From the NCBI GenBank assembly GCA_964583685.1, contig CAZOVJ010000002.1:111333-175332 (forward strand): a DNA stretch of 64,000 nt. Reading direction: 5' to 3'. A model generated the notes under the pieces. That model was given only the letters and a program-made list of their open reading frames with translations. It made no database searches and was not told the DNA's origin. The position numbers were made by a program, and so were the translations under genes. Below, piece after piece: positions 1 to 64,000 of the stretch (positions within the stretch are counted from its first letter, which is position 1; each line of letters begins with the position of its first letter). The stretch comes from an uncultured Gammaproteobacteria bacterium (GTDB lineage: Bacteria > Patescibacteriota > Microgenomatia > UBA8517).

Positions 1-274
1 CTAAAGTGGTTTTACCCGAGGCTTCAGGTCCATAAATTTCTACAATTCTTCCCCTAGGTAAACCTCCAACTCCCAAAGCTAAATCTAGGGCAACTGAGCC
101 GGTCGGAATCACCTCTACTTTAAGTCTTTCATCTCTTTTTTGTCCCAAACGCATAATTGAACCTCGACCATACTGTTTTTCTATCTGCTCCATGGCCAGC
201 TTAACTGCCTGAAGTTTTTGGGAGGCTCCCTCTTGCCTTTCCGGTTTTTTAACTTCTTTTCGCTTCCTCGCCAT
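1..274 (-). CDS. recA: Recombinase RecA, N-terminal part (gene continues beyond window start)
   Basis: Reverse-strand translation from the ATG at 274..272 gives [91 protein letters not shown]. This is the classic RecA N-terminus with the Walker A motif GPESSGKTT. The gene is not in the ORF track because it has no stop inside the window. Confidence 0.85.
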
Positions 275-338
275 TACGTTTCCTTTTAACACGAATTCTT
301 AACCTTTGCAAGACCAAAGGAGTTTTGACTCAAAAAGT

Positions 339-1664
339 TTACATTAATTTAAGAAGAGATTGCCGAGCTTGTTCAACTCCGTATCGAAATCGCTGAAGTT
401 GATCGCCTTTTGCTAAACAAAATTCAATGTCATCATCAAAAGGAAATCTCTCTAAGCCAGGAAAGGGAATATCAGCTAGCCTGACATCCTTTCTGAGTTG
501 GATTATCACTTCAAACCCAAGGTCGAGTGGGTGGAAAAGGTTTGATTGATCATAATGGATATTAGCATACGTTGTTGGCCAGCGAGCAACTACTTCGTAA
601 TTTTTCCCAGGATGAAAACTAATATGACTATTGGGGTTGATCTCAGCTTCTAAATCAAATTCAGTATCATCCTTGAGATCATCATCGCTATCAATACTTC
701 TTTCAATGTCCTCAAAGCAACGATCTAGTTTTTCTGGATCAACTGAGGGTTTATCAAAGTCGCCAGCTCCTGCTTTCGATTCAAATTCAACTGGCTTAAT
801 GTAGACTATTGCCTTCGGGTAAATCCCGTCTCTAATTGGTACCGTCAACTCACTTTCAGTAGCCATGAAACTACATAAGACTACATCAACAGGAGAATCA
901 GTCGTGCGCTCGTGAACCAGTGCCTGGAGAGTAGCGATTTCGCTATTGAGTCTTCTCGGATCTCCATATTGTCCAGAAAATAGAACAGCCTCTACCTCAT
1001 AAAAACTAGGGCCGGCACCACGAACTGCCTCAAGTAATGATTGTCGTTTTGCATCAGTTTCTGGAGTAAATTTTGGGTCGTATAATTTAATCTGGTCCCA
1101 AATATCTGCCTTAAATAGTCGTACCCAATCCGGAATATCTGGAACGACACTCAGGTCATAACGATCCATAATTTTTTCCTCTGTGTCAAAACCAATTACT
1201 ACTATCTCTTTAGTTACCCCAAAAACTTTAGCCACAATGCCTGAACCATGTCCCACTTCTATCATCTGCGGAACGTCGCTATTACCCTTAACAGCTTTGG
1301 CTAACCAAATAATTAGTTGGCGTTCAGGTAACGAAGGCATCCATTGAGTAAGTTCCCGTGTAGAAAACTCAATCATGGCGAAGCCATCTCTGCTAAAAGC
1401 CCTTCCGTAAGTGCCCACTCCTGAAAGACCATGTTGTTTGGCAAAAGCCAGCTTTTCTGCATCAAGTTCTTCACTAGGAATTGAACGATCACTCCAACGG
1501 TTATATTGCTCCCTAGTAATTGGCACTTCTAGAGGTTGCGGGTGATCTCTGCCGTAAATATCGCTTAGGGGTAGTTTCCCAAAGTATGCTAGGGCTTCGC
1601 CAGTTGTATCTAGTCGTTCAGAATAATCTTTGCCTGAGAAGGGCTCATGTTCGGTGATTACCAT
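339..1664 (-). CDS. Hypothetical acidic protein with a central Rossmann/SAM-methyltransferase-like motif
   Basis: 441-aa ORF. The central segment MIEVGHGSGIVAKVFG...EIVVIGFDTEEKIMDRY resembles methyltransferase motif I and post-I. The N- and C-terminal regions are D/E-rich with no recognisable family. Confidence 0.5.
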   Translation of the reverse strand: MVITEHEPFSGKDYSERLDTTGEALAYFGKLPLSDIYGRDHPQPLEVPITREQYNRWSDRSIPSEELDAEKLAFAKQHGLSGVGTYGRAFSRDGFAMIEFSTRELTQWMPSLPERQLIIWLAKAVKGNSDVPQMIEVGHGSGIVAKVFGVTKEIVVIGFDTEEKIMDRYDLSVVPDIPDWVRLFKADIWDQIKLYDPKFTPETDAKRQSLLEAVRGAGPSFYEVEAVLFSGQYGDPRRLNSEIATLQALVHERTTDSPVDVVLCSFMATESELTVPIRDGIYPKAIVYIKPVEFESKAGAGDFDKPSVDPEKLDRCFEDIERSIDSDDDLKDDTEFDLEAEINPNSHISFHPGKNYEVVARWPTTYANIHYDQSNLFHPLDLGFEVIIQLRKDVRLADIPFPGLERFPFDDDIEFCLAKGDQLQRFRYGVEQARQSLLKLM

Positions 1665-1815
1665 ATTAAAGGGACTTAAAATACTTCATAAATCAACCTA
1701 TTTTAGCAAAAATGTCAACAAATGACCGCGCCGGAGCGAGGCGAGCTAACAACTTTGAAATTCGGTTCTAACTTTTTTGTAAATCTCGACCAAAAGAGGA
1801 GTGTCAGCCTCGTGC

Positions 1816-1889
1816 TGGTCGGGGAGCCGAGAATCGAACTCGGGCCGCACGCACCCCATGCGCGCATTCTACCACTAAACTACTCCCCG
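1816..1889 (-). tRNA. tRNA-Pro (anticodon GGG)
   Basis: The reverse complement CGGGGAGTAGTTTAGTGGTAGAATGCGCGCATGGGGTGCGTGCGGCCCGAGTTCGATTCTCGGCTCCCCGACCA folds as a cloverleaf. It has a 7-bp acceptor stem (CGGGGAG/CTCCCCG), anticodon stem CGCGC/GCGTG, loop ATGGGGT with anticodon GGG, a T-arm GTTCGATTC and an encoded CCA. The 70-aa ORF 1722..1934 overlaps this and is spurious. Confidence 0.75.
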
Positions 1890-1907
1890 TCTCCAAAGCA
1901 GAACTTA

Positions 1908-1936
1908 TTGTATTCTAACAAAGTCTGTGTTTAAAT
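1908..1936 (+). promoter_or_regulatory. Putative sigma70-like promoter for gpsA (TTGTAT-17-TGtTTAAAT)
   Basis: TTGTAT at 1908..1913, a 17-nt spacer, then TTAAAT at 1931..1936 preceded by a TG extended -10. It lies 16 nt upstream of the gpsA ATG. Confidence 0.3.
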
Positions 1937-1951
1937 TGAAGCCATAGAACT

Positions 1952-2836
1952 ATGTCTCAAACAGTTACCGTTATCGGGGCCGGAGAAATTGGCAGGGCAA
2001 TGGCCAAAATTCTTCAGAAAAAGAAAGAGTTAAAAATTTATCATTGGAACAGAACCCCACTTCCTAATCAAAAGCCTCTACCTGAAACAATACCTCTGTC
2101 AAATTTTTTATTTCTTTGTATTCCTTCCTGGGCAGTCAAAGAAACCCTTGGTAAGATTAATGCCCATCTTGGACAAAAGACAATTGTCATCTCTCTGGCC
2201 AAGGGAATTGAAAAAGGCTCACTGAAAACTATGAATGAACTCTTAACTGAATTATTGGCCAAAAAACAAAGATTCAGCCTCTTGGCTGGTCCGATGATTG
2301 CTGAGGAACTAGACAAAGGATTGCCAGGTTTTGGAATAATTGCCTCTGATGACGAACTGACTTTCCAGAATATCAATCCTCTTTTTACCAGGACAAACCT
2401 CAACCTCAACTACACAGATGATGTCCGGGGAGTAGCTCTTGGGGGTGTTTTGAAAAATATTTACGCCATCTCCCTAGGTATTGCCAAAGGATTGGATTGG
2501 GGCAAAAATGCTCAAGGCTGGCTAGTGGCCAAGATATTAGATGAAATGCTTATCATTGCCGAAAAATTACAAGCCAAGAAAAAAACAATGCTCGGGCTAG
2601 CCGGCCTCGGTGACCTAATTGCTACCGGATTCAGTCCTCATTCACGGAATCAGGCAATGGGCAGGGAATTGGCCAAGAACGGAAAGCCGTCTCTGCAAGG
2701 CGAGGGTGTCGTTTCCCTCCCGAGCCTACTGCTTCTTCTTAAAGGAAAAACCGATAAACTGCCAATCCTCGAAGCACTAAACAAAATAATAATTGAGAAT
2801 AAAAAGGCAAAAGAAATCTTCAGTAATTTAATCTAA
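1952..2836 (+). CDS. gpsA: NAD(P)H-dependent glycerol-3-phosphate dehydrogenase
   Basis: N-terminal VIGAGEIGRAMA dinucleotide-binding motif. LAGPMIAEEL, GGVLKNIYAISLGIAKGL and LAGLGDLIATGFSPHSRNQAMG match GpsA family signatures. Confidence 0.75.
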   Translation: MSQTVTVIGAGEIGRAMAKILQKKKELKIYHWNRTPLPNQKPLPETIPLSNFLFLCIPSWAVKETLGKINAHLGQKTIVISLAKGIEKGSLKTMNELLTELLAKKQRFSLLAGPMIAEELDKGLPGFGIIASDDELTFQNINPLFTRTNLNLNYTDDVRGVALGGVLKNIYAISLGIAKGLDWGKNAQGWLVAKILDEMLIIAEKLQAKKKTMLGLAGLGDLIATGFSPHSRNQAMGRELAKNGKPSLQGEGVVSLPSLLLLLKGKTDKLPILEALNKIIIENKKAKEIFSNLI

Positions 2837-2922
2837 CAAAAATGCAAAAGATCCTTCGAAAAGCAAAAAGTCTAGCCTTAAAAGAAATCAAGAAACTGAC
2901 TTCGCAAGCGAAGGAAAAATGA

Positions 2923-3366
2923 ATGGTAAACCCAAAAAAACTCCCATTTAAAGAATTCAAATATATTTACAAAAAAGTTCCCAGACTTTGTGTTGATTTG
3001 ATTATTAAAACACAAAAAGGAATCGTCCTTGTCAAAAGAGACATCCCTCCTGATAAGGGTAAATGGCATTTCCCAGGAGGAACCATTCTGTTGGGAGAAA
3101 AATTATCTGAGGCAATAAAAAGGGTTGCCAAAGAGGAAACAGGATTAGGGGTTAAGATAAGAAGAATAATTGATGTAATGGAATTTTCAAGAGAGGGCAT
3201 TCATGGCCACGCTCATGTTATCAGCATTGCCTTTCTAGTCGAACCAAAATCTGGAAAGTTACGGGGAAGCATCCAGGGTAGGAAAATCAAATTTTTCAAG
3301 TCAATTCCAGAAAATATCATTGTTGAACAAGAAAAATTTTTAATCAAGAACTACCTACTTAAATAA
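2923..3366 (+). CDS. NUDIX hydrolase
   Basis: Nudix box GGTILLGEKLSEAIKRVAKEETGL, matching GX5EX7REUXEEXGU. Confidence 0.8.
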   Translation: MVNPKKLPFKEFKYIYKKVPRLCVDLIIKTQKGIVLVKRDIPPDKGKWHFPGGTILLGEKLSEAIKRVAKEETGLGVKIRRIIDVMEFSREGIHGHAHVISIAFLVEPKSGKLRGSIQGRKIKFFKSIPENIIVEQEKFLIKNYLLK

Positions 3367-3367
3367 A

Positions 3368-3778
3368 TTATCTTTTGGGTGATTGTTTTTTACGGCGGGC
3401 TTTGCCACCGGTACCAACCTTGCGCCGCTCACGGACTCGAGCATCGCGAGTTAAAAGTCCGGCCCTTTTAAGAGGCGGTCTAAATTTATCAGGTTTTGTC
3501 AGGGCCAAGGCCCGGGCAATTCCATGAATTACCGCTTCAAGTTGTCCATTTTTACCACCGCCAACAACCTTGACGGTTACATAATATTTACCCAGGGTAT
3601 CGGTCAACTCAAAAGGGTTCGAGTAGAAAGTCTTCATTACCTCGCCCGGAAAGTATTCAGCAAAAGGGACTTTATTAACCACATTCTTCCCTTTACCTTT
3701 AAAAAGACGAATACGGGCAGAGGCGCTTTTTCTTCTACCTACTGCATAAATCCAATTTTTTTTCTTAGGTTTAGCCAT
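3368..3778 (-). CDS. rpsI: 30S ribosomal protein S9
   Basis: The C-terminal motif ...LLTRDARVRERRKVGTGGKARRKKQSPKR and the GGGKNGQ motif are typical of S9. Confidence 0.9.
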   Translation of the reverse strand: MAKPKKKNWIYAVGRRKSASARIRLFKGKGKNVVNKVPFAEYFPGEVMKTFYSNPFELTDTLGKYYVTVKVVGGGKNGQLEAVIHGIARALALTKPDKFRPPLKRAGLLTRDARVRERRKVGTGGKARRKKQSPKR

Positions 3779-4190
3779 TTTTGAATTTATTTCTATATGG
3801 ATGTTCTTCTCCGCTGAATATCCTTAACCTCGTCATTCTTGGCCTTCTAAGCCGATTGTCAGCCAGCATTCTCTTAACCGCTAGCTCAATAATTCTCTTT
3901 GGATGTTCCTTTTTTAATTTGAGATAAGAGATTTTTTTAAATCCCCCAGGATAGCCCGAGTGTCGGTAATATACTTTCTGTTTCTCTTTACGTCCGCTGA
4001 CTTTTACTTTTCCTGCATTGATGACCACTACATAGTCACCCATATCTAAATGGGGAGCATAGGAAACTTTATTTTTACCGGTTAGGAGAGGAACAATCTC
4101 GCTGGCTAAACGCCCCAAGATTCTATCCCGGGCATCAATTAAGTGCCATTCTCTCTGAATTTCTTTAGCTTTTGGTTGGAAGGTTTTCAT
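3771..4190 (-). CDS. rplM: 50S ribosomal protein L13
   Basis: MKTFQPKAKEIQREWHLIDA... matches the L13 N-terminus, and the gene sits in the conserved L13-S9 pair. Confidence 0.9.
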   Translation of the reverse strand: MKTFQPKAKEIQREWHLIDARDRILGRLASEIVPLLTGKNKVSYAPHLDMGDYVVVINAGKVKVSGRKEKQKVYYRHSGYPGGFKKISYLKLKKEHPKRIIELAVKRMLADNRLRRPRMTRLRIFSGEEHPYRNKFKNG

Positions 4191-4195
4191 TCTTT

Positions 4196-4630
4196 TTAGG
4201 TTTTTTTAGTTTTAATTTTTTTTGTCTTTTTCTTAACGCTGCGCACTTTTCCCTTGGCACTCCCGGGCTTTTCCACCCATTCAAATCTAACTATTTGAGC
4301 CAAATCCCCCCTTCTTCGGGGAAGATTGATAATTCTTGTAAAACCTGATTTCCTCTTTTTAGTAAGAGAGAGAAGCTCAGTAAAAAGCTTTCTGGTCGTT
4401 TCTTTGTCATTACCCAATTTCGCCAAAACCGCACGCCTAGCATTGAGAGTATTTTTTCTAACAAGAGTCATTATCTTGTCTATCTCTGACTGAACAAATT
4501 TTGCCTTTGCTTTTGTTGTCTTTATCTCGCCATAGAGAACCAAGGCCCTGGTTAAAGATCTAAATAGGGCGACCCTAGAACCTCTAGCTCGTGACAACTG
4601 ACGGCCAAAAATCTTCTTACGCATCCTCAA
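4196..4630 (-). CDS. rplQ: 50S ribosomal protein L17
   Basis: L17-like N-terminus (MRKKIFGRQLSRARGSRVALFRSLTRALVLYGEIKTT) in the position after rpoA. Confidence 0.9.
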   Translation of the reverse strand: MRMRKKIFGRQLSRARGSRVALFRSLTRALVLYGEIKTTKAKAKFVQSEIDKIMTLVRKNTLNARRAVLAKLGNDKETTRKLFTELLSLTKKRKSGFTRIINLPRRRGDLAQIVRFEWVEKPGSAKGKVRSVKKKTKKIKTKKT

Positions 4631-5573
4631 ATTTCACTCCTTTTTCCAAAAGAGCAATTTCGATAATTTTCAAAGATTTTTCTCCTAAATTCCTAACACC
4701 CATCAATTCTTCCTTTTTCGCTTTCACTAGTTTTCTCACCGTTTCATAACCTGCCTTTGTTAAAGCATTGGCTACTCTGGTTGGAAGTCCAACCTCTTCA
4801 ACAGAAAGCTGACCAACAGACCCTAAAGTATCTTTCGGCTTGAGGCTTTTTTTCTTCTTTAATTTCTTGGGAGATATTATCTGATTCAAAAAGGAAACTA
4901 AAATCTTTGCCGACTCTAATAAAGACTCTTTTGGTGTAATAGTTCCGTCCGTCCAGATCTGTAAAGTTAGCTTATCGTAATTAGTTAATCTACCAACACG
5001 TGTCTCCTCAACTTTATAATTAACTCTCAAAACCGGAGAGAATGTTGAGTCTAATGGAATAACTCCAACCTTCCGGCTCACTCTTTCTTCTGCTGGAGAG
5101 TAGCCAACTCCAGATTCCACCTGCATTTGTACTTCTAGTTTAGCACCCTTTCCCAGATTGGCTAAAACAAGCTCGGGATTGGCTATCTTTACATCAGCTG
5201 GTGTCTTAATATCGCCAGCCTTTACCTCCCCAGCACCTTGAACTGAAAGAGAAACATTAACCGGTTTTTTACCATGATAAGCTATTCTTACCTTCTTAAG
5301 GTTTAATAAAAATTCAACAACGTCCTCTTTCATTCCCTTAAGGGTTGAGAATTGGTGACGGACTCCTGCAATTTTTGCCCGGGTTATGGCTGCTCCGGGA
5401 AGACTGGATAATAAAACCCTCCTCAGGCCATTACCTAAAGTCAAACCATAACCTGCCACTAATGGAGAAATGATAAAACTTGCATAGTTTTGTTTTTTAC
5501 TTTCTTGTTTTATCTTAAAAAGCGGATTGTCCATCTCATTCACCTCCAATCGTTTATCTTGAATAAAACTCAA
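4617..5573 (-). CDS. rpoA: DNA-directed RNA polymerase subunit alpha
   Basis: N-terminal-domain dimerisation motifs (ISPLVAGYGLTLGNGLRRVLLSSLPGAAI), and the C-terminal domain ends ...GEKSLKIIEIALLEKGVKF. Gene order is S13-S11-S4-rpoA-L17. Confidence 0.9.
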   Translation of the reverse strand: MSFIQDKRLEVNEMDNPLFKIKQESKKQNYASFIISPLVAGYGLTLGNGLRRVLLSSLPGAAITRAKIAGVRHQFSTLKGMKEDVVEFLLNLKKVRIAYHGKKPVNVSLSVQGAGEVKAGDIKTPADVKIANPELVLANLGKGAKLEVQMQVESGVGYSPAEERVSRKVGVIPLDSTFSPVLRVNYKVEETRVGRLTNYDKLTLQIWTDGTITPKESLLESAKILVSFLNQIISPKKLKKKKSLKPKDTLGSVGQLSVEEVGLPTRVANALTKAGYETVRKLVKAKKEELMGVRNLGEKSLKIIEIALLEKGVKFEDA

Positions 5574-6153
5574 TTATATCCTGTTCAGAAACTGGCTCTT
5601 GAACATCTTCTCTTATGGGCAACCTGACAACTCTACCAGCTGCTGCCTTCCGTTCCAGCCAGTCAGGTACAGGAGAATCTTTCTCCTTCAAAAGTTTTTT
5701 TATTGTAGGCACTTCCATTACCTTGGCTGACAACATTATTGTTTCCCCGGGTCTAACTTGATAAGAAGGAATATTAACCTTTTTCCCGTCAACCAAAATA
5801 TGTCTGTGAACAACCATCTGTCTTGCTTGCGGCCTTGTCTGGGCAAAGCCAAGTCTAAAAACAACATTGTCAAGCCTTGTCTCTAAAAGAGAAAAAAGAG
5901 TATCTGCCGTATTTTTTTTTGATTTTAAGGCAGTATCTACGTATTTTCTAAACTGCTTTTCCAAAATTCCATAAAGTCTTTTTACCTTCTGTTTTTCTCT
6001 CAATTGACGTCCATATTCAGAGGGCCTTCTTTGCCGCTTAGAACCATGAACCCCGGGAAGGATGTTCAAGCGGGTCAATTTAATACCTTTATTAAAAAGG
6101 TCAAAACCTTCTCTCCTGGAAAGTTTGTCTTTTGGTCCTCTATATCGTGCCAC
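5554..6153 (-). CDS. rpsD: 30S ribosomal protein S4
   Basis: MARYRGPKDKLSRREG N-terminus and an S4 RNA-binding domain. Confidence 0.9.
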   Translation of the reverse strand: MARYRGPKDKLSRREGFDLFNKGIKLTRLNILPGVHGSKRQRRPSEYGRQLREKQKVKRLYGILEKQFRKYVDTALKSKKNTADTLFSLLETRLDNVVFRLGFAQTRPQARQMVVHRHILVDGKKVNIPSYQVRPGETIMLSAKVMEVPTIKKLLKEKDSPVPDWLERKAAAGRVVRLPIREDVQEPVSEQDIIEFYSR

Positions 6154-6164
6154 GTTCCTCTCTT

Positions 6165-6530
6165 CTAAACCCTCCTTTTCTTTTTGGGCCGTGGTCCGTC
6201 ATAGGGAATTGGGGTTACATCGGCAATTAGCGAAATTTTAACTCCCGCTCCCCTAATTGCTCTCAAGGCAGCATCTCTGCCAGGACCCGGACCTTTTATA
6301 TAAACTTCAATTTCCCTCAATCCCATTTCTTCTTTTGCTCTTTTTATTACCTGATTAACAGCTGTAGTGGCTGCATAAGGAGTTGACTTCCTAGTTCCCT
6401 TAAATCCGGCAGAACCTGCTGACCCCCAAATTATCGCTCTACTTTCTTCATCGGTTACGGTAATCAGAGTATTATTAAAACTAGCCGAAATATAAACCCT
6501 GCCAAACTCAATCTTTTTTTTTGTGGTCAT
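6165..6530 (-). CDS. rpsK: 30S ribosomal protein S11
   Basis: The GSAGSAGFKGTRKSTPYAAT motif and the C-terminal IADVTPIPYDGPRPKKKRRV. Confidence 0.9.
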   Translation of the reverse strand: MTTKKKIEFGRVYISASFNNTLITVTDEESRAIIWGSAGSAGFKGTRKSTPYAATTAVNQVIKRAKEEMGLREIEVYIKGPGPGRDAALRAIRGAGVKISLIADVTPIPYDGPRPKKKRRV

Positions 6531-6949
6531 TTTTCTTTATCTCCTTCTTTCTTACCCGAAGTCTTCTTTGTTCTGGTCAATGCTTCTTTTTTAAATGCTC
6601 CAACTGTTTTTCTTTTCCCCCTCTTTGTTCTCGCATTTGTCTTTGTTCTTTGTCCCCGAACTGGAAGCCCTCGAGCATGCCTCATTCCTCGGTAAGAATT
6701 AATCACCTGCAATCTCTGAATATTTACCCGAACCCTTCTAGCCAACTCTCCCCCTGTTGGATGTTCTTCCAGTTTAGCTAAAATTTGCGATATTTCATCT
6801 GTAGAAAGATCGGTCACCCTCTTAGCCACATCTATTTTTAAAGAATCTAAAATCGATTTAGACAAGGACCAGCCCACTCCTTTTATCTGAGTTAAGGCAT
6901 AATCTATCTTCCAATTATCTTTTAGGTCGATTCCTGCAATTCTTGCCAT
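6527..6949 (-). CDS. rpsM: 30S ribosomal protein S13
   Basis: MARIAGIDLKDNWKIDYALTQIKGVG N-terminus. Confidence 0.9.
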   Translation of the reverse strand: MARIAGIDLKDNWKIDYALTQIKGVGWSLSKSILDSLKIDVAKRVTDLSTDEISQILAKLEEHPTGGELARRVRVNIQRLQVINSYRGMRHARGLPVRGQRTKTNARTKRGKRKTVGAFKKEALTRTKKTSGKKEGDKEK

Positions 6950-6954
6950 CTATA

Positions 6955-7068
6955 TCATCCTTGTCTTTGCTTGTGCTTGGGATTTTTACAAATAACATAT
7001 ATTCTTTTCCCTCTTCTCACTATTCTACAATTTGGACAAATTTTTTTAACCGATGACCTGACTTTCAT
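6955..7068 (-). CDS. rpmJ: 50S ribosomal protein L36 (37 aa, zinc ribbon); missed by the ORF track
   Basis: Reverse-strand ATG at 7068..7066 gives [37 protein letters not shown]. This is the canonical L36 with a C-x2-C...C-x4-H motif, in the expected position between infA and rpsM. Confidence 0.85.
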
Positions 7069-7069
7069 A

Positions 7070-7288
7070 TTAATATTTATAAATTACCCTTCCTCTTTCC
7101 TGATCATAGGGTGTCATTTCAATTTTCACCCGGTCTCCCGGCAGAATTCTTATATAATTTCTTCTTATTTTACCAGTCAAGGTCACCAGTATGGTCCGGC
7201 CGTCTGACAACTCTACTTTAAACATAGTATTTGGCAAGGCCTGTAAAACTTTGCCATCAAGAATTATATTTTTTCCTTTCTTAACCAT
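7070..7288 (-). CDS. infA: Translation initiation factor IF-1
   Basis: 72 aa with an S1-like fold ([51 protein letters not shown]). Confidence 0.9.
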
Positions 7289-7289
7289 A

Positions 7290-8057
7290 TCAATCTTGCC
7301 TTGAAGCAGTCAAAATAGTGGGACCATGACTAGTCAATGCTACTGTTTCTTCAAAAAGCGCGCACATTTTACCATCTTTTGTACGTACTGTCCAGCCATC
7401 ATCATCAATCCGAACATCCTCAGTTCCCTGGCTATACATCACTTCAATGGCAAAAACATAGCCTTCTCTTAGTTCTATTAATTCGGCTTTTGAACCCGAT
7501 AGAAAACAGGGGATAGGAGGATATTGATGAAGTTCACGACCAACTCCATGGCCAACCAGAGATTTAATTGGCCTATAATCTGCTTCCCTTAAGGTATTCT
7601 CTATGGCAGCTGAGATATCCATGAGCCTATTGCCAATCTGCATTGCCTTTATGGCCCGGCTTAAGGCCTTTTTCCCAACCAGTAAAAATCTACTTTTTTG
7701 CTCGTCTTTGCCAATTAAAACGCTCGTTGAGGTATCGGAGTGAAACCCGCGATAGAACAGTCCCACGTCAATACTGACTAAATCGCCCTCTTGGAAAACA
7801 ATCTCCTTTTTAGGAACTCCATGAACAAGGCCATCATTGACATTAATACAGGTTGACCAAGAATAGCCTGGAACCATCTGAAAAGAAGGCTTGGCTCCGG
7901 TTTTCTTAATTAATTTTGTAGCCAAGTCTTCTATCTCAAAAGCATTAACTCCCTCTTTAACTCTCTCGATCAATTTACTCTTGATCCGGGCCAGTTTCCT
8001 GCCTCCTTCAAACATTATCTCTATATCCTGACTGCTTTTAATTTTTACTCTTTGCAC
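7290..8057 (-). CDS. map: Methionine aminopeptidase, type I
   Basis: Pita-bread fold motifs ([22 protein letters not shown]..., [17 protein letters not shown]). Confidence 0.85.
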
Positions 8058-8685
8058 GGCTCACTTTCTCAAGAAGAGCAACCAAATCTGTCTGTATTAC
8101 CTCAATTGGCCGCTCTCCATCAATTTCTTCTAAAATAGTTTCTCTCTTTAATAAATCAAATAAAGGCTCTGTCGTTTTTCTGTAAAGCCCAAGCCTTTTT
8201 CTAATAGTTTCCTCTTGGTCATCTTCTCTTTGAACCAAATCCTTTTTCTTGACTGTCGAACCAGGAGGATTGGTAATCAAATTGTAAATTTTACCTGTTT
8301 TCATATTTACCCTCCTTGCAGTTAAGCGTCTTATTGACTCTTTCTCACTTATCTTAAGGAGAATTGCCAAGTCGATTCCCACACCTTTCTTTTTCAACCA
8401 GGACTTTAATAAATTGAACTGTCCAGTTGACCTTGGAAAACCTTCAAAAATAACCTTGTCTTTTATACCCTTATTCTCGAAAAAATCCCTAACTAAGGAA
8501 AAAATTTCCTCGTCTGGCAGTAGCTCGCCTTTTTTATTTATTTTCTCATCAATATCTGGTCGTTTCTTGGCCAACTTCCGTAGGAACCTACCTGATTCAA
8601 AATAGAACAGACCAAACCTTTTAGCTAGTTTTGCCGCCTGTGTTCCCTTTCCCGAACCCTGGGGTCCTAAAATTAGGATAATCAT
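8038..8685 (-). CDS. adk: Adenylate kinase
   Basis: P-loop ILGPQGSGKGTQAAKLAKRFG, in the position after secY. Confidence 0.9.
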   Translation of the reverse strand: MIILILGPQGSGKGTQAAKLAKRFGLFYFESGRFLRKLAKKRPDIDEKINKKGELLPDEEIFSLVRDFFENKGIKDKVIFEGFPRSTGQFNLLKSWLKKKGVGIDLAILLKISEKESIRRLTARRVNMKTGKIYNLITNPPGSTVKKKDLVQREDDQEETIRKRLGLYRKTTEPLFDLLKRETILEEIDGERPIEVIQTDLVALLEKVSRAKSKN

Positions 8686-9969
8686 CTATCTTAAAAATTT
8701 TTCATATTTTCGCATAACCAGTTTTCCTTCAATATCCCGAGTGACCTCAAGAACAACTGAGACAACAATTAATATTCCTGTTCCTCCTATGACCAAGTTG
8801 GGAACAGCAACCAGTCTTTGGCAAAAAGAAGGCAGCACAGCAATAAACCCTAAAAAAAGTGCGCCCACTAATGTAATCCTTGAAAGAACAGATGATAGAT
8901 ATTTAGAAGTTTGATTTCCCGGTCTTATTCCCGGAATAAAACCGCCACTTTTCTGTAAATTCTCGGCAATTTTTTCCGGATTGAAAACCACTGCCGTATA
9001 AAAATAAGTAAAGGCAACAACCAGAGCAAAATAAACAAAACTATAAACCATTGATTGGGGATTAAACATCTGAACCAGCTTTGTCGCTATCTGAACAACC
9101 AGTGGATTATTTATTCGTGTCAAAAACTGTCCCAAAAGAGAAGGCAGCAAAACCAAAGAAACGGCAAAAATAATGGGAATGACCCCTGCCTGATTAAGTC
9201 TCAGGGGAATATAATTAGAGCCTCCGAGAACTCTCCCCCTGCCCCGCCTGGCATAGTTTATGGGAATTTGTCTCGTCGCCTCATTCATAAAAACTATTAA
9301 AGCGATAGTTGTTATTGCCAAAAGCAGAAATACAATTGTATTTAAAATATTGCTTGAGGGAACTGTTGCCGCCGATTTTCCAAGGCTTAGTGGTAATCTG
9401 GCCACTATTCCGGCAAAAATTAACAAAGAAACTCCGTTTCCGATACCATATTCAGTTATTAACTCGCCCAACCAAACGGCAAACATTGTTCCCGCAACCA
9501 TGGTTACGACCAGAGCAACGATTGGCAAAGCACTTATCTCCATAATCACTCCCTGGCCCTTGAACAACGAATACATACCAAAGGCTTGCATGGCGGCTAA
9601 GGGAACTGTTAAAAATCTGGTATATTGATTAATCTTTTCCTGACCATACTCTCCTTCTTTTGACAACTCCTCCAAGGAGGGTATAACAAAGGTCAAAAGT
9701 TGTAAGATAATCGAAGCATTGATATAGGGACTTAAGCCCAGAGCCATAATTGAAAAATTGGCCAATGTTCCGCCGGAGAAGACATCTAATAGAGAAAGGA
9801 AGGGGCTGCCTGAAAATAGGGCCTGAAGAGAAGCCCTATCAATACCGGCTGCAGGAATATGGGCAACCAAACGAAAAACAACCAAGATGATTGCGGTTAT
9901 AATTAATCTTTTTCTAATTTTCGGAGACTTGAAGATTTGTAGGAAAAAACGGACAATTGAAGAAATCAT
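8686..9969 (-). CDS. secY: Preprotein translocase subunit SecY
   Basis: 427-aa polytopic membrane protein located between rplO and adk. Confidence 0.9.
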   Translation of the reverse strand: MISSIVRFFLQIFKSPKIRKRLIITAIILVVFRLVAHIPAAGIDRASLQALFSGSPFLSLLDVFSGGTLANFSIMALGLSPYINASIILQLLTFVIPSLEELSKEGEYGQEKINQYTRFLTVPLAAMQAFGMYSLFKGQGVIMEISALPIVALVVTMVAGTMFAVWLGELITEYGIGNGVSLLIFAGIVARLPLSLGKSAATVPSSNILNTIVFLLLAITTIALIVFMNEATRQIPINYARRGRGRVLGGSNYIPLRLNQAGVIPIIFAVSLVLLPSLLGQFLTRINNPLVVQIATKLVQMFNPQSMVYSFVYFALVVAFTYFYTAVVFNPEKIAENLQKSGGFIPGIRPGNQTSKYLSSVLSRITLVGALFLGFIAVLPSFCQRLVAVPNLVIGGTGILIVVSVVLEVTRDIEGKLVMRKYEKFLR

Positions 9970-10407
9970 TTATATTATTTTACCCCCTATTTTTTTAACT
10001 TGACGAGCAGCTGATTTTGATATCGGCAAAGTAATTGTTAATTTCTTTTGAATTTTACCACCAGCCAAAATTTTTACTCCAACTTTTTGGCCATCCTTTA
10101 GATTGATAATTCCTGCCTCAGCTAGACTCTTCAGGCTGACCTTGGAACCTGAAGCTAATAAATTCAAAACCTCCAATTTAACAATCATTGGTTTCTTGGC
10201 TGATTTTAACTTTCCCTTTCCGCGCTGGAGAGGAAGACGCCGAAGAAGGGATTTCTTAACCTTGACACCCTCAAACAAAATTCCGATTTTACTCCTTGCC
10301 TTTTGACCCTTTTGACCACGACCAACTGTATGGCCGCCCTTCCCGCTTCCATAGCCTCGGCCAACTCTCTTTTTTCTTTTCTGGATCACTTTGGTTAAAT
10401 CAGTCAT
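9970..10407 (-). CDS. rplO: 50S ribosomal protein L15
   Basis: The KRVGRGYGSGKGGHTVGRGQKGQKARS motif. Confidence 0.9.
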   Translation of the reverse strand: MTDLTKVIQKRKKRVGRGYGSGKGGHTVGRGQKGQKARSKIGILFEGVKVKKSLLRRLPLQRGKGKLKSAKKPMIVKLEVLNLLASGSKVSLKSLAEAGIINLKDGQKVGVKILAGGKIQKKLTITLPISKSAARQVKKIGGKII

Positions 10408-10880
10408 TTTTCCCTTCTCCTACCCATAAAACTCTGTTCCATGGACCCAATCCTTTTCAAGGCATTCACTGTCGCATAAACATTGGAGATTTTATTTCTC
10501 GTTCCAAGAATTTTACCAACTACATCTTTAATACCGGCTGCCTCTAAAACAAGCTTCATCGGACCGCCGGCGATAACCCCACTGCCTGGAGGAGCAGGTT
10601 TTAAAAGAATATGGGCGGCACTAAATTTTTCTCTTACTCCGTAAGGAATCGTTGTTCCCTTTAAGGGAACTTTAATCATCCTCTTTTTGGCATAAGATAA
10701 AGCTTTCTGAATCGCATCCCTTACTCCTCGAGCTTTGGAAAGCCCGACTCCGACTCTTCCCTTTCTGTCACCAACAATTACCAAGGCGGAAAATCTTATT
10801 TGATTTCCACCTTTTGTCTTCTTGGAAATTCTGTTTATTTGAACTACAGTTTCCTCTAACTCTTTAATAACCTCGGGCAT
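10404..10880 (-). CDS. rpsE: 30S ribosomal protein S5
   Basis: The dsRBD and C-terminal S5 motifs (FSALVIVGDRKGRVGVGLSKARGVRDAIQKA). It abuts rplO directly, with no rpmD (L30) between them. Confidence 0.9.
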   Translation of the reverse strand: MPEVIKELEETVVQINRISKKTKGGNQIRFSALVIVGDRKGRVGVGLSKARGVRDAIQKALSYAKKRMIKVPLKGTTIPYGVREKFSAAHILLKPAPPGSGVIAGGPMKLVLEAAGIKDVVGKILGTRNKISNVYATVNALKRIGSMEQSFMGRRREK

Positions 10881-11212
10881 TAAAAATCAAGTCCTTTCTC
10901 TTTTGCCGCCTCTGCCAAGGCCTTTACTCTTCCATGATATTTATAACCTCCTCTATCGAAAACAATCTTCTTAATTCCCTTCTTTAAGGCTAATTCTGCT
11001 AGTTTTTCTCCGATCATTTTGGCCCTTTGGGTTTTCGTTCCTTGATTTGTTTGCAAATCCTTATCCGAACAGGCAAGCAAGGTACAGCCCGATTGGTCGT
11101 CGATTATCTGGACAAAAATATGTTTCCTCGACCTAAAAACTGAAAGCCTGGGTCTTTTTTTTGTTCCGACAATCTTTGCTCTTATCCTTCTTCTCCTTTT
11201 TTCTCTTGTCAT
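10880..11212 (-). CDS. rplR: 50S ribosomal protein L18
   Basis: L18 family. The ORF-track start at 11275 overlaps the rplF stop, so the likely true start is the Met at 11212 ([17 protein letters not shown]...). Confidence 0.8.
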
Positions 11213-11213
11213 C

Positions 11214-11768
11214 TTACTCTCCTGGCTCCTGAATCTTGGCAACAGCCTTGCCGGGCTTAAGTCGAATTTCCTCACCCTGATATCTGATTCCCTTCCCTTT
11301 ATAAGAGTCAGGTTTTCTCACTGCTTTTATCCTTGCTGCCACCTGACCAACCAGTTCACGGTCTATACCTTCAACCGAGATTATTGATTTACTTACAGTA
11401 AATTTGATTCCCTCTGGAGCCTCAACGATAACCGGATGAGAATAACCAATCATAAAAACCAACTGATTACCTTTAACTTCAACCCGGTAACCGGCACCCA
11501 CTATCTCCAAATTCTTTGACCATCCTTTGTTTACTCCTTTGATCATATTTAGGAGATGAGCCCTTAAAGTACCCTGTAAGGCATTGGCTGATTTACTTTC
11601 TCCTTTCTTCTCGACAACTAAGGTATTTTTCTTTATCCTAATTCGTAGTTCTTTGGGAAAATCTCTTTCAAGGGTTCCCATTGGCCCAATTATCTTGACC
11701 TTATTGGCCTCAATTTCAGCCTTTACTTCTTGAGGCAATTCAACTGGTAATTTGCCTAGTCTTGCCAT
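11214..11768 (-). CDS. rplF: 50S ribosomal protein L6
   Basis: [37 protein letters not shown] matches the L6 N-terminus. Confidence 0.9.
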
Positions 11769-11769
11769 T

Positions 11770-12147
11770 TTACTTTAACTCCGCTATAAGTTCTCCACCT
11801 ACTCGTAATTTAAGTGCCTCCCGGGAAGAGACTACTCCCTTACAGGTTGATAATATAAAAACCGACATGCCTTTTTTCTGGGCTAGCTCATCGGCCCTGA
11901 TATAGATTCTCAAACCAGGTCGGGAAATCAATTTCAGACCAAAAATTACCGGCTTTTTCTTTTTATAAGCCAGCTTGATAAGCAAATTACCCTTCTTCTC
12001 AAGGCAAGATTCTAAAAACCCCTCTTTTTTTAAAACCTGAGCCACTGCTTTAATCATCTTTGTTTTTGGCAATTCAAATTCTCGCTTGCCAGCCAAAGTA
12101 GCATTTTTAATTCTAATAAGAAAATCTCCAACCGGATAATTAACCAT
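11770..12147 (-). CDS. rpsH: 30S ribosomal protein S8
   Basis: The S8 core begins MVNYPVGDFLIRIKNA. The upstream part of the ORF-track call overlaps rpsZ. Confidence 0.85.
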   Translation of the reverse strand: MVNYPVGDFLIRIKNATLAGKREFELPKTKMIKAVAQVLKKEGFLESCLEKKGNLLIKLAYKKKKPVIFGLKLISRPGLRIYIRADELAQKKGMSVFILSTCKGVVSSREALKLRVGGELIAELK

Positions 12148-12149
12148 AT

Positions 12150-12335
12150 CTACCAACTCGCTTTCTTGACCCCGGGGATTTCTCCCCGTTGGGCATGTTC
12201 TCGAAAACATAAACGACATAAACCAAAACGCCTCATATAGCCTCTAGCCCTGCCACAAATACGACAGCGATTGGTATAACGAGTCTTAAATCTGAGTTTT
12301 TTCTTTTCCCTGGCGATTTTAGAGAGTTTTGCCAT
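12150..12335 (-). CDS. rpsZ: 30S ribosomal protein S14 type Z (zinc-binding)
   Basis: 61 aa from [17 protein letters not shown]..., with C-x2-C...C-x2-C ([23 protein letters not shown]). Confidence 0.85.
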
Positions 12336-12891
12336 GTTCCTCCTTTTCAAATGGCATTCCCAAAAGCTCAAACAACCTTTTTGCTTCCTGAGAATCCCTG
12401 GTATTTGTTACTATACTTATTTCCAAACCCCTAGGTTTTTCTAAGCTCCCCAAATCAACCTCTGGAAAGACACTGTACTCCCTAATCCCTAGAGTATAAT
12501 TTCCCTGTTTATCAAAACCTTTTAAAGAAAGACCCCTAAAATCTCTTAAACGGGGCAGGGTAATGGAAATAAGTCTATCTAGAAAAGCATACATTTTGTC
12601 TCTTCTCAAAGTGACCTTAAGACCAACCGGGTTGCCGGCTCTGATATTAAATCCAGCCACCGATACTCTAGCTGGCCGCACTGTTGGCTTCTGCCCGCTT
12701 ATCAAACTAATATCCGAAATCAATCTCTCAAATAATTCTTTATTTTTGGCTGCATCCTGTATTCCCATATTTAAGACAATCTTGGTAATTCTTGGGATGG
12801 CCAAAGAATTTTTAATATCTAACTCACGTTTTAAAGTTGGCACCACTTCCTGATTATATTTTTTCTTTAAAGGCAATCTTTTTTTTATCAT
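12319..12891 (-). CDS. rplE: 50S ribosomal protein L5
   Basis: L5 family, between rpsZ and rplX. Confidence 0.85.
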
Positions 12892-13211
12892 TGTTTTTTA
12901 TCTATTTCTTTTTTACATTTCTTACAAATACGCACCTTCTTCTTTTTATCCATCTTGAAGCCAATCCTGGTTGGCTTCTTGCAATGAGGACAAATAAGAG
13001 CAACCTTGGCAAAAACCAATGGTTTTGGAATCTCATAAACTCCACCCTTCTTGTCAGCCGAAGCGGCCGCCTTGACATGTTTTTTGACAATATTGATACC
13101 CTGTATTAAAAGACTACCTTCTTTGGGAAAGATTTTCTCAATTTTTCCTTTCCGATTTTTATCTTTACCGCTTGTAATCTTAACTGTATCTCCAACTTTA
13201 TATTTCAACAT
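12888..13211 (-). CDS. rplX: 50S ribosomal protein L24 with a C-terminal Cys4 zinc-ribbon-like tail
   Basis: KOW domain (MLKYKVGDTVKITSGKDKNRKGKI) followed by CPHCKKPTRIGFKMDKKKKVRICKKCKK. Confidence 0.85.
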   Translation of the reverse strand: MLKYKVGDTVKITSGKDKNRKGKIEKIFPKEGSLLIQGINIVKKHVKAAASADKKGGVYEIPKPLVFAKVALICPHCKKPTRIGFKMDKKKKVRICKKCKKEIDKKQ

Positions 13212-13231
13212 ATCTCTTCTGGCCTCTAATT

Positions 13232-13597
13232 CTAGACTACCTCTCTGGCAAGAGAGGCAATCTTTGTATAGCCCGCCTCTCTTACCTCCTTGGCAATCGG
13301 GCCTAAAATTCTGGTTCCTCGGGGAAGCCCATTTTTATCAATAATCACAGCTGCATTATCATCAAAACGAACATAGCTTCCATCTTTTCTTCCAATTTCT
13401 TTTTTTGTTCTAACAATTAGCGCCTTGACTTTCTCTTTATTGACAACAGCCCCGGCTGGGCTAGCTCCCCGTACAACACAGGTAACCACATCTCCAACAC
13501 TGGCTGTTTTGCCTATCCTTGTAGAGACGCCAATTACAGCTAATGCTTTTGCTCCCGAATTATCAGCTGGTTTTAAAATACTCCTCAGTTGAACCAT
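13232..13597 (-). CDS. rplN: 50S ribosomal protein L14
   Basis: MVQLRSILKPADNSGAKALAVIGV matches the L14 N-terminus. Confidence 0.9.
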   Translation of the reverse strand: MVQLRSILKPADNSGAKALAVIGVSTRIGKTASVGDVVTCVVRGASPAGAVVNKEKVKALIVRTKKEIGRKDGSYVRFDDNAAVIIDKNGLPRGTRILGPIAKEVREAGYTKIASLAREVV

Positions 13598-13855
13598 TTA
13601 TTTCTTCTTTCTTATCACTTTTTTCTTACCATCTATTGCCTTAATAATCTTCCACTTCTTCAATTTGCTATATGGCCGACTGGCAACAAATTTAACTCTA
13701 TCTCCCACCTTCACCCCAATCTCATCATGAACATGATATTTTTTAATCCTTTTTAATTTCTTCTTATAAATCGGATGAGTGACAATTCTTTCGACGGCAA
13801 CTACTGCCGTCTTTTCTGTTTTTGCTGAAATAACCTGTCCGCTAAAAATCTTCAT
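13598..13855 (-). CDS. rpsQ: 30S ribosomal protein S17
   Basis: 85 aa with an OB fold, in the conserved S17 position. Confidence 0.85.
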   Translation of the reverse strand: MKIFSGQVISAKTEKTAVVAVERIVTHPIYKKKLKRIKKYHVHDEIGVKVGDRVKFVASRPYSKLKKWKIIKAIDGKKKVIRKKK

Positions 13856-14070
13856 AAGTTTGTTTTCTGTTCCAATAGTTCTTTCTCTCGGATAAGAGTT
13901 AACAACTGGGCAATGTCTCGTCTTAAGTTTTTGGTTGATTTAAGATTCTTTTCACGACCAACAGCAATTTTAGCAACAAGCTCTACTTGCTCCTTTTTCA
14001 TTGCCAAAACTTTTTTCTTAAGTTCTTCTATTCCCTTTTCTCTCAATTTTTGCAGACTTTTCCTTTTCAT
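13852..14070 (-). CDS. rpmC: 50S ribosomal protein L29
   Basis: 72-aa helical protein between rplP and rpsQ. Confidence 0.8.
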   Translation of the reverse strand: MKRKSLQKLREKGIEELKKKVLAMKKEQVELVAKIAVGREKNLKSTKNLRRDIAQLLTLIREKELLEQKTNL

Positions 14071-14483
14071 CGCTTCTCCTCTCGACTGACCACCTTAGCT
14101 TTGAAAGAAAGTTTGGCCGCCGCCCTTTTAAGAGCTGTTGTTGCTACCTCCTGTGACACACCGGCAACCTCCAAGATAATTCTCCCAGGGGTAACCACGG
14201 CAACATAATGATCGACATCTCCTTTGCCTCCGCCCATTCTTTGACCGGCTGAACGCTTACTAACCGGCTTATGGGGAAAAATCCTAAGCCAAACACGACC
14301 CTTTCTTTTTAAGGAATTGGTAGTCGCCCTCCTGGCCGCCTCAATCTGACGGGCTGATAGCCAACCACTGTCAAGAATCTTCAGGCCATATTCACCAAAA
14401 GCTAGATTTGTGCCTCGAGTAGATATCCTTTTAACCTTTCCCCGAAAATCTTTTCTATATTTTCTCTTTTTTGGTTCTAACAT
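14067..14483 (-). CDS. rplP: 50S ribosomal protein L16
   Basis: MLEPKKRKYRKDFRGKVKRISTRG matches the L16 N-terminus. Confidence 0.9.
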   Translation of the reverse strand: MLEPKKRKYRKDFRGKVKRISTRGTNLAFGEYGLKILDSGWLSARQIEAARRATTNSLKRKGRVWLRIFPHKPVSKRSAGQRMGGGKGDVDHYVAVVTPGRIILEVAGVSQEVATTALKRAAAKLSFKAKVVSREEKR

Positions 14484-14487
14484 AAAC

Positions 14488-15138
14488 TTACTCCGGTTTT
14501 TTGTAAATCCAAACCTTCACGCCCACATAACCGCGCTTCAAAAGGGCTGGAAAACAAGCATAGTCAATCTCTTCTCTCAGTGTCTGGGTGGGAACTGCTC
14601 CTATATGGTATTTTTCAGTTCTGGCTATCTCCGCTCCTCCAATTCTTCCGGCTAAAACTAGCTTGACACCCCCAGCTCCTGCCTGCATTACCCTTTCCAT
14701 TGCTCGACCAACTACTCTTCTGTGGGGAATTCTGCGCTCAAGCTCATTGGCAATTCTTGTTGCCACTAAATAAGCAGAGAGTTCTGGATTTTTTATTTCC
14801 TGGACTGGAATATCAATCTTTAAGTCTCCGGGGATTTCCCCCCTGGTCTTCTTGATAAGCTCTAAAATATATTTTTTAATATCCTCTATCCCGGTCCCCC
14901 CACGCCCAATCACTACTCCTGGCCTTGACACATATAGGTTTATAATCATGCTTTTGGGAAGCCTTGTAATCTGAACATCAACTATCCCCGCAAGCTTAAG
15001 TCGTTCCATTAGAGCCTTTCTTATCTTTATATCTTCAATCAAAAAATCTTTATAGTTAGACCCTTCTGCATACCAAGAGGATTTCCAAGGTAAAAATCTA
15101 CCTACTCTAAACCCTATTGGATTGACTTTTTGTCCCAT
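14488..15138 (-). CDS. rpsC: 30S ribosomal protein S3
   Basis: The S3 core begins MGQKVNPIGFRVG. The ORF-track upstream extension overlaps rplV. Confidence 0.85.
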   Translation of the reverse strand: MGQKVNPIGFRVGRFLPWKSSWYAEGSNYKDFLIEDIKIRKALMERLKLAGIVDVQITRLPKSMIINLYVSRPGVVIGRGGTGIEDIKKYILELIKKTRGEIPGDLKIDIPVQEIKNPELSAYLVATRIANELERRIPHRRVVGRAMERVMQAGAGGVKLVLAGRIGGAEIARTEKYHIGAVPTQTLREEIDYACFPALLKRGYVGVKVWIYKKPE

Positions 15139-15139
15139 A

Positions 15140-15535
15140 TTATTTTTTAGATTTCTTATTTTGACCTTTTGAATCTGTTTGCAATTTGCCACTTGATGCT
15201 TGGGGTTCTGCTGTCAAAACAACGCGAATATGGCTCATTCGCTTCTGGTATGGGTGCCACCTTCCCTTGGCAACCCATCTGCCTCTTTTCAATCTCGGAC
15301 CATCTCCTATTTGAATTTCTTTAAAAACCAAGCCCTTATCTTTAAGCCCTTTTGCCTTGGCATTGGCTAAAGCAGTTTTTATAACCTTTGCCAGGGGTTC
15401 AGCTGCCCGTTTGCCAATATAAGGTAAAGTTTTCACTGCCTGAGTAGGGGATAGGTCTTTAACCATATTGGCTATCGGCCTAATCTTTCTAGGCGATATT
15501 CGAATAAATCTCTGTGTTGCAATAACATCCATCAC
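15140..15535 (-). CDS. rplV: 50S ribosomal protein L22
   Basis: L22 family; operon position between S19 and S3. Confidence 0.85.
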   Translation of the reverse strand: MMDVIATQRFIRISPRKIRPIANMVKDLSPTQAVKTLPYIGKRAAEPLAKVIKTALANAKAKGLKDKGLVFKEIQIGDGPRLKRGRWVAKGRWHPYQKRMSHIRVVLTAEPQASSGKLQTDSKGQNKKSKK

Positions 15536-15537
15536 TG

Positions 15538-15819
15538 TTAAGTCTTTTCAATTATTCGCTTGACAACCTGACCATGGCCTCTAAAAGTTCTGGTTGGGAC
15601 AAACTCTCCCAGTCTGTGGCCAACCATTTCTTCGCTGACAAAAACCTCAATAAACGTCCTCCCGTTGTGAACCTGAAAGTATTTACCGACAAACTCAGGT
15701 GGAATCTGAGAATTTCTTGCCCAAGTTTTAATAGGATCCTTCTTATCTCCCATACCAGCCTTTACCTTTTTAAAAAGGCGCTTATCAATATATGGCCCTT
15801 TTTTACTACTTCTACCCAT
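15538..15819 (-). CDS. rpsS: 30S ribosomal protein S19
   Basis: [19 protein letters not shown]...[17 protein letters not shown]. Confidence 0.9.
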
Positions 15820-16561
15820 GTTTACCCGGTTTTCTTCTTTGAATAATTAAGTTGACTGAATACTTTTTCTTTTTTCTGGTTCTTCCTACCGCTGGCTTAC
15901 CATAAACAGTCATCGGGTGTTTCCTACCAACACCGCTCCTGCCTTCACCGCCACCATGAGGATGTGCTCCTGGATGCTGGGCTGTGCCCCGAACCGTCGG
16001 TCGTATTCCCTTTCTTCGCTTTCGGCCTGCCTTGCCAAGTTTCTCCGTCTTGGCTTCGATTCGTCCAACTTGTCCCAGTGTTGCATAGACTCCAGGCTTA
16101 AATCTTCTTACCTCGCTAGAGGGCATCTTTACGAGAACCCATTTTTCCTCTCTGCCTTGGACAATTGCCACTGCCCCAGCACTTCTCACCAGCTGTCCTC
16201 CCTTGCCCAATTTTATTTCCAAATTATGAATCTGGGTCCCTATTGGAATCCTTGACAAAGGTAAGGCATTACCTATTTCCAAAGGAGCAGTTTCAGCGGC
16301 AATAATTTTTTGGCCAAGTTTCAAACCCCGGGGGGCTAAAATATAACGCCTTTCACCGTCTTCATAAATTAAAAGGGCAAGCTCTGCATTTCTGTTAGGA
16401 TCATACCCAATAGCTTCAACTCTAGCCCAAACATCCCTTTTATCTCTTTTAAAATCAACATTCCGCAAGAGTCTTTTCTCTCGCCCTCCCTGATGACGAA
16501 CACTGATTTTCCCCTTCGATCTACCCGATTTTTTAGGCAAAATTTTCTTTAAGCTTCTCAT
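15812..16561 (-). CDS. rplB: 50S ribosomal protein L2
   Basis: The C-terminal L2 motif ...[34 protein letters not shown]. Confidence 0.9.
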
Positions 16562-16833
16562 TTTTGCTCCTTAAACAAATCTATTTCCTGTTTTCCCTTT
16601 AAACTCACGATTGCTTTCTTCCTTGATTTAATCACCTGCTTTCTGCCTCTAGAGTCTTTCTTTACTCTTTTTGAATAATTCATTGTCCGTACACGAGCAA
16701 CTTCGACCGCAAAAATTTTTTCAACCAACACCTTAATCTGCTGCTTATTCATGCCTTTCTCGACCCAAAAGGTATAGTTGCCATTTTCGGCCTCTTGCAA
16801 ACTCCTCTCTGTTAAAACTGGTTTTAATTTCAT
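16558..16833 (-). CDS. rplW: 50S ribosomal protein L23
   Basis: 91 aa, in the conserved L4-L23-L2 order. Confidence 0.85.
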
Positions 16834-17462
16834 TTCTTCTCGCTTCTCGCTTCTCGCTTCTCGCTTAAAACCTCTTTATCTAAAATTATCATTCCAGCAA
16901 AAAATACTTGATAAGCATTCAGGTCTTTAAAGGCTATCACTTGAGTGTTCCGGATATTTCTAATGACCCGGGTGATAGATAGATTCTTATCGCTAAGCAC
17001 AAAAGTAAGCTTCTTTAGTTCCTTGTCTTTAATTTTATCAATTAAAGTCTGGGTCTCCTTGGTTTTCTTCAGGTTGGACAAGCCGCTAATAACAACAATT
17101 TCTTTCGCCCTTGCCTTTAAAGAAAGGGCAATATTTAAAGCTCTCTTCTTCATTTTTTGAGAAAGGGTTAACCGTCTTCTAACACCCTTTGGCCCATGAG
17201 CAACGCCGCCACCAACAAAAATCGGTGCTGAGCGAGGTCCGTGTCTTGCTCGGCCCGTACCTTTCTGTCGGTACCACTTTCTAGTTGTCAGGCTAATTTC
17301 TCCTCGGGTTCTGACCTTAGACAAACCTTGATGCTCTTTTGCTCTATAGACATGAATTGCTTGGCTAAGAAGTTTTAAATTGCCCTTCTCTTCAAAAATC
17401 TTAGGCAAAACAGTGTCTGCCAGCTTTCTTCCTTTTGCCGAATAAGTTCTTGCTTTAATCAT
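16830..17462 (-). CDS. rplD: 50S ribosomal protein L4
   Basis: L4 family. The C-terminal tail is encoded by a 7-nt x4 tandem repeat at 16837..16864. Confidence 0.85.
   Translation of the reverse strand: MIKARTYSAKGRKLADTVLPKIFEEKGNLKLLSQAIHVYRAKEHQGLSKVRTRGEISLTTRKWYRQKGTGRARHGPRSAPIFVGGGVAHGPKGVRRRLTLSQKMKKRALNIALSLKARAKEIVVISGLSNLKKTKETQTLIDKIKDKELKKLTFVLSDKNLSITRVIRNIRNTQVIAFKDLNAYQVFFAGMIILDKEVLSEKREARSEKK
16837..16864. repeat. Perfect 7-nt tandem repeat (TTCTCGC)x4 inside the 3' end of rplD, adjacent to the rplW start
   Basis: Read directly from the sequence: ttctcgc ttctcgc ttctcgc ttctcgc. On the coding strand it is AGCGAGA x4 and encodes the L4 tail ...[11 protein letters not shown]. 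The L4 stop overlaps the L23 ATG (ATGA). Confidence 0.85.
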
Positions 17463-18108
17463 TCTCCTTCTCCTTAACTAATCCCTTTATGAGCAAAAGG
17501 CTTCCAGGAACACCAGGAACAGGTCCAGAAATACTCATCTCATTCTTTTTAGGGTCAATGGAAACTACTTGCAGATTTTCAACCGTCACTCTCTCGGATC
17601 CCATTCGGCCAGCCATTTTCTTCCCCTTATGAACTCGTCCAGGGCTCGTACCTTGACCAATCGAACCGGGAGCTCTGCGTCGATCACTTTGCCCATGGGT
17701 TCTCGGTCCGGCACTAAATCCCCAGCGTTTGATTACTCCGGCAAAACCTTTTCCTTTTGATATCCCGCTTACCCGAACCCTATCTCCCTTTTTAAAAATA
17801 TCAGAAACTTTTATCTCATCTCCAACCTTAAATTTAGGTTTTTGGGAAAGCTTTATTTCCCGTAAATGTCGGACTGCCTTTTTGGCAGCCTTGAGATGCC
17901 CCTGCATCGGTTTGTTTAAATGCCTGATTTTCCTCGCTCCAAAGCCTAGTTGAATTGCCCAATAACCATCTTTTTCCCTGCTTTTGACCTGGGTAACCAA
18001 GCATGGCCCGGCCGAAACCTTGGTTATCGGCACTCGTTTGCCCTCAACAAAAATCTGGCTCATCTTTTGCTTTGTTCCTAATATTGTCCCTAACATAACT
18101 TTGACCAT
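17455..18108 (-). CDS. rplC: 50S ribosomal protein L3
   Basis: L3 family (…GHLKAAKKAVRHL…GDRVRVSGISKGKGFAGVIKRWGFSAGPRTHGQS…). Confidence 0.9.
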   Translation of the reverse strand: MVKVMLGTILGTKQKMSQIFVEGKRVPITKVSAGPCLVTQVKSREKDGYWAIQLGFGARKIRHLNKPMQGHLKAAKKAVRHLREIKLSQKPKFKVGDEIKVSDIFKKGDRVRVSGISKGKGFAGVIKRWGFSAGPRTHGQSDRRRAPGSIGQGTSPGRVHKGKKMAGRMGSERVTVENLQVVSIDPKKNEMSISGPVPGVPGSLLLIKGLVKEKEND

Positions 18109-18194
18109 TAAAAAAAGTGCCCAGAGGCACCTTTTTGGTACTTCCTTGAATAAACTAGTGGTTAAATTTTAAAAACCACCTCCACGATGGCCAA

Positions 18195-18223
18195 ATTATA
18201 CCAAACAAGACCCTACCACGCAA
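18195..18223 (-). promoter_or_regulatory. Putative strong sigma70-like promoter for the rplC-to-rpsI operon (TTGCGT-17-TGgTATAAT)
   Basis: On the reverse strand, the -35 TTGCGT is at 18223..18218 and the -10 TATAAT at 18200..18195, separated by a 17-nt spacer and preceded by a TG extended -10. It lies about 85 nt upstream of the rplC start codon, in the gap created by the toxin-antitoxin insertion. Confidence 0.5.
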
Positions 18224-18226
18224 GAC

Positions 18227-18255
18227 TTGACATCTAGTACTGAATTTGGTACTGT
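18227..18255 (+). promoter_or_regulatory. Putative promoter for the toxin-antitoxin pair (TTGACA-17-TACTGT), divergent from and back-to-back with the rplC promoter
   Basis: A perfect -35 TTGACA at 18227..18232, a 17-nt spacer, then a 4/6 -10 match at 18250..18255. The antitoxin ATG is at 18265. Confidence 0.35.
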
Positions 18256-18264
18256 TATTTTGAG

Positions 18265-18567
18265 ATGAGAACAATTCCTAACACCATTTCTGCTAGCAAG
18301 GCAAGGGCTAATTTTTATTCTCTGTTAGAAGAAGTTGTCACTAAATTGAAGTCTATAACTATTACCAAAAGAGGTGAAGCTCAAGCTGTGATAATGCACC
18401 CAGATGAAGTTGCCTCTTGGCAAGAAACAATGGATATCCTTTCAGACAAAAAATTAATCAGAGATATTGCTATGAGTGAAACAGAAAGAAAGTCTGGCAA
18501 GATTACTTCTGAAAAAAATTTGTTAAAGGAGTTGGGAATTTCTCCTAAAGACCTTAAAGAATTATGA
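18265..18567 (+). CDS. Type II antitoxin, Phd/YefM family
   Basis: 100 aa. The MRTI.......ARANFYSLLEEV...ITKRGEAQAVIMHPDEVASWQETMDIL pattern matches YefM/Phd (MRTISYSEARQNL...[23 protein letters not shown]). Confidence 0.8.
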   Translation: MRTIPNTISASKARANFYSLLEEVVTKLKSITITKRGEAQAVIMHPDEVASWQETMDILSDKKLIRDIAMSETERKSGKITSEKNLLKELGISPKDLKEL

Positions 18568-18812
18568 AGGTTGAGTATTCTAATACTGCCAGGAAACAGC
18601 TCAAAAAACTTCCGAAAACCAAACAAATTAAGGTCCTGGCAAAGATCCAGAAACTTAAAAACGACCCATATGCAGGCAAGAAGCTGAAGGGTGAATTTGG
18701 AGGATTACGCTCGCTCAAAATTTGGCCTTACTGGATTATTTATCGTTATCTGGTCCAAGACAGGCTTTTGTTTATCAACGTTATTCAACACAGACAGAAG
18801 ACTTATAAATAG
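18564..18812 (+). CDS. Type II toxin, RelE/ParE (YoeB-like) superfamily
   Basis: 82 aa, overlapping the antitoxin by 4 nt (ATGA). The C-terminal ...LRSLKIWPYWIIYRYLVQDRLLFINVIQHRQKTYK matches the RelE/YoeB catalytic region (YRLVYQV.DE.VVV..V.HRKD). Confidence 0.75.
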   Translation: MKVEYSNTARKQLKKLPKTKQIKVLAKIQKLKNDPYAGKKLKGEFGGLRSLKIWPYWIIYRYLVQDRLLFINVIQHRQKTYK

Positions 18813-18830
18813 AAGAAATATCTATAATTA

Positions 18831-19139
18831 TTACATTTTCACTTCTATAGAGACCCCGGCCGGGAGGTCAAGATTGGACAAGGAGTCTATTGTTCGGTCA
18901 GAAGGATTAAGGATATCAATCAATCTCTTGTGAACTAAAATCTCAAAATGTTCCCGAGCGTCCTTGTCTGTAAAAGGAGAAGTTTGAACCGGAATCAAAG
19001 TTCTTTTTGTCGGCAAAGGGATAGGGCCAACCACCTTTGCTCCACTAACCATAACTGTATCCAATATCTTTGCTGCCGCCTCGTCAATCACTCGATGGTC
19101 GTAGCTTTTAAGTTTAACTCGTAATCTTCCTGCTGGCAT
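18831..19139 (-). CDS. rpsJ: 30S ribosomal protein S10
   Basis: 102 aa, ending ...LIDILNPSDRTIDSLSNLDLPAGVSIEVKM. It is coupled to the tuf stop codon. Confidence 0.9.
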   Translation of the reverse strand: MPAGRLRVKLKSYDHRVIDEAAAKILDTVMVSGAKVVGPIPLPTKRTLIPVQTSPFTDKDAREHFEILVHKRLIDILNPSDRTIDSLSNLDLPAGVSIEVKM

Positions 19140-20338
19140 TAAGCAATAATTTTGGAAATAACTCCAGCACCAACAGTCTTACTACCTTCTCTAATAGCAA
19201 ATCTCAAACTTTCCTCTATGGCAACAGGCTGGATAAGCTTAATTTTTACTTTAGCATTATCACCGGGCATAACCATCTCAATCCCTTTAGGAAGAGTAAC
19301 TTCTCCGGTAACATCAGCTGTTCTTATATAAAATTGGGGTTTATATCCGCTGAAAAAGGGAGTATGACGACCTCCCTCTTCCTTTGCGAGAACATAAACT
19401 TCGCCCTCAAATACAGTATGGGGAGTAACTGTCCCTGATTTAGCCACAACCTGACCACGAACGACATCACCTTTGCCAACTCCCCGCAGCAAAACTCCGA
19501 CATTATCTCCTGCTTGAGTTTCATCCAGGGTTTTTCTAAACATTTCCAAACCAGTGACCACCGTTTTCTGAGTATCCTTGATACCAACAATCTCTACCTC
19601 TCCATTTAGCTTCAACTGTCCTCTTTCAACTCTGCCGGTAACCACAGTTCCTCTACCCTTAATTGAAAATACATCCTCAATGGGCATTAAAAACGGTTTT
19701 TCTGTTTCTCTTTTTGGTTGAGGAATATACTCATCAACCACCTTTATTAACTCTACTACCGCCTTTTCCGCTTCTGCATCACCCTTGTAAGCTTTAAGAG
19801 CACTACCTTTGATTATGGGAACTTTGTCTCCAGGATAATCATACTTCTTGAGAAGGTCGCGAACATCTTGCTCAACAATCTCCACAATTTCCGGATCATC
19901 AACCGTATCGGTCTTATTTAAGAAAACAACCAGGGCTGGAACGTTCACCTGGCGAGCCAAAATAACATGCTCGCGGGTCTGGGGCATCGGGCCGTCAGCC
20001 GCAGAAATAACCAAAATTGCCCCATCCATTTGAGCAGCACCGGTAATCATGTTTTTGATGTAATCAGCATGTCCTGGAGCATCAATGTGGGCGTAGTGGC
20101 GTTTTTCTGTCTCATACTCTATATGACTGATATTAATGGTTACACCTCGCTCTTTTTCTTCCGGTGCATTATCTATTTCATAGAAGTCAAAAGGTTTTGT
20201 TTTGTTGCCAGGCTGTTTGGCCAAAACCCGGGTAATGGCAGCCGTTAAAGTAGTTTTTCCGTGATCAACATGGCCAATAGTCCCAACATTAATGTGGGGC
20301 TTGGTTCTTTCAAATTTTTGTTTCTTTTCTGCTGCCAT
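19139..20338 (-). CDS. tuf: Elongation factor Tu
   Basis: [11 protein letters not shown]1 motif, DAPGHADY and NKTD motifs; 399 aa. Confidence 0.95.
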
Positions 20339-20413
20339 CCTTACCTTTATATTTTAGCACTTCATCTCTGGAAGAACAAATTAAACAGGGCCCAAGCCCT
20401 GCAACTAGGCGCT

Positions 20414-20443
20414 ATTATAATCAGAATTTAAGCAAACTGTCAA
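20414..20443 (-). promoter_or_regulatory. Putative internal promoter for tuf (TTGACA-18-TATAAT); the -35 overlaps the fusA stop codon
   Basis: On the reverse strand, TTGACA is at 20443..20438 and TATAAT at 20419..20414. A hairpin CAGGGC-CCAA-GCCCTG (20386..20401) sits between the promoter and the tuf start. Confidence 0.4.
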
Positions 20444-22578
20444 GCATTAGCAGACTTAACCTTAGTCTTTTTAGCAATTAAGGTCTCGGTAATATTTTTG
20501 GGAACTTCTTCATAGCGAGAAGGCTCCATATAAAAGCTTGCCCTCCCCTTTGAAAGAGAACGAAGACCGGTTGCATAACCTCTAAACTCCGCTAAGGGCC
20601 CAAGGGCATTAATAATAACCACATTCTCCCTTGTTTCTGTTCCCTGGATACGGGCGCGGCGAGAGGAAAGATCACCGATAACATCCCCCATATATTCTTT
20701 TGGGGTGGAAACTTCAAGTTTCATAACCGGTTCCAGTAAAGTTAAATCAGCCTTTTTAACAGCTGTCTCTAGGGCCAGAGAGCCGGCAATTTTAAAAGCA
20801 ATTTCTGAAGAATCAACTTCATGGAAACTACCGTCATAGACAACAACCTTCATGTCCACCATCGGATATCCGGCCAGGACTCCTTTCTCCATTTTTCCTA
20901 TAACACCCTTTTTTATTGCCGGAATAAACTCTGAGGGAATGGCCGCTCCTTTTATTTCAGACTCAAACTTAAAACCTTCTCCTCGAGGCAAAGGCTCAGC
21001 TCTTAAAAAACAATGGCCATATTGGCCTCTACCACCAGTTTGCCTGATATACTTACCCTCAGCTGTTGTTATTCTCTTAATAGTTTCTTTATAGGCCACC
21101 TGGGGAGTGCCTGTTCGGGCTACCACGTCAAACTCTCTTTTCATCCTATCAACAAGAATCTCAAGCTGAAGCTCTCCCATGCCGGAAATAATCGTCTGGC
21201 CAGTTTCCATGTCGGCTTTAATCTTGAAAGTGGGATCTTCATCCGATAATTTCCTCAAGGCAGTTCCCATCTTCTCTTGATCTTGTCTGGTGGCTGGTTC
21301 AATGGCCAGAGAAATAACCGGCTCAGGGAACGAAATAGATTCAAAGAGAACCGGATGTCCAGGATCACAAAGTGTATCTCCTGTTGTCGTTTCCTTAACC
21401 CCTACCACCGCGACAATCTCTCCTGCATAGGCTTCGTTAATTAATTCCCTTTGATTGGCATGGGGAAGGACAAGTTTGCCTATCCTCTCTTGTTTTCTTT
21501 TAGTAGCATTCAAAATACTCTGACGAGCTAGAATCTTGCCCGAATAGATTCTTAGATAAACCAATCTGCCTACATGGGGGTCTGTAACGACCTTAAAGGC
21601 CAAGGCTGAAAATGGAGCATCAATTTTTGCCTCCCTTATCTCTTTTGCTCCTGTTTGGGGATTTTCTGCCTTAACAGGAGGTAGGTCCAGAGGAGAAGGT
21701 AAAAATTCTATTATGGCATCTAAAAGAAGTTGAACCGTTGCTGTTCTATTATCCGCACCCAAAATTGGAAAAAATTTACCGGAAATAACACCCTTTCTAA
21801 TCGCCTTCTTTAACTCCGTTACATTTATCTCTTTGCCCTCAAGATATTTTGTTAAGGCAAGGTCATCATATTCGGCCACCCTCTCAAATAATTCTTGACG
21901 GTATCTTTTGGCCTTTTTAATTAATGCCCGTGGCATTTCTCCCTCTTTAAGTTTGTTGTCCTCGAGTCCTTTATAGGTATAGGCTTTCATGCGAACAATA
22001 TCAATCACTCCATGGAGATTATGTTCTAATCCCAAAGGAATCTGGATTGGAGCCGCATTTGCTCCCAAGCGTTCTCTAATAGAAGTAATACTTCTCTCAA
22101 AATCAGCCCCAATCAAATTTAGCTTATTTAAAATACAAATACGAGGAACCGCATAGCGATTTGCCTGTCTCCAAACAGTCTCTGATTGACTTTCAACTCC
22201 GGTACGGCCATCAAAAACCATGACCGCACCATCTAAAACCCGCAAGGATCTTTCAACCTCTGCTGTAAAATCAATATGTCCTGGAGTATCAATAATATTA
22301 ATCCTATAATGTCCTTTGTCAACACTAGTACTTTTCTTCAGATCCCAAAAAGTAGTAATTGCCGCAGACACGATAGTGATACCGCGTTCCCTTTCTTGCT
22401 CCATCCAGTCAGTAACAGTAGTTCCTTCATCAACAGAACCACGCCGATAAGTTTTTCCGGTCTCAAAAAGCATACGCTCCGTGGTTGTAGTTTTCCCTGC
22501 ATCAATGTGGGCAATAATACCGATATTTCGGATTTTATCCAATGGAACATCACGGTCCTTGGTAACCGTCACCACCAT
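20440..22578 (-). CDS. fusA: Elongation factor G
   Basis: AHIDAGKTTTTE G1 motif; 700+ aa with all EF-G domains. The likely start is the Met at 22578 (MVVTVTKDRDVPLDKIRNIGIIAH), because the ORF-track upstream extension overlaps the rpsG stop. Confidence 0.9.
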   Translation of the reverse strand: MVVTVTKDRDVPLDKIRNIGIIAHIDAGKTTTTERMLFETGKTYRRGSVDEGTTVTDWMEQERERGITIVSAAITTFWDLKKSTSVDKGHYRINIIDTPGHIDFTAEVERSLRVLDGAVMVFDGRTGVESQSETVWRQANRYAVPRICILNKLNLIGADFERSITSIRERLGANAAPIQIPLGLEHNLHGVIDIVRMKAYTYKGLEDNKLKEGEMPRALIKKAKRYRQELFERVAEYDDLALTKYLEGKEINVTELKKAIRKGVISGKFFPILGADNRTATVQLLLDAIIEFLPSPLDLPPVKAENPQTGAKEIREAKIDAPFSALAFKVVTDPHVGRLVYLRIYSGKILARQSILNATKRKQERIGKLVLPHANQRELINEAYAGEIVAVVGVKETTTGDTLCDPGHPVLFESISFPEPVISLAIEPATRQDQEKMGTALRKLSDEDPTFKIKADMETGQTIISGMGELQLEILVDRMKREFDVVARTGTPQVAYKETIKRITTAEGKYIRQTGGRGQYGHCFLRAEPLPRGEGFKFESEIKGAAIPSEFIPAIKKGVIGKMEKGVLAGYPMVDMKVVVYDGSFHEVDSSEIAFKIAGSLALETAVKKADLTLLEPVMKLEVSTPKEYMGDVIGDLSSRRARIQGTETRENVVIINALGPLAEFRGYATGLRSLSKGRASFYMEPSRYEEVPKNITETLIAKKTKVKSANA

Positions 22579-22631
22579 TGCTGATTTTTTCTTTGTTTGT
22601 TGTCCTGGCATACGAGCTATACTATGAATAT

Positions 22632-23111
22632 CTACCAACGGAAGTGGGCGAAGGCGCGATTGGCCTCGGCCATACGCTCAACATCTTGTCGCTTTTTAAC
22701 CGCTCCACCTTCACCTTTGGCAGCATCAACAATTTCAGCTGCCAATTTCTCAGCATAGGTATGATATTCAGAATTGGAACGGCTTCGGGCAGCCTGGATT
22801 AGCCAACGAATTGCCAGAGATTCCCTCCTTGGGCCCCTTACACTCATAGGAATCTGATAAGCTGCACCCCCCACCCTTCTTGGTCTTACTTCCATGCTCG
22901 GTTTGATATTGGAAAGTGCTTGGGAAAAAATTTTAACAGGGTCATCTTTTGTTCTTTTCATTATTAGCTCAAACGCGCTATAGACCTGCTTTTGAGACAC
23001 ACTTTTCTTGCCATCACGCATGCTTCTGTTAATCAACTTGGCAACAAGTATATTTTTGTAAATCGAATCTGGCTGAAGCTTTCTTGGTTTTACTTGTCCT
23101 TTTCTAGTCAT
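22632..23111 (-). CDS. rpsG: 30S ribosomal protein S7
   Basis: S7 family (…IYKNILVAKLINRSMRDGKKS…). Confidence 0.9.
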   Translation of the reverse strand: MTRKGQVKPRKLQPDSIYKNILVAKLINRSMRDGKKSVSQKQVYSAFELIMKRTKDDPVKIFSQALSNIKPSMEVRPRRVGGAAYQIPMSVRGPRRESLAIRWLIQAARSRSNSEYHTYAEKLAAEIVDAAKGEGGAVKKRQDVERMAEANRAFAHFRW

Positions 23112-23114
23112 CTT

Positions 23115-23573
23115 TTATTCCTCTTTACTAGCACCAGTGGTTGAGACTTCTGCAACTCCAACCTCACCTGTCTTTTTGGTTCCATAACGACTTCGAGATG
23201 TCTTTCTGCCAACCACCCCTGTTGTCCCATATTTACCACGAACCACTTGGTATCTTACCCCAGGTAAATCTTTTACCCTACCTGCTCGAACCAAGATTAT
23301 TGAGTGCTCAGCTAACTCATGTCCCTCGCCAGGAATATAGGCAGTAATCTCCTGCTTATTGGAAAGCCTAACTCGAGCTACTTTCCTCAAGGCAGAATTT
23401 GGTTTTTTGGGCGTCATTGTCCGAACCGCCAAAACAACCCCTCTTTTAAAAGGAGCGGGTAAGTCTCTAAATTTTCTGTCTTTTGCGTTAAACCAACGTT
23501 TTAAAGCCGCACTACGGGTCTTTTTGATTATTCTCTTTCTACCTTTTCTGACAAGTTGTGATGTTGTTGGCAT
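23115..23573 (-). CDS. rpsL: 30S ribosomal protein S12, with a short internal insertion and a C-terminal extension
   Basis: [11 protein letters not shown]...[17 protein letters not shown]...[27 protein letters not shown]. It is 152 aa against about 124 aa for typical S12. Confidence 0.9.
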
Positions 23574-23575
23574 AA

Positions 23576-26500
23576 TTAAGTCACTGGAATTAACCTACCG
23601 ATGATAACATTTTCTTTTAATCCTCGCAGGTAATCTCTTTTCCCAAATAAGGCTGCTTTGGTCAAAACGTTTGTTGTCTGCTCAAAGGAAGCAGCTGATA
23701 ACCAACTTTCGGTAAATAGTGAGCGCCGGGTAATACCCAATATTTCCTGTCTGGCACTGGCCGGCTCTCCTCCCGCTGCCAAAACCGCCTCATTTTCTTC
23801 TTCAAATTTTGCTTTTTCCACCAATTCACCGGGGAGTAAAGAAGTATCCCCGGCGGTCATAATCTTTACCTCATCACCCATTTTTCTGATAATTACCTCA
23901 AAATGCCGGTCATTGATAGGAATTCCCTGAGATTCATAGACTTCTTGCAAATGATTAACTAAATATTCCTGCGCTTTCCTCAACCCCCGAACCGCCAAGA
24001 TCTCCTTTATGTCCAGAGAGCCAGAAGCAAGCTGAGTCCCAACATCGACAAGTTGCCCTTTGGTCACCCTCAGTTCATTCGCCTTGGGAATTAAATATTC
24101 TCTTTCTTCTTTGGGTTTTGTCTGGACGCTGACCACTTTAACTTTCCAACCGGCTTCCGTCTCAGAAATCTCCACCTTCCCGGCTATCTCCGATAATGGT
24201 GAAAGGATCTTGGGAGTTCTGGTCTCAAACAACTCTTCAACTCGAGGAAGACCCTGGGTAACATCAACACCAACAACTCCTCCAGAATGTTTTGTTTTTA
24301 GAGTAAGTTGGGTTCCCGGTTCACCAATCGACTGAGCGGCAACGACCCCGACTGGAACACCAATTTTAACTATCTCCTTATTCGAAAGGTCCCAGCCATA
24401 GCACTGAGCACAAACCCCATATCGAGTTGAACAAGTCAGGGGTGAACGAACCATAACCGCATCTATCTTTGCTTTATTAATCTCTTCAGTCTTTTGTTCA
24501 TCAATAATTTTTCCTTTCTTGAGTATAACTTTTCCTTTAGAAGTTTTGATGTCCTCGCTAGCGATTCTTCCCACTATCCTATTGTCAAAAAATTCTGGAC
24601 GAACAGATCTTCTAATAACCAAACCTTCAGTCGTACCACAATCCTCTTCCCTGACAAGAACATCATGGGCAACATCAACCAATCTTCGAGTAAGATAACC
24701 GGCATCAGCCGTCTTAATGGCTGTATCGGTCAAGCCCTTCCTTGAGCCCCGGCTGGAAGCAACATACTCAAAAACCGACAGTCCTTCTCTAAAATTACCC
24801 TTAATAGGAAGTTCAACGATTTTACCCAGGGGGTCAACAACCAATCCCCTCATTCCAGCCAACTGCTTAATCTGGTTACGTGAGGTTCGGCCAACCTTGG
24901 CATCAATTACCATTCTGATTGAGCCTTCTGTGTCTATTACTTCCCAGGTTTTGTCGGCAATTTCTTCCGTAGTCTCTATCCATATCTCCTGGATTAACCG
25001 TTTCTTCTCCTCGTTGGTAATTAAACCTTGACTAAAATTATTCTCAATGCCGGCAATCTTCTTATCAGCCTGTCTTATCAATTTACCTTTCTCGGGTAAA
25101 AGAGTGGCGTCTGAAATGCCAAAAGAAAGACCGGATATTGTTCCTCCCTTGAGTCCCAAATCCTTAATATTATCAATCAGCTTTATCGTCTCTGTGTGTT
25201 TGAGCTGAAAGAAAGCTTTATTCATCAAATCCTTGATGACCGATGAATCGGCAGCCTGGTTTATGAAATTGAAACCAGGAGGTAAAACCTTATTTAAAAG
25301 TAGCCGGCCAGTGGTTGTTTCAACTGTCTTTAAAGCCAGCCTTATGTTTATCTTTTGCCTTAGTTCAATAACCCCCATTTGATAAGCGGAGATTGCCTCA
25401 TCAACATCACTAAAAACCGTCTCGCAGGGCTTAATTCGTGAATCCTCGCTGGTTAAGTAGTAAACTCCCAAAGCTATTTCTTTCTTTGCAGGAGCAGCAA
25501 TCGGTGATCCATCAGCTGGTCGGAGCAAGTTCTTATCAGATAACATCAAATCTATTGCTTCTTTGACTGCTTTTTTTGAAAGGGGAATATGAACTGCCAT
25601 CTGGTCTCCATCAAAATCAGCATTAAAACCAGCACAGATTGCCGGATGAATTCTAATCGCCTTCCCTTCAATTAATACAGGATAGAAAGCCTGAATCCCC
25701 AGCTTATGAAGAGTTGGGGCCCGATTTAAAAGAACAGGATGATTTTTGGTAATCTCTTCTAGAATATCAAAAACCTCTGCTGGTTTTTGATCAAGCATAT
25801 TTTTAGCACTCCGCACATTGGGAGCGATTTCCCGAATAATCATCTCATGAAGAACAAAAGGCTTAAACATCTCCAAAGCCATCTCTTTTGGAAGTCCGCA
25901 CTGATTAAGCTTAAGCTCGGGCCCAACAACAATAACTGAACGTCCAGAATAGTCAACCCTTTTACCAAGAAGATTTTGCCTAAATCTTCCCTTTTTCCCC
26001 TTAAGCATATCTGAGAGAGACCTTAAAACCTGTCTTCCTCGTCCTCTTCGGGTAGCTTTACGCTGGGAAGCGTCAATCATAGAATCAACCGACTCCTGAA
26101 GCATCCTCTTTTCGTTGCGTAAAATAATGTCGGGTGCACCGAGCACTATTAAATGTTTAAGTCTATTATTGCGATTAATAACTCTTCTATAAAGATCATT
26201 TAAATCACTAGCAGCAAAGCGTCCACCAGACAGTTGAACCATTGGCCGTAAATCCGGAGGCAGGACAGGCAGAACCCTGAGTACTGCCCAGCTTGGGTCA
26301 ATTTTGGCATCTCGCAAAGCATCTATTAGTTTCAATCTCTTGGCTAGCTTTATGTATCGTTCACCCCGACCTTTTAGCTCTTCCAGTTCTTTTTTTATCT
26401 CTAGAGACAGCTTCTTTAAGTTAAGACTTTCCAAAGCTGAAAGAACTGCTTCAGCACCTGTCTTGACTTCGAGAAAAGCGGTCGCATCATAAAAAGCAAG

Positions 26501-29500
26501 TTTGTCGTATTCATCTTCAGACAAGAATCCAAGTGCTTGTATTCCCCTAACCAAACTAACAAGCTTAGAGAAAAGTTCTCCCATGTTTTCAAGCATTGTC
26601 TGTTCCTCTTCGGATAAGGTTGCTTTCTTTTTGCGAACCTCAAGGCCAATTTCAGAAATCGCCAGAGCCAATTGTTCTTTATCTTTAATTTTTACTCTTA
26701 CACTTTCTTTTTTCTCCTTAACTTCTTTCTTAATCAAGTTCTTTTTCTCTTTAAAAATTTCCTTTATCTCTTTAGTCTTCTCTAGCCTTACTTTCTCTAA
26801 TTTTTTAATCGCTTCTTTCTTTTGTTTCTCGTTGACCGAAATTACCAAATATTTTGCATAGTAGATTACCTGATCAAGAGCACGCGGGGGAAGGTCTAAA
26901 AGAAGAGATATCCTTGAAGGAGCTCCCTTGAAAAACCAAACATGAACCACTGGAGCAGCAAGATTGATATGGCCCATCCGTTCACGCCTAACCCTCGATT
27001 CGGTCACCTCAACCCCGCACTTATCGCAAATAACCCCTTTATATCTTATTCTTTTATATTTCCCACAATAACATTCATAATCCTTAGTCGGTCCAAAAAT
27101 TCTTTCGTCAAAAAGACCATCCTTTTCTGGTTTCAAAGTTCTATAATTAATTGTTTCTGGCTTTGTTACTTCACCTTTTGACCAAGCGCGAATTTCATCC
27201 GGCGAAGCTAATTTCAGCCGTAAGCTTTTAAAATCTGTTAAATCTCTTAATCGAAGAAGTGCATCTTTATCTCCTTCCTTCCCAAGCTCAACCGCTAAAC
27301 AGAGAGAGTTCAACTCTCTTATGAGAACCCTAAAGCTCTCGGGAACCTTGGCATCAGGAATATCTTCACCTTTAACAATTGCCCTAAAAGCTTGAGCCCG
27401 TCCGATGATATCGTCGGATTTTATGGTTAACATTTCCTGTAAAATATTGGCTGCTCGATGAGCCTCTAGTGCCCAAACCTCCATCTCTCCCAGTCTCTGT
27501 CCTCCCATTTGTGCTTTTCCGCCCAGAGGTTGTTGAGTAACCAGGGAATAAGGGCCAGTTGAGCGAGCATGGGCTTTATCCTCAACCATGTGTTTCAATT
27601 TCAAAATATAACCAATTCCGACAACCGTATCTTCCTTAAATGCCTCTCCTGTTTTCCCATTAAAAAGCCTTGTTTTGCCGTTTACAGGCAGGCCTGCACT
27701 TTTTAATTCTTTGACAATTACATCTTCGCCGATTTCATCGAAAACCGGTACCGCCCCTTTTTCTCCTTTATGCTCAAGTGCCCAGCCCAAATGACACTCC
27801 AGTAACTGTCCCAAGTTCATTCGAGCTAAGACAGAAAGAGGAGAAATAATGATATCAACCGGAGTCCCATCATCCAGATAAGGCATATCTCCGATGGGTA
27901 TAATTTTGGCAATAACCCCTTTATTGCCATGGCGGCCTGAGAGCTTGTCGCCAACAGTAATCTTTCTCAGTTGGGCAATCTTGACAATCACGCTCTTTAT
28001 TACTCCAGGCCCTAATTCATCTCCTTTTTCTTTGTCTAAAATCATCACCTCAACAACTGTCCCTCCCTCTCCATGAGGAACTCTAAGTGAGGTATCTTTT
28101 ATCTCCCTTGCTTTCTCTCCAAAAATAGCCCTAAGAAGCCTCTCTTCCGAGGTTAACTCTGTTTCACCTTTGGGAGCTATCTTACCAATCAAGATATCTC
28201 TCGGTCCAACTTCAGCTCCGACAATAACAATTCCGTCTTCAGCCAAATTTGCCAGCTCTGTTTCAGCAATATTCGGTATATCACGGGTTAATTCTTCTGG
28301 CCCGAGTTTAGTTTCAACAATCTCTACCTTATACTCTTTAATCTGAATTGAAGTAAGAATGTCTTCCCTAACCAATCTTTCAGAAATTAGAATTGAATCT
28401 TCAAAACCATATCCCTCAAAAGAGCAATAAGCAATCACTAAATTTTGACCCAAAGCTAATTCTCCATCCTCGCAAGCAGGACCATCTGCCAAAAGATCTC
28501 CTTTTTTAACCCTCTGGCCTGTTAATACCCTGGGTTTTTGATTGTAACAAGTAGATTGACTACTCCTTTTAAACTTATCCAGATGATAAATAGCTTTCCT
28601 CCCCTTGTCGCTTATTTCAAGATTATCTAGCCTCTTTTCATCAGTCTTTTTATCAAGTTTTATTTCAATCCTCTGGGCATCCACATATCCAACCTTCCCC
28701 TGATAGCCGCTTCTGATCACCCGACCCATAGCACTAGCTATCATCTTTTCCATCCCTGTTCCGACAATCGGTGCGGATTGTTTAAGCAAGGGAACAGCCT
28801 GGCATTGCATATTTGCTCCCATCAAGGCCCTATTCCCTTCATCATGGGCTAAAAATGGTATCAGCGAGGCGGAGGTACCAAAGACCTGGCGAGGAGTGAT
28901 ATCAATCAAATCTACTAAATCTACCGCTCCTTCTGTAAAGATTCCCTGATGCCTAAAAGCTACTCTCTCATCAATAATAAAACCATATCTATCAATATTC
29001 ACTCCCAGGTGGGTTATGTGGTAGTCTTCCTCATCATCAGCCGCCAAATAAATAATTTCATCACTAATCTTGACCTTTGTCTTACCATTTCTTTTAATCT
29101 TCTTAACTACCCTATAAGGAGCTTCCAAAAATCCATACTCATTAATCCTTGCATAAAGAGCAAGATAGGTAACCAGGCCAATATTCGGCCCTTCTGGAGA
29201 ACGCACTGGGTCAATCCTCCCATACTGAGAGGAATTGACATCCCGGATAGAAAAAGAAGCCCTTTCTCGACTGATTCCTCCTGGTCCTAAAACAGAAATA
29301 CGTCTCAAATTATCTACTTCTGAGAGGGGATTCGTATTATCCAAAATTGTTGATAGTTGATTTGATCGGAAAAATTCATTAAAGGAAACAATCAAAGGCC
29401 GGGCATTGATCAGATTTGAGGGTAGTGGTCGGTCATCAGGTGAAATCAAACTCATCTTTTCTTTAACAGAACGTTCAAGTCTCAACAGCCCAACCCTGAA

Positions 29501-30508
29501 GGCATGGGTTGCAACCAATTCTCCGACCCGTCTAAGACGGCGGTTAGCCAGGTGATCTATGTCATCGACTTTCCCTTGACCATTTTGCAGAGAAATCAAG
29601 TAGGATAAGGTGGCGACAATATCTTGTTTTGTTAAAACTCCACTTGACTCATCATTAAGAAGACCCATCTTCAATCTTTTATTTATCTTGTATCGTCCCA
29701 CTCTTCCCAAGTCGTATCTTCTTGGATCAAAAAAAAGAGTATTAACTAGATTTTCTGCATTTTCTAAAACAGCCGGCTCTCCTGGTCTCATCTTTCTATA
29801 AAATTCAAGAAACGCCTCCTCGCGCGTCTTGGTTAAATCCTTTTCTATTGTGCTGGCTATATATCGGTGGCTATTATCTATATCAGCATCGGAGAAAAGT
29901 CTCAAAATCTGGATATCTGAGGCAACCCCCATTATCCTCAAAAATGTCACCGCATTCATTTTTCTTCTTTTGTCTATCCGAACAGCAATAATGTCCTTTC
30001 TATTCACCTCAAACTCAATCCAAGAACCATGTAGGGGTCTTATCTCCGCCTTATAAAGCATTCTGCCGGAAGAAGGATCTAAATCACCTGAAAAATAAAC
30101 TCCAGGGGACCTTACCAGCTGATTGATAACGGCTCTTTCAACTCCCTTGACAACAAATGTTCCTGAAGAGGTCATCTGGGGAATGTTCCCCAGAAAAACT
30201 TCCTGGCTAACCTTCTTGCCCGTCTTTTTATTGATTAAGGTTGCTTTTATCTTGAAGGAAGAAGAAAAGGTCAAACCTTTTTCTCTAGCTGTATCCGGAG
30301 TAATCTGGGGAGGCTCCAGCTTAGGCTCAATCAATTCCAGCTGCCAATTCTTCCCTGTAAAATCCTCAATTGGTAAAATCTTGACCAGCTCTTGCTTGAT
30401 TCCCTTTTCTAAAAACCACTGCCAAGACTCTCTTTGAACTAGAATAAGGTCTAATGGGGGCAGTTTTTTCTCTGTTTTTCCGAAATTGCGTCTTTTAGGT
30501 TGGGCCAT
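23576..30508 (-). CDS. rpoBC: DNA-directed RNA polymerase beta-beta' fusion (RpoB-RpoC in one 2310-aa ORF)
   Basis: The N-terminus is beta-like. The beta C-terminus [27 protein letters not shown]...LAVELGKEG runs in frame through a linker [20 protein letters not shown] into the beta' N-terminus [11 protein letters not shown]...[26 protein letters not shown]...[12 protein letters not shown], and ends with the beta' C-terminus. The junction is at about 27210..27275, with no stop codon. Confidence 0.9.
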
Positions 30509-30558
30509 GAGCGATTTCTAAGGATGCAAAATTCCCGCATTGTACGCGGGAGAAGCGT

Positions 30559-30586
30559 ACTGGGTACGCCTGCTATGGATTATACA
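30559..30586 (-). promoter_or_regulatory. Putative sigma70-like promoter for rpoBC (TTGACA-16-TATAAT)
   Basis: On the reverse strand, TTGACA is at 30586..30581 and TATAAT at 30564..30559, about 50 nt upstream of the rpoBC ATG at 30508. Confidence 0.5.
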
Positions 30587-30657
30587 CAAATAAAATCAGC
30601 TGTCAAGCCTCCATCCCTTACAAGTTCGTTGTGCACGTGCATCGCAAACTTGTCACG

Positions 30658-31656
30658 TCATTTGCCCAAATATGTCCGGATATTCTGATCATGCTCTTCA
30701 ATTGTCCGGGCATAATGAATCCCGCCTTGAGAATCATGTAAATAAAACCAATAGGGAGAATCTTGACTATAGACAACAGCCTTAATTGAAGAAAGTCCAG
30801 GATTAGCAATGGGACTAGGAGGCAGACCTTTAAATTTATAGGTATTGTAACCAGAGCTTATGGCCAAATCATCTTTATCAAGCAACTGCCACCAATCACA
30901 TTTAGCATTTGACATTCGGCATTTGGCACTGGCTACCGCGTATTGGACAGCCGCATCGGCCTGGAGAGGCCAATTCTCTTCTAATCTCTTAAGAAGGATA
31001 CCAGCAATAATCGGCTTCTCTGTTTCTGTCCCAGTCTCTCTTTCCACTATCGAGGCAAGTATAACCATCTCATTTAAACCCATGTCTTTGTTTCGCAGGT
31101 CTCTTTCTATCTGCGAATCAACTCTTTTATCAAAAGTGTTAAGCATCTTCTTGACTACAGCTGAGGCCGAGGCGCTTTTGGGAAAAAGATAGGTGTCTGG
31201 AAAAAGAAATCCTTCCTTATTATTGGAAATCAATAAGAATTTGTCTTGAAACATCTTTGCCTCTTCACCGACTAAACTTAGAGCCTGGATAAATCTCTCA
31301 ACAATCTCCTCTCTTCTCAAGCCCTCAGGGATAGTTACCCAAACCTCTAAAGGACCCCTTAAGAGGGTAGCCACCAACTCGGGCAGAGAAAGATTAGTTG
31401 GCAATCGATATTCGCCGGCCTGAATCTTATCAGAATTACCGGAAACCTGAACATAAATTTTAAAAACCAAAGAGCTTTTGATTAGACCTTCTTCTTTAAG
31501 TTTATTGCCAATCTGAGAGGCTGAGGCGCCTTTGGTTATCACAAACCTCTTTATAATCTTCTCGCTACTTAGAGGTTCAAGGGTCTGATGCCAACAAAAC
31601 AGCCCTCCGACAACCAGCCCAATAATGATTAATAAAAAGGCTAAAAGCTTTCTCAT
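30658..31656 (-). CDS. mltG: Endolytic murein transglycosylase MltG (YceG-like)
   Basis: N-terminal membrane anchor, then a YceG-like domain (…ITKGASASQIGNKLKEEGLIKSS…YNTYKFKGLPPSPIANPG…). Confidence 0.75.
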   Translation of the reverse strand: MRKLLAFLLIIIGLVVGGLFCWHQTLEPLSSEKIIKRFVITKGASASQIGNKLKEEGLIKSSLVFKIYVQVSGNSDKIQAGEYRLPTNLSLPELVATLLRGPLEVWVTIPEGLRREEIVERFIQALSLVGEEAKMFQDKFLLISNNKEGFLFPDTYLFPKSASASAVVKKMLNTFDKRVDSQIERDLRNKDMGLNEMVILASIVERETGTETEKPIIAGILLKRLEENWPLQADAAVQYAVASAKCRMSNAKCDWWQLLDKDDLAISSGYNTYKFKGLPPSPIANPGLSSIKAVVYSQDSPYWFYLHDSQGGIHYARTIEEHDQNIRTYLGK

Positions 31657-31668
31657 CTGGATTAATAA

Positions 31669-31869
31669 TTATACTTCTTCAAGGAGTGCCCGTCTGTATT
31701 TCTTTGTTTTGGGGTCAAAAATAAATATCCGACCGCAAGAGCAAACTACCTTTTCAGTTCCATCCTTCCTCTTCGTTCTTTTCCTCGGCTTCAACTCCTT
31801 ACCACAACCAACACACTTTCCTTGAGAAAGCAACCAAGCCTGGATAGGAGCAATGATATTCTTAAACAT
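31669..31869 (-). CDS. Small zinc-ribbon protein, hypothetical
   Basis: 66 aa with CVGCG...CSCG (two Cys pairs) and basic residues. Confidence 0.4.
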   Translation of the reverse strand: MFKNIIAPIQAWLLSQGKCVGCGKELKPRKRTKRKDGTEKVVCSCGRIFIFDPKTKKYRRALLEEV

Positions 31870-31918
31870 CTCCTTTTTCTCTACTTTCTAGATAAACAAA
31901 TTATAACATAATTATCTG

Positions 31919-32314
31919 TCAAAAGTGAGAGGTGGTTCTGTCTAGATATTTTTGGAGAATGAGGCTGGCGGAGAAGGCATGTTCAAGTTTCTTTCTCTTC
32001 TTTCTAGAAATACCGGCTTTAATAGCCAAGGCCTGAGCATCTTGAGAACTAAGAGTTTCATCTTCCAAATCAACTTTGAGACCAGTAATCTTGACCAGCT
32101 CTTTGGCAAAAATTTTTGTTTTCTCAGCCATTACTCCTTCCGATATGCCGACAACAATCCTTTCAACTCCCTCTTCAACAACAATCTTCTTTAATTTTGG
32201 AAAAACTTCCTCAACCTTCCTCAGCCTAATAACCCGGAAGGGCTCGGCAATGGCTGAAACTGCCAGAGCCAAACCAATCTTCTTTTCACCATAATCAATG
32301 CCGAGTATGGACAT
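31919..32314 (-). CDS. ruvX: Putative pre-16S rRNA nuclease / Holliday junction resolvase-like YqgF
   Basis: The MSILGIDYGEKKIGLALA N-terminal RNase H-like motif typical of YqgF/RuvX. Confidence 0.75.
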   Translation of the reverse strand: MSILGIDYGEKKIGLALAVSAIAEPFRVIRLRKVEEVFPKLKKIVVEEGVERIVVGISEGVMAEKTKIFAKELVKITGLKVDLEDETLSSQDAQALAIKAGISRKKRKKLEHAFSASLILQKYLDRTTSHF

Positions 32315-32948
32315 GGGCTTCTTCTAAGGGCACTATTCTTGCCCTAATAACCAGCCTTTTGGGCTTCAGGGGATGGCCGGGCGGGACACAAGTTATTAAG
32401 GTTAAAAAAGAATCACTCTGATTCTGCTCTAAAACCTGAATGTTTGTGGTTAGGGCCTCAAAAATGTCCTCAACCCGATATTGATAAGAAATGCCGTCAT
32501 ATTCTACCTCAATCTCATCACCCCTTTTCAGACTGGGCAGAGTAGAAAAAATGGCCAAATAATCCTTGGGGTTGTAAAACTGAGGCAAGATTGAATGGCC
32601 GAAAATAACGGCATTCCCCCGCTTGCCGGGCAGGGCCGTACCCGGGTATTGAATCAGGCTCTGAGACAAATCCTCTCCACCGATGGCCACAGTTGCATTT
32701 TCTATTTTTAGCTTGGGAATGGAAAGAGTATAAAAAGAAATCTTCAGAGAAACAAAATCATTGCTTTCCTTTCCACCAACAAACCAATTGCTGGCCTTTG
32801 TATAGTCTGGCTGGGAGACAGAAGAACTGGCTGTCTTTGTTTCATAGGATAAAATTGGGTAAAGAACGGAAAAGAGAATAACAACACCTGAAACTGCACA
32901 AACGGCAGCTATTATGGTAATGAAAGTTTTGTTTTGCCAGAGATTCAT
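32295..32948 (-). CDS. Sortase family transpeptidase
   Basis: N-terminal membrane anchor; conserved His (AVIFGHS), catalytic TLITC motif and downstream Arg (RLVIRARI). Confidence 0.7.
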   Translation of the reverse strand: MNLWQNKTFITIIAAVCAVSGVVILFSVLYPILSYETKTASSSVSQPDYTKASNWFVGGKESNDFVSLKISFYTLSIPKLKIENATVAIGGEDLSQSLIQYPGTALPGKRGNAVIFGHSILPQFYNPKDYLAIFSTLPSLKRGDEIEVEYDGISYQYRVEDIFEALTTNIQVLEQNQSDSFLTLITCVPPGHPLKPKRLVIRARIVPLEEAHVHTRH

Positions 32949-35107
32949 TCTTCTGCCACTACTTCAATAGATATATTCCTGTTGATTCGGGGTAGAGTTC
33001 TCAGTTTTCCAGGAAGAGATGGCTTCAAACGGATCTCCACCCGAGTGAATCCAGAAATTGTTGAAAGATGATCTTCAGCCAGGGGCAGGTATTTTCCCTT
33101 AATTGCCCTAGTAATCTCCTCCGGCCTTATCTCAGGAAGCAAATTGGCTTTAAAAACTACATCAAGCTGCCAAATTCCGTTCTCACTCTTTTCATTCAGA
33201 TAAAATTCTGCTTCAATCTGCTCTTCCTTTAAAACAAAACCCTCGGCAACCTGGTCCTCCAAAATCCCTTTTGCCAATTTCTGTAAATCTGACCTTAAAA
33301 CAATTAGACCGGCCATGTCTAAAGACATACTCAGCTTAAGGGTGGGTGCCTCATCGCCAAGCTTGTGATTGAAATCCCTGGCTGAGACTGTTTTTTCTAT
33401 TGCCTCTTCGATAAAAATCTTCTCTTCACTTACCTGCTCTCGAATTTGCTTCTTGCCAAGATCAAGTAATTCTTCGCTTAAATCTCTTTCCAAAATATCT
33501 TTATCCTCAGAGGAGACAACGCTAATTTCCCGACTCGACCCACCCAAAAAATCCTCCTCTGCTATCCCGTCGACTTCGCTCTTGGGATAATTAGCCACCT
33601 GAAAGGTTTGTTCTTTCGCCAAGTTGTACTCAGCCCCAATTTCCTCCGCAGTGACGCTGACGCTGGCTGTACCCGGAGAAGAAGGAGAAACTGCGGCCGA
33701 CACTGAAGCTGAACTGTCAAGTGTGAAACTTAGATTGTTTGGTCCTAAAATTTTTGTCTCTGCCGCCAGCCTGATGTTCGAAGATGTTCCATTCTGAATC
33801 AAAACCTTACCCTTGGCCTTTTCCCCCACTCTTTTACTTCCTGTGGTCGAGCGTGTTTTATCGGCTGAAACTGATGTTTCCAAAACATTACCAGGCAAAA
33901 GCCTCTCTTCAAAATTGGCACCATTTACTCTCGGATCAACAAATAAAATTTCTTTTTGCTCAATATTCTTGGGGGCAACATAAATTGTCACCTCTGCTTT
34001 AGGTAAAAACCACCAAGCAGAAAGAGCAAGAATGATAATAGCGACAAAACCTATTCCTCCAAAAACGAAAAATCTTTTACCCGTCATCCCTCTCTGAATA
34101 GAAAAGGGAAAACTCTTCAGCTTTTTTAAAACAACAGAAGACAATGCTTTCTTAAAAAAAGAAGGTTTCTTGACAACAGGGGGAGTAGCCATTGTTTGAT
34201 CCACCTCCCTCCTTTGCTGTTCTTGAGTTATATCCTTACCAACGGTAAATCCCATATCTTCTGGCCCAAGGGCCTGGCTCTCAATCTTTTCCTTCTCTTG
34301 TTCTTTTTTTTCTCCTTCTTCTTCCGGCTCTTGCCTCTTTTCAACCTCAAGAGAGACAACTCCTTCTATCTCTGATGCCCCGGCCAAACAAACACTAAAA
34401 AGCTTACTGTCTGAGTCAATAATTTCCACCTTTGGGGTGTGAAGAAATTGTACCTTTTCTTGCAAATTTCCTGTCCAGTCTGCCGCTATAAGAATCTGCT
34501 TCTCTTCTTCCAGGTCGCCTTCTCTACCATTGTATATCAAAAATCGTGAGGGAAATGGCTCACCGGTTTTAAGCCTAACCAACCCCTCAATAAGATCGTC
34601 TACCACTGAAACGCTTCTTGTCACAGAGGTTGTGCCCACTAAATTTCCCAGTCTATAAACAGCTATATCCAAGAGTTCTTGGCCTAGACCAATAACCACC
34701 GCACTTAAAGGAGAACCTTCTTCTGATTTAATAAAATGAGCAATTGCTTCTGGAAGAACAACAAATCCCACTGGTTCAAGAGAAAGTTTAGAACAAATCC
34801 CTCTTATCTTGTCCAAATATTCTTTTTTTATCTGGCCTTTCAAGACCCATGATGATGAAACTCCAAAAACTGTTTTTGAGGGTTCGGGTGCATCTTCGGG
34901 TAAATCCTGTATTGCTAGCGATAAAGAAGTATCAGCCACATTTGGCAAATCCTCATCTTTCTCCCAACGAGAGGGGGGGCTGGTTGAGTAAACTTTTGCC
35001 TTCTTTGTTTCCTGGTCTATTACCCAAACAGCCGCCTGAATCCAATTAGGCTCGATTAGTAGAGACCAATAATACTCTTGCATAGATTCTCCGAATACCC
35101 GAGGCAA
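32945..35107 (-). CDS. Hypothetical bitopic membrane protein (about 330-aa cytoplasmic N-domain, one TM, about 350-aa extracytoplasmic domain)
   Basis: 720-aa ORF. The N-terminal region (YYWSLLIEPNWIQAAVWVID...) is weakly reminiscent of actin-like FtsA/PilM N-termini. An acidic linker is followed by a TM helix (FFVFGGIGFVAIIILALSAWWFL) and a Ser/Thr-rich C-terminal domain. Confidence 0.5.
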   Translation of the reverse strand: MPRVFGESMQEYYWSLLIEPNWIQAAVWVIDQETKKAKVYSTSPPSRWEKDEDLPNVADTSLSLAIQDLPEDAPEPSKTVFGVSSSWVLKGQIKKEYLDKIRGICSKLSLEPVGFVVLPEAIAHFIKSEEGSPLSAVVIGLGQELLDIAVYRLGNLVGTTSVTRSVSVVDDLIEGLVRLKTGEPFPSRFLIYNGREGDLEEEKQILIAADWTGNLQEKVQFLHTPKVEIIDSDSKLFSVCLAGASEIEGVVSLEVEKRQEPEEEGEKKEQEKEKIESQALGPEDMGFTVGKDITQEQQRREVDQTMATPPVVKKPSFFKKALSSVVLKKLKSFPFSIQRGMTGKRFFVFGGIGFVAIIILALSAWWFLPKAEVTIYVAPKNIEQKEILFVDPRVNGANFEERLLPGNVLETSVSADKTRSTTGSKRVGEKAKGKVLIQNGTSSNIRLAAETKILGPNNLSFTLDSSASVSAAVSPSSPGTASVSVTAEEIGAEYNLAKEQTFQVANYPKSEVDGIAEEDFLGGSSREISVVSSEDKDILERDLSEELLDLGKKQIREQVSEEKIFIEEAIEKTVSARDFNHKLGDEAPTLKLSMSLDMAGLIVLRSDLQKLAKGILEDQVAEGFVLKEEQIEAEFYLNEKSENGIWQLDVVFKANLLPEIRPEEITRAIKGKYLPLAEDHLSTISGFTRVEIRLKPSLPGKLRTLPRINRNISIEVVAEE

Positions 35108-36866
35108 CTGCCTTTTCTTTAATTATTTTAACACGCCCTAGCTCGCCAAGCCGACGAACATGGGGGCCCCCACAAATCTCCTTAGAAAACCATCCACCGG
35201 CTGGCGGACCAATACTATAAACTTTTACCTTCTCCTCATACTTTTGTCCAAAAAAGGCCAATGCTCCCTGCTTCTTGGCTTGCTCAAGAGTCATCGTCTC
35301 AGACGAAACCTCTAAATTTTTCCCAATTTGTTCATTTACTAAATCTTCAACCTTTTTAATTTCCTCATCAGTTAATTTTTTAGGGTGGGAAAAATCAAAC
35401 CGCAAACGCTCAGGCGTAATATGAGAACCTTTTTGCTCAACATGCTTGCCCAAAACCTTTCTCAAGGCTGCCTGCAAAAGATGGGTAGCTGTATGTAACT
35501 TTTTAGTCTCCTCACTTGTATCCGTCAATCCTCCCTTAAACATACCAGAACTTGCCGTTCTAGATTTTTCTTTATGTTTTTTCCTTTCTTTCTCAAAACC
35601 TTTAACATCAATACCGACACCTTGCTCTTTTGCATATTCTTGAGTCAGCTCTAGTGGCCACCCGTATGTCTGATAATAATCAAACGCTCTCTGTCCAGAG
35701 ATAACTGAACCCTTTTGTAGTAATTGAATTTCTTTTTTTACAGGACTGGAGGCTAGGGTTTTTTCAAACCTTTCTGTCTCACTGATTATAACTTTAGCAA
35801 TATCAGGCCGCGTCAGATAGCCGTCTGGGTACCTTTTCTTAAATTCGTTGATAACCTCAGAAAGCAAACCCTTTTCTAAATCAATATTCAAAGATTTTGC
35901 CTGTATAGAAGATCTTCTTATCAACCTGCGTAAAATATACCCCTGTTTCTTATTAGAAGGCTCTATGCCAGCATTAACAAGAAATATAGCCGCTCTTATG
36001 TGATCTAAGATTATTCTTATTGACCTAGAGGAATCTTTAGAATCTCGTAATATAGATCCTTCTATCTTCTTTTTTGCGCCTACAAACACATCAGTTTCAA
36101 AAATATCTGGTTCGTTGTTTACTGCAGCTACAGTTCTTTCCAACCCTCCTCCGAAATCAACATTTTTTTGGGCTAATTCTTCCAATGAACCGTCTTTCTT
36201 CTTTTTATATTGAATAAAAACTGAATTTCCTATTTCCAAAAATCTTCCACATTGACAGTTCGGGTGGCATTTTTTCCCAAATTTCGAATCATGTTTAACC
36301 TGGGTAAATTCGTAAAAAATCTCAGAGTCCGGTCCGCCAATTTCACCGCTGGGCATCTGGCTGGGAATTCCTGTTCTTGACCACCAATTTTCTTCGACCC
36401 CGTAATAGAAAATTCTTTTTTCCGGGACGCCCAATTTTTTATAAATTTCCGCCGATTTTTCATCCCTGGGCACATCCTTTGTCCCGCTAAAAACAGTTAC
36501 ATAGAGTTTATCCTTGGGCAACTTAAGCTCCTGAACAAGAAATTCCCAAATCCAGGCAAGTTGTTCTTTCTTAAAGTAATCACCCAAGGACCAGTTGCCA
36601 AGCATCTCAAAAAAGGTTGTGTGCCGATTATTACCAACCTCATCTATATCCTCAAGCCTCAAACAGGGTTGAGAATTGACCAAACGCTTTCCTTGAGGAT
36701 GGGGTTTTCCCAGAAGATGAGGAACTAACTGCTGCATTCCAAAAGGAGTAAAAAGCGTTGTCGGATCACTCTCAGGAACCAAAGGAGCCGGGCTAATCTC
36801 CTGGTGGCTTCGTGGGGCTTTCTTAAAGAAACCAATATATTTTTTTCTGGCTTCATTTGTTGTCAT
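35046..36866 (-). CDS. alaS: Alanine--tRNA ligase, short form lacking the C-terminal C-Ala domain
   Basis: Class II catalytic core (…FTPFGMQQLVPHLLG…RHTTFFEMLGNWSLGDYFK…) and the editing domain (HTATHLL...CGGPHV); 606 aa. Confidence 0.85.
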   Translation of the reverse strand: MTTNEARKKYIGFFKKAPRSHQEISPAPLVPESDPTTLFTPFGMQQLVPHLLGKPHPQGKRLVNSQPCLRLEDIDEVGNNRHTTFFEMLGNWSLGDYFKKEQLAWIWEFLVQELKLPKDKLYVTVFSGTKDVPRDEKSAEIYKKLGVPEKRIFYYGVEENWWSRTGIPSQMPSGEIGGPDSEIFYEFTQVKHDSKFGKKCHPNCQCGRFLEIGNSVFIQYKKKKDGSLEELAQKNVDFGGGLERTVAAVNNEPDIFETDVFVGAKKKIEGSILRDSKDSSRSIRIILDHIRAAIFLVNAGIEPSNKKQGYILRRLIRRSSIQAKSLNIDLEKGLLSEVINEFKKRYPDGYLTRPDIAKVIISETERFEKTLASSPVKKEIQLLQKGSVISGQRAFDYYQTYGWPLELTQEYAKEQGVGIDVKGFEKERKKHKEKSRTASSGMFKGGLTDTSEETKKLHTATHLLQAALRKVLGKHVEQKGSHITPERLRFDFSHPKKLTDEEIKKVEDLVNEQIGKNLEVSSETMTLEQAKKQGALAFFGQKYEEKVKVYSIGPPAGGWFSKEICGGPHVRRLGELGRVKIIKEKAVASGIRRIYARVLLVSTNRA

Positions 36867-36913
36867 CCTGCCTGAATTATACCCTCAACTGAAAACCTTA
36901 TCCAGATACTTAG

Positions 36914-37180
36914 TCACTCCTCAGAAAGGGGTGGGGCCTGAATATTTCCCTGCTCTCTGGTTTCAAGCTTTTTCTTTTTCCGAAAAATCTCCAAAATACC
37001 GGTTAGCTTTTCCGGTCTAATCAAGCCACCTCCCAGAATTGCATCCTCAAGTAGACTATTAAATCTCCTTACTGCCCGCCTGAGATCAAAGATAAATAAA
37101 ATCACTTGAATACCTACTACCAGTAGAAGAACAGTCAAACAAATAATAACGATGGTCAAAAGTAACTGAATTCCTGTCAT
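36914..37180 (-). CDS. Small membrane protein, hypothetical
   Basis: 88 aa with one N-terminal TM helix; translationally coupled to the upstream gene. Confidence 0.4.
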   Translation of the reverse strand: MTGIQLLLTIVIICLTVLLLVVGIQVILFIFDLRRAVRRFNSLLEDAILGGGLIRPEKLTGILEIFRKKKKLETREQGNIQAPPLSEE

Positions 37181-37800
37181 AATTGCACATCAATTCTTCG
37201 CTGAATACTTGTTTCTTTCCCCGATCGAGAGATGGCTCTTATCTCAATCTTATCAGTCCCCTTAAAAACCTCAATTTCTGTCACAAATTTTCCATCATCT
37301 TGGACTAAAACCGGTTGATTGTTAACCTTTATGCTAGCCTCAGTATCGGTCTTTCCGCTTACCTTAACTAATCTTTGTTGAATAAGGACATCTTCCTTGG
37401 GTTCATAAACAGTAAGCATTGGCCCAGAAATAAAATGCCAGTATTGAAAACCAAGGTAGCCTAAAATTACGGCCAGAGTAACTACTGCTCCCAGTAAAAA
37501 GGTTAATTTTGGGCTCCAAATAAGCCTTTTTGAAAAATCAGGCTTAGGATTAAGAGAAACTTTTTTGGGAGGATAGTCTCGCCGCAATAAAGCAACAGCT
37601 CGTTTTTCATTCGCTCCAAGAAACTGAGCAATACTTTTAACAAACCCCAAAACTACTGAAAAATCAGGTAGGGCTTGCCAATTTCCCTCTTCTATTGCTT
37701 TAATAAATTCCTCTTTTATTTTTGTCTTATCCTCTAATTTGGCCCGCGAGTATCTTTTTTTAAGACGAGCCTCTTTGAGAACTTCACCTATTGTCTGCAT
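37177..37800 (-). CDS. rodZ: RodZ-like cytoskeleton protein (N-terminal XRE-type HTH plus TM)
   Basis: The HTH IGEVLKEARLKKRYSRAKLEDKTKIKEEFIKAIEEGNWQALP is followed by a TM segment and a C-terminal beta-rich domain. Confidence 0.55.
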   Translation of the reverse strand: MQTIGEVLKEARLKKRYSRAKLEDKTKIKEEFIKAIEEGNWQALPDFSVVLGFVKSIAQFLGANEKRAVALLRRDYPPKKVSLNPKPDFSKRLIWSPKLTFLLGAVVTLAVILGYLGFQYWHFISGPMLTVYEPKEDVLIQQRLVKVSGKTDTEASIKVNNQPVLVQDDGKFVTEIEVFKGTDKIEIRAISRSGKETSIQRRIDVQL

Positions 37801-39874
37801 CTTCCGGAATAGAGGCTAAAAACTTCTCCGCGTTTTGGATTACAATCTCCCTTGGCTTTGATCCTTCAGCCGGTCCAACAACACCGTTTGCCTCTAGTTG
37901 GTCAATTATCCTGGCTGCCCGGGCATATCCAATCGAAAGCCTTCTTTGGAGTAGGGAAGCAGAAGCCCGCTTATACTGACAGACAACCCTTATCGCCTCA
38001 GTAAAAAACTCATCTAAATCTCTATCTGCCCCCTGAAATTCAGAAATATTCGCTTTAGTCATGCTTGTAATCTCCTTTGTATATTGAGGAGTAACAACCT
38101 GCTTTTTCAAAAAGCCAACCAGGCTATTTATATCCTTGTCAGAAACAAAAGTACCTTGGATTCTAATTGGCTTGGCCTGGTCAGGCGGAAGGTAAAGCAT
38201 GTCACCTCTGCCCAAAAGCTTTTCTGCCCCCTGAGTATCCAGTATTACCCTTGAATCAACCTGGGAGGCAACGGCAAAGGCAATTCTACAAGGAATATTT
38301 GCTTTTATCAGCCCGGTAATAATATCCACTGAGGGACGTTGAGTTGAAAGAATCATATGAATCCCTGTTGCCCGGCTCATCTGGGCTATTCTCGTTACCG
38401 CATCCTCAACCTCTACCGGAGAAAAAAGCATGATATCTGCCAACTCGTCAACAATGAGAATAATATAGGGAAGTGCTTGAAAGCCAGACATTTCATTGTA
38501 AGTATCTATATTTCTCGCTCCTGCCTGAGAAAAAAGCTTATAGCGTCTATTCATTTCCGCCAATATCCAACGAAAAGCGGAGAGGACCTTTCCAGGGTCA
38601 ATAATGACTGGTGTAAGAAGATGGGGAATCTCATTATACCTGGTAAGCTCTACCCTTTTGGGGTCAACTAAGATAAATTTTATCTCTGAAGGTGCAGTCC
38701 TAAAAAGAAGACAGCTTAAAAGAGAGTTGATACAAACACTTTTACCCGAACCTGTCTGTCCGGCAATTAAAACATGGGGCATTTTGACAAGGTCAGCCAG
38801 AACTGGCTTTCCCGAAACATTCAGCCCTAGGGCAAGAGTCAATTTTGACTTTGCCTGGCGCATCTCATCGGAACTGAGCATTTTTCTTAAAGGAACAAAC
38901 TCCGGGGCTCTATTAGGCAGCTCAATACCAATCAGTGAACGACCAGGTACCGGAGCTTCTATCCTGATAGTTCCGGTCGGAGCAGCCAGAGCCAGAGCAA
39001 GATCTCTTTCGAGAGTGGTAATCTTGGAAAGTTTAGTCCCAAGGGCAACTTCCAAGGCATACTGGGTAACAGCCGGACCCAAATTAACCTCCACCACCCT
39101 CGCCGTTATTCCAAATGACTCCAGGGTTTTCTCAATAATGGCTGCATTTCCCTTAATGTCTCCTCTGTCTGCCTTACCACTCTTTGTATCTGTTAGGACT
39201 TCCAATGTAGGATATTTCCAAACTTTATCTTCGCCAGGAACATTGCTCACTAATTTGGGACCCAACGATTCTTTATCAGTAAGCACTGGAGCCTGTTTGA
39301 CCACAGGGCCTGGAGAAGGCCTAGAAACCCTTAGTTTACCTTTGGGAAAAACCTTGCCTAGCTTCCTGTCTCCCAAAAGGTAATGCCTAACCTGCATCAA
39401 AACCGAAGCCATCATTGTTAAGACTTGGTCAATCGAAGTATTAAAAAGGATAACCAGGCCAACTATAATTGTACCCGAAAGAACAATAAAAGCACCCACC
39501 CCGGTAATCAAATCGGCCACTCCTTCCCAAGCAGCCTTGCCCAAAATACCGGCCCGACTGATGGTCGCAATTGAAATGAAAAAGAGAAGACTTCCCACCA
39601 AAACATTAGATTGATTGAGAGGAAGCTTAAATTTAGAAAAGAGAAAGCCAAAAGATAAAAGAACAAAGGGAAGAAAAATGGTTGTCCAAGAAAGATAGGC
39701 AATTAAAAGGTCATTAAGCTCATCAAGTATTTTGCCTTGTCTGGAAAAGGAAACAATTACCAGACCAGCCAATGAAAAAAAGGTAATCTGGGCAATTGAG
39801 TAAATAGTTGCTTTTTTAAGCCTTAATTTAAAGGACCTTTTAGGAAGTCTGCCTCGTCTTTTTTTTCTAGCCAT
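37784..39874 (-). CDS. ftsK: DNA translocase FtsK/SpoIIIE
   Basis: N-terminal multi-TM region; motor domain with Walker A (LIAGQTGSGKSV) and a C-terminal gamma-like domain. Confidence 0.85.
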   Translation of the reverse strand: MARKKRRGRLPKRSFKLRLKKATIYSIAQITFFSLAGLVIVSFSRQGKILDELNDLLIAYLSWTTIFLPFVLLSFGFLFSKFKLPLNQSNVLVGSLLFFISIATISRAGILGKAAWEGVADLITGVGAFIVLSGTIIVGLVILFNTSIDQVLTMMASVLMQVRHYLLGDRKLGKVFPKGKLRVSRPSPGPVVKQAPVLTDKESLGPKLVSNVPGEDKVWKYPTLEVLTDTKSGKADRGDIKGNAAIIEKTLESFGITARVVEVNLGPAVTQYALEVALGTKLSKITTLERDLALALAAPTGTIRIEAPVPGRSLIGIELPNRAPEFVPLRKMLSSDEMRQAKSKLTLALGLNVSGKPVLADLVKMPHVLIAGQTGSGKSVCINSLLSCLLFRTAPSEIKFILVDPKRVELTRYNEIPHLLTPVIIDPGKVLSAFRWILAEMNRRYKLFSQAGARNIDTYNEMSGFQALPYIILIVDELADIMLFSPVEVEDAVTRIAQMSRATGIHMILSTQRPSVDIITGLIKANIPCRIAFAVASQVDSRVILDTQGAEKLLGRGDMLYLPPDQAKPIRIQGTFVSDKDINSLVGFLKKQVVTPQYTKEITSMTKANISEFQGADRDLDEFFTEAIRVVCQYKRASASLLQRRLSIGYARAARIIDQLEANGVVGPAEGSKPREIVIQNAEKFLASIPEDADNR

Positions 39875-39912
39875 AAATACATTATACCTAGGAATAGAAG
39901 AACCTCAAATCT

Positions 39913-41562
39913 TTAAACTTCAACTACCACCGGTAAAATCATCGGTCGGCGGCCGGTTTGTTTAAAGAATAACTTCTCCAGAAAATTAATGGCCATTTCT
40001 TTAACTAGGCGTTTGTCAATTTTTTTTCTTTTCTCAATCTTTTCTTGTAATTCTGACCCTGCCCGAAGCAGAAAGGCCTTTTCTCTCTTCTCAAAAACAA
40101 AGCCTCTACTAATTAACTCGGGAGGGGTCAAGAATTGCCGATTATTTCTATCTATCTGTATTAGAACAATGACCACTCCTTCTTTAGCCAAAATCTGTCT
40201 ATCTCGAAGGACAACATTGCCAACATCGCCAATGCCCAGCCCGTCTACTAAAACATCTTTAACTGGAATCCTCTGGCTGATTTTAGCATTTTTGTCTTTA
40301 AATTCGACCACGTCTCCGGGCATTAATTCGAAAACAGAGTCAGATTTTGCACCCATGTTTTGGGCTAGGTGCTTATAGGCTCGCATGTGTCTAATCGTTC
40401 CTCCAATCGGCAAAAAATATTTAGGCTTAATTAGGGCAAAAAGCATCTCTATATCTTTCTGGCTTCCATGGCCAGAAACATGCAAGTTTTCCTGTATATC
40501 GTAATAATGAACATCCGTATTAAGCTGGATAAGATTGTCAACAACATAATCGACATTAGCTTTTGATCCGGGTGGGGCCGGGTCAGAAGAAAAAATCACC
40601 TGGTCACCTGGTTCAATTGTGAGAAGCTCGTGTTCAGCCAAAGACAGCCTGTGTAAAGCACTACCTGGTTGCCCATAGCTTCCAGAGATAATATAGGTAA
40701 TCTTTTCCTTCCTTAGCCTTTGGGCTTGTTTGGCGGGAATAACCAATCCCGGAGAATAAGTTAGATAGCCAAGTTTCCTAGCAACACCCGCCTTGTTTTC
40801 TATAGAACGACCAATAAAGGAAACCTTGCGTCCCAAACTTTTGGCCACATTTATTGCCTGTTGTATTCTTGAAATGTTTGAGGAAATGGTGGTAAAGAAT
40901 ATTTTGCCCCTTGTTTCTCTGGCTATTTTTAAAATTCTTCTCTCTATTTGCTTTTCGCTTTCGGTATATCCTGGAGTAGTCGCACCCAGAGAATCCGAAG
41001 CCAGGGCCAAAACCCCGCCTGAAGCCAAAGCAGCCACTTTTTCGACAGCAAAAGGTTTTCCGTCAACTGGTGTCCAATCAAATTTGTAATCAGATACATG
41101 GAAAATTCGCCCTTCAGGAGTATCTATGGCAAAACCCACGCTGTCCGGAACCGAATGGCACACCCTAAAGGGAACAATCCTAAATGGCCCGATTGATAAG
41201 CTATCCTTATCCGGGTCGAAAACATTAATCTTTCGGTTTGACAATCGATAATCCTTAAACTTATCTTCAATAAAACCAGCAACCAGACGGCTTGAATAAA
41301 TTGGCACAGAAATATCTTTAAGTAAAAAAGGCAGGGCACCAAGATGGTCCTCGTGCCCATGGGAGATAAAAATAGCCTTCAGTTTTTTTGAATTTTTATA
41401 AATATAAGAAAAGTCAGGTATCAACAAATCAACCCCAAACATCTCAGATCCGGGAAAGCCCACTCCGCAGTCTAAAATAATCATATCCTCTCCATATTCA
41501 TATAGGTAGAGATTTTCGGTTACTCCTGTTGTTCCTGAGATAGCTATAAAACGTAAAGGCAT
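39913..41562 (-). CDS. rnj: Ribonuclease J (metallo-beta-lactamase/beta-CASP)
   Basis: HxHxDH motif (ISHGHEDHLGALPFLL), beta-CASP motifs, 549 aa. Confidence 0.8.
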   Translation of the reverse strand: MPLRFIAISGTTGVTENLYLYEYGEDMIILDCGVGFPGSEMFGVDLLIPDFSYIYKNSKKLKAIFISHGHEDHLGALPFLLKDISVPIYSSRLVAGFIEDKFKDYRLSNRKINVFDPDKDSLSIGPFRIVPFRVCHSVPDSVGFAIDTPEGRIFHVSDYKFDWTPVDGKPFAVEKVAALASGGVLALASDSLGATTPGYTESEKQIERRILKIARETRGKIFFTTISSNISRIQQAINVAKSLGRKVSFIGRSIENKAGVARKLGYLTYSPGLVIPAKQAQRLRKEKITYIISGSYGQPGSALHRLSLAEHELLTIEPGDQVIFSSDPAPPGSKANVDYVVDNLIQLNTDVHYYDIQENLHVSGHGSQKDIEMLFALIKPKYFLPIGGTIRHMRAYKHLAQNMGAKSDSVFELMPGDVVEFKDKNAKISQRIPVKDVLVDGLGIGDVGNVVLRDRQILAKEGVVIVLIQIDRNNRQFLTPPELISRGFVFEKREKAFLLRAGSELQEKIEKRKKIDKRLVKEMAINFLEKLFFKQTGRRPMILPVVVEV

Positions 41563-41572
41563 GATTAGAAAT

Positions 41573-42175
41573 TTATACCAGTTCCATTTGCTCTACTTCT
41601 AATTTGTCAGCTTCTTCCAAAATTTCCGGAAGATTGAGAAAATCCTCTCTTGTTTGATCCAAAATTCCCTTGTTTCGTAAGGCTGCGGCCGGATGATACA
41701 TTGGCATCAGGGTTATCTTTCTCCCCCCCCAGTTTACTATACGAGGCTTGCCATGAATACTACTAATCCGAACATTCGGTAGAAACTTAGCCATTGAAAA
41801 GCGGCCCAGAGTAACAATGATTTTGGGTTGGATAATCTCAATAATCTTATCTAGATATGGCCGGAAGGCGGCAATTTCCTTGGGAAGAGGATCTCTATTA
41901 TTTGGCGGACGAAAACAGACAACATTTGTTATAAAAACATCCCCCCGGAGCACTTTAATAGACTGAAGTAGTTGATTTAAAAGAGTACCGGCCCTACCAA
42001 CAAAAGGCCTCCCTTTTTGATCTTCCCAATATCCTGGCCCTTCGCCAATAAAAAGAATCTTAGCCTTGGGATTTCCTTCACCAAAGACGAGATTTGTTGC
42101 CTTTTCCCGAAAGGGAAGTCGCATATCAGAGGCCATTCTTTCTTTCAATTGTTTCAGTTTTTCTTTTTTATCCAT
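41573..42175 (-). CDS. Uracil-DNA glycosylase, family 4
   Basis: GEGPG motif (LFIGEGPGYWEDQKGRPFVGRAG) and the C-terminal HPAAALRN. Confidence 0.8.
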   Translation of the reverse strand: MDKKEKLKQLKERMASDMRLPFREKATNLVFGEGNPKAKILFIGEGPGYWEDQKGRPFVGRAGTLLNQLLQSIKVLRGDVFITNVVCFRPPNNRDPLPKEIAAFRPYLDKIIEIIQPKIIVTLGRFSMAKFLPNVRISSIHGKPRIVNWGGRKITLMPMYHPAAALRNKGILDQTREDFLNLPEILEEADKLEVEQMELV

Positions 42176-42180
42176 GGAGA

Positions 42181-43221
42181 TTATTGAAGTAAATATTCCT
42201 TCAGGTTCTCTCGTGTAATTCTAACACTTTGACTTTGGCCCCCAACCAGTTGCCTGGCTACCTTCCTGGTAATTCCGGCAATAGTTCTTTCAAGAGTCCT
42301 TATTCCTGCGTCAAAACCTAGAGGTCTGACTATATTTGACCAAACACCTTCGTCAAAAACCAACGTTCCTTCAGGGATACCTGCCTCTTTCATTACCTTG
42401 GGTAGGAGATAATCTTTACCTATGGTTATCTTTTCTTTGTCAGAGTAGGACGGCATGGATATTGGTTCTAATCTATCTAAAACAGCGGTGGCGATATTTG
42501 TTGTATTGTTGGCGGTGGTAATAAAAAGAACTCCGGAGAGGTCAAAGGGATAATCAATATAATGATCCACAAACGCTTGATTTTGTTCAGGGTCCAAAAG
42601 TTCAACTAAAACCCCCATTATCGAAGCCCGACCTTGGTCTGTCACCCTGTCAATTTCATCTAAAAGTATTACCGGATTTTTGCTCTGGGCAGCAGCCAAT
42701 GCCTTAATCACCTTCCCGGGTTCTGCTTCTGGGTGCATTCTAGACTGTCCTCTTAAATCAAAGGGGCTACCCATTCCTCCGAATGGAATTCGACAAAATT
42801 TTCTTCCCATCGCCTCGGCAATTGAATAAGCAACTGTCGTTTTCCCCGTCCCCACCAGGCCAACAAAGCAAAGGATTGGGGCTCGCACTAAATTCTCCCC
42901 ACTCCTTTCTTGTTTTAGTTTTATTACCGATATGTATTCTAAAATTCTATTTTTGATCTCATTTAAACCATGGTGATTCTTATCAAGAACTTTTTTAGCA
43001 TGTTCCAAATCTAAGATATCCTTTGTTCTTTTGTTCCAAGGAAGATTAGTTAACCAATTAATATAACGATTAATTCTATCAAGCTCGGGTAAGAAAGTCT
43101 GTGAATCGCTTAGTTTGGACAACTGCTCTAAGCGATTAAGAATAACTTCTGCTAGTTTCTGGGGTAGAGCAGCTGCCTTGACCTTTTGAGAAAGAACCGA
43201 TATTTGATCAATGCTATTCAC
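42181..43221 (-). CDS. Lon-like AAA+ ATPase module without the N-terminal substrate domain or the S16 peptidase domain
   Basis: 346 aa aligning to the Lon AAA+ region: INWLTNLPWNKRTKDILDLEHAKKVLDKNHHGLNEIKNRILEYISV; Walker A PILCFVGLVGTGKTT; Walker B ILLDEIDR; sensor-2 GIRTLER. The ORF stops where the Lon protease domain would begin, and no peptidase ORF follows. Confidence 0.7.
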   Translation of the reverse strand: MNSIDQISVLSQKVKAAALPQKLAEVILNRLEQLSKLSDSQTFLPELDRINRYINWLTNLPWNKRTKDILDLEHAKKVLDKNHHGLNEIKNRILEYISVIKLKQERSGENLVRAPILCFVGLVGTGKTTVAYSIAEAMGRKFCRIPFGGMGSPFDLRGQSRMHPEAEPGKVIKALAAAQSKNPVILLDEIDRVTDQGRASIMGVLVELLDPEQNQAFVDHYIDYPFDLSGVLFITTANNTTNIATAVLDRLEPISMPSYSDKEKITIGKDYLLPKVMKEAGIPEGTLVFDEGVWSNIVRPLGFDAGIRTLERTIAGITRKVARQLVGGQSQSVRITRENLKEYLLQ

Positions 43222-43242
43222 AATCTAAATATACCATGCCCT

Positions 43243-45471
43243 CTAGCGTCTAAAGCGGCCTCTAGGTTTAGGCTGTAAAAATCGACTTGTCGGAAAATGG
43301 GGCCCAGAAGAGGATTTTGTTCTAGACCTAGGTCTAGATCTGGTAAAACCTCCCTTTCTTTGATCTCTTCTTTTTCTATCCCTGCTTGCATCCATCATCA
43401 TAGAAAGATTAATTCGTCCTAAATTATCAATTTCTTTGACACGGACTTTAACCCTATCACCAATTTTCACAACCTTAGAAGGGTCATCAACAAACTTATC
43501 CGACATATCTGAAACATGAACCAGTCCCTCTTTTCCTGGCAGGATTTCAACAAAAGCGCCAAACGGCTGAATCCTCTTAACTTCACCTTCATAAATCTCC
43601 CCGGCCTTTATCTCTTTGGTAAGAGCCTCTATCTGTTGGGCAGCCGCTTTTACCTTTTCATCACTCATAGCAGAAATGTTCACCTTTCCCTCATCTTCAA
43701 CATCAATCTGAGCCCCGGTTTCAGCAATAATTTTGCGTATAATCCTGCCCCCGGGACCAATAATCTCACCAAGTTTGTCCTGAGGAACCTTGATGACTTT
43801 TATTTTCGGAGCATAATCAGAAACTTTCAAACGGGGTTTGGAAATTGCCTTAGCTAACACCTTAAAAATTTCCAAGCGTCCCTTCTTTGCCTGGTCCAAG
43901 GCCTTTTCAAGCATGGCTAGCGTCAAGTGGAGAGTTTTTACATCCATCTGTAAAGCTGTTATCCCTTTTTCTGTTCCCGCTATTTTAAAATCCATATCTC
44001 CGATCTTGTCCTCTAAGCCAGTTATATCCGATAAAATAATAAATTCCTTTTCATTTTTAATTACCAGACCCAAAGCCAGCCCAGAAACCGGACACTTAAT
44101 GGGAACACCGGCATCCATAAGGGCCAGAGTTGAGCCACAAACTGCAGCCATGGAGGTTGATCCATTCGAACTTAAAATCTCAGAAACTACTCTTACTGTA
44201 TAGGGAAACTTTTCTTCAGAAGGAATAACCGGCAAAAGAGCTTTTTCGGCCAGTGCCCCATGTCCTATCTCGCGACGTGAAGGCCAACCCAATCTTCCGG
44301 TTTCACCCAGAGAATAAGGGGGCATTGAATAATGATGAATATAGCGCTTGGTTTCCTCGCCTTCGGCCGATTCAATCAATTGCTCCAGAGAGGGAGAGCC
44401 AAGAGTAACCACCGATAAAGCCTGGGTTTTGCCCCTGGAGAAGATTGCCGAGCCATGGGTTCTGGGCAAAATTTCCACCTCTGCTCGTAATCGGCGAATC
44501 TCCTCCGGTTTTCTCCCATCCGGCCTTTTACCGGAAAAGATAAGCTTCCTCGCTTCACTGTCAAATAATTTATCAAAAATGACCTTTCCTTGAGCCTGTT
44601 CCTTGTCTGATAAGCTTTCCAGAGTTGCTTGTTTCATTATTTCATATTCTGTCACCCCCGCTTTCTTGCTAGCAATTTTTTCAATTAAGCCAGATATGTC
44701 CTTGGCTACCAACTTCTTAATTTTGCTTTGCAGAGTAGTATCAGAAACTTCTTTGGCTAAAGGTTGCTTCTTATTACCCACCTCTTGGCTAAAAGCATTG
44801 ATAAAATCAATAATTTTTCTATTCTCGCCCTGGGCATAGGAAATGGCACCTAAAACTTCGTTCTCCGTAACCTCTCTGGCCATTCCCTCGATCATAATCA
44901 CTCCATCAGCCCTACTCGTCACTACCAAATCCATATTTGAGGAAGATAGCTCTGAATCTTTAGGATTAGTAAAATAGGTCCCGTCTTTTATGCCCACCCT
45001 CACTATACCCACAGGTCCGGACCAGGGAATAGGAGAAATCGCCAGGGCAGCCAAAGTGGCAATGGCTGAAACTATATCTGGGTTGTTTTCTAAATCAACA
45101 GAAAGAACAGTAGCAATAATCTGAACCTCTTCCTTATAACTTTCAGAGAAAAGTGGCCGAATAGACCTATCAATGAATCTAGCAGTCAATATCTCGCTCT
45201 CTGAGGGCCTTCCCTCTCTTTTTACCCAACGGCTTCCCTTAATTCTGCCTCCGGCATAGAGCCTTTCTCTATACTCAACCATCAAAGGGAAATAACCCCA
45301 ATCCTCTTTTTGAGGCGAACTAACCGCTGTTACCAAAACAACAGTCTCTCCGTATGAAGCCAAAACAGCAGCAGAAGCTTGCCCAGCTACGTGCCCGGTA
45401 GAAAGGGTCAACTTTTCCCCTCCCAACTCAATAGACTTTTCTATCTTCTGGGAATTTTTTCTTTTTGACAT
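43243..45471 (-). CDS. pnp: Polyribonucleotide nucleotidyltransferase (PNPase)
   Basis: Two RNase PH-like domains, KH and S1 domains, and a C-terminal Arg-rich tail; 742 aa. Confidence 0.9.
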   Translation of the reverse strand: MSKRKNSQKIEKSIELGGEKLTLSTGHVAGQASAAVLASYGETVVLVTAVSSPQKEDWGYFPLMVEYRERLYAGGRIKGSRWVKREGRPSESEILTARFIDRSIRPLFSESYKEEVQIIATVLSVDLENNPDIVSAIATLAALAISPIPWSGPVGIVRVGIKDGTYFTNPKDSELSSSNMDLVVTSRADGVIMIEGMAREVTENEVLGAISYAQGENRKIIDFINAFSQEVGNKKQPLAKEVSDTTLQSKIKKLVAKDISGLIEKIASKKAGVTEYEIMKQATLESLSDKEQAQGKVIFDKLFDSEARKLIFSGKRPDGRKPEEIRRLRAEVEILPRTHGSAIFSRGKTQALSVVTLGSPSLEQLIESAEGEETKRYIHHYSMPPYSLGETGRLGWPSRREIGHGALAEKALLPVIPSEEKFPYTVRVVSEILSSNGSTSMAAVCGSTLALMDAGVPIKCPVSGLALGLVIKNEKEFIILSDITGLEDKIGDMDFKIAGTEKGITALQMDVKTLHLTLAMLEKALDQAKKGRLEIFKVLAKAISKPRLKVSDYAPKIKVIKVPQDKLGEIIGPGGRIIRKIIAETGAQIDVEDEGKVNISAMSDEKVKAAAQQIEALTKEIKAGEIYEGEVKRIQPFGAFVEILPGKEGLVHVSDMSDKFVDDPSKVVKIGDRVKVRVKEIDNLGRINLSMMMDASRDRKRRDQRKGGFTRSRPRSRTKSSSGPHFPTSRFLQPKPRGRFRR

Positions 45472-45740
45472 TATCTTTTCAATCCTAAGTTCTTTATCAG
45501 CTTCTTATAGCGTTGCTCATCTCGCTTGTTGAGATAACTTAAAAGCCTTCTTCTTTTAGCCACCATGTTGAGCAATCCTCGCCTTGAGTGAAGGTCTTTT
45601 TTGTGCTCATCTAAATGTTTAATAAGCCTATTAATTTGTACACTCAGAAGCGCTATCTGTACCTCCGGAGAACCAGTGTCACCCTTCTCACGAGCATACT
45701 TTTTGATAATTTTTTGCTTTTCTTGCTTCGCTAACGCCAT
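45471..45740 (-). CDS. rpsO: 30S ribosomal protein S15
   Basis: 89 aa (…[24 protein letters not shown]…), directly upstream of pnp. Confidence 0.9.
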
Positions 45741-45870
45741 ATCGCCATGTTAAGCAAAGTAAACCGTTCCACCAACTGGCAAACGGATAAACCTTGCTTA
45801 CATCCTTCGAATAATATCACAGCTAACCTTAAAACTCAAAAAACAAAAAGAACCCACCTGGTTATCCTTC

Positions 45871-46713
45871 TTAGCTTATTGTATTTCCTTTATAGATTTT
45901 CGGTTCGAGCCAAGATTTCGGAGGCTCCTCTTTTTTATTAACTTGAGAAGTCTGTTTGGGTATTGCCCCGGCCGGAAAAACCCGGGGGTCAACCTGATGT
46001 CGAGGAGCCCTCTGACCACCTGCACGCATAAGTTCAGAGGCGATAGCAAATGTTTCTGCTGTAACTTCCGGAACTGTAAAATTCTTACTACCATGCTCGA
46101 TTCCCAGTAAAAGATTGCTAGCAATATCGGCATTAAAACTAAACCCACTTTCTTTAATTAAAGTGGCAGCCACCTCTGAAACAGAAGAGGCTGGTCTTGC
46201 CAAGGATATTATCTTGCGATTGTCAGAAGTAGAAACCGCCCTTGTTCCAATATGGACAGTTTTTGTTTCGAGAAAATCACTTGTTGAAAGGGCGGGAAAA
46301 TGCTTCTCGCTTCTCCCCCCAAAAAGGACAAGTAAATCACTGGAAACCCCACTATAGGAAAACTCAATTTGCTCCTTTTTCGGAGATGTAACACCCGCTT
46401 TTGGCGTAACCGTTAAACGAAATTCCTTGTTTTCAATATCATAACCCACTCTTTCAATATCATCTGCTCTATAGCCAACAAATCTAATTATCAAATTTTT
46501 ATTCCCTTGCTCTGAATTTATTTTGTTGACTCCAACCAGACGATTAAATTCGACCAGCATCGGGGTTGGACAAGAAATGCTCACCTCTTTTTTATCTGAA
46601 AGAAACAGATAAAACGACAGTCCAGCAGCCACCTGATCGAAAAATGGGTTTATGGGCAAGAGAATAAGAACAGACTTACTTGTATCGAGAAGGGGCTTTA
46701 AAGAATTTTCCAT
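45871..46713 (-). CDS. Hypothetical protein, possibly a degenerate DHH/DHHA1-like phosphoesterase
   Basis: 280 aa. It occupies the position between infB and rpsO where rbfA, truB or DHH nanoRNase genes sit in other bacteria. The N-terminal VLILLPINPFFDQVAAGLSFYLFLSD resembles a DHH-family N-terminus but lacks an intact DHH motif. Assignment is weak. Confidence 0.35.
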   Translation of the reverse strand: MENSLKPLLDTSKSVLILLPINPFFDQVAAGLSFYLFLSDKKEVSISCPTPMLVEFNRLVGVNKINSEQGNKNLIIRFVGYRADDIERVGYDIENKEFRLTVTPKAGVTSPKKEQIEFSYSGVSSDLLVLFGGRSEKHFPALSTSDFLETKTVHIGTRAVSTSDNRKIISLARPASSVSEVAATLIKESGFSFNADIASNLLLGIEHGSKNFTVPEVTAETFAIASELMRAGGQRAPRHQVDPRVFPAGAIPKQTSQVNKKEEPPKSWLEPKIYKGNTIS

Positions 46714-46721
46714 CTTTATCT

Positions 46722-48140
46722 CTATTTGCTCACGGATACTAACATATCACCAACTCTAAAATCAAGTTGAGGTTTAAATAACAAACCACACTCTTCTCCT
46801 GTTATAACTCTTCCAACGTTATCCTTCTGTTTTTTCATGGAAATTATTTCTACTTCTCCTAATTTTTTTTCTTGCCGCCTGAGAATCAGGTGCTCAGATT
46901 TCAAAATTCTGCCCTCCAAGACCTGGCACCCGGCAATCTTTTTGTTATCAAATGGAAAGGTCGCTACTATCTTTGCCCGGCCAGCAATTTCTTCCTTCTC
47001 CTTCTTAACCAAATCTTCTAGAAATTCAAAAAGCTCATATATGACATTGAAGTCGAAAATCGCCACCCCTTCAGTTTTTGCTAATCTTTGTATTTGGCTT
47101 GGGGTCTTAATTTTAAAAGTACAGATATCCGCTCCTCCTGACTTTGCTAAAAAGATATCAGATTGGTTAACTTCACCTATATCAGTGAACAAAAGGTTAA
47201 TTCCATCTGGAATATTAGTCAACAGGGCCTGTAAAGACCCTGTTTTGTCAGCCTTGATGAGAACGGGTATATAATCTTTTGATTTTTTGCTGGCAGAAAC
47301 AATCTTTGTCTTTTCTATTTTGGGAACAGCTTTTTGTTTTGTCCCCTTCTTTTCTAAACTGCGTATCCGAGAACCAATCTTTGGTAAAGAATCAAAACCA
47401 AGTATCTGCCCCGGGTACCCGGCCAGAATCATCTTTACTGGTTTCCCTCCCTGGAAAAGACCCCTTACCTTACAGCCAATACTATCCGTCGTTATAAGGT
47501 CATTAACCTTTAAGTGGCCACTACGTTGGATTATTGAAACGAGCAACCCACTTCTATCTTTAGATGTTTCAATAACCACCGCCTCTAATTCTTTTGAAGA
47601 ATCCGCTCCAATCTCATTTACTTCTGCCACTAAAGTTATCATTTCCAAAAGATCTTCAATTCCTTGTCCTGTTTTGGCAGAAACAGAAATTAAAGGAACA
47701 TTTCCCCCTCTTCCCTCAAAAGCAATCCCCTCTTTTTCCAGCTGATTTTTTACTGTTTCGACAGAGGCAGATTGGAGATCTGTTTTAGTTACAGCCACAA
47801 CAAAGGGAATTCTAGCTTGATTGATATAGCCGATTGCTTCCTTTGTCTGAGGTTTTACCCCGGCACCTGCTGAAACAACCAAAACGGCCATATCCGCCAC
47901 TTTTGCTCCCTGCGACCTCATTTGGGTAAAGGCAATGTGTCCGGGAGTATCTATAAAGGCAATCTTTTTTCTCTTTTTGGCGGTTACAACCGATACCCCA
48001 ATACTCTGGGTAATTCCCCCAACTTCCCGCTGGGCAACACTTGTCTTTCTTACGGCATCCAGGAGAGTTGTCTTCCCATGATCAACATGGCCTAAGACAG
48101 CAACAACCGGTGGGTGAAATTTTTTCTCATTGCTTTTCAT
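46722..48140 (-). CDS. infB: Translation initiation factor IF-2, short form lacking the N-terminal extension
   Basis: It starts directly with the G domain ([17 protein letters not shown]); 472 aa. Confidence 0.9.
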   Translation of the reverse strand: MKSNEKKFHPPVVAVLGHVDHGKTTLLDAVRKTSVAQREVGGITQSIGVSVVTAKKRKKIAFIDTPGHIAFTQMRSQGAKVADMAVLVVSAGAGVKPQTKEAIGYINQARIPFVVAVTKTDLQSASVETVKNQLEKEGIAFEGRGGNVPLISVSAKTGQGIEDLLEMITLVAEVNEIGADSSKELEAVVIETSKDRSGLLVSIIQRSGHLKVNDLITTDSIGCKVRGLFQGGKPVKMILAGYPGQILGFDSLPKIGSRIRSLEKKGTKQKAVPKIEKTKIVSASKKSKDYIPVLIKADKTGSLQALLTNIPDGINLLFTDIGEVNQSDIFLAKSGGADICTFKIKTPSQIQRLAKTEGVAIFDFNVIYELFEFLEDLVKKEKEEIAGRAKIVATFPFDNKKIAGCQVLEGRILKSEHLILRRQEKKLGEVEIISMKKQKDNVGRVITGEECGLLFKPQLDFRVGDMLVSVSK

Positions 48141-49158
48141 CAGATTTGGATTTTTTCTTCCCCTTCTTTTTTATCTCTTCAACCTCAATTACCCAATTAA
48201 CAAGCTGTCCTGCTAATTTTACGTTTTGGCCTTCTTTGCCAATTGCCAAAGAAAGCTGGTCCTCAGGAACAATAACTTTAGCCAACTTCTTTTTCTTATC
48301 TAATTCAACGCCACCGATTTCGGCTGGAGCCATAACGCCCTTAATGAAATCTTCCGGCTTATCAGACCAAGGAATAACATCAATCCTTTCTCCTCCTAAT
48401 TCACTGGTTACTGCCTGAACCCGAACTCCCTTTTGGCCAACACAGGATCCAACCGGATCTATTCCAGATTGACTAGAAAAAACAGCCAATTTTGTTCTTA
48501 CTCCCGGTTTTCTGGCAATTGCCTTTAGCTCAACGCTTTTAGAGGCAACCTCAGGAACTTCCCTTTCAAAAAGTTTTTTAACAAATTCCACGTCGGCACG
48601 AGATAAAATAATTTCTTTGCCACGAAGACCTTCTTTTATCTCTTTTAGCAAAAACATTAATCTCTGATTAGGAATAAGCCTCTCATTGGGAATCCTCTCT
48701 ATTGCCGGCATTCTTGCTTCTGTTCTTCCCAAGTCCACTCTTACGTCTGGGCCATCAAAGCGAAGAATTTTCCCAGAAACTAATGTTCCTACCCGAGCAG
48801 TAAACTCATCCATTATTACTCCCTTTTCCGCTTCTCTAATCTTCTGATAAATAACTTGTTTTGCTGTTTGGGCGGCGATTCGACCAAAACCTGGAGGAGT
48901 AACCTCTTTCTTCTTTTTGGGTTTATCCGGATGATAGGCGAAAATTTTCACTTTCCCACTAACTGGGTCTATCTCAACCTCATATTCAAAATCCACTACC
49001 TCGTCTCCATGGTCTCGTGCATCCCTCTTAAAAGCAGCAATAATTGCCTGCTTGATTGTTTCAATAATAACCTTGGTATCCAAGCCTCGCTCATTGGCGA
49101 TGGCTTTTAATGCCTGGGTAAATTCTGTTCTTGGTATTTGTACCATAGCTCCTTTCAA
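48127..49158 (-). CDS. nusA: Transcription termination/antitermination factor NusA
   Basis: N-terminal domain, S1 domain and two KH domains (…GPDVRVDLGRTEARMP…VGSCVGQKGVRVQAV…). Confidence 0.85.
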   Translation of the reverse strand: MKGAMVQIPRTEFTQALKAIANERGLDTKVIIETIKQAIIAAFKRDARDHGDEVVDFEYEVEIDPVSGKVKIFAYHPDKPKKKKEVTPPGFGRIAAQTAKQVIYQKIREAEKGVIMDEFTARVGTLVSGKILRFDGPDVRVDLGRTEARMPAIERIPNERLIPNQRLMFLLKEIKEGLRGKEIILSRADVEFVKKLFEREVPEVASKSVELKAIARKPGVRTKLAVFSSQSGIDPVGSCVGQKGVRVQAVTSELGGERIDVIPWSDKPEDFIKGVMAPAEIGGVELDKKKKLAKVIVPEDQLSLAIGKEGQNVKLAGQLVNWVIEVEEIKKKGKKKSKSDEKQ

Positions 49159-49166
49159 TCTGTCTT

Positions 49167-49195
49167 AACAAAAACGGTGGGCACTCATCCCACCG
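49167..49195 (-). terminator. Rho-independent terminator-like hairpin downstream of the PP2C gene
   Basis: On the reverse strand, CGGTGGG-ATGAGTG-CCCACCG (6-7 bp GC-rich stem) is followed by TTTTTGTT. Confidence 0.5.
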
Positions 49196-49232
49196 CTCCT
49201 TAAATCCTAACCTGTTTCCCAGTTTACTCCAC

Positions 49233-50108
49233 TTATTCTGGCAAGTCAATCGCTATGACGCTCGTGTCGTCTGGTTTACGTCTGAAATTCTCCTCATCTT
49301 GAGCTCTGCTTTGAGCTTGACTAACCAGTTTTCTGGCTATCCCTTTTATTCCATTTCCACCTCCTTGGATAATCTCTTCTATCTCACTATCTCTCAGATT
49401 GTCAGATACCCCATCCGAAACAAGAATCATCCTGTCTCCAGCTTGAAGTGAAACAATCCTTTCATTCGGTTCTACTTTAGAGGGTCCTCCCAGTCCATTG
49501 GTAATGACATTTCTAGTATTGAAAAACACTTTTTGGTATAGAGTTGTAATTTTTTCTATATTCGCCATCTTTATCTGAATTTCCTTTGCCTCCTTTTTGC
49601 TCATTCTCCTCAAGGGATCAATATCATCCACGGTCAGATGTTGAAGTTCTCCTTCCCTAAATAAATAAATCCTACTATCGCCAGCATTACCAATAACAGC
49701 ATAAGTTCCATCCTTATCTCGAAAGAGTGCTACTGCAGAAACCGTAGTACCGCCTAATTTTTCCTTTCTGACTTCTTCATCAGCTGAATATATCGCCTTT
49801 ACCATCAACTCTCTTGCCTTTTCGCGGTCAAGAGGCTTATCTTCACTTCTCGAGCTAAATACTCTTTCTATCTCTTTAGCCCCAGTTTGCGCTGCCTGAG
49901 CAGAGCCTTTTCCCCTACCAATCCCATCGCAAAGGATAAACAAGGCCTCTTTTTCATTAACCAATATGCAGTCTCGATTTTCAGTCTCGCCAGGCCGTTC
50001 TTCACTTTTGGAATCTACCCTAAAACGAACAATAGGAGGAGCTTCTCCGCTTCTTATCTCCTCTTCCCCTGGCATAAAATCAAAGTCCTTCCTTTTCCAT
50101 CTCTCCAA
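49233..50108 (-). CDS. PP2C-family Ser/Thr protein phosphatase
   Basis: PPM motifs: ILCDGIGRGKGS..., GTTVSAVAL, IGNAGDSRIY, LVSDGVSDNL and DDTSVIAI. Confidence 0.7.
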   Translation of the reverse strand: MERWKRKDFDFMPGEEEIRSGEAPPIVRFRVDSKSEERPGETENRDCILVNEKEALFILCDGIGRGKGSAQAAQTGAKEIERVFSSRSEDKPLDREKARELMVKAIYSADEEVRKEKLGGTTVSAVALFRDKDGTYAVIGNAGDSRIYLFREGELQHLTVDDIDPLRRMSKKEAKEIQIKMANIEKITTLYQKVFFNTRNVITNGLGGPSKVEPNERIVSLQAGDRMILVSDGVSDNLRDSEIEEIIQGGGNGIKGIARKLVSQAQSRAQDEENFRRKPDDTSVIAIDLPE

Positions 50109-50946
50109 CCAATCTTTTTTGCTGACGGCTGAGTCGGCTAGGAACAGCTATGTTTATCCGAACATACTGGTCCCCACGGCCACGAAGTTGGACTATTCCC
50201 TTGCCTCGAAGACGAATCATTGTTCCGGGTTGAGTCCCAGGCCGAATCTTTAACTTTATCTCCCCATCATTAATAGTTGGCACTTCAATATTTCCTCCTA
50301 GGGCTGCCAATGAGTAGGGAATATTTACCCGTACAAAGATATCAGAACCGTCTCTTTCAAAAATATCGTGAGGTTTGACATTAAGAGAAAGGATAAAATC
50401 CCTAAAATTAATCCTTGTACCATCGTCAACTCCAGCCGGTATTTTTATTTTTCTCTTTCTGCCTCCTATCTCTATCTCCTTCTCGACTCCCTTGACCGCC
50501 TCCATAAAATCAATCGTCAAACTATAACGGGGAATCCTTGACCGACGAAAAGGAGAAGCCCCGGAAAAAAACTGTTCAAAGATTTCAAATGGATCGCCAA
50601 AATCAAAACCAGCAAAAGGGCTACCACCCGTGCTTGTGTAAGTATAAGTAAATGGACCCCAACGGCCTGTTTGACCAAACGGTCCAGCCGTGCCAAATCC
50701 AGGTGCACCACCAGGAGAAAAGGCTGTATGGCCAAACTGGTCATAAGCCCGCCTTTTCTCCGAATCAGAAAGAATTTGATATGCCTGATTTATCTCTTTG
50801 AAGCGTTTCTCAGCAACTTCCTTATTATACTTATGTTTATCAGGGTGCCACTCCAGGGCTTGCTTCCTATAAGCCCTTTTTATCTCCTCAGCCGAAGAAT
50901 CCTTGGAGATTCCCAAAATGTCATAATAATCACTTTTCGCCGCCAC
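50080..50946 (-). CDS. dnaJ: J-domain co-chaperone (DnaJ/CbpA type II, without the Cys-rich zinc-finger repeats)
   Basis: J domain with HPD (DYYDILGISKDSSAEEIKRAYRKQALEWHPDKH), a G/F-rich region and a C-terminal substrate-binding domain. There are no CxxCxGxG repeats. Confidence 0.8.
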   Translation of the reverse strand: MAAKSDYYDILGISKDSSAEEIKRAYRKQALEWHPDKHKYNKEVAEKRFKEINQAYQILSDSEKRRAYDQFGHTAFSPGGAPGFGTAGPFGQTGRWGPFTYTYTSTGGSPFAGFDFGDPFEIFEQFFSGASPFRRSRIPRYSLTIDFMEAVKGVEKEIEIGGRKRKIKIPAGVDDGTRINFRDFILSLNVKPHDIFERDGSDIFVRVNIPYSLAALGGNIEVPTINDGEIKLKIRPGTQPGTMIRLRGKGIVQLRGRGDQYVRINIAVPSRLSRQQKRLVGEMEKEGL

Positions 50947-50950
50947 ACCC

Positions 50951-52846
50951 TTAGTTTACTACTTCCCCTTCTTCCGCTTTTTCCTTATCCTTAGTTTTCT
51001 TACTCTTTGTCTTAGTTTGTTTCTTGCTTGGCTGGCCCGGTGAAGAACCTGCTGAACCATACATGGCCGCCCCTATCTTTTGAAGCTCTTCAGACAACTC
51101 CTGAGTTTTCTTTTCCAGTTTCTCTTTATCGGCCTTATCTAAAACTTCCTTGAGAGCCTTAATTTTTTCTTCTACCTTTTCCTTGACACTTTTAGAAACC
51201 TTATCCCCTGCATCCTTTAAGGCTTTCTCCGAGGCAGCAATCAGAGAATCAGCCTTGTTCCTAGCCTCAATCTGGCCAGCCTTTTTCTCATCTTCTTCTT
51301 TATACTTCTTGGCCTCTTCCTGCATTCTTTTAATTTCATCTTCTGAAAGACCAACCGCACCGGTTATAGTTATATTTTGAGTTTTTCCAGTTGCCTTATC
51401 TTGAGCAGTAACCTTCAAGATTCCCGAAGCATCAATGTCGAAAGTGACCTCTATTTGGGGCATTCCCCGAGGGGCTGGAGGAATTCCGTCAAGAGTAAAG
51501 CGACCAAGGCTTTTATTGTCAGCAGATATCGACCGCTCTCCTTGGGTAACATGAATTTCAACCTGTGTTTGGTTATCGGCCGCGGTTGAGAAAATGTTTT
51601 TCTTGGAAGTTGGAATTGTTGTATTTCTCGAAATCATCGCCGTGGCTACCCCTCCAAGGGTTTCAATGGCCAGGGTCAAGGGCGTCACATCAAGAAGCAA
51701 AACATCTTTCACCTCGCCTGCCAAAACCCCTGCCTGAATGGCTGCCCCCACAGCCACCACCTCATCCGGATTAACACTTTTGTTGGGCTCTTTGTCAAAA
51801 TATTCTTTAACTGCCTGGATCACCTTGGGCATCCTGGTCATCCCACCGACTAAAATAACCTCGTCCACGTCATGAGGATCAAGTTTGGCATCTTTCAAGC
51901 ATGCCTCGACCGGTTTCATTGCCCTTTCAATCAAATCCTCAACCAAGCTCTCATACTTAGCCCGGGTCAGTTTCATGGTCAAATGAAATGGTCGGCCGTC
52001 TTTTTGGGTTATATAGGGTTGATTTATTTCAACCTCTGAGGCAGCCGAAAGCTCAATCTTAGCCTTCTCAGCCGTATCTCTAATCCTTTGTAGAGCCTGT
52101 CTGTCGGCTTTCAGGTCAACGCTATATTCCTTTTTAAACTCGGCCACAATCCAATCAACAATCTTCTCGTCAAAATCATCCCCTCCCAGATGAGTATCAC
52201 CATTAGTTGCTTTTACCTCAAATACTCCATCTCCAAGCTCCAAAATTGAAATATCAAAGGTTCCTCCACCCAAATCATAAACAGCAATCTTTTCTGTCTT
52301 TTTTTTATCCAACCCATAAGCAAGAGCGGCTGCTGTTGGTTCGTTGATAATTCTCTTAACCTTAAGCCCGGCGATTTCTCCCGCCTGTTTTGTAGTCTGG
52401 CGCTGAGAATCATCAAAGTAAGCAGGAACAGTAATCACTGCCTCCTCAACCCCTTCACCCAGATAAGCTTCGGCGTCTTTCTTAAGTTTGCCAAGAATCC
52501 TGGCTGAAATTTCTTGAGGAGTGTAGGTCTTGCCTTCAACCTCAACAACTACCATCGAATCCTTGCCTGATTTGACTAAGTAGGGAACCATTTTTTGGGT
52601 TTTCTTTACCTGCGCATCGCTAATCCTTCTCCCCATTAAGCGTTTAATAGAGTAAATAGTATTCTTGGGATTAAGAATCATCTGTCGTTTAGCCACATCA
52701 CCAATGAGATTCTTGACCGGCTCAACAGCCGAGGGTGTAAGATTTCGACCAGTATCAGCCGCAGGAATGACCTTTGGACGTCCTCCTTCCATCACTGCCA
52801 CGACACTGTTCGTGGTTCCCAAATCAATTCCAATAATTTTTCCCAT
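50951..52846 (-). CDS. dnaK: Chaperone DnaK (Hsp70)
   Basis: [22 protein letters not shown] and other Hsp70 signatures; 631 aa. Confidence 0.95.
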
Positions 52847-52849
52847 ACT

Positions 52850-53269
52850 TTATTTATACACCTGAACTCGAGCTGGCCTGATAATTGGACCGTCTTTAAA
52901 CTTCCAACCAGCCAAAAGAACTTTGGCAATCATTCCCTTTTTCCCGCCAGCGACAATTTCCACTGTCTCATGTATTTTTTCATCAAATTTTATTCCTCTA
53001 CCTGCCTTAATTCCCTGTACATTTTCGTCTTTCAGTATATCTCTGAATTCTTTTATTATAATGGCCAATCCCTGATCCTGAAAGTGCTTCTGTGCATCTT
53101 CAAGCATATCTAAAAGGCTTAGGAATCTGGCTATGAGTCTCATGTTCATCAACTTTCCAATCTCTGCTCTCTCTTTCTCAACCCTTTTCCTCAAATTATC
53201 ATAATCAGCCAGTGCCCGAGCCAGTTGATTCTCTAATTCAGATTTGGTTCTGGATTTAGATCTACTCAT
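52850..53269 (-). CDS. grpE: Nucleotide exchange factor GrpE
   Basis: Coiled-coil N-terminus and a beta-sheet C-terminus (…GMIAKVLLAGWKFKDGPIIRPARVQV). Confidence 0.8.
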   Translation of the reverse strand: MSRSKSRTKSELENQLARALADYDNLRKRVEKERAEIGKLMNMRLIARFLSLLDMLEDAQKHFQDQGLAIIIKEFRDILKDENVQGIKAGRGIKFDEKIHETVEIVAGGKKGMIAKVLLAGWKFKDGPIIRPARVQVYK

Positions 53270-54005
53270 CAGCTTCCAAACACTCTTGGATTAAATTCCC
53301 AAAATACTTAACCATTGGTATAATAGCCGAGTAGTTAAGCCGAAAGGGACCGATTACTCCAATCGCCCCATCTTTCCTGGCAGCAGAAAATCGAGTAGCA
53401 ACCATCCCTATCGGCTTAAAATCGGGCCAGCCTAGCTCCTCACCAAAAAGCACCTCAATCGATGAAAGGCCAGTTAATCTTTCAAAGAAAAGTTCATGAA
53501 GTCTTTTGCCTTCTTCCAAAAAAGAAAAAAGACTTCGACAAACCTGCAAGTCTGAGAATTCAGGGCTTGCAAATAGATGAGCATAACCCCAGCGCCAGAC
53601 ATTGCCTTCGTCACTCAATCCTACTGCCAAAGTCTGAGTCTTATCCGCCAAGACCTGTGTTGCTTCAGACATCAGCTGCTCAAAATTATGACCTACATTT
53701 TGTAACTTGAGTTTTGCTTTCACCTCGTCTGTCAAGTTTATCTGTTTCTCTTCCATCAGCTGATTTATATAAAACTTCATGGCCAGAGGAGTAGGCACTC
53801 TTCCCGCTGAAGTGTGCGGCTGCCTCAAATATCCAAATTTAAGCAGATTTCCCATTTCTTTTCGAATCGTTGCCGGCGAGACCCCTAGATTATATTTCTT
53901 TTCTAAAGAAACCGAGCCGACCGGTTCTGCTGTAGCAATATATTCATCTATTAAAGATTTCAATATTTGGGTCTGCCTTGCGTTCAATGCCGCTGTCATT
54001 AGCAT
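53262..54005 (-). CDS. hrcA: Heat-inducible transcription repressor HrcA
   Basis: Winged-helix N-terminus (LNARQTQILKSLIDEYIATAEPVGSVSL...). The ORF-track GTG start at 54023 overlaps the CIRCE element, so the ATG at 54005 is preferred. Confidence 0.8.
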   Translation of the reverse strand: MLMTAALNARQTQILKSLIDEYIATAEPVGSVSLEKKYNLGVSPATIRKEMGNLLKFGYLRQPHTSAGRVPTPLAMKFYINQLMEEKQINLTDEVKAKLKLQNVGHNFEQLMSEATQVLADKTQTLAVGLSDEGNVWRWGYAHLFASPEFSDLQVCRSLFSFLEEGKRLHELFFERLTGLSSIEVLFGEELGWPDFKPIGMVATRFSAARKDGAIGVIGPFRLNYSAIIPMVKYFGNLIQECLEADE

Positions 54006-54016
54006 TCTATATACCA

Positions 54017-54043
54017 CTAGCACTCACCCATGTCAAGTGCTAA
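54017..54043. promoter_or_regulatory. CIRCE operator (HrcA binding site) for the hrcA-grpE-dnaK-dnaJ operon
   Basis: cTAGCACTC-acccatgtc-aAGTGCTAA matches the CIRCE consensus TTAGCACTC-N9-GAGTGCTAA as a 9-bp inverted repeat with a 9-nt spacer. It lies immediately upstream of hrcA. Confidence 0.75.
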
Positions 54044-55749
54044 TTTTGGATTTCGTGGGCAGGCGGGGTAAGAGGCTCTGGCTCTTTGGGCGGGGGTGAT
54101 ATTTTGAACTTCTTGATGCTATCAAATAAAGCAAAAAACTCTTTTGACTTTAAAACAAAAGAAATACCAAGATAGATGCCAAGGCCAACTGCAGCAACCA
54201 CTCCTGTTAGAATCAGCAAATTAAAGGTATAGCGCGTGTCTAAGACAAAACGCTCAAAGGGGAGAGCGGTGGCGTCAATTTTACTTAAAAAAGAAAGTCT
54301 TTTTACCCAGACAGACCTGTCGAAGAACTTTAAAAGAAAAAACATAACAGCTCCCGACATAAGAGATGCGATAACACTTTTGCAAACAGGCAATAAAGCG
54401 CTAAAAAGCGGAATCCCACCCACTTTTTTGCCCAAAAGATAAAAAAGGACCATTGCTTGAACCCCTACCCCAAAAGAGAAAGAGACGGCCAAAGAATAAA
54501 GTGGTAAAGAAAATCCCTTGACAAGAACAATATCAACCAAAATTATTAAAATAACGCTTGATAAAGAGACGATTACCGGAGTCCTCGTGTCATGAAGGGC
54601 ATAAAAAGCCCTGGCTAAAAGAGCAACTACTGCCTGGAAAACGATACCAACAGCAAAAGCAGATACTACCATGCCTGTTTGGACCGTGGCTTCCCAAGTG
54701 AAGTTTCTGGCACCAAAAACAAGTCTTACTAAGGGGATTCTTAAAACCATAAGAATCGTTGCCGTTGGTAGGACCAAAAAGACAATTTCATAAAAAGTTG
54801 TTAGAAAAGTTCTTCTGAATTTATTTAAATTGTCCCCTTGACGAGCCAGGGTTGGTAGAGCTGCCTTAGCCAAAGATGAACCAAAAAGGCTAACAGGTAA
54901 AAGCTGTAGGCTATTGGCAAAAGTAAAATATGTATAGGAAGCAGTTGATATCAGGGAAGCCAGAAAAAGCTCTACAGTTTTTTCTACCTGTAGGAAAGAA
55001 AGGTCGAGCACGCGGGGCAAGGCAAGCTTGCCAATCTTCTTGACAGTCTGATTTGGCCTAAGTTTAGCTGTAAATCTGAAGCCAAGCTTCCGGGCCAGAG
55101 GGAGCTGAACCAGCAAATGGGCCAAGGCTCCAACCACAACCCCGATAACTGGGGCAAAGAGGCCAAGACGTGAATTTAAGATTACTATTCCAAAAATTAT
55201 TCCCAAGTTATACAAAATCGGTGCAAAGGCAGGAACCAGAAATCTTCTCGAAGACTCAAGGACACCAGTTAAAACATAACTTATGACAAACAAACCCTGG
55301 GCAAGAAAAAGTATACGGGCTAAATTAACAATCCTCTCTATTTGGAAAACAGTGAAGCCCGGTGCAACCAAACTATAAATCTGTCTTGCCCAAATACCAA
55401 AGATAAAAGCCAGGGGAATAAAAATTAGCAGACCGATATTGACAACTCTAGCGGCAGTATCCCAGGCTTCTTTTTCCTTTAGTTTCAAGGTCTTCGTAAA
55501 TACTGGTATGAAGGCGGAGGAAAACATGCCGAAAACTAAAATTTCGAAAACTGTGTCCGGCAAGCGAAAGGCAGCAAAAAACAGAGAAAGCTCCTCTCCT
55601 GTAAAAAAGTGGACAAGAACCCTTTGGCGAACAAGGCCAAGAACACGAGAAGTAATAATCATAACCATAATTACGGTGGCAGCAGAAAGAATGGATTCCT
55701 GCGGAGAAGTTAAAATCCTTTTACCTTGAGAAAAGATTCTTCTAAACAT
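54040..55749 (-). CDS. murJ: Lipid II flippase MurJ (MviN family)
   Basis: 569-aa polytopic membrane protein with a MurJ-like N-terminus (…ILSAATVIMVMIITSRVLGLVRQRVLVHFFTGEELSLFFAAFRLP…). Confidence 0.7.
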   Translation of the reverse strand: MFRRIFSQGKRILTSPQESILSAATVIMVMIITSRVLGLVRQRVLVHFFTGEELSLFFAAFRLPDTVFEILVFGMFSSAFIPVFTKTLKLKEKEAWDTAARVVNIGLLIFIPLAFIFGIWARQIYSLVAPGFTVFQIERIVNLARILFLAQGLFVISYVLTGVLESSRRFLVPAFAPILYNLGIIFGIVILNSRLGLFAPVIGVVVGALAHLLVQLPLARKLGFRFTAKLRPNQTVKKIGKLALPRVLDLSFLQVEKTVELFLASLISTASYTYFTFANSLQLLPVSLFGSSLAKAALPTLARQGDNLNKFRRTFLTTFYEIVFLVLPTATILMVLRIPLVRLVFGARNFTWEATVQTGMVVSAFAVGIVFQAVVALLARAFYALHDTRTPVIVSLSSVILIILVDIVLVKGFSLPLYSLAVSFSFGVGVQAMVLFYLLGKKVGGIPLFSALLPVCKSVIASLMSGAVMFFLLKFFDRSVWVKRLSFLSKIDATALPFERFVLDTRYTFNLLILTGVVAAVGLGIYLGISFVLKSKEFFALFDSIKKFKISPPPKEPEPLTPPAHEIQN

Positions 55750-55750
55750 A

Positions 55751-55779
55751 TTGATATTCTTGTGTTTTTAAATTATACT
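55751..55779 (+). promoter_or_regulatory. Putative promoter for rpsT (TTGATA-17-TATACT)
   Basis: -35 TTGATA at 55751..55756, a 17-nt spacer, and -10 TATACT at 55774..55779. The predicted transcription start site lies at the first unit of a 14-nt tandem repeat. Confidence 0.45.
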
Positions 55780-55780
55780 C

Positions 55781-55808
55781 AGTCACTAATCACTAGTCAC
55801 TAATCACT
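55781..55808 (+). repeat. Perfect tandem direct repeat (AGTCACTAATCACT)x2 plus a partial third unit (ATTCACC) in the rpsT leader
   Basis: Read directly from the sequence: agtcactaatcact agtcactaatcact attcacc, ending 19 nt before the rpsT ATG. Confidence 0.8.
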
Positions 55809-55826
55809 ATTCACCAGATTACACCC

Positions 55827-56087
55827 ATGCCAGTAAGCAAAACAGCCAAAAGAGCCCTAAGGGCATCAAAAAAAAAGACCATTGTCAATAAGATTATCTT
55901 CAGCAATCTTGAAAAGGTTATGAGGCAGGCCAAAAAAGACAAGGTCCCTCAGACAATTAGGAAAGCCATTTCTTTGGCTGACCGGGCCGCAAAAAAGAAA
56001 ATAATTCACAAAAATAAAGCAGCCAGAATCAAAAGCTCTCTTTCAAAACTTCTGGCTAAGAGCAAAAAAAAGGCAGTCAAAAAGTAA
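55827..56087 (+). CDS. rpsT: 30S ribosomal protein S20
   Basis: 86 aa, basic and all-helical; the ...KKKIIHKNKAARIKSSLSKLL motif matches S20 (LIHKNKAARHKANL). Confidence 0.75.
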   Translation: MPVSKTAKRALRASKKKTIVNKIIFSNLEKVMRQAKKDKVPQTIRKAISLADRAAKKKIIHKNKAARIKSSLSKLLAKSKKKAVKK

Positions 56088-56133
56088 TCCAATATATGCT
56101 ATATTGAATTTAGTATTGGACTAAGACTATTTT

Positions 56134-56673
56134 ATGACTGCTCTACAGATTAATCTTTTACCTCAGGAAGAATTTGCCGCCTCCACTTTGGGGAGGATAT
56201 TAACTTGGTTACTTTCAACTTTCCGAATAATAGTAATTGTCACTGAAATGATTGTTATGTCTTCTTTTTTTCTCCGATTTTGGTTCGACGCCAAATTGAC
56301 TGACCTCTCTGAAGAGATTCAACAAAAACAAGCGATAATCAGTTCCTATTCTTCTTTTGAAAAGGATTTCAGGCTTGCCCAAAAAAAACTTAGGATATTC
56401 TCATCATCGACTTCTGACCAGAAAAGCCTAGAACTCTTCCAAGGTCTCATCTCTTGCTTACCGGAAAACATCCAGCTAAATTCCTATTCTGCCAGCCTCA
56501 ACGATTTGCAAATAAAAGCAATGAGTACCAACGAACAATCAATTGCTCAATTTATAGCCAACCTGGAAAACAAAGAACAATTTAAAAATGTTTCTTTGAG
56601 AAACCTTGAAACAAATAAGGACGACCTGTTCATTGGTTTCCTGATCAAAGTTAATCTGAAAGGAGATATATAA
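56134..56673 (+). CDS. pilN: PilN-like type IV pilus assembly protein
   Basis: N-terminal INLLPQEE signature (PilN INLLPWREE), a single TM, and a coiled-coil periplasmic domain. Confidence 0.55.
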   Translation: MTALQINLLPQEEFAASTLGRILTWLLSTFRIIVIVTEMIVMSSFFLRFWFDAKLTDLSEEIQQKQAIISSYSSFEKDFRLAQKKLRIFSSSTSDQKSLELFQGLISCLPENIQLNSYSASLNDLQIKAMSTNEQSIAQFIANLENKEQFKNVSLRNLETNKDDLFIGFLIKVNLKGDI

Positions 56674-57329
56674 TGGCTCTTGGTTGGAAACGAAGATATC
56701 TTCGTTATCAAAAATATTATTTAAATATCCTTGCCCTTTACAAAAAACGCCAGGATTTAAAAATGTTCTTAGAAATTCTTCTTTCTCTGGCCACAATTGC
56801 CTTTTTCGCTGTTTTTGCCTTGAAACCAACCCTCCTGACTATCGCCCAGCTAAAGAGGGAGGTAGATACTAAAAAAGAAACAGTCGTCAAAATGGAACAA
56901 AAAATTCAGAATTTGTCTCGTGCTTCAGCCCTTTTTAATCGAGAAATATCCAGGCTTTCACTGCTCGATACGGCTGTTCCGAGCAATCCTTCTCCCGGCT
57001 TAGAAGTAAGACAAATTGAAGGAATAGCGAAAAAAAATAAAGTAAGCATTTTGGGAATATCTCTAGGAGAAATTACCCTTGTCGGCCAAGAAAAGGAAAA
57101 GTTCAAAGAGAAAAAAGAGTTAAAAGAATTTCCTGAAGGAGCGAAAGCAATAAGTCTCTCGATTAATGTTTCGGGCACATATCCTGATTTGGTTGCCTTT
57201 CTTTCTGATTTAGAAAGCCTGAGAAGGCCATTGCGGATAGATGCAATCTCTTTTAATCTAATTTCCACAGAAGAAAAACAAACAATTGTCTTGACGCTAG
57301 CTGGCCGGGCACCTTATCTTAAGGACTAA
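56673..57329 (+). CDS. PilO-like membrane protein
   Basis: 218 aa; cytoplasmic basic N-terminus, one TM, and a coiled-coil plus alpha/beta C-terminal domain. The start overlaps the pilN stop (ATAATGG coupling). Confidence 0.4.
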   Translation: MALGWKRRYLRYQKYYLNILALYKKRQDLKMFLEILLSLATIAFFAVFALKPTLLTIAQLKREVDTKKETVVKMEQKIQNLSRASALFNREISRLSLLDTAVPSNPSPGLEVRQIEGIAKKNKVSILGISLGEITLVGQEKEKFKEKKELKEFPEGAKAISLSINVSGTYPDLVAFLSDLESLRRPLRIDAISFNLISTEEKQTIVLTLAGRAPYLKD

Positions 57330-57337
57330 ATAGCTTA

Positions 57338-57619
57338 ATGAAAAAACAAAGAGTCAAAACACCAAGTCTAGTTATCATCGCCATCCTGACGGTAATCACC
57401 ATCGCTTTTTGGATAGCATTCAATGTTTTTAGAACCCTGACTATAAAAACACCGTCGTCTGTTCCCCTGGAAATTCTCTCCCCTCTTAATCCCAATCTTG
57501 ACTCACCGGCCCTTAAAGGGCTACAAGAAAGGATACAATTAACAAACACAGAGATCGACAGCATGGAAGCACCGGAAATAAGTTCCTTGGCCAGTCCAGA
57601 AGGAGAAATTAATGAATAA
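57338..57619 (+). CDS. Small membrane-anchored protein (hypothetical, possibly PilP-like accessory)
   Basis: 93 aa, with a basic N-terminus, one TM, and an acidic Ser/Pro-containing tail. Confidence 0.35.
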   Translation: MKKQRVKTPSLVIIAILTVITIAFWIAFNVFRTLTIKTPSSVPLEILSPLNPNLDSPALKGLQERIQLTNTEIDSMEAPEISSLASPEGEINE

Positions 57620-58961
57620 ACTCAAAATGAATAAGCTAAAATTACCAACATTGATTGCTGTTATAGTTCTCACCATGGGGCTGGCAGCCGGCGTTCTTTT
57701 GTTACAAAGTAAACAAATCTTTAAACTCGGGGCCTCTCCTGACATTGCCCCAAAAGATGTCAGGATAACAAATATTACGGACACTTCCTTTACTGTCTCC
57801 TGGACAACAGATAAAAAAACCAGTGGTTTTATTATTTGGGGAAAAACTGAACAATTGGGACAGACAACAATTCCGGAAAACCAAGGATTAAAAAACGTTC
57901 ATTCAATAACCACTAGACAGCTTTCTCTTGAAACAGCTTACTTTTTAAAAATCAATTCCAATGCCAACGAATTTGATAATAGTGGAATTCCCTGGCGGAT
58001 GAAAACCGGTCCCTCTCTTAAAATCCTCTCTGTTCCGGGAATCATTTCCGGCTCTATTTTGACCGCCACTGGACAACCAGCAGCAGAAGTTACTGTTTTT
58101 GTCAGTGCCGGAGGAATCAGCCCTCTGTCGGCAACAACTTCTCAGGATGGCAGTTGGGTAATTCCCTTGTCTAACATCCGCAGTGCGGACCTTTCTTCAT
58201 TTGGGCAGTTAAAACAGGCAAATGTTCTTTTAGAAATCTTTGTTCAAGGAGGCCCGCTGGGAGTTGCTACTGCCAAAATCTTTACCAATTCGGCTAATCC
58301 CACCCCCCATATCATTCTCGGTAAAACACATGATTTTAGAAATGAGCCGGCAAATGAAGCTTCCGAACTGCCCGAGGCCTCAATCAATTTACCAGAAGAA
58401 TCCACGCCCTCTTCTGGCTTTGAAATCCCTGAGGAAATAGCCACACCTTCGGGGGAAACAATCAGTATAGAAAGTATAAGTGAAGGAGAAACTATAAGTT
58501 CCACCGAGCCAGAATTCTTCGGGAAAGGGCCTTCGGGAACCATTATTACTATTACCATCGAATCAGACCCGATCTCCGCTCAAACAACTGTTAATTCTTC
58601 GGGAAATTGGAATTGGAACCCACCAGAAGAACTAGAAGAAGGAACACATCAAATTACTCTTTCTTGGAAAGACAGCAATGATATCTTAAGGACCTTAACC
58701 CGAAACTTCATTGTTCAAGCAGCAGAAGGGCCTGCTTTTGAATCAACACCCTCGGCTGAGCCGACTGCTTCTCCATCTCCTTCTCCAACTCCCTCTGCCA
58801 GCCCTTCAGCCTCTCCCCGTGTAAGCCTACCCTCTACTGAATCAGGAACCCCAATTCCCGGAACCTTGACACCCACTCTAGTCTTGTTTACGATAGGAAC
58901 AGGGCTACTTACTTTGAGTGGAGCACTTGTTTATTTATTGTTGTTTCATAAACAAAATTAA
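57612..58961 (+). CDS. Cell-surface protein with an N-terminal anchor, an FN3-like domain, Ig-like domains, a Ser/Pro-rich linker and a C-terminal hydrophobic anchor
   Basis: The FN3-like signature is DVRITNITDTSFTVSWTTDKKTSGFIIWGKT. The linker is AEPTASPSPSPTPSASPSASP. The C-terminus ...LPSTESGTPIPGTLTPTLVLFTIGTGLLTLSGALVYLLLFHKQN has a sorting-signal-like architecture. Confidence 0.5.
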   Translation: MNKLKMNKLKLPTLIAVIVLTMGLAAGVLLLQSKQIFKLGASPDIAPKDVRITNITDTSFTVSWTTDKKTSGFIIWGKTEQLGQTTIPENQGLKNVHSITTRQLSLETAYFLKINSNANEFDNSGIPWRMKTGPSLKILSVPGIISGSILTATGQPAAEVTVFVSAGGISPLSATTSQDGSWVIPLSNIRSADLSSFGQLKQANVLLEIFVQGGPLGVATAKIFTNSANPTPHIILGKTHDFRNEPANEASELPEASINLPEESTPSSGFEIPEEIATPSGETISIESISEGETISSTEPEFFGKGPSGTIITITIESDPISAQTTVNSSGNWNWNPPEELEEGTHQITLSWKDSNDILRTLTRNFIVQAAEGPAFESTPSAEPTASPSPSPTPSASPSASPRVSLPSTESGTPIPGTLTPTLVLFTIGTGLLTLSGALVYLLLFHKQN

Positions 58962-58986
58962 AAGTCAGGGCCCAAAATTTTAAACA

Positions 58987-60195
58987 ATGCCAGATCAACC
59001 TGCCCCAAACAAACCAGATAAACCTGTTTCTCAACCTTCTCAGCCCGTTAGTGGCAAGCCGCCAGCTCCAACCCTTCCTCCCCAACCATCAACTCCTGGA
59101 GCTCCCCCTGCACCAATTCCTCCTGGGCCTCCTCCTCCATCTCCTCCTATATCTCCTCTGCCTTCAAAATCAGAGAGTGAAGAACTTCCTCCAATCATTA
59201 GCACTCCAGCCAAAAAGAAATTGGGCAAAGGCAAAATAGTTGCCGCAATTTTGGGAGTTTTGCTTTTGGTTGGCGGCGTTACGGCCGGAGTAATCCTGGT
59301 CCAACAGCGCCAGGAATTAAGAGAAAAGGCAGCATGTACCCCATGCCTAGGAGGGACATGTCCTGATGGATGGTCGTACGGGCCTGATGAATGTTCCTGG
59401 CAACCATGCGACGCTAGGGCGATAGAAGCGTGTAAGGACCATCAAATTACTTCGGACGGTGGCGGTGAAGAACCCAGTGAAGGAGAAGGTCCTTATTGCG
59501 CCATCTGTAGTCCTGCGGACGCATGCGAGTGCGATAAGGGTACTACAACAGGTTATAAATGCAAATTTGCTCCCTCAGAGTGTGCTCATTTAGGCTACAC
59601 CTGGCAACCAGATTCCAGCTGCCCGACTGGTCAATCATGTGGTGACGAGGGAGAGGAAGCTGGTTTTGAATACATTACATTCGAGTGCGATCGGTGCGAA
59701 GGACTAAAATGCCAAACCGAACCGGTAATAGGAGTTAATCCTCGATTCATGCTTGGTAACCATCCCGGACCCTGTAGTCAGGTAGATAGAAGACCGATAG
59801 GCTCCACTGATGGCTGGACCGCTCACGATCTCTGCGATAACGACGATTGGTGTATATCACCAACCGCTACCCCAACCTTACCTCCGGGTATAACCTGTCA
59901 GTGTCGGGAAATCAAGGCCTTTGATACCGGCTGGAATCAGTTAACCTCAGAACAGCTAGGGCAGCTCCAGGCTGGAGATACCGTCTATTTCACTGTTAGC
60001 GGTACTAAAACCTCAGGAATTTTTGACAAGGCGAGGTTTACCATTAATGCCATTCTCAGACCAGAGGTTACCAACAAAAGACCGGGAACTGACGAATTCT
60101 ATGACCAGTATCAAATTACCTCAACCGATATTAGCCGGGGTAGTATCAGTCTGGGAGCCATCATTCATCATCAAGAATTAGATGAATGGTTCTAA
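58987..60195 (+). CDS. Membrane-anchored Cys-rich extracytoplasmic protein with a Pro-rich cytoplasmic N-terminus
   Basis: An approximately 80-aa Pro-rich N-terminus (PAPNKPDKPVSQPSQPVSGKPPAPTLPPQPSTPGAPPAPIPPGPPPPSPP) is followed by a TM and about 27 Cys in CxxC / C-x-C patterns (CTPCLGGTCPDG...CAICSPADACECDKG...CDRCEGLKCQ), with a beta-rich C-terminal domain. Confidence 0.5.
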   Translation: MPDQPAPNKPDKPVSQPSQPVSGKPPAPTLPPQPSTPGAPPAPIPPGPPPPSPPISPLPSKSESEELPPIISTPAKKKLGKGKIVAAILGVLLLVGGVTAGVILVQQRQELREKAACTPCLGGTCPDGWSYGPDECSWQPCDARAIEACKDHQITSDGGGEEPSEGEGPYCAICSPADACECDKGTTTGYKCKFAPSECAHLGYTWQPDSSCPTGQSCGDEGEEAGFEYITFECDRCEGLKCQTEPVIGVNPRFMLGNHPGPCSQVDRRPIGSTDGWTAHDLCDNDDWCISPTATPTLPPGITCQCREIKAFDTGWNQLTSEQLGQLQAGDTVYFTVSGTKTSGIFDKARFTINAILRPEVTNKRPGTDEFYDQYQITSTDISRGSISLGAIIHHQELDEWF

Positions 60196-60673
60196 AAAAA
60201 TGAAAGAATTTTTAAAGAAAAATACAATTACGGTCTTAATTATCATTGCCACCATCGTCTTAGCTGGCATCGCTATGTTTACCGCCTTCAGGCTCTATCA
60301 GCTAAGACAAAAGGCGGTCGCCCCCACTGTACCCGAAAGCAGGCCGGCTGCCGAAGAACTTCCCGCGCCTGTTCCTGATTGCACCCTGACCTTTGCTTTT
60401 GCTGCCACGCCAACTCCCACAGCAACACCGACTGGAAGCCCCAGCCCTACACCGACAGCCACGCCGGCAGAAAGTCCAACACCCACACCAACAGCCACTC
60501 CCACATCCACTCCCTCTCCCAGCCCGACTGTTACACCCAGTCCAGGTGTCATTCCAACCCCCTCACCCACCCCGGCCCCTGAGCTGCCAGAAGCAGGCAT
60601 CAACTTACCAACAATCTGCGGGCTTGGCATTGGCGCCCTTCTCCTCATTATCAGCCTCATCCTAGCCCTCTAG
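60182..60673 (+). CDS. Small surface protein with an N-terminal anchor, a Thr/Pro-rich mucin-like repeat region, and a C-terminal LPEAG + hydrophobic tail
   Basis: TPTPTATPTGSPSPTPTATPAESPTPTPTATPTSTPSPSPTVTPSPGVIPTPSPTPAPELPEAGINLPTICGLGIGALLLIISLILAL. The repeat DNA yields spurious overlapping ORFs in other frames. Confidence 0.5.
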   Translation: MNGSKKMKEFLKKNTITVLIIIATIVLAGIAMFTAFRLYQLRQKAVAPTVPESRPAAEELPAPVPDCTLTFAFAATPTPTATPTGSPSPTPTATPAESPTPTPTATPTSTPSPSPTVTPSPGVIPTPSPTPAPELPEAGINLPTICGLGIGALLLIISLILAL

Positions 60674-60686
60674 GTTCTTTTGTTCC

Positions 60687-63095
60687 TTATCTCCATGAAG
60701 AAAACCAGTAATAAGAATTGTCCAGACTAAGTGGTATTTTCAAGCCTATCCAATGAGGATAAAAATAAAGGAAAATTATTCCTGCAAGGACAAAGAAGGG
60801 AATGGCCAGTCTAGAAAACCTTCTCAGAACATAAGCTGTTACCATTGCCAAAAAGGGCATTGAAGGCAGATAATGATAAAGAAACATTATTCTCGGTGAA
60901 ATTGCCCAGGGAACAAAAAAGGCAAAACAGGAAAAAACAATCAAAGCCAGTTTTTTATTTTTTTCAAAATAGGCATAAATTAGGCAAATGACAATTGCCA
61001 ACACTCCAAACCAAAAAACCAGGGGATTACCCATGGCATAGATATTGGCAACTGCATGCCTGATTGCTCCGCTGGTATAAAGCCAAACCGGCCGAAGCAA
61101 AAAGGGCCAACTCCACCAGGGAGATGTATAAGGATGAGTGGCTTCCAGTTGGGAATGATACCACCACATTTGTTTTTGGAGACCAACGAAAATATCCCAA
61201 CCATGGCCAGTTAAAAAGAGCGGCAGATAACTTGCCAGGTAGACGGCTGCCGGAACAAGCAAAAACCAAAGGTAACCCTTGGTAAATTTTCGTTTAAGAG
61301 AGAAGTGGGAAATTAGCAAAACCGGAATCATCCAGATGACAGTCCATTTGGAAGCAGCAGCCAGACCCAAGGCCATGGCCGAGAAAAGGTTTTCCTTTTT
61401 AAGGAAGAGATAAAGAGAAAGCAGGCTAAAAAACAAAAAATAAATATCGTTCATGGCGATTCTGGACATGCTTAAGACCAGGCCGTCCAAGGCAAAAGCT
61501 CCTGAGGCCAAGAGAGCTAGTAGCCGGTCTTTAAATAGCTCTTTTGTCAGTAAATAAACAAGATAAACCGTGACCACGCCCAGTAAGGCCGCCGGAATCC
61601 TCCAGCCAAAGGCATTTTCGCCAAAAACAAGCATCCCCAAAACCATTGCTTCTTTAGCCAACGGCGGGTGGGTCCATTCATAGGCAAAACCTTTAGGCGG
61701 CGTATTCCACCATTCCCAGACCTTTGGGTCCCCATGAAGCATGCGCCGGGCCGTAAAGGCATGATAAACCTCATCAAAATATTCTTTTTTGGGCTGACCC
61801 AACCAGGCAACTCGGGTTAAAAAGGAGAAAATGAGCAGGCCAATTAGTAAGTTTCGACCCACAACTTGGCTTATGTCTTTCCTCTTCTTTTCCTTCTTAA
61901 ATTTAATTAACTGATTGAATAAAGGTAAAGCAAACCTTTTACTTTTCTTCACCAATATTTCACGGAAGAGAAAAAAGAGAAACCCAAGGTTGAAAAGGAT
62001 AAAAATTTTTAGAACCAAGGGAGAAAAAACGCTCAAAAAATCTTTTGTTATCCAGTTAAAGGAATAATATAAATTAGCAAGATAAATGGCGGAAAAGCCA
62101 AGATAAGGAATCCAAAGACGAGAATTTAAAACTGAAGCAATTGCCAGAAAGGCAAAAGCCGGTAAAAGATGTCTTTCGTGCATCCGGGTAAAAAAGAAAA
62201 AGCTTGAAATAAAAATCATGCTAGCCAGAAAATAGCGACCCCCCTTAACTTTTCTTGAGCACCATAAGACTAATAAAGATAGAGTAAAAGTGATAATCAG
62301 TCCGGCTATCTGTAAACCTAGGTTATCCTTTTGCCAAAAACCAAAAAGCCCCAAAAAATTAAAAGCATTAATAGTCGTATAGGGATATTGATTAAGACCT
62401 GTCTGGATTCTTGACAAGATAAAAACAACTAAATTCTGTTCTCCAGAAAAAGGGACAAATCCCAGGATAAAAATCAAGAAAGCAAAAACTATATAAATAA
62501 AAATCTTTTTTGTTTTCCATTTCTCTTTTAACATAATGAAAAGAACAACTGCTGCCGCCAGTCCTGCCTGGGGTTTAACCAATGTGCCAAAGCTCAAGAA
62601 AAACGCTGAAAGAAAAGGATTGATATCAACTAAGTAAATCGCCAAAAGAGAGAATAGGGCGGTTAAGGAATCTACCTGCCCCCAAAGACTAGAGTTTGCC
62701 AAAATAGCAGGATTAAAAACATAGAAACTGGCCGCAATCAAACCCCACTTTTTGTTTTTAATCTTCCTAACAATCAAGTAGATTAACCAGCCACTGAGAA
62801 TATCAGAAATAATCGCCGGGAATTTATAAAGAATAACGCTAGGTATTGACAGCCAATTACTTAATTTTGCCAAAAAACCAAGTATGTAAAGATAGCCGGG
62901 AAGATAATCGCACCAGCTCTGATAAAACCTGGCAAACCCTACATTGACCAATCTGTTGCTCCAAGCAATAAAAGTGTTTTGGTCAAGCTCCAGTGTTCCA
63001 TGGGGAGAAAGAAAAAATCTGACTATCAAAGCTGTTAAAAGTAGCAGTAAAATAGGGAAGAGTGAAAAAAGCTTTTCCCTTTTTTCAGATTCCAT
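60687..63095 (-). CDS. Large polytopic membrane glycosyltransferase, GT-C fold (PMT/ArnT-like), apparently two GT-C-like modules fused
   Basis: 802 aa with more than 20 TM segments. The C-terminal half carries a PMT/ArnT-type first-loop motif YFDEVYHAFTARRML followed by multi-TM helices. The N-terminal half is a second polytopic module (…FARFYQSWCDYLPGYLYILGF…). Confidence 0.5.
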   Translation of the reverse strand: MESEKREKLFSLFPILLLLLTALIVRFFLSPHGTLELDQNTFIAWSNRLVNVGFARFYQSWCDYLPGYLYILGFLAKLSNWLSIPSVILYKFPAIISDILSGWLIYLIVRKIKNKKWGLIAASFYVFNPAILANSSLWGQVDSLTALFSLLAIYLVDINPFLSAFFLSFGTLVKPQAGLAAAVVLFIMLKEKWKTKKIFIYIVFAFLIFILGFVPFSGEQNLVVFILSRIQTGLNQYPYTTINAFNFLGLFGFWQKDNLGLQIAGLIITFTLSLLVLWCSRKVKGGRYFLASMIFISSFFFFTRMHERHLLPAFAFLAIASVLNSRLWIPYLGFSAIYLANLYYSFNWITKDFLSVFSPLVLKIFILFNLGFLFFLFREILVKKSKRFALPLFNQLIKFKKEKKRKDISQVVGRNLLIGLLIFSFLTRVAWLGQPKKEYFDEVYHAFTARRMLHGDPKVWEWWNTPPKGFAYEWTHPPLAKEAMVLGMLVFGENAFGWRIPAALLGVVTVYLVYLLTKELFKDRLLALLASGAFALDGLVLSMSRIAMNDIYFLFFSLLSLYLFLKKENLFSAMALGLAAASKWTVIWMIPVLLISHFSLKRKFTKGYLWFLLVPAAVYLASYLPLFLTGHGWDIFVGLQKQMWWYHSQLEATHPYTSPWWSWPFLLRPVWLYTSGAIRHAVANIYAMGNPLVFWFGVLAIVICLIYAYFEKNKKLALIVFSCFAFFVPWAISPRIMFLYHYLPSMPFLAMVTAYVLRRFSRLAIPFFVLAGIIFLYFYPHWIGLKIPLSLDNSYYWFSSWR

Positions 63096-63113
63096 TAAAA
63101 GTATTTTACCTTA

Positions 63114-64000
63114 ATGTTAAATCGCAAAGAAAAAAAACTGGCATTTTTTGTCCTCTTTTCGCGCATTTTTCTCTTGCTGGGAATATATCTTTTGAGCATC
63201 TCCATTGTAAATCAGCCACCATCCTTTTCGAAGTTCTTGGAAACTTACGCCAGCCGCTGGGATGGAGACCATTACATTTTTATCTCCCAAAATGGTTATG
63301 TGACAGAATGGCCTGAGGCAAGTTTCATTGTCTTTCTTCCTTTTTACCCACTTACAATTAAAGCTGTAAACTACCTAATTAAAAATCCCCTGATAACCGG
63401 CGTTTTGCTCTCCAATTCATTCTTTATGTTGGCCGCCTTGGCTTTTTACAAACTTCTCAGACTTGACTATTCTCAAAAAATAGCCAGCTTGGCAATTGTC
63501 CTTCTCGCCATCTTTCCCACTTCCTATTTCTTCTCAGCCGCATATCCAGAATCGCTTTTTCTCCTCCTTTTTGCCTTGACATTTTATTTAACAAGAAAGC
63601 ATCTCTTTTTTGTTTCTTCTCTCACGGCCGGCCTTCTCACCCTAACCAAGCCCTTTGGTATACTCATCTGGTTTCCTCTTGTTGTCGAATTTTATCAATC
63701 GAAAAGAAAAAAACTAAAACAGCTTTTCCCATTGCTTCTAGTTCTCGTTTTTTCTAGTTCTCTTTATCTTTTTATAAATTTTTATACCTACAAAGACCCC
63801 TTGGCATTCCAAAAATTTTTAAACAAAAATTGGTACAAATCCTTTGCCTTCCCCTGGCAGGGAATTCTTGAGAGCTGGAAAAGGGGATTCTCAACTCCGG
63901 AATGGGGTAGTTATAAAATTCTCATTGGATTCGCTGAAGCAGTTGCTTCAATAGTCGCTTGGCTCTGTATCCCTTTGGCCTTTCTCAGGAAAACAAAAAT
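63114..64000 (+). CDS. GT-C family membrane mannosyltransferase-like protein (PIG-V/DUF2029-like), partial; continues past the window end
   Basis: ATG at 63114, an open frame to the window end with no stop (checked by hand), and missing from the ORF track. The motif YASRWDGDHYIFISQNGYVTEWPEASFIVFLPFYPL resembles the W-D-x-x-H/Y-Y...GY...AFFPLYP signature of PIG-V-type GT-C mannosyltransferases; multiple TM helices. Confidence 0.5.
   Translation, partial: MLNRKEKKLAFFVLFSRIFLLLGIYLLSISIVNQPPSFSKFLETYASRWDGDHYIFISQNGYVTEWPEASFIVFLPFYPLTIKAVNYLIKNPLITGVLLSNSFFMLAALAFYKLLRLDYSQKIASLAIVLLAIFPTSYFFSAAYPESLFLLLFALTFYLTRKHLFFVSSLTAGLLTLTKPFGILIWFPLVVEFYQSKRKKLKQLFPLLLVLVFSSSLYLFINFYTYKDPLAFQKFLNKNWYKSFAFPWQGILESWKRGFSTPEWGSYKILIGFAEAVASIVAWLCIPLAFLRKTK

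Follow-up and report, generated by a model that had tools for sequence, protein, structure and literature searches.

The two small genes lying between the ribosomal protein genes rpsJ and rplC of this organism, which is a Microgenomates-type CPR bacterium, appear to form a self-contained type II toxin-antitoxin (TA) cassette that was acquired horizontally at a pre-existing operon boundary, and that persists there as a passenger with a toxin that is probably disarmed. As a whole, we regard this account as likely. The features on which it rests are given below, with coordinates referring to the window (i.e. the whole 64-kb stretch of DNA that was analysed).

17455-18108, minus strand: rplC, ribosomal protein L3 (Pfam Ribosomal_L3)
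18110-18137, minus strand: terminator-like hairpin with U7, directly upstream of rplC (terminator scan, RNA fold)
18137-18145, minus strand: leader motif RGGAWGTRCC, here GGAAGTACC (leader alignments)
18157-18180, minus strand: leader hairpin 1, GGUGGUU...AACCACU (RNA fold; sequence conserved in 22 loci)
18162-18185, minus strand: candidate leaderless mini-ORF, GTG GAG GTG GTT TTT AAA ATT TAA (M-E-V-V-F-K-I-stop), starting 9 nt after the -10 box
18195-18223, minus strand: native rplC promoter, -35 box TTGCGT (18218-18223), 17-nt spacer, extended -10 box TGGTATAAT (18195-18203), conserved in empty and filled sites
18227-18255, plus strand: promoter and operator of the TA cassette (motif conserved across contexts)
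18227-18232 and 18250-18255, plus strand: -35 box TTGACA and -10 box TACTGT of that promoter, separated by a 17-nt spacer (cross-species conservation)
18236-18241 and 18248-18253, plus strand: operator hexamers AGTACT and GGTACT, their centres 12 bp apart, lying between the -35 and -10 boxes and overlapping the -10 box
18265-18567, plus strand: ORF1, antitoxin of the Phd/YefM family, 100 aa (PF02604, TIGR01552)
18564-18812, plus strand: ORF2, toxin of the RelE family, 82 aa, most like M. tuberculosis RelE1/RelE2 (PF05016, TIGR02385)
18732-18734, plus strand: codon TGG of the toxin (Trp57), aligned with a family-invariant Arg (R61 of RelE, R65 of RelE1)
18813-18830, no strand: 18-bp spacer separating the stop codons of the toxin gene and rpsJ, which are convergent (sequence, terminator scan)
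18831-19139, minus strand: rpsJ, ribosomal protein S10 (Pfam, junction sequence)

The rpsJ-rplC gap measures 722 bp, and its two plus-strand ORFs are antisense to both ribosomal genes and share a 4-nt ATGA overlap (18564-18567); the coordinates and the geometry claimed by an earlier sequence-only reading of the locus were thus correct. The same S10 and TA proteins were found in the same order in at least six independent metagenome assemblies (JGI 3300008517, 3300028837 and 3300011118; Logan SRR3095933 and SRR3095939; ENA ERZ25073496). Four of these contigs cover the entire gap, with 0 mismatches in 722 bp, and the matching contigs from six samples rule out an assembly chimera or artefact. On the rpsJ side, the ATG of the gene overlaps the stop codon of tuf (TAATG), as in translational coupling, and rpsJ is therefore the last gene of the str/tuf unit. 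On the rplC side, it is probably the second ATG (18096, MLGTILG...), and not that at 18108, that agrees with the family as a start codon, considering that the N-termini of L3 relatives read M-[IL]-[ND]-T-[IL]-L-G; a 202-aa form of the product is picked by some gene callers. The window contains neither a second copy of the TA pair nor an FtsJ/TlyA-like gene.

The assignment of the pair to a Phd/YefM antitoxin and a RelE-family toxin held up in profile-HMM searches, where both ORFs pass curated cut-offs. ORF1 scored 53.2 bits against PF02604 PhdYeFM_antitox (cut-off 29.8) and 38 bits against TIGR01552 (cut-off 20.8), and its matches in the PDB were Rv3357 YefM (1e-6), Rv2865 RelB2 (2.6e-5) and E. 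coli YefM (4.6e-3). ORF2 scored 37 bits against PF05016 ParE_toxin (cut-off 23) and 34.6 bits against TIGR02385 RelE/StbE (cut-off 27.9). The AF2 model of the toxin (pLDDT 85.6) predicts the RelE fold (beta-alpha-alpha-beta-beta-beta), and Foldseek aligned it in the PDB with 9g12 (TM 0.84, rmsd 1.3 Å), 3g5o (TM 0.85) and E. coli RelE (TM 0.80); the sequence-profile search against the PDB returned 3g5o_B (1.8e-6) and 9g12 (5.2e-5). A gyrase-poisoning ParE was rejected as an identity for the toxin, both because ParE structures rank under all RelE, HigB and YafQ matches in Foldseek and because the RelE-type R/R/Y residues are kept in the toxin family. YoeB was likewise rejected, and the label 'YoeB-like' used previously has to be dropped: there was no PF06769 match at E <= 1, the profile search against the PDB gave S. 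aureus YoeB no better than E 0.047, and ORF1 scored 25 bits against the YefM equivalog NF008499, far under its cut-off of 121.

The module itself is ordinary: its Phd/YefM-RelE family is abundant, and the roughly 100 cluster representatives come mostly from Patescibacteria-type contigs. The 100 toxin homologs retrieved share 51-85% identity with ORF2 (99 of them 65% or more), with pN about 0.1 and saturated pS. Across the cassette genes, pS is 0.6-0.97 (saturated) while pN is about 0.1-0.18, which was counted in favour of a functional family. For the antitoxin, pN is 0.15-0.18 and pS 0.62-0.65 against its homologs, whereas pN among the remaining antitoxin homologs is lower (0.06-0.10).

This copy of the toxin departs from its family at one position. 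Arg is found at position 57, as placed by alignment to 9g12 and 3g5o, in 100 of 101 toxin-family representatives, encoded by AGA or CGA in the homologs, and Trp only here. The motif YRY, highlighted in the sequence-only reading, does not hold the catalytic arginine; the aligned catalytic position is residue 57. With reference to E. coli RelE, the equivalents of R81 (R77) and Y87 (Y81) are present and that of R61 is lost, so that the complete R61/R81/Y87-equivalent set occurs in the toxin family and not in this copy. Trp57 is fixed, occurring in all contigs of this species, the variant strain included; a strain variant lacks the toxin stop codon, its product being extended by QKKYL. The mutant R61A of E. 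coli RelE is strongly impaired (PMC2807027), and R65A of M. tuberculosis RelE1 is non-toxic (PMC12620021). Because R57W affects the transition-state arginine, the toxin is probably attenuated or inactive, although Trp differs from the Ala of these mutants and a residual or altered activity is possible. It should be noted that the effect of R57W, as well as the toxin substrate and operator binding, is deduced from homologs only 25-29% identical to the toxin. The closest Arg57-bearing toxin (P0002, 85% identical) lies elsewhere, on a 1-kb contig, and no version with an intact toxin was found at the rpsJ|rplC junction.

The limits of the cassette are well defined. Base-by-base comparison of the first five genomic contexts showed that the sequences cease to be similar precisely at the -35 box on one side and at the toxin stop codon on the other, delimiting a unit of about 586 bp (18227-18812) that comprises promoter, operator, antitoxin and toxin. 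The cassette family occurs in eight other, unrelated neighbourhoods, with toxins 73-85% identical, and the antitoxin is encoded directly upstream of the toxin in all nine contexts examined. Two contexts adjoin T4SS-like genes and seven of the nine are unrelated to translation; in another CPR genome (L174) the cassette lies between rpsG and fusA, which brings to two of nine the contexts within the str/S10 supercluster. The pattern [TTGACA or TTGACC]-N4-GTAC-N8-GTAC is present in 9/9 contexts (TTGACA in eight, TTGACC in L188), and the GTAC cores are kept in all nine even where the spacer has diverged. The cassette promoter thus contains a predicted paired-palindrome autoregulatory operator, whose geometry equals that of the yefM-yoeB operator, in which a 6-bp spacer separates the L and S palindromes and their centres are 12 bp apart (PMC1802561).

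The two back-to-back divergent promoters described in the sequence-only reading are supported by their conservation across species, with the hexamers at the places given and only 3 bp between the promoters. A generic sigma-70 consensus scan missed both; its total matches were fewer than expected from shuffled sequence, and the scan alone is therefore uninformative.

That the module was acquired is supported by the empty sites of relatives, 108-135 bp long in the closest ones, and by the low GC content of the cassette (36.2%, the 2.4th percentile of the window). Scans of viral contigs with the operator/promoter DNA pattern and with the toxin-family profile found no copies, leaving a phage vehicle unsupported. 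The insert (18224-18830) holds the two TA genes only, with no adjoining integrase or transposase, and no convincing direct or inverted border repeats, target-site duplication or terminal repeats were found at the cassette edges; a 14-nt near-repeat (18352-18365 and 18821-18834) lies away from the borders. An autonomous mobile element (IS, transposon or integrative element) was rejected on these grounds, i.e. the lack of a recombinase, inverted repeats and a target-site duplication.

The history of the site can be read from the same junction in relatives. Among the loci with L3 at least 56% identical, 14 of 19 have a gap of at least 300 bp and carry 0.3-2.5 kb (median 673 bp), while the median gaps of more distant loci are 33 and 104 bp and non-CPR loci in the same searches have about 0-30 bp. 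The junction cargo includes FtsJ/TlyA-like methyltransferases, HicAB pairs, DUF433, an IS200-like transposase, NUDIX, peptide deformylase and an epimerase. The empty sites have the same promoter and leader, with 2-17 nt from the rpsJ stop codon to the rplC -35 box. The relatives with empty sites are distant (S10 <= 90% and L3 <= 67% identical), and a metagenome scan with L3 found no relative above 67% identity and hence no empty site of the same genus.

In the TA-free empty sites L093, L091, L104 and L108, as well as in filled sites, the rplC promoter occupies the same position, and promoter and leader are conserved in 22 loci. Its occurrence in empty sites that lack the TA pair shows that the promoter did not arise to repair the insertion; the proposal that it served to re-start rplC fails, the promoter being ancestral and neither created nor recruited after the insertion. 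For the same reason, and because rpsJ overlaps the tuf stop codon, a contiguous S10 operon read from a promoter upstream of rpsJ was rejected for this lineage: the empty sites hold the conserved extended -10 promoter and leader right after the rpsJ stop codon. The earlier notion of a split ultra-conserved operon has to be abandoned with it. These comparisons indicate that rpsJ|rplC is, in this Microgenomates clade, an operon boundary and a recurrent accessory-gene site. A literature search on TA genes or insertions at rpsJ-rplC, and on the structure of CPR ribosomal operons, found nothing relevant.

A conserved and undescribed rplC leader, with a mini-ORF and a terminator hairpin, was noticed in passing during this comparison. 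An in-frame stop is found at codon 7-11 in 22/22 related leaders (at codon 8 in 14 of them), as compared with 5/22 in each of the other frames; the start of the mini-ORF alternates between ATG and GTG and its stop between TAA, TAG and TGA, and in five copies reading 'MEVVRQT' all differences are silent. Leader hairpin 1 overlaps an SD-like GGAGGUGG and the mini-ORF stop codon. The terminator hairpin has the stem GUGCC/GGCAC at 18117-18130, lengthened by A-U pairs and followed by U7 at 18110-18116; it is present in 24/27 loci with L3 at least 56% identical, as against 23/122 more distant loci. When its helix was specified by hand and scored, 84% of cells were paired, against 43-65% in slid controls, and compensatory CG<->UA changes were seen. 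This terminal hairpin escaped RNAalifold, which was applied to the MAFFT leader alignment, because the loops were misaligned. Rfam searches of the whole window at the gathering threshold, and of 18040-18900 by E-value, returned only tRNA and chance-level matches. The hairpin is a candidate attenuator of the native rplC leader.

A sequence of events consistent with these data can be proposed. The cassette would have arrived horizontally and inserted into the short stretch that separates the rpsJ stop codon from the native rplC -35 box, where rpsJ would close an rpsL-rpsG-fusA-tuf-rpsJ unit and rplC would open a new one with its own promoter and leader. As the junction lies outside any operon and rplC has its own promoter, the insertion should have left ribosomal-protein expression intact. 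By homology, an antitoxin dimer would bind the two GTAC hexamers over the -10 region and repress the cassette promoter, the toxin acting as co-repressor, and the toxin family would be a ribosome-associated RNase whose substrate could be either A-site mRNA (the target of E. coli RelE) or the 3' end of 16S rRNA (that of RelE1/RelE2). The terminator scan found no terminator between the toxin and rpsJ stop codons, and because no recognisable terminator separates them, transcription of the strongly expressed tuf-rpsJ unit may run on into the cassette from the opposite direction. The disarmed cassette would then persist as a largely harmless passenger.

The view closest to the sequence-only reading is that an active addiction module broke an rpsJ-rplC operon, making a new rplC promoter necessary, and that the site reflects a functional coupling of the toxin, which would depend on ribosomes, to ribosome synthesis. 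The pair is indeed a TA module and does lie antisense, the divergent promoters are nearly contiguous, and the second context within the supercluster (L174) also speaks for it. However, the rplC promoter and leader are conserved in TA-free relatives, the junction is variable and carries unrelated cargo in most close relatives (14/19), most contexts have nothing to do with translation, and this copy lacks the catalytic Arg. This view is largely refuted by the empty-site comparison and we consider it very unlikely; a functional link of the TA pair to ribosomes, which had been called biologically suggestive, is not supported, given the eight unrelated neighbourhoods of same-family cassettes and R57W in this copy. 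Some of the same evidence could indicate a decaying remnant, i.e. a pair turning pseudogene, with inactivated toxin, weakened promoter and no function left. Besides R57W at an invariant catalytic residue, this would account for the -10 box TACTGT, where the cassettes of relatives have TACGAT or TACTAT, the absence of an SD sequence, the strain variant without toxin stop codon and the higher pN of the antitoxin. Yet neither ORF is truncated, frameshifted or interrupted by a stop codon, the -35 box and both operator hexamers have been preserved, and the sequence is identical across six samples. The SD sequence is also absent in L179 and L188, both of which keep Arg57, and its absence is therefore not a sign of decay. 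We judge such decay to be unlikely.

A domesticated regulator, in which the YefM-like antitoxin (with the toxin as co-repressor) modulates the rplC promoter, or convergent transcription modulates tuf-rpsJ, seems far-fetched. The operator (18236-18253) is 13-35 bp from the rplC -35 box (18218-18223), the terminator between toxin and rpsJ is absent, and the 9-mer TTTGGTACT, which is the second operator half-site, recurs in the rplC leader DNA at 18134-18142. However, one exact 9-mer repeat in 851 bp is about what chance would give (estimate about 1.4), the GTACC of the leader is also found in the TA-free L093, L091 and L108 and is hence ancestral, and the arrangement, being known from one genome only, has no comparative support. 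A broader reading, which we hold to be doubtful although less so than these rival views, places the emphasis on the leader: it would control the L3-L4-L23-L2... operon in Microgenomates-type CPR bacteria, possibly as a ribosome-sensing attenuator, with the spacer between rpsJ and leader acting as a lineage-wide landing pad and the toxin disarmed by R57W. The leader would appear to consist of the promoter, a leaderless ORF of 6-10 codons (M-E-V-V-x-x-x), a small hairpin, the conserved RGGAWGTGCC box and the terminator hairpin abutting rplC. The extremely conserved flanks of the landing pad might favour homology-assisted transfer, and the toxin was perhaps disarmed since convergent tuf-rpsJ transcription makes an active copy hazardous.

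In that broader reading, the more novel feature of the locus is the site (the rplC leader and junction) and not the TA pair. The case serves mainly as a corrective: since the rpsJ|rplC operon architecture differs in CPR bacteria, an accessory pair 'inside' the ribosomal supercluster need not mean a broken operon. As by-products, the analysis yielded a clean definition of a minimal TA cassette from nine genomic contexts and a natural variant at the active site, R57W, which replaces an arginine that is invariant elsewhere and is fixed in an environmental population. To the best of our knowledge, almost nothing is known about gene regulation in the phylum of the host. The unannotated rplC leader, with its candidate mini-ORF and terminator, would represent a new class of ribosomal-protein leader if it is regulatory.

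Among known systems, the pair most resembles RelBE2 (Rv2865/Rv2866, PDB 3G5O) and RelBE1 (Rv1247c/Rv1246c, PDB 9G12) of M. tuberculosis, which also consist of a RelE-fold toxin of about 80-90 aa and an upstream YefM/Phd-like antitoxin. RelE1 and RelE2 are the best profile and fold matches of this toxin, although identity is only 25-29%, and they cut the 3' end of 16S rRNA, not mRNA (PMC12620021). Residues S58, R60, R65, R85 and Y89 of RelE1 correspond to S50, K52, R57, R77 and Y81 of the toxin family, with Trp at the R65 position in this copy; the host, unlike M. tuberculosis, is a CPR bacterium. E. coli YefM-YoeB shares the Pfam family of the antitoxin (PF02604), the overlapping genes with the antitoxin first, and two GTAC-core palindromic hexamers overlapping the promoter with the same spacing. 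The hexamers, however, are TGTACA there and AGTACT/GGTACT here, the toxin is not YoeB, and the YefM equivalog model scores far under its cut-off. With E. coli RelBE there is a common RelE fold, and the equivalents of R61, R81 and Y87 are conserved in the toxin family; on the other hand, RelB is an RHH-type antitoxin whereas that of the present pair is of the Phd/YefM type, and this copy has lost the R61 equivalent.

The rplC leader finds its nearest counterpart in the S10-operon leader of E. coli, the site of L4-mediated attenuation, which is also structured and has a terminator hairpin directly upstream of the first gene of the operon. The likeness is positional and architectural only. The E. 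coli element, which is reported to be restricted to Gammaproteobacteria (PMC3616713), precedes rpsJ, whereas the leader described here precedes rplC (L3-L4-L23-L2...), contains a candidate leaderless 7-codon ORF and has no match in Rfam.

By its sequence, the locus is a Phd/YefM-RelE type II toxin-antitoxin (TA) cassette, of a known kind but at an unusual address. The sequence-only reading, whose interpretation holds up in part, had described two overlapping plus-strand ORFs between the minus-strand genes rplC and rpsJ, and the coordinates proved exactly as claimed:

17455..18108, minus strand, rplC (Pfam, gene calls)
18265..18567, plus strand, ORF1, antitoxin gene, 100 aa
18564..18812, plus strand, ORF2, toxin gene, 82 aa, with an ATGA overlap with ORF1
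18831..19139, minus strand, rpsJ, its 3' end facing the toxin end

Upstream of rpsJ, the minus strand carries tuf, fusA, rpsG, rpsL and a fused rpoBC, and the usual L4-L23-L2-S19-... series follows downstream of rplC. Identical S10 and TA proteins are found in the same order on contigs of six independent samples, and the 722-bp gap shows 0 mismatches in the four contigs that span rpsJ-rplC, which rules out an assembly artefact.

Some features of the surroundings may be recorded here. The 2310-aa single ORF at 23576-30508 (minus strand) carries Pfam domains of both RNA polymerase beta (Rpb2_1-7) and beta-prime (Rpb1_1, Rpb1_2 and others), so rpoB and rpoC are fused, unlike in another CPR genome (locus L174), where rpoC is a separate gene. 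The fusA-tuf interval (20385-20443, minus strand) holds a promoter that matches the consensus perfectly, TTGACA-18-TATAAT, and after it a 7-bp GC hairpin, another promoter-hairpin-gene arrangement. One copy of the 14-nt near-repeat TCTATAA[C/T]TATTAC lies within the antitoxin gene (18352-18365) and the other at the toxin-rpsJ junction (18821-18834), with a roughly estimated chance expectation of ~0.06. The start of rplC is ambiguous (18094-18108): the ATG at 18096 suits the N-terminus conserved in the family, M-[IL]-x-T-[IL]-L-G, neither candidate ATG is preceded by a Shine-Dalgarno sequence, and in relatives a GTG and an A-rich stretch come after the T-run.

Profile-HMM searches placed both proteins above curated cut-offs, ORF1 as a Phd/YefM antitoxin (PF02604, 53.2 vs 29.8 bits; the TIGR01552 cut-off was also passed) and ORF2 as a RelE-family toxin (PF05016, 37 vs 23 bits; TIGR02385 RelE/StbE, 34.6 vs 27.9 bits), and the presence and identity of an antisense TA cassette at rpsJ|rplC are thus confirmed by sequence and HMM evidence. 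The antitoxin matches M. tuberculosis YefM (Rv3357) and RelB2 (Rv2865) and E. coli YefM. In the PDB, the toxin family profile retrieved first M. tuberculosis RelE2 (3G5O, 1.8e-6) and RelE1 (9G12, 5.2e-5), and after these the RelE of Thermus, archaea and E. coli. The AlphaFold model of the toxin (pLDDT 85.6) superposes best on RelE1/RelE2 (TM 0.84-0.85, rmsd 1.3 Å), with a TM of 0.80 for E. coli RelE; ParE gyrase poisons rank below these structures, and a ParE identity was therefore rejected. Because the profile and fold matches are of RelE type and no YoeB model matched ORF2 in the HMM search, the toxin is assigned to the RelE family, and of the earlier label 'RelE/YoeB-like' only the first half survives. 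The toxin family, with 100 further cluster representatives (99 at 65-85% identity and one at 51%), almost all of 82-84 aa, is large and tightly conserved. Towards homologs from other genomes, pS is saturated (0.6-0.97) while pN is low (~0.1 for the toxin, 0.15-0.18 for the antitoxin): strong purifying selection acts on the TA family.

The S10 and L3 proteins most similar to those of the window are from MAGs of Woesebacteria, Microgenomatus, Blackburnbacteria, Shapirobacteria and Levybacteria, which makes the organism a CPR bacterium of Microgenomates type. Many TPA MAG records (L012-L015, L020, L021, L026-L028 and others) are titled 'uncultured Gammaproteobacteria bacterium'; their S10 and L3 are most similar to Microgenomates and their rpsJ|rplC architecture is of CPR type, so that these titles look like taxonomic mislabels.

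The rpsJ-rplC gap was measured in 136 related loci. The rpsJ-rplC adjacency presumed by the sequence-only reading holds for non-CPR bacteria (about 0-30 bp in the same searches), but in the clade with L3 at least 56% identical to that of the window the gap is variable and often filled (108-2468 bp, median 673 bp, at least 300 bp in 14/19); for loci further away the medians are 33 and 104 bp. The junction is a habitual accessory-gene site in this lineage. Its cargo, 0.3-2.6 kb of unrelated genes (loci L012-L019, L025-L043, L092-L109), includes:

FtsJ/TlyA-like methyltransferases, in 5 loci
HicA/HicB pairs, antisense in L017 and sense in L031
a DUF433 protein
a DUF5678/aspartyl-protease pair with an IS200-like transposase
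an NAD-epimerase with a membrane protein
NUDIX hydrolases, a peptide deformylase, an AAA_14/DUF4143 ATPase and a metallophosphoesterase

In locus L103 (31-1903) of a relative, where rpsJ lies outside the stretch examined, a defence/abortive-infection-type pair of an AAA_21 ATPase and a RloB-like protein is found within ~420 bp upstream of rplC, leader included. Literature searches found no paper on a TA at rpsJ|rplC or on such a CPR operon architecture.

The layout of the junction without cargo was read from the four shortest sites (L093, L091, L104, L108). The ancestral order is the rpsJ TAA, 2-17 nt, a -35 box TTGCnn, a 17-nt spacer, TGnTATAAT, 9 nt, [AG]TG GAG GTG G..., a small hairpin, RGGAWGTRCC, a GC-rich hairpin, a T-run and rplC. 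Since the window has the complete set at 18109-18223, the minus-strand promoter, which had been thought to re-start rplC after the insertion, is the native rplC promoter, and the TA insert corresponds to 18224-18830, which comprises the cassette and a further 3 bp and 18 bp. In the filled sites that were aligned (about a dozen), the cargo likewise lies upstream of the rplC promoter/leader block, and the comparison indicates that the insert did not interrupt a transcription unit. The idea of a split operon was consequently abandoned: rpsJ is coupled to tuf by a TAATG overlap (the tuf TAA overlaps the rpsJ ATG at 19139), and the rplC promoter/leader block is intact.

This block constitutes a conserved leader of rplC that carries no annotation:

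18110-18223, minus strand, promoter, mini-ORF, hairpin, RGGAWGTRCC box, GC hairpin and T-run

It is also found upstream of rplC in L093, L091, L104, L108, L011, L013 and L016, as well as in L092, L095, L097-L100, L102-L104, L106 and L107; the window has a single copy. The promoter has an extended -10, and the GC hairpin and T-run abut rplC. In 22 related loci, the promoter is followed after 9-14 nt (mostly 9-10 nt) by a 6-10-codon ORF (MEVVxxx), a candidate leaderless ORF. It starts with ATG or GTG and ends with TAA, TAG or TGA; an in-frame stop is found at codon 7-11 in 22/22 loci (codon 8 in 14), against 5/22 for each of the other frames, and all nucleotide differences among five 'MEVVRQT' copies are silent. 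The rplC-proximal hairpin with T-run is present in 24/27 close-clade loci vs 23/122 elsewhere, and 84% of its helix is paired, with exchanges of CG<->UA; slid controls reach 43-65%. The window copy alone folds unexceptionally (z = -1.7), and no Rfam family matched the leader in the window and locus scans. Because a terminator between promoter and gene is by definition a candidate attenuator, the leader may represent an attenuator of the L3 operon in Microgenomates, with the mini-ORF or a ribosomal protein as possible controllers, and it is the lead most worth following.

Residue 57 of the toxin is Arg in 100/101 family representatives and Trp only in the protein of the window (codon TGG at 18732-18734; AGA or CGA in homologs), where it is fixed in all contigs of the species. 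In HMMER alignments to structures in the PDB, the column falls on the Arg of the 'YR' motif, which, by count along the 9g12 alignment, is R65 of M. tuberculosis RelE1. The RelE1 authors equated R65 with R61 of E. coli RelE and used R65A, which is non-toxic, as the negative control of their study (PMC12620021); R61 is a proposed transition-state stabilizer, and R61A markedly lowers cleavage (PMC2807027). The invariance of this Arg together with these mutant data suggests that the toxin of the window is probably attenuated or inactive. R77 and Y81, which correspond to the remaining catalytic residues, are unchanged. Among relatives that keep Arg57, the closest (85% identical) lies at a locus other than rpsJ|rplC. 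A strain variant (P0102, a 636-bp ENA contig, 18810-18830 in the window) keeps Trp57 and has lost the TAG stop, so that its toxin is extended by five residues (QKKYL) before a stop codon is reached.

By analogy, toxins of this family would cut ribosome-associated RNA, either A-site mRNA (as RelE) or the 16S 3' end (as RelE1/RelE2). Nothing supports the functional tie to ribosome biogenesis that had been considered suggestive. The terminator scan found no terminator between the convergent toxin and rpsJ genes (18 bp apart), and the empty sites likewise lack one after rpsJ. Transcription from tuf-rpsJ therefore probably crosses the cassette in antisense and stops only at the leader hairpin (18110-18137), and cassette transcripts probably run into rpsJ. 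Speculatively, such convergent read-through might favour a weak cassette promoter and a toxin that does no harm.

The contigs of nine close homologs of the toxin (73-85% identical) were inspected. All nine toxin genes directly follow a Phd/YefM gene, and the neighbourhoods are unrelated: TraC/PrgI/TraG-like type IV secretion genes (L171:3205-3749, L182:2663-3249), the rpsG-fusA interval (L174), a Fic/HTH pair on one side and mraZ on the other (L175), rho/LysM-peptidase on one side and Wzy-like genes on the other (L179, L189), the TP-methylase-ndk interval (L184), a FemAB-like gene on one side and an acetyltransferase on the other (L186), and a membrane-protein gene (L188). The L174 cassette (3201-3749, toxin 84% identical, sense orientation) is a second case of this TA family inside the str/S10 supercluster.

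Upstream, the cassettes can be aligned only from the -35 box on (consensus TTGACA-N4-GTACTGAATTTGGTAC-GAT), and downstream they diverge directly after the toxin stop codon (five contexts compared); the moving unit is therefore ~586 bp, 18227-18812. The L171 and L182 copies point to a possible conjugative vehicle. No recombinase was found in the cassette, nor repeats at its borders, nor copies on viral contigs. Its GC content (36.2%, the 2.4th percentile of same-sized windows) is consistent with acquisition. The very conserved flanks could permit homology-assisted replacement, consistent with the frequent transfer of ribosomal proteins and tuf in a survey of Patescibacteria (PMC12455944).

The plus-strand promoter attributed to the TA pair was retained, and appears to be the cassette's own autoregulated promoter:

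18227-18232, plus strand, -35 box
18236-18241 and 18248-18253, operator hexamers in the cassette promoter
18250-18255, plus strand, -10 box TACTGT

Only 9 nt, without a Shine-Dalgarno sequence, separate the -10 box from the antitoxin ATG, so the TA mRNA, as in the L179 and L188 versions, probably has no leader or almost none. A pair of GTAC cores at a distance of 12 bp is kept in 9/9 contexts, even where the spacer has changed. An antitoxin dimer would be expected, by analogy, to bind these hexamers and repress the promoter, with the toxin as co-repressor. The geometry is the same as that of the E. coli yefM-yoeB operator, in which two hexamers with a common palindromic core and a 6-bp spacer, 12 bp centre to centre, overlap the promoter (PMC1802561).

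Follow-up and report, generated by a model that had tools for sequence, protein, structure and literature searches.

A natural beta-beta' RNA polymerase fusion as an inherited trait of a Woesebacteria-labelled Microgenomates clade

Natural fusions of the RNA polymerase genes rpoB and rpoC occur in Helicobacteraceae and Wolbachia (PMC7483510). The Helicobacter/Campylobacterota fusion is credited to Zakharova et al. 1999 and the Wolbachia RpoBC fusion to Lane & Darst 2010, both as cited in PMC7483510. Fused genes have also been engineered: a synthetic E. coli rpoBC fusion is functional (10.1101/2021.11.05.467461), and the Mycobacterium tuberculosis (Mtb) enzyme is routinely produced from a fused rpoBC on plasmid pMP61 (10.64898/2026.04.06.716786). 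In these engineered cases, covalently tied beta and beta' form an active RNA polymerase. The IMG product name for such proteins is 'subunit beta-beta'', and natural RpoBC fusion proteins correspond to KEGG K13797. The type of fusion described here is already known from Helicobacter and Wolbachia, its mechanism is ordinary, and such proteins are already labelled as fusions in databases. The present locus is, with a probability of roughly 0.9, a genuine and vertically inherited rpoBC fusion that was made by deletion and acts as one 258-kDa chain in a normal RNA polymerase.

The window, meaning the whole 64-kb stretch of DNA that was analyzed, carries rpoBC on its minus strand (23576..30508, including the TAA stop at 23576-23578). 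According to the ORF listing, the frame opens with ATG and encodes 2310 aa, or 258 kDa. An open frame of 6.9 kb in DNA of 41-42% GC rules out a chance ORF. The beta (RpoB) part comprises aa 1-1080 (27269..30508, minus strand) and was delimited with Pfam, PDB beta chains, and the unfused beta of two relatives, L085 and L086. The beta' (RpoC) part comprises aa 1081-2310 (23579..27268, minus strand) and was delimited with Pfam and PDB beta' chains. Pfam places Rpb2 domains 1, 2, 3, 45 (external-1 type included), 6, and 7 in order at aa 67-1075 (E 1e-116 to 1e-9) and Rpb1 domains 1, 2, 3, and 5 at aa 1092-2261, with all reported matches far over the curated cut-offs. Rpb1_4 (PF05000) had no match in the fused protein at E<=0.01. 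The beta' domain set is complete despite this, because the full length of solved beta' chains can be aligned, over aa ~1087-2309; for solved beta chains the aligned range is aa ~20-1100. The catalytic NADFDGD motif of beta' was located by motif search at aa 1629-1635 (25604..25624, minus strand). The N-terminal zinc-binding motif of beta', CxC...CxxC (27017..27073, minus strand), was located in the clade alignment, where its cysteines C1146, C1148, C1161, and C1164 are invariant; the catalytic motif likewise is intact and does not vary. The beta' C-terminus, ...IIGRLIPVT, is the shortest of the clade. The ORF is a complete beta followed by a complete beta'. The ORF listing, Pfam, and the PDB alignments agree with the initial annotation, which had read one uninterrupted 2310-aa minus-strand ORF here, and the peptides it quoted were all found.

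Downstream, the ATG of rpsL (23115..23573, minus strand) lies 2 nt past the rpoBC stop. The gene order from rpoBC is rpsL, rpsG, fusA, and tuf, which places rpoBC at the head of the str-operon genes. A putative sigma-70 promoter, TTGACA-16-TATAAT (30579..30606, minus strand), lies ~70 nt 5' of the rpoBC ATG; it is a perfect consensus and was called from the consensus match only. The relative L083 has a similar promoter-like site at the same distance. From its own strong predicted promoter, rpoBC would be cotranscribed with rpsL-rpsG-fusA-tuf. The rpoBC 5' leader also contains an 8-bp GC-rich hairpin followed by ATTTTG (30533..30551, minus strand), noted by sequence inspection and without a match in Rfam.

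The junction between the two subunits was placed at aa 1071-1093 (27230..27298, minus strand) by alignment to solved chains and unfused relatives. The last residue of the beta core is approximately G1079, and Met1 of the separate beta' in relatives corresponds to K1081, which leaves about 1-2 residues (G1079/D1080) between beta and beta'. Residue 3 of beta' from B. subtilis, C. difficile, and Streptomyces aligns to aa 1089, and mycobacterial chains align from residue 3-4. The beta' of L085 and L086 starts MEPLAGLRSLSDF, with which the junction peptide aligns. The separate beta' of close relatives opens MEPLAGLRSLSDFKSL, which aligns with K1081-L1096; these N-termini were read from a protein search that returned mostly truncated beta' fragments and no full-length fused proteins. 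The stretch that the initial annotation took for a linker of ~20 aa is, by these alignments to Firmicutes, Actinobacteria, and unfused relatives, the native beta' N-terminus. The beta of unfused L085 and L086 has an acidic C-terminal tail of ~50 aa, and in the window the acidic tail is missing in frame. By a motif-based measure, used since MAFFT columns are uninformative for linker length, the junction is the shortest in the clade (n=68 full-length). Judged from these alignments, the protein has essentially no linker, and its acidic beta tail appears to have been deleted. AlphaFold2 confidence at the junction is low (pLDDT 55-64), and the geometry of the join is not readable from the model.

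Helicobacter offers one close comparison. At locus L055 of Helicobacter muridarum the ORF runs through the junction without a break, and the Helicobacter fused protein has ~2,890 aa. The Helicobacter/Campylobacterota fusion and the present one share a single ORF in which beta comes first and its C-terminus is joined to the beta' N-terminus, as well as a lineage-wide inheritance. They differ in the connecting segment, which is ~25 aa in Helicobacter and about 1-2 residues in the 2,310-aa window protein. An NJ tree built from 1937 trimmed beta+beta' columns puts the window's clade among CPR, with Helicobacter far off, and the two fusions are by this placement of independent origin. Wolbachia has the same head-to-tail architecture and is likewise a reduced-genome bacterium, but it belongs to another phylum, and the tree indicates an independent event. 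The engineered E. coli and Mtb fusions carry designed laboratory linkers, whereas the join here is natural and nearly linker-free.

Translation of rpoBC would give one 258-kDa beta-beta' chain, and expression as a single polypeptide is the reading that the sequence suggests. With the separately encoded alpha subunit (rpoA, 4617-5573) and a sigma factor, this chain would form an ordinary bacterial RNA polymerase. In the clamp, the C-terminus of beta adjoins the N-terminus of beta', which is why the fusion is tolerated. The fusion is likely to force a 1:1 stoichiometry and to make the assembly of beta with beta' intramolecular.

Separate subunits might still arise from the fused ORF if translation also started internally around the junction or if a protease cut the product, which we regard as quite improbable. 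An SD-like AAGGAG (27276-27271) does lie within the junction, but the ATG that follows it lies in another frame, where it starts an ORF of 5 codons. In-frame ATG or GTG codons are absent across aa 1030-1135, and neither of the in-frame TTG codons near the junction (aa 1066 and 1125) is preceded by an SD. The long acidic junction of most relatives could be accessible to a protease, whereas here the flexible tail is deleted and almost nothing is left for cleavage. The former beta' Met1 has been swapped for variable residues throughout the main fused clade. The full-length production of the fused chain in Helicobacter also counts against separate subunits. The AAGGAG-N6-ATG (27276-27262) was also considered as a fossil rpoC ribosome-binding site and was rejected, since its ATG is out of frame and the old start, judged from unfused relatives, is K1081. 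This motif probably results by chance from the K-E-G-D-K-D codons.

A fused gene inherited by a whole clade is the reading that comparison with other genomes favors. Full-length fused members of the clade, collected from NCBI, JGI, ENA, and Logan, number 68 and measure 2304-2366 aa, and 68/68 are continuous through the junction. The 67 homologs other than the window's come from many samples and share 61-74% identity with it. The gene order sortase-ruvX-yceG-rpoBC-rpsL-rpsG is maintained at 62% identity. Most relatives have a long and acidic junction of poor conservation and probable disorder; it is variable across the clade alignment, while the regions on both sides are strongly conserved (0.84-0.9 identity). 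The fusion is an inherited trait of the whole Woesebacteria-labelled Microgenomates clade (CPR).

The unfused relatives suggest how the fusion arose. In L085, whose beta is 73% identical, the DNA reads through a stop and a 148-nt spacer to ATG-GAA-CCC (MEPL...). The intergenic DNA of L086 reads 'AAA TAA TT ATG GAA CCA', and the rpoB-rpoC gap in unfused relatives is 2-148 nt. L085 and L086 are as close to the window as fused relatives are; fused and unfused sequences fall apart in NJ trees, which carry no support values. The ancestor of the clade would have had adjacent rpoB and rpoC, as present unfused relatives do. Deletion of the rpoB stop codon and spacer would then have joined the genes in frame and turned the old beta' Met1 into an internal residue. 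A later deletion in this genome would have taken out almost the entire acidic beta tail, which serves as the linker in relatives. That one fusion took place in the common ancestor of the clade, when the rpoB stop and the spacer were lost, is probable and is the most parsimonious reading.

A sequencing or assembly artefact, in which a true rpoB stop and rpoC start disappeared because a base was missed or a region collapsed, has a negligible probability. The L086 genes are only 'TAA TT' apart, and a tiny error could in principle mimic a fusion. Indel errors are also clear in some related assemblies, and the L086 beta' is split into 495 + 749 aa. However, no one-base slip accounts for a ~40-aa acidic tail gone in frame together with Lys for Met at 1081. 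The identical 2310-aa product is found in three assemblies from different pipelines, namely an NCBI 350-kb contig, a JGI contig, and a Logan re-assembly of SRR3095939, of which the JGI and Logan assemblies may share source reads. The other 67 fused homologs come from four data sources, and the fused sequences form a coherent clade in the tree. The initial annotation had proposed a natural in-frame fusion of the Helicobacter/Wolbachia kind, and this holds. It had also asked if relatives restore a stop at the junction: none does within the fused clade, and the unfused sequences are a separate neighboring group. Equally negligible is the chance that the ORF is a decaying or redundant non-functional paralog of a working rpoB and rpoC elsewhere in the genome, of which 64 kb is visible, as its catalytic and structural motifs are all intact, its core regions are 0.8-0.9 identical to relatives, it sits in the canonical place before rpsL-rpsG-fusA-tuf with a consensus promoter in front, and the arrangement is identical across the clade. 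Since the fusion is biological, annotation pipelines should neither split it nor flag it as a frameshift.

Within CPR, at least two further fusions of this type are probably independent events. One Paceibacterota lineage (L023/P0124) and a Microgenomates group (P0064-P0066) share the architecture, the superphylum, and short junctions with the window's clade, but in both NJ trees unfused lineages stand between them and it. P0066 retains its former start Met (...KKKMKNIVDF). With the window's clade, at least three fusion origins are probable in CPR. The global census also included several alphaproteobacteria-like fused proteins of 2,560-2,812 aa, and independent fusions probably occurred in about 25 of its other lineages. 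A background sample of 80 unrelated bacteria had 78 with separate and 2 with fused rpoB/rpoC; it was drawn by a contig scan with the junction peptide, which saturated on universal motifs such as EMEVWALE and is biased to same-frame rpoB/rpoC. No paper describing an rpoBC fusion in CPR or Woesebacteria turned up in targeted literature searches. The few natural beta-beta' fusions given in textbooks would be joined by those of a large clade that is uncultivated and, probably, of two further CPR lineages. The close fused and unfused genomes stand side by side as a natural comparison for the fitness and assembly consequences of tethering. The near-zero linker may mark a natural lower bound on the connection length that RNA polymerase tolerates, which could be useful for single-chain RNA polymerase constructs.

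It is doubtful that the beta-beta' fusion arose repeatedly in ultra-small CPR cells as an adaptation and not as a neutral accident. If it did, the nearly linker-free join could reflect selection for a sure 1:1 stoichiometry at very few enzyme copies, and chaperone-independent assembly of RNA polymerase could be selected too. Any selective benefit is conjectural at this stage, and H. pylori with artificially split subunits is viable. The fusion might make up for an omega subunit that is missing or degenerate, an idea that the truncated beta' C-terminus (...IPVT, not ...IPAGTG...) would fit. The fusion had also been said to coincide with reductive features. Both the junction and the C-terminal tail of this copy are the shortest of the clade, which agrees weakly with that, and nothing ties the fusion causally to genome reduction.

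The beta' part carries a K/E-rich insertion of 94 aa (aa 1234-1327; 26528..26809, minus strand) at the beta'In1 site, defined by alignment, motif spacing, and AlphaFold2. It had been described as a lineage-specific insertion of about 170 aa; by alignment to Firmicutes beta' it measures 94 aa, it is common to unfused Microgenomates, and its site is that of actinobacterial beta'In1. The motif spacing that spans it is 224 aa here, 212-214 in Actinobacteria, and 129-147 in most bacteria. It follows the zinc-binding/clamp N-terminal segment of beta', in a region where the fused protein aligns colinearly with Streptomyces and Mycobacterium beta' residues 3-302. AlphaFold2 predicts an antiparallel coiled-coil hairpin with helices at aa 1227-1273 and 1277-1322 (47 + 46 residues) and a 3-residue turn at IKD (pLDDT 84-91). 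In Foldseek, the best 50 matches to the predicted insertion fragment were all actinobacterial beta' chains, at a global rmsd of ~20 Å with the rest of the fragment badly modelled.

The actinobacterial insertion, beta'In1/beta'MtbSI, resembles this one in site, in length (~100 aa versus 94), and in its long two-helix coiled coil, which is predicted here. However, sequence similarity is too low to establish homology; the phmmer alignment inside the two insertions consists mostly of K/E matches, and an origin independent of the actinobacterial one is possible. In Mtb, deletion identified beta'MtbSI as a gate that stabilizes the open promoter complex (Lin et al., 10.1101/099606). By analogy, a Microgenomates-wide coiled-coil insertion at this site suggests that the mycobacterial DNA 'gate' may be more widespread. 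The insertion is also present in unfused beta' proteins labelled Curtiss-, Collier-, Pace-, Levy-, Davies-, and Shapirobacteria. Other CPR and Chloroflexi lineages have inserts of differing length at the same beta' site, and insert length varies widely in Terrabacteria-type lineages.

The rpoBC gene (23576..30508, minus strand) is a single uninterrupted ORF with an ATG start, and its 2310-aa product has a computed mass of 258 kDa. The RpoB-type Pfam domains Rpb2_1, 2, 3, 45, 6, and 7 lie at aa 67-1075 and the RpoC-type domains Rpb1_1, 2, 3, and 5 at aa 1092-2261, all far over the curated cut-offs. In alignments with solved chains, β covers aa ~20-1100 and β′ covers aa ~1087-2309. The β′ zinc-binding cysteines (C1146, C1148, C1161, and C1164) and the catalytic NADFDGD (aa 1629-1635) are intact. 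With a full Rpb2 series followed by an Rpb1 series in one ORF, the initial annotation of a single 2310-aa RpoB-RpoC fusion protein is correct.

The fusion is not an assembly artefact. The identical protein is encoded in three assemblies: on a 349,840-bp NCBI contig, on a contig from a JGI metagenome (3300008517), and in an independent Logan re-assembly of SRR3095939. A search of 5.8 billion proteins (NCBI, JGI, ENA, and Logan) recovered 62 further full-length proteins (2304-2366 aa) and one 2023-aa member, all at 61-74 % identity, below which scores drop abruptly to ordinary β subunits of ~1,280 aa. The window, the search matches, and three more cluster members make up 68 full-length fused sequences, and the junction is continuous in 68/68. 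Where source names are given, they are 'Candidatus Woesebacteria' or 'Patescibacteria group'. The gene order sortase-ruvX-(66 aa)-yceG-rpoBC-rpsL-rpsG is also present in a relative at 62 % identity.

The junction was originally described as a 20-aa linker; this segment is instead the native β′ N-terminus, as it matches the start of separate β′ chains. Residue 1089 of the fused protein aligns with β′ residue 3 of B. subtilis, C. difficile, and Streptomyces, and with residue 3-4 in mycobacterial chains. A search with the β′ N-terminal region finds many Microgenomates β′ proteins that start with Met right at this motif, e.g., MEPLAGLRSLSDFKSL…LASP. In the unfused close relative L085 (GCA_022561615.1; β 73 % identical to the window's β part), a 1123-aa rpoB ends in a stop and is followed by a 148-nt spacer and an rpoC start, ATG-GAA-CCC. 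In a second, L086 (β 69 % identical), the DNA between the genes reads 'AAA TAA TT ATG GAA CCA'. The window's fused relatives (75 %) and these unfused loci are equally close to it. The β of unfused relatives ends in an acidic tail of ~50 aa past the ELNSLGL motif, and the variable junction of fused relatives consists of this tail (median 27 residues, maximum 61) plus the β′ N-terminus. The window has just 9 residues (AVELGKEGD) past ELNSLGL, and its next 13 match MEPLAGLRSLSDF of unfused β′ position by position. By this alignment, the true connector is ~1-2 residues long, and none of the other 67 fused sequences has a shorter one.

In RNA polymerase, the β C-terminus and the β′ N-terminus are neighbors in the clamp. 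Most likely, the enzyme here is an ordinary RNA polymerase in which a covalent tether joins the two large subunits. The tether would fix the β:β′ stoichiometry and make β-β′ association intramolecular, and it may be either advantageous or neutral. Proteolytic cleavage of the fused chain into β and β′ is conceivable, although the window's junction offers little substrate for it. Internal initiation of β′ near the junction is unlikely: aa 1030-1135 lack any in-frame ATG or GTG, and neither of the two TTG codons in frame there has a Shine-Dalgarno sequence. Inside the junction, a strong Shine-Dalgarno-like AAGGAG (27276-27271), a 6-nt spacer, and an ATG together span 27262-27276 (minus strand), but this ATG is out of frame and opens a 5-codon ORF (ATG CAC TTC TTC GAT TAA). 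The element was rejected as a relic β′ start and probably arises by chance from the codons for K-E-G-D-K-D.

Natural β-β′ fusions are described in Helicobacteraceae and Wolbachia (PMC7483510), a synthetic rpoBC fusion is functional (10.1101/2021.11.05.467461), and fused rpoBC is a routine source of mycobacterial RNA polymerase (10.64898/2026.04.06.716786). Our literature search found no paper on an rpoBC fusion in CPR. The fusion is real, its mechanism is as expected, and such proteins already carry fusion labels in databases: one member is a 'Multifunctional fusion protein' in UniProt, and 'subunit beta-beta′' is in use as an IMG product name. Of greater interest as leads are the α-β-β′ triple fusions, the existence of sister groups with and without the fusion, and its repeated origin in CPR.

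Among 80 diverse genomes sampled as background, a set skewed toward same-frame gene pairs, rpoB and rpoC are separate in 78, including Parcubacteria, Saccharibacteria, and Nomurabacteria. The two fused cases are Helicobacter muridarum and a Paceibacterota MAG. A neighbor-joining tree of 1937 trimmed β+β′ columns places the window's clade, monophyletic and entirely fused, beside other CPR and far from Helicobacter. The main fused clade also stays intact in a β′ N-terminal tree of 177 sequences, where an unfused 'MEPL' group is its neighbor. Further CPR fusions are L023 (DATJQA010000074.1, Candidatus Paceibacterota MAG) and the proteins P0124 and P0064-P0066. P0064 and P0065 fall elsewhere in the β′ N-terminal tree, amid unfused sequences; P0066, absent from that tree, groups with them in the β+β′ tree and keeps the former β′ start Met at its junction (…KKKMKNIVDF). 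Unfused lineages stand between all of these and the window's clade. The most parsimonious reading of the trees, which carry no support values, is that fusion happened once at the base of the window's clade and at least twice more independently, which suggests three or more separate origins of β-β′ fusion in CPR. An exhaustive HMMER census, covering 1.84 billion representative proteins, adds ~25 fused representatives of 2,030-2,860 aa, scattered and often on long branches.

The β′ part contains an insertion previously taken to be lineage-specific and ~170 aa long. Compared with Firmicutes β′, the extra segment measures 94 aa (aa 1234-1327), and it is not confined to the fused lineage. Between HxWFFK and a second motif, all fused homologs in which both were found have 222-226 aa. 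Most bacteria have 129-147, Actinobacteria 212-214, and other CPR 168-203, and the spacing is larger in Chloroflexi. Most unfused β′ fragments with both motifs located show 219-225 aa, including Curtiss-, Collier-, Pace-, and Levybacteria-labelled ones; the spacing falls to 204-216 aa in a few, such as those labelled Shapiro- and Amesbacteria. The shared spacing indicates an insertion widespread in Microgenomates and unrelated to fusion.

Across the fused clade, the insertion aligns gap-free at 47 % identity. AlphaFold2 predicts, with confidence (pLDDT 84-91), a 47-residue helix, a tight turn, and a 46-residue helix; the rest of the modelled fragment, junction included, is poor. The 50 best Foldseek matches from the PDB all belong to actinobacterial β′. 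In site and predicted shape, the insertion matches β′MtbSI/β′In1, a ~100-residue, ~70 Å coiled coil that extends from the clamp and gates the DNA cleft; its deletion destabilizes the open complex 30-fold (10.1101/099606). The two may be homologous or convergent.

At the other end of β′, the C-terminal IPAGTG that nearly all β′ chains carry is missing throughout the fused clade, which has IPV.. in its place (window 23576-23640, minus strand). The window's C-terminus (…IIGRLIPVT) ends right after IPVT and is the shortest in the clade. In other bacteria, the omega subunit is contacted by this C-terminal region.

Upstream of rpoBC is a perfect consensus promoter, TTGACA-16-TATAAT (30606-30579, minus strand); L083, the locus of a relative with rpoBC, has a similar promoter-like site at equal distance from the gene. 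Between the promoter and the ATG at 30508 lies an 8-bp GC-rich hairpin (30533-30551, minus strand; TCCCGCG-TAC-AATGCGGGA region, then ATTTTG), which has no match in Rfam and could be an attenuator or a stabilizing element. The rplKAJL genes are absent upstream, where yceG is found instead. A conserved 720-aa protein (32945-35107, minus strand) is encoded upstream of the sortase gene and is syntenic across the clade. It matches no Pfam family in the window, and its homolog (L083 1559-3694) has a weak Baseplate_J match alone. Downstream, rpsL starts 2 nt past the rpoBC stop and is followed by rpsG, fusA, and tuf. The fusA (EF-G) ORF (20440-22638, minus strand) was called from a TTG as 732 aa, overlapping rpsG by ~9 residues; this start is probably too far upstream, given the 723 aa of the publicly annotated gene.

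The α subunit of the window is a separate ordinary gene (4617-5573). In four divergent metagenomic proteins of 1,948-2,309 aa from the HMMER census (P0140, P0150, P0155, and P0176), an α N-terminal domain (Pfam RNA_pol_L and RNA_pol_A_bac) precedes a complete β and a complete β′ in one polypeptide. They cluster together on long branches in the β+β′ tree and look like a single-chain α-β-β′ RNA polymerase core. P0140 has a second Rpb11-like dimerization domain, RNA_pol_L_2, at aa 234-301. These four proteins and locus L084 45-6770, listed with them, lie outside the window.

Many Microgenomates assemblies have only truncated β′ calls of 400-750 aa, and long contigs are no exception: P0312 (629 aa) lies on one of 237 kb and P0380 (544 aa) on one of 419 kb. 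The β′ of L086 (6001-9715) consists of two overlapping ORFs of 495 and 749 aa. Indel error in long-read assemblies is the most likely cause of these truncated calls, and a genuinely split, cyanobacteria-like β′ is a less probable one. In the β+β′ tree, L016 ('Candidatus Minthosoma caballi') falls among Bacteroidota. The label of L019 (CAZIVC010000002.1, 'uncultured Gammaproteobacteria') is probably wrong because the locus groups tightly with a Parcubacteria MAG in the same tree.

Follow-up and report, generated by a model that had tools for sequence, protein, structure and literature searches.

A conserved envelope locus of Microgenomates bacteria suggests a sugar-coated surface module beside pilN and pilO

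The window, that is, the whole stretch of 64,000 nucleotides analysed here, carries near its end a string of co-directional genes that starts with rpsT (55827..56087, plus strand), which encodes ribosomal protein S20 (Pfam Ribosomal_S20p, 39.5 bits). A sigma-70-like promoter match, possibly the operon promoter, lies 5' of rpsT at 55751..55779 (plus strand); it agrees with the consensus at 10 of 12 positions and is a consensus match only. The divergent upstream neighbor murJ (54040..55749, minus strand; Pfam MurJ, 227.7 bits) encodes a lipid II flippase and is kept in nearly all related loci. The gene string claimed by the original prediction is real. An ORF check of the window confirmed all eight open reading frames at their positions, and scans of genomes and metagenomes found the same gene order in 112 non-identical loci of Woesebacteria- and Amesbacteria-type genomes, with rpsT preceding pilN in most of them. 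The core, rpsT-pilN-pilO-TM93-FN3_449, is tightly packed and linked throughout, with gaps of 15 nt or less. Such gaps separate PilN from PilO, PilO from TM93, and TM93 from FN3 in 98–99% of the loci, and the Cys-rich gene from the TP-repeat gene in 85%. The string is intact even where the upstream synteny is broken (loci L045 and L053). Upstream ORFs of related loci that were at first unlabelled encode GH39, LepA, RNase J, UDG, and AAA proteins. The region from dnaJ-dnaK-grpE-hrcA-murJ through LCP-uvrD-FemAB forms one syntenic block, and since the dnaK-to-uvrD stretch is syntenic throughout, part of the neighborhood conservation is inherited gene order. Together, these data define a cell-envelope locus that is conserved among Microgenomates-type CPR bacteria (Woesebacteria, Amesbacteria, and relatives) and in which the core is fixed and the surface cassette can be swapped.

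pilN (56134..56673, plus strand) encodes a PilN homologue of 179 amino acids that scores 44.4 bits on Pfam PilN PF05137 (cut-off 22.8). The protein has an INLLP motif at its N-terminus (in the window copy, MTALQINLLPQEEF), one TM helix, and a PilN domain, and its family profile matches Myxococcus xanthus PilN (3jc8, E=3.4e-7). pilO (56673..57329, plus strand) overlaps the pilN stop by 1 nt and encodes a PilO homologue of 218 amino acids, for which Pfam PilO PF04350 is borderline (21.9 bits, cut-off 22). The PilO family profile matches M. xanthus PilO (3jc8, E=7.1e-7) and, more weakly, P. aeruginosa PilO. A precomputed PF04350 match is present on some orthologues, and close homologues are named PilO in public sources. 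Thus, the PilN-like and PilO-like calls hold on Pfam and on profile matches to the Myxococcus structures in the PDB, and by sequence homology the two proteins are true relatives of the type-IV-pilus alignment proteins.

INLLP at the PilN N-terminus binds PilM in characterised systems. The motif [IL]NLLP is kept in 37 of 38 PilN orthologues, the remaining one having INLIP, so a PilM-like partner is expected. Within 10 kb of the pair, none of the loci has a pilM, pilB, pilC, pilT, or pilin gene. A GPTGSGKT-type ATPase was absent from about 115 loci with flanks of up to 10 kb each, and a regex search for class III signal peptides (G|FTLIE; G at -1, F/M at +1, E at +5) across the ORFs of every locus returned no plausible prepilin. 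The larger unassigned ORFs scanned in the 64-kb window included neither pilM nor any other pilus gene. Neither FN3_449 (N-terminus KLPTLIA in the window and KIPTxxG in orthologues) nor the Cys family (consensus ATILG) has G-1 or E5. A 720-aa protein encoded beside the sortase was considered as a PilM-like partner and rejected, as a profile search gave no similarity to PilM or FtsA. The type-IV-pilus-like appendage that had been proposed was therefore not borne out: in the ~115 loci, the block shows no tie to a pilus filament, and the only links to pili are the homology of the pair and the INLLP motif of PilN.

TM93 (57338..57619, plus strand) encodes a small bitopic protein of 93 amino acids with no match in Pfam and NCBIfam scans. 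Its TM helix and juxtamembrane segment are conserved. The gene is specific to the lineage and follows pilO in 60 of the 62 loci that extend at least 2.5 kb downstream. FN3_449 (57612..58961, plus strand) encodes a 449-aa protein and is present in 55 of the same 62 loci. Pfam Big_13 (42.1 bits) and fn3 (27.3 bits) score above their cut-offs, and CarboxypepD_reg (25.0 bits) stays below its cut-off of 32.3. The protein is arranged as a signal/anchor, fn3, CarboxypepD_reg-like, and Big_13 domains, an S/P-rich stalk, and a C-terminal signal with a TM helix.

The pair resembles the type IVa pilus PilM-PilN-PilO(-PilP) system of Myxococcus, Pseudomonas, and Thermus and the pilMNO genes of Saccharibacteria in that PilN and PilO are adjacent and bitopic and PilN keeps INLLP. 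In contrast to the type IVa pilus, the neighborhoods of the pair in ~115 loci contain no pilM, pilP, pilQ, motor ATPase, platform protein, or pilin gene. The genes that come next here, at gaps of at most 15 nt, encode a small TM protein and an FN3/Big_13 protein that ends in an LPXTG-like signal, and the pair stands between rpsT/murJ and a glycosylation/LCP block. In Saccharibacteria, pilMNO is found inside pilB/pilC loci (PMC12206443). One explanation is that PilN and PilO were co-opted from pili and, with TM93 and FN3_449, would form an envelope-spanning scaffold for the export, glycosylation, and anchoring of surface proteins. It agrees with the finding that pilN and pilO never stand beside pilM, pilB, pilC, or pilins and with the coupling of the pair to two lineage-specific envelope proteins. 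PilMNO homologues recruited by flagella in some bacteria provide a precedent (PMC10823254). However, the PilM-binding motif is almost invariably retained, pilB, pilT, pilM, and pilC are reported to be widely conserved across Patescibacteria (PMC12206443), and the sole candidate partner in the window is the 720-aa protein rejected above. Such a co-option is considered rather improbable. A fuller version of this idea is a previously undescribed, pili-independent Microgenomates machine in which PilN/PilO, TM93, and FN3_449 organise export, O-mannosylation, and sortase anchoring. It would use a bifunctional GT-C fusion that both initiates and elongates glycans, and its substrates would be hypervariable surface glycoproteins for host contact; this fuller version as a whole is regarded as quite improbable.

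Cys402 (58987..60195, plus strand) encodes a protein of 402 amino acids with 22 Cys and a Pro-rich N-terminus. It was delineated by alignments of about 60 homologues, and every source name given for these is Woesebacteria, Microgenomates, or Patescibacteria. The family consists of a Pro-rich tail, a conserved TM helix, a hypervariable Cys-rich region, and a conserved C-terminal Ig-like domain ending in HHxxLGWF. Only residues ~300-402 of its AF2 model are confident (pLDDT >93), and Foldseek returned only generic beta-sandwich matches. The position of the Pro-rich tail, ahead of the TM helix and behind a Lys cluster, makes a cytoplasmic location probable, where it would not be glycosylated. Cys402 is probably a type-II membrane protein. 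On this point the description in the original prediction is amended.

TP163 (60182..60673, plus strand) encodes a T/P-repeat protein of 163 amino acids and shares its first 14 nt with the end of Cys402. Its family is recognised by its termini: a conserved leader, LAGxAxFTAxRLYQLRQxxVAP...C[TS]xLTF, precedes the T/P-repeat stalk, which is followed by LPEAG and a TM helix ending in LAL. The richest 30-aa segment of TP163 is 87% S/T/P. A terminator-like hairpin, a consensus match only, lies at 60661..60674 (plus strand) between TP163 and the convergent GT-C gene. Both the FN3_449 and the TP family have conserved S/T/P-rich stalks, which the control families (PilN, PilO, MurJ, DnaK, and LCP) lack; this upholds the claim of S/T/P-rich linkers for the 449-aa and TP-repeat proteins. 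Pairs of Cys and TP genes are duplicated as a unit in loci L008 and L030.

LPXTG-like sorting signals are also predicted in the FN3_449 and TP families. The pattern [LIVP]P.[TSA]G, ahead of a hydrophobic C-terminus, was found in 33 of 45 TP-family ORFs, in 42 of 73 FN3_449-family ORFs, and in none of the unlabelled ORFs. The variant is LP[EDQ][AS]G in the TP family and [LIV]Px[TS]G in the FN3_449 family, whose orthologues end in [LIV]Px[TS]G.LTPT, a TM helix, and WK. The window copy of FN3_449 is degenerate (PIPGTLTPT, TM helix, HKQN). A charged WK/WR-type tail follows the TM helix in the FN3_449 family, and the TP163 family ends in an uncharged ...LAL. None of the sorting-signal models reaches its cut-off; on TIGR01167 (cut-off 15.9), two FN3_449 orthologues score 14.9 and 14.3 bits, and the window copies have no match. 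The surface proteins had been described as membrane-anchored. In orthologues of the 449-aa and 163-aa proteins, a plain membrane anchor gives way to these LPXTG-like signals.

A sortase is encoded in the window at 32295-32948 (Pfam Sortase, 84.4 bits; TIGR01076, 52 bits, cut-off 39.35). It matches the generic sortase family only, and on the class C sortase model it reaches 48 bits, far below the cut-off of 160. A sortase-assembled pilus of the Gram-positive type, with FN3_449 and TP163 as pilin subunits, would explain the LPXTG-like signals, the Ig-like and CarboxypepD_reg-like (CnaB-like) domains of FN3_449, and the presence of a sortase in the window. It is nevertheless extremely improbable, as the sortase is generic rather than class C, no sortase lies in or beside the block in any locus (the window copy is 21 kb away), no support comes from any pilin-motif or E-box analysis, and TP163 is a low-complexity stalk without a pilin fold.

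The gene convergent with TP163 (60687..63095, minus strand) encodes a GT-C enzyme of 802 amino acids with the motif YFDEVYHAF. Residues 420-801 match PMT PF02366 (58.7 bits) and PMT_4TMC PF16192 (70.7 bits). Among 43 relatives, PF02366 is found in 42 and PF16192 in all 43, and D441-E442 of YFDEVYHAF, which corresponds to the Asp-Glu motif that PMTs carry in their first extracytoplasmic loop, is invariant in the 43 sequences. This motif aligns with VFDEVHFG of yeast Pmt1 inside a sub-threshold alignment segment. The NCBIfam Pmt equivalog model gives 57 bits against a cut-off of 800. The enzyme has more than 1162 homologues, and the best 120 are mostly ~770-830 aa long. In the AF2 model (pLDDT 83.8), a disordered linker at 384-402 separates an N-terminal module (residues 1-~385) from the GT39 PMT module (residues ~403-802). 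A structural search with this model, one of the checks proposed for the prediction, placed Pmt4 9i5k (E=9.8e-11, TMt 0.65), yeast Pmt4, and Pmt1/Pmt2 at the top of the Foldseek matches. Further matches are PimE 9dm5, ALG3, ALG12, and PIG-M (TMt 0.55-0.67), for which the aligned half is not reported by the tool. The N-terminal half of the window copy has a weak PMT_2 match (23.3 bits). In the 43 relatives, this half matches Mannosyl_trans4 in 20 (best E=2e-9), GT87 in four, and PIG-U in two, and D38, located after the first predicted helix, is invariant. According to profile matches and the structural model, the protein fuses a GT39 PMT half to an N-terminal half that is probably related to DolP-Man-type mannosyltransferases. 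The PMT-type assignment of the original prediction is therefore retained, with two GT-C modules in place of one.

The enzyme can be compared with actinobacterial protein O-mannosylation, in which Ppm1 and Pmt (GT39) act in M. tuberculosis, S. coelicolor, and C. glutamicum. Pmt of Actinobacteria uses polyprenol-phosphate-mannose (PMC5882110). Both systems share PMT and PMT_4TMC, a DE loop motif, the lack of a MIR domain, as is usual for bacterial Pmt, and candidate substrates that are secreted proteins with unfolded S/T/P-rich stretches. Unlike actinobacterial Pmt, the enzyme here is fused to a probable DolP-Man-type GT-C module at its N-terminus (Mannosyl_trans4/GT87/PimE-like), its gene adjoins the putative substrates and a PIG-V-like GT-C, and the organism is a CPR bacterium. 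The window ORFs scanned also included no Ppm1-like GT2 or other polyprenol-phosphate-mannose synthase.

The start of the divergent PIG-V-like gene lies 18 nt from that of the GT-C gene. Its 5' part is at 63114..64000 (plus strand), and the full gene in the source contig encodes 369 amino acids. The call as a PIG-V-like GT-C mannosyltransferase holds, with Pfam Mannosyl_trans2 above its cut-off (28.2 bits against 22.4). In the contig of the window (locus L124), the full gene is directly followed by an LCP gene of 363 amino acids (LytR_cpsA_psr) and then by UvrD and FemAB. An LCP gene lies beside the GT-Cs in 32 of the 43 loci that extend at least 9 kb beyond pilO. The LCP gene and the MurJ and FemAB neighbors fit wall-glycopolymer synthesis equally well. 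In Actinomyces oris, LcpA glycosylates the LPXTG protein GspA, and this LCP-dependent glycosylation takes place before sortase anchoring (PMC6381275). The locus is similar to the GspA-LcpA-SrtA system in having sortase-type signals near LCP and glycan-assembly genes and a housekeeping-type sortase elsewhere in the genome. It differs from A. oris in its GT-C/PMT-based glycan machinery, the coupling of the block to pilN and pilO, its variant motifs (LPxAG/LPxSG and [IV]Px[TS]G), and a TP family without a charged tail.

The same 43 loci were used to examine co-variation. The genes co-occur in related genomes, as neighborhood conservation would require, with at least one GT-C gene in 43 of 43 loci. 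Both the TP family and the 800-aa PMT gene were present in 27 loci, TP alone in 5, PMT alone in none, and neither in 11. Thus, a TP gene accompanies the GT39-type enzyme in 27/27 loci and is found in 5/16 loci without it. Fisher's test gives p=7.6e-7 with loci as units and p=7e-5 with clades delimited at 65% identity. On a similarity dendrogram of PilN+PilO+MurJ (UPGMA, a rough phylogeny), the two cassette types are intermingled. The pairing of the GT-C with its TP-repeat neighbor, as first proposed, is supported at the level of gene content, with the GT39-type enzyme only in loci with a TP-repeat gene. The 11 loci without TP genes, nearly all of which also lack Cys genes, keep PMT_2-type GT-Cs, GT4, HAD, DUF2298, and LCP genes.

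The neighbors may also be functionally separate. PilN and PilO would then serve an ordinary pilus encoded elsewhere, the surface proteins would be unrelated wall proteins, and the GT-Cs and LCP would build a mannan- or teichoic-acid-like wall glycopolymer that LCP ligates to peptidoglycan, with the gene order kept because reduced genomes rearrange little. The entirely syntenic dnaJ-to-FemAB block is consistent with this explanation, as are the wall-synthesis genes MurJ, LCP, and FemAB, the genes retained in the 11 loci without TP, and the UDP-galactopyranose-mutase-like flavoenzymes and Wzy_C protein found in the block in some loci. In contrast, the core genes overlap or have tiny gaps and stay together where upstream synteny breaks. 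In addition, GT39 together with PMT_4TMC denotes protein O-mannosyltransferases, and this type occurs only with a TP-repeat gene despite repeated cassette swaps. The explanation by separate functions, taken as a whole, is considered fairly unlikely.

The best reading, held tentatively with a probability just short of even, is that wall-anchored and probably O-mannosylated surface proteins are encoded beside a PilN/PilO platform; we infer the glycosylation, the anchoring, and the pilus link. PilM and the pilus motor would be encoded elsewhere in the genome, and TM93 and FN3_449 would be lineage-specific partners of PilN/PilO. FN3_449 combines an S/T/P stalk and an LPXTG-like signal with three beta-sandwich domains; it is probably a tether between the membrane platform and the wall and may stand in for the PilP/PilQ-type connectors of diderms. 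The PMT module would transfer mannose from polyprenyl-phosphate-mannose onto Ser/Thr of T/P-rich stalks while these emerge from the Sec channel, and the glycan may be extended by the N-terminal DolP-Man-type module, the PIG-V-like enzyme, or both. A sortase, of which one is encoded at 32295-32948, would anchor the surface proteins to the wall. LCP would attach glycopolymer either to peptidoglycan or to the surface protein, the latter as in Actinomyces oris.

CPR bacteria depend on contact with the host surface. To our knowledge, their envelope machinery is almost unknown outside Saccharibacteria. The conserved operon links pilus-platform proteins with proteins that are predicted to be wall-anchored. 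The co-variation of GT39 and T/P-repeat genes nominates enzyme-substrate pairs for bacterial protein O-mannosylation outside Actinobacteria. The enzyme that extends bacterial O-mannosyl glycans has been stated to be unknown (PMC11727336), and the fusion of a probable DolP-Man-type GT-C with PMT is a natural candidate for this role. The swappable cassette between conserved genes resembles a surface-diversity hotspot, which could matter for the range of hosts and for the evasion of phages. If the neighbors are unrelated, the result amounts to routine annotation of an envelope region with conserved gene order. Archaeal and Gram-positive surface glycoproteins, such as the haloarchaeal S-layer glycoprotein, carry an O-glycosylated Thr-rich stalk beside a C-terminal anchor. 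The proteins described here share with the haloarchaeal S-layer type beta-sandwich domains, a T/S/P-rich stalk, a C-terminal sorting motif, and a TM helix; the two have no sequence relationship, and a different class of sorting enzyme is expected. In loci without Cys and TP genes, the combination of GT-Cs, GT4, HAD, DUF2298, and LCP forms a pattern that resembles glycopolymer synthesis.

The gene string begins with rpsT (55827-56087, plus strand), and the ORF list contains all eight ORFs that the original prediction had placed behind it, each at its predicted position. On the same strand follow a 179-aa protein starting with MTALQINLLPQEEF (56134-56673; Pfam PilN, 44.4 bits, cut-off 22.8), a 218-aa protein whose ORF overlaps the former by one base (56673-57329; Pfam PilO, 21.9 bits, cut-off 22), the 93-aa transmembrane (TM) protein TM93 (57338-57619), the 449-aa protein FN3_449 (57612-58961; Pfam Big_13 and fn3 above their cut-offs, CarboxypepD_reg below), the 402-aa protein Cys402 with 22 Cys residues (58987-60195), and TP163, a 163-aa TP-repeat protein (60182-60673). 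A convergent 802-aa ORF lies on the minus strand (60687-63095; Pfam PMT, PMT_2, and PMT_4TMC in residues 420-801), and a divergent PIG-V-like ORF starts at 63114 on the plus strand and runs past the window end (Mannosyl_trans2, 28.2 bits, cut-off 22.4). Beyond the window, the same contig carries the full 369-aa PIG-V-like gene, followed by an LCP gene, uvrD, and FemAB. The divergent gene upstream of the string was identified as MurJ by Pfam. A promoter-like site 5' of rpsT and a terminator-like hairpin 3' of TP163 were also found, both of which are weak evidence.

The 179-aa and 218-aa proteins are well supported as members of the PilN and PilO families by profile matches to solved structures, the names of relatives, and an N-terminal motif, and both calls of the original prediction hold. 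Profiles built from orthologues gave Myxococcus xanthus PilN (3jc8, E=3.4e-7) and PilO (3jc8, E=7.1e-7) as the best PDB matches, and close relatives carry the name PilO in public sources. The N-terminal motif [IL]NLLP is found in 37 of 38 PilN orthologues, and the remaining one has INLIP. This INLLP-type motif is the peptide by which PilN binds PilM. The proposed type-IV-pilus-like scaffold stands as far as PilN/PilO homology goes, but no further pilus genes were detected in the scans of the window and of the related loci. A Pfam scan of the larger ORFs still lacking an assignment in the 64-kb window revealed housekeeping genes only, with no pilM, pilB, pilC, or pilT among them. A motif scan of ~115 related loci with flanks of up to 10 kb detected neither a GPTGSGKT-type ATPase (PilB/T Walker A) nor a G|FTLIE-type prepilin or class III signal peptide. 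Upstream ORFs of no prior identity in distant loci proved to be GH39, LepA, RNase J, UDG, and AAA proteins. In Amesbacteria-like relatives, GH39-like genes are found upstream of the locus or in the hrcA-murJ interval (L062, 4405-5769; L119, 1617-4208). In Saccharibacteria, pilM-N-O is located inside pilB/pilC loci (PMC12206443), whereas pilN-pilO here has no pilus-locus neighbours. With this isolation on one side and the retained INLLP-type motif on the other, co-option of PilN/PilO for a non-pilus scaffold is considered unlikely.

A 720-aa membrane protein looked FtsA/PilM-like by eye and was considered as the absent PilM/GspL-like partner. Its gene (32945-35107, minus strand) overlaps the sortase gene of the window (32295-32948, minus strand), between alaS and ruvX/mltG. 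Its ~250-aa N-terminal domain is conserved, and the protein also has a TM helix and an outer domain that weakly resembles Baseplate_J. In an all-database search, the large family to which it belongs comprised 5011 representative clusters. In the PDB, the single sequence matched only FtsA (E=0.77). A profile made from the N-terminal domains of 17 members found no PilM or FtsA in the PDB, just spurious gp41 constructs, and matched no Pfam family; the candidate was rejected because the profile searches gave no support.

The pilN-pilO-TM93-FN3_449 genes show a tight operon structure. Scanning of species-representative genomes with a PilO alignment gave 35 loci, and 80 further loci came from metagenomes scanned with a PilN alignment of divergent sequences. 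The locus also occurs on complete Microgenomates chromosomes, such as CP066686.1 (L026). After annotation with HMMs from the window and its relatives, the gene string was found to recur in 112 non-identical loci, confirming that the neighbourhood is conserved. TM93, which has a conserved PxE[IV]LxPLxPxLD segment, follows pilO in 60 of the 62 loci having at least 2.5 kb downstream, and the FN3_449 family is next in 55 of the 62. Intergenic gaps among the four genes are ≤15 nt in 98-99% of loci, as measured with an ORF caller that takes the most upstream start and may slightly overstate overlaps. Cys402 homologues number ~60, and all source names given are Woesebacteria, Microgenomates, or Patescibacteria. 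Three contigs with such homologues carry dnaJ-dnaK-grpE-hrcA-murJ on one strand and then rpsT-pilN-pilO-small TM-...-GT-C(s)-LCP-uvrD. This shared order also fits unrelated neighbours in a syntenic envelope region, where the GT-C and LCP proteins would make a wall polymer, a reading that is somewhat unlikely; the string is intact despite broken upstream synteny in L045 and L053. Many MAG records with a CPR-type locus (L012, L020-L023, L025, L029, L031, L033, L036-L040, and L042) are titled 'uncultured Gammaproteobacteria' or 'Pseudomonadales', labels that appear to be wrong in view of the genes present and of their resemblance to Woesebacteria/Amesbacteria loci.

The FN3_449 and TP (TP163) families are predicted to be LPXTG-like proteins on the basis of regex matches, near-threshold TIGR01167 scores, and the sortase in the window. 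FN3_449-family proteins carry a signal/anchor and three beta-sandwich domains; their S/T/P stalk leads into [LIV]Px[TS]G.LTPT, followed by a TM helix and then a tail of the WK type. The window copy has the degenerate motif PIPGTLTPT. TP-family proteins have a strikingly conserved leader (LAGxAxFTAxRLYQLRQxxVAPxxPxSxP...C[TS]xL[TS]F), a T/P-rich or Cys-rich/CARDB middle, and a C-terminus of LP[EDQ][AS]G..xPT plus a TM helix ending in LAL, without a charged tail. With a strict sorting-signal regex, 33 of 45 ORFs of the TP family and 42 of 73 ORFs of the FN3_449 family matched, but none of the other ORFs of at least 90 aa in all loci did. TIGR01167 (cut-off 15.9) gives 14.9 and 14.3 bits for two FN3_449 orthologues; no NCBIfam sorting-signal model matched the window proteins or reached its threshold. 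Such termini would also be expected of a sortase-type pilus, but this reading is highly improbable and was rejected, because no sortase adjoins the block and none has class C character. S/T/P-rich stretches are conserved in both families and absent from the control families PilN, PilO, MurJ, DnaK, and LCP.

The Cys402 family begins with a conserved 'MPD' Pro-rich tail, which is probably cytoplasmic, given the Lys cluster ahead of the TM helix. The TM helix is conserved and is followed by a hypervariable Cys-rich region and a conserved ~100-aa C-terminal domain, which is an Ig-like sandwich in the AF2 model (pLDDT >93). No function was drawn from this fold, as its Foldseek matches were all generic Ig/FN3/CARDB-like (E >0.03). 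The Cys and TP genes adjoin; in the window they overlap, and in L008 and L030 the two are duplicated together. The TP-family leader looks uncleaved (window 60182-60340; L004-L037), with Pro directly after Ala in RLYQLRQxxVAP. A Cys is conserved in the TP-family motif C[TS]xL[TS]F, and another (C306 in Cys402) is invariant where the C-terminal Ig-like domain of the Cys family starts; the two families may thereby be joined by an intermolecular disulfide or by pairing of strands.

The 802-aa protein was correctly predicted to be a PMT-type GT-C, but it contains two GT-C modules instead of one. Its C-terminal half is a GT39 enzyme with PMT and PMT_4TMC domains, in which D441-E442 is invariant in 43 relatives. 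In the AF2 model (pLDDT 83.8), residues 384-402 form a disordered linker, and a Foldseek search with the model returned Pmt-type enzymes, with Pmt4, Pmt1, and Pmt2 as the best matches (E down to 1e-10). The N-terminal half of the window copy has just a weak PMT_2 match; of the 43 relatives, 20 match Mannosyl_trans4 in this half (best E=2e-9), 4 match GT87, and 2 match PIG-U. The fold search also returned PimE, ALG3, ALG12, and PIG-M over ~400 aligned columns; since the aligned half is not reported, we infer that these matches belong to the N-terminal module. The fusion is common, with >1162 homologues, the best 120 of which are mostly ~770-830 aa and annotated GT39. The PIG-V-like call for the divergent GT-C holds. 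The start codons of these two divergent genes are 18 nt apart (63096-63113), so both promoters must be within the adjoining coding sequences. In some related loci, a Wzy_C (O-antigen-ligase/PglL-type) protein with TPR repeats is present in the variable block, and amine-oxidase/UDP-galactopyranose-mutase-like flavoenzymes lie just 5' of the GT-Cs (Wzy_C and flavoenzyme genes at L123 2863-4893, L102 10200-11414, and L123 7067-8371).

Each of the 43 loci that extend 9 kb or more downstream of pilO has at least one GT-C, and 32 of them have LCP. The first cassette type comprises Cys and TP genes and a GT39-type enzyme, with or without PIG-V-like and 547-aa GT-Cs. The second lacks Cys/TP genes and carries HAD, GT4, DUF2298, and PMT_2-type GT-Cs. 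In a third, L004-like group, Cys genes and TP genes of the CARDB type occur alongside DUF2298 and PMT_2-type GT-Cs. The TP family and the GT39 type occur together in 27 loci, TP alone in 5, GT39 alone in 0, and neither in 11 (Fisher p = 7.6e-7 over loci; 7e-5 over clades collapsed at 65% identity). On a UPGMA dendrogram built from PilN+PilO+MurJ, loci of the different cassette types intermingle, suggesting several swaps. This co-variation, from counts and UPGMA rather than a proper phylogenetic test, is the best evidence for an enzyme-substrate link.

Gene identities, the operon, sorting-like termini, S/T/P stalks, the GT39 fold and motif, co-variation, and LCP adjacency are the basis of a combined picture of a PilN/PilO platform with wall-anchored, O-mannosylated surface proteins, in which we infer the glycosylation and the pilus link. 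It is held tentatively, at a little under an even chance. PilN/PilO would bind a PilM encoded elsewhere, and TM93 and FN3_449 would be accessory subunits, with wall-anchored FN3_449 as a tether. The T/P stalks would be O-mannosylated by the PMT module using polyprenyl-phosphate-mannose, the donor of actinobacterial Pmt (PMC5882110). The glycan may be extended by the N-terminal GT-C module, the PIG-V-like GT-C, or both; in Actinobacteria, the enzymes that elongate O-mannosyl glycans were described as unknown in 2024 (PMC11727336). Sortase would anchor the products, and LCP would ligate a polymer to peptidoglycan or to protein, the latter modelled on Actinomyces oris, where LcpA ligates a polymer to the protein GspA (PMC6381275).

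All components are of known families (PilN, PilO, GT39, PIG-V-like GT-C, LCP, and LPXTG-like proteins). Their combination is unusual in three respects: pilNO is an orphan pair linked with two envelope proteins specific to this lineage, T/P-repeat proteins of putative sortase type form a cassette that co-varies with GT39, and a GT-C of probable DolP-Man type is fused to PMT. The original prediction knew of no characterised system with this composition, and a literature search likewise found no description of these three features, the operon and the GT-C fusion included. The locus offers a solid lead that can be tested, not a surprise. Elsewhere in the window, a single 2310-aa ORF (23576-30508, minus strand) carries the RpoB motif RHGNKG at residue ~858 together with the RpoC catalytic motif NADFDGD at residue ~1628 and appears to be a fused rpoB-rpoC gene.
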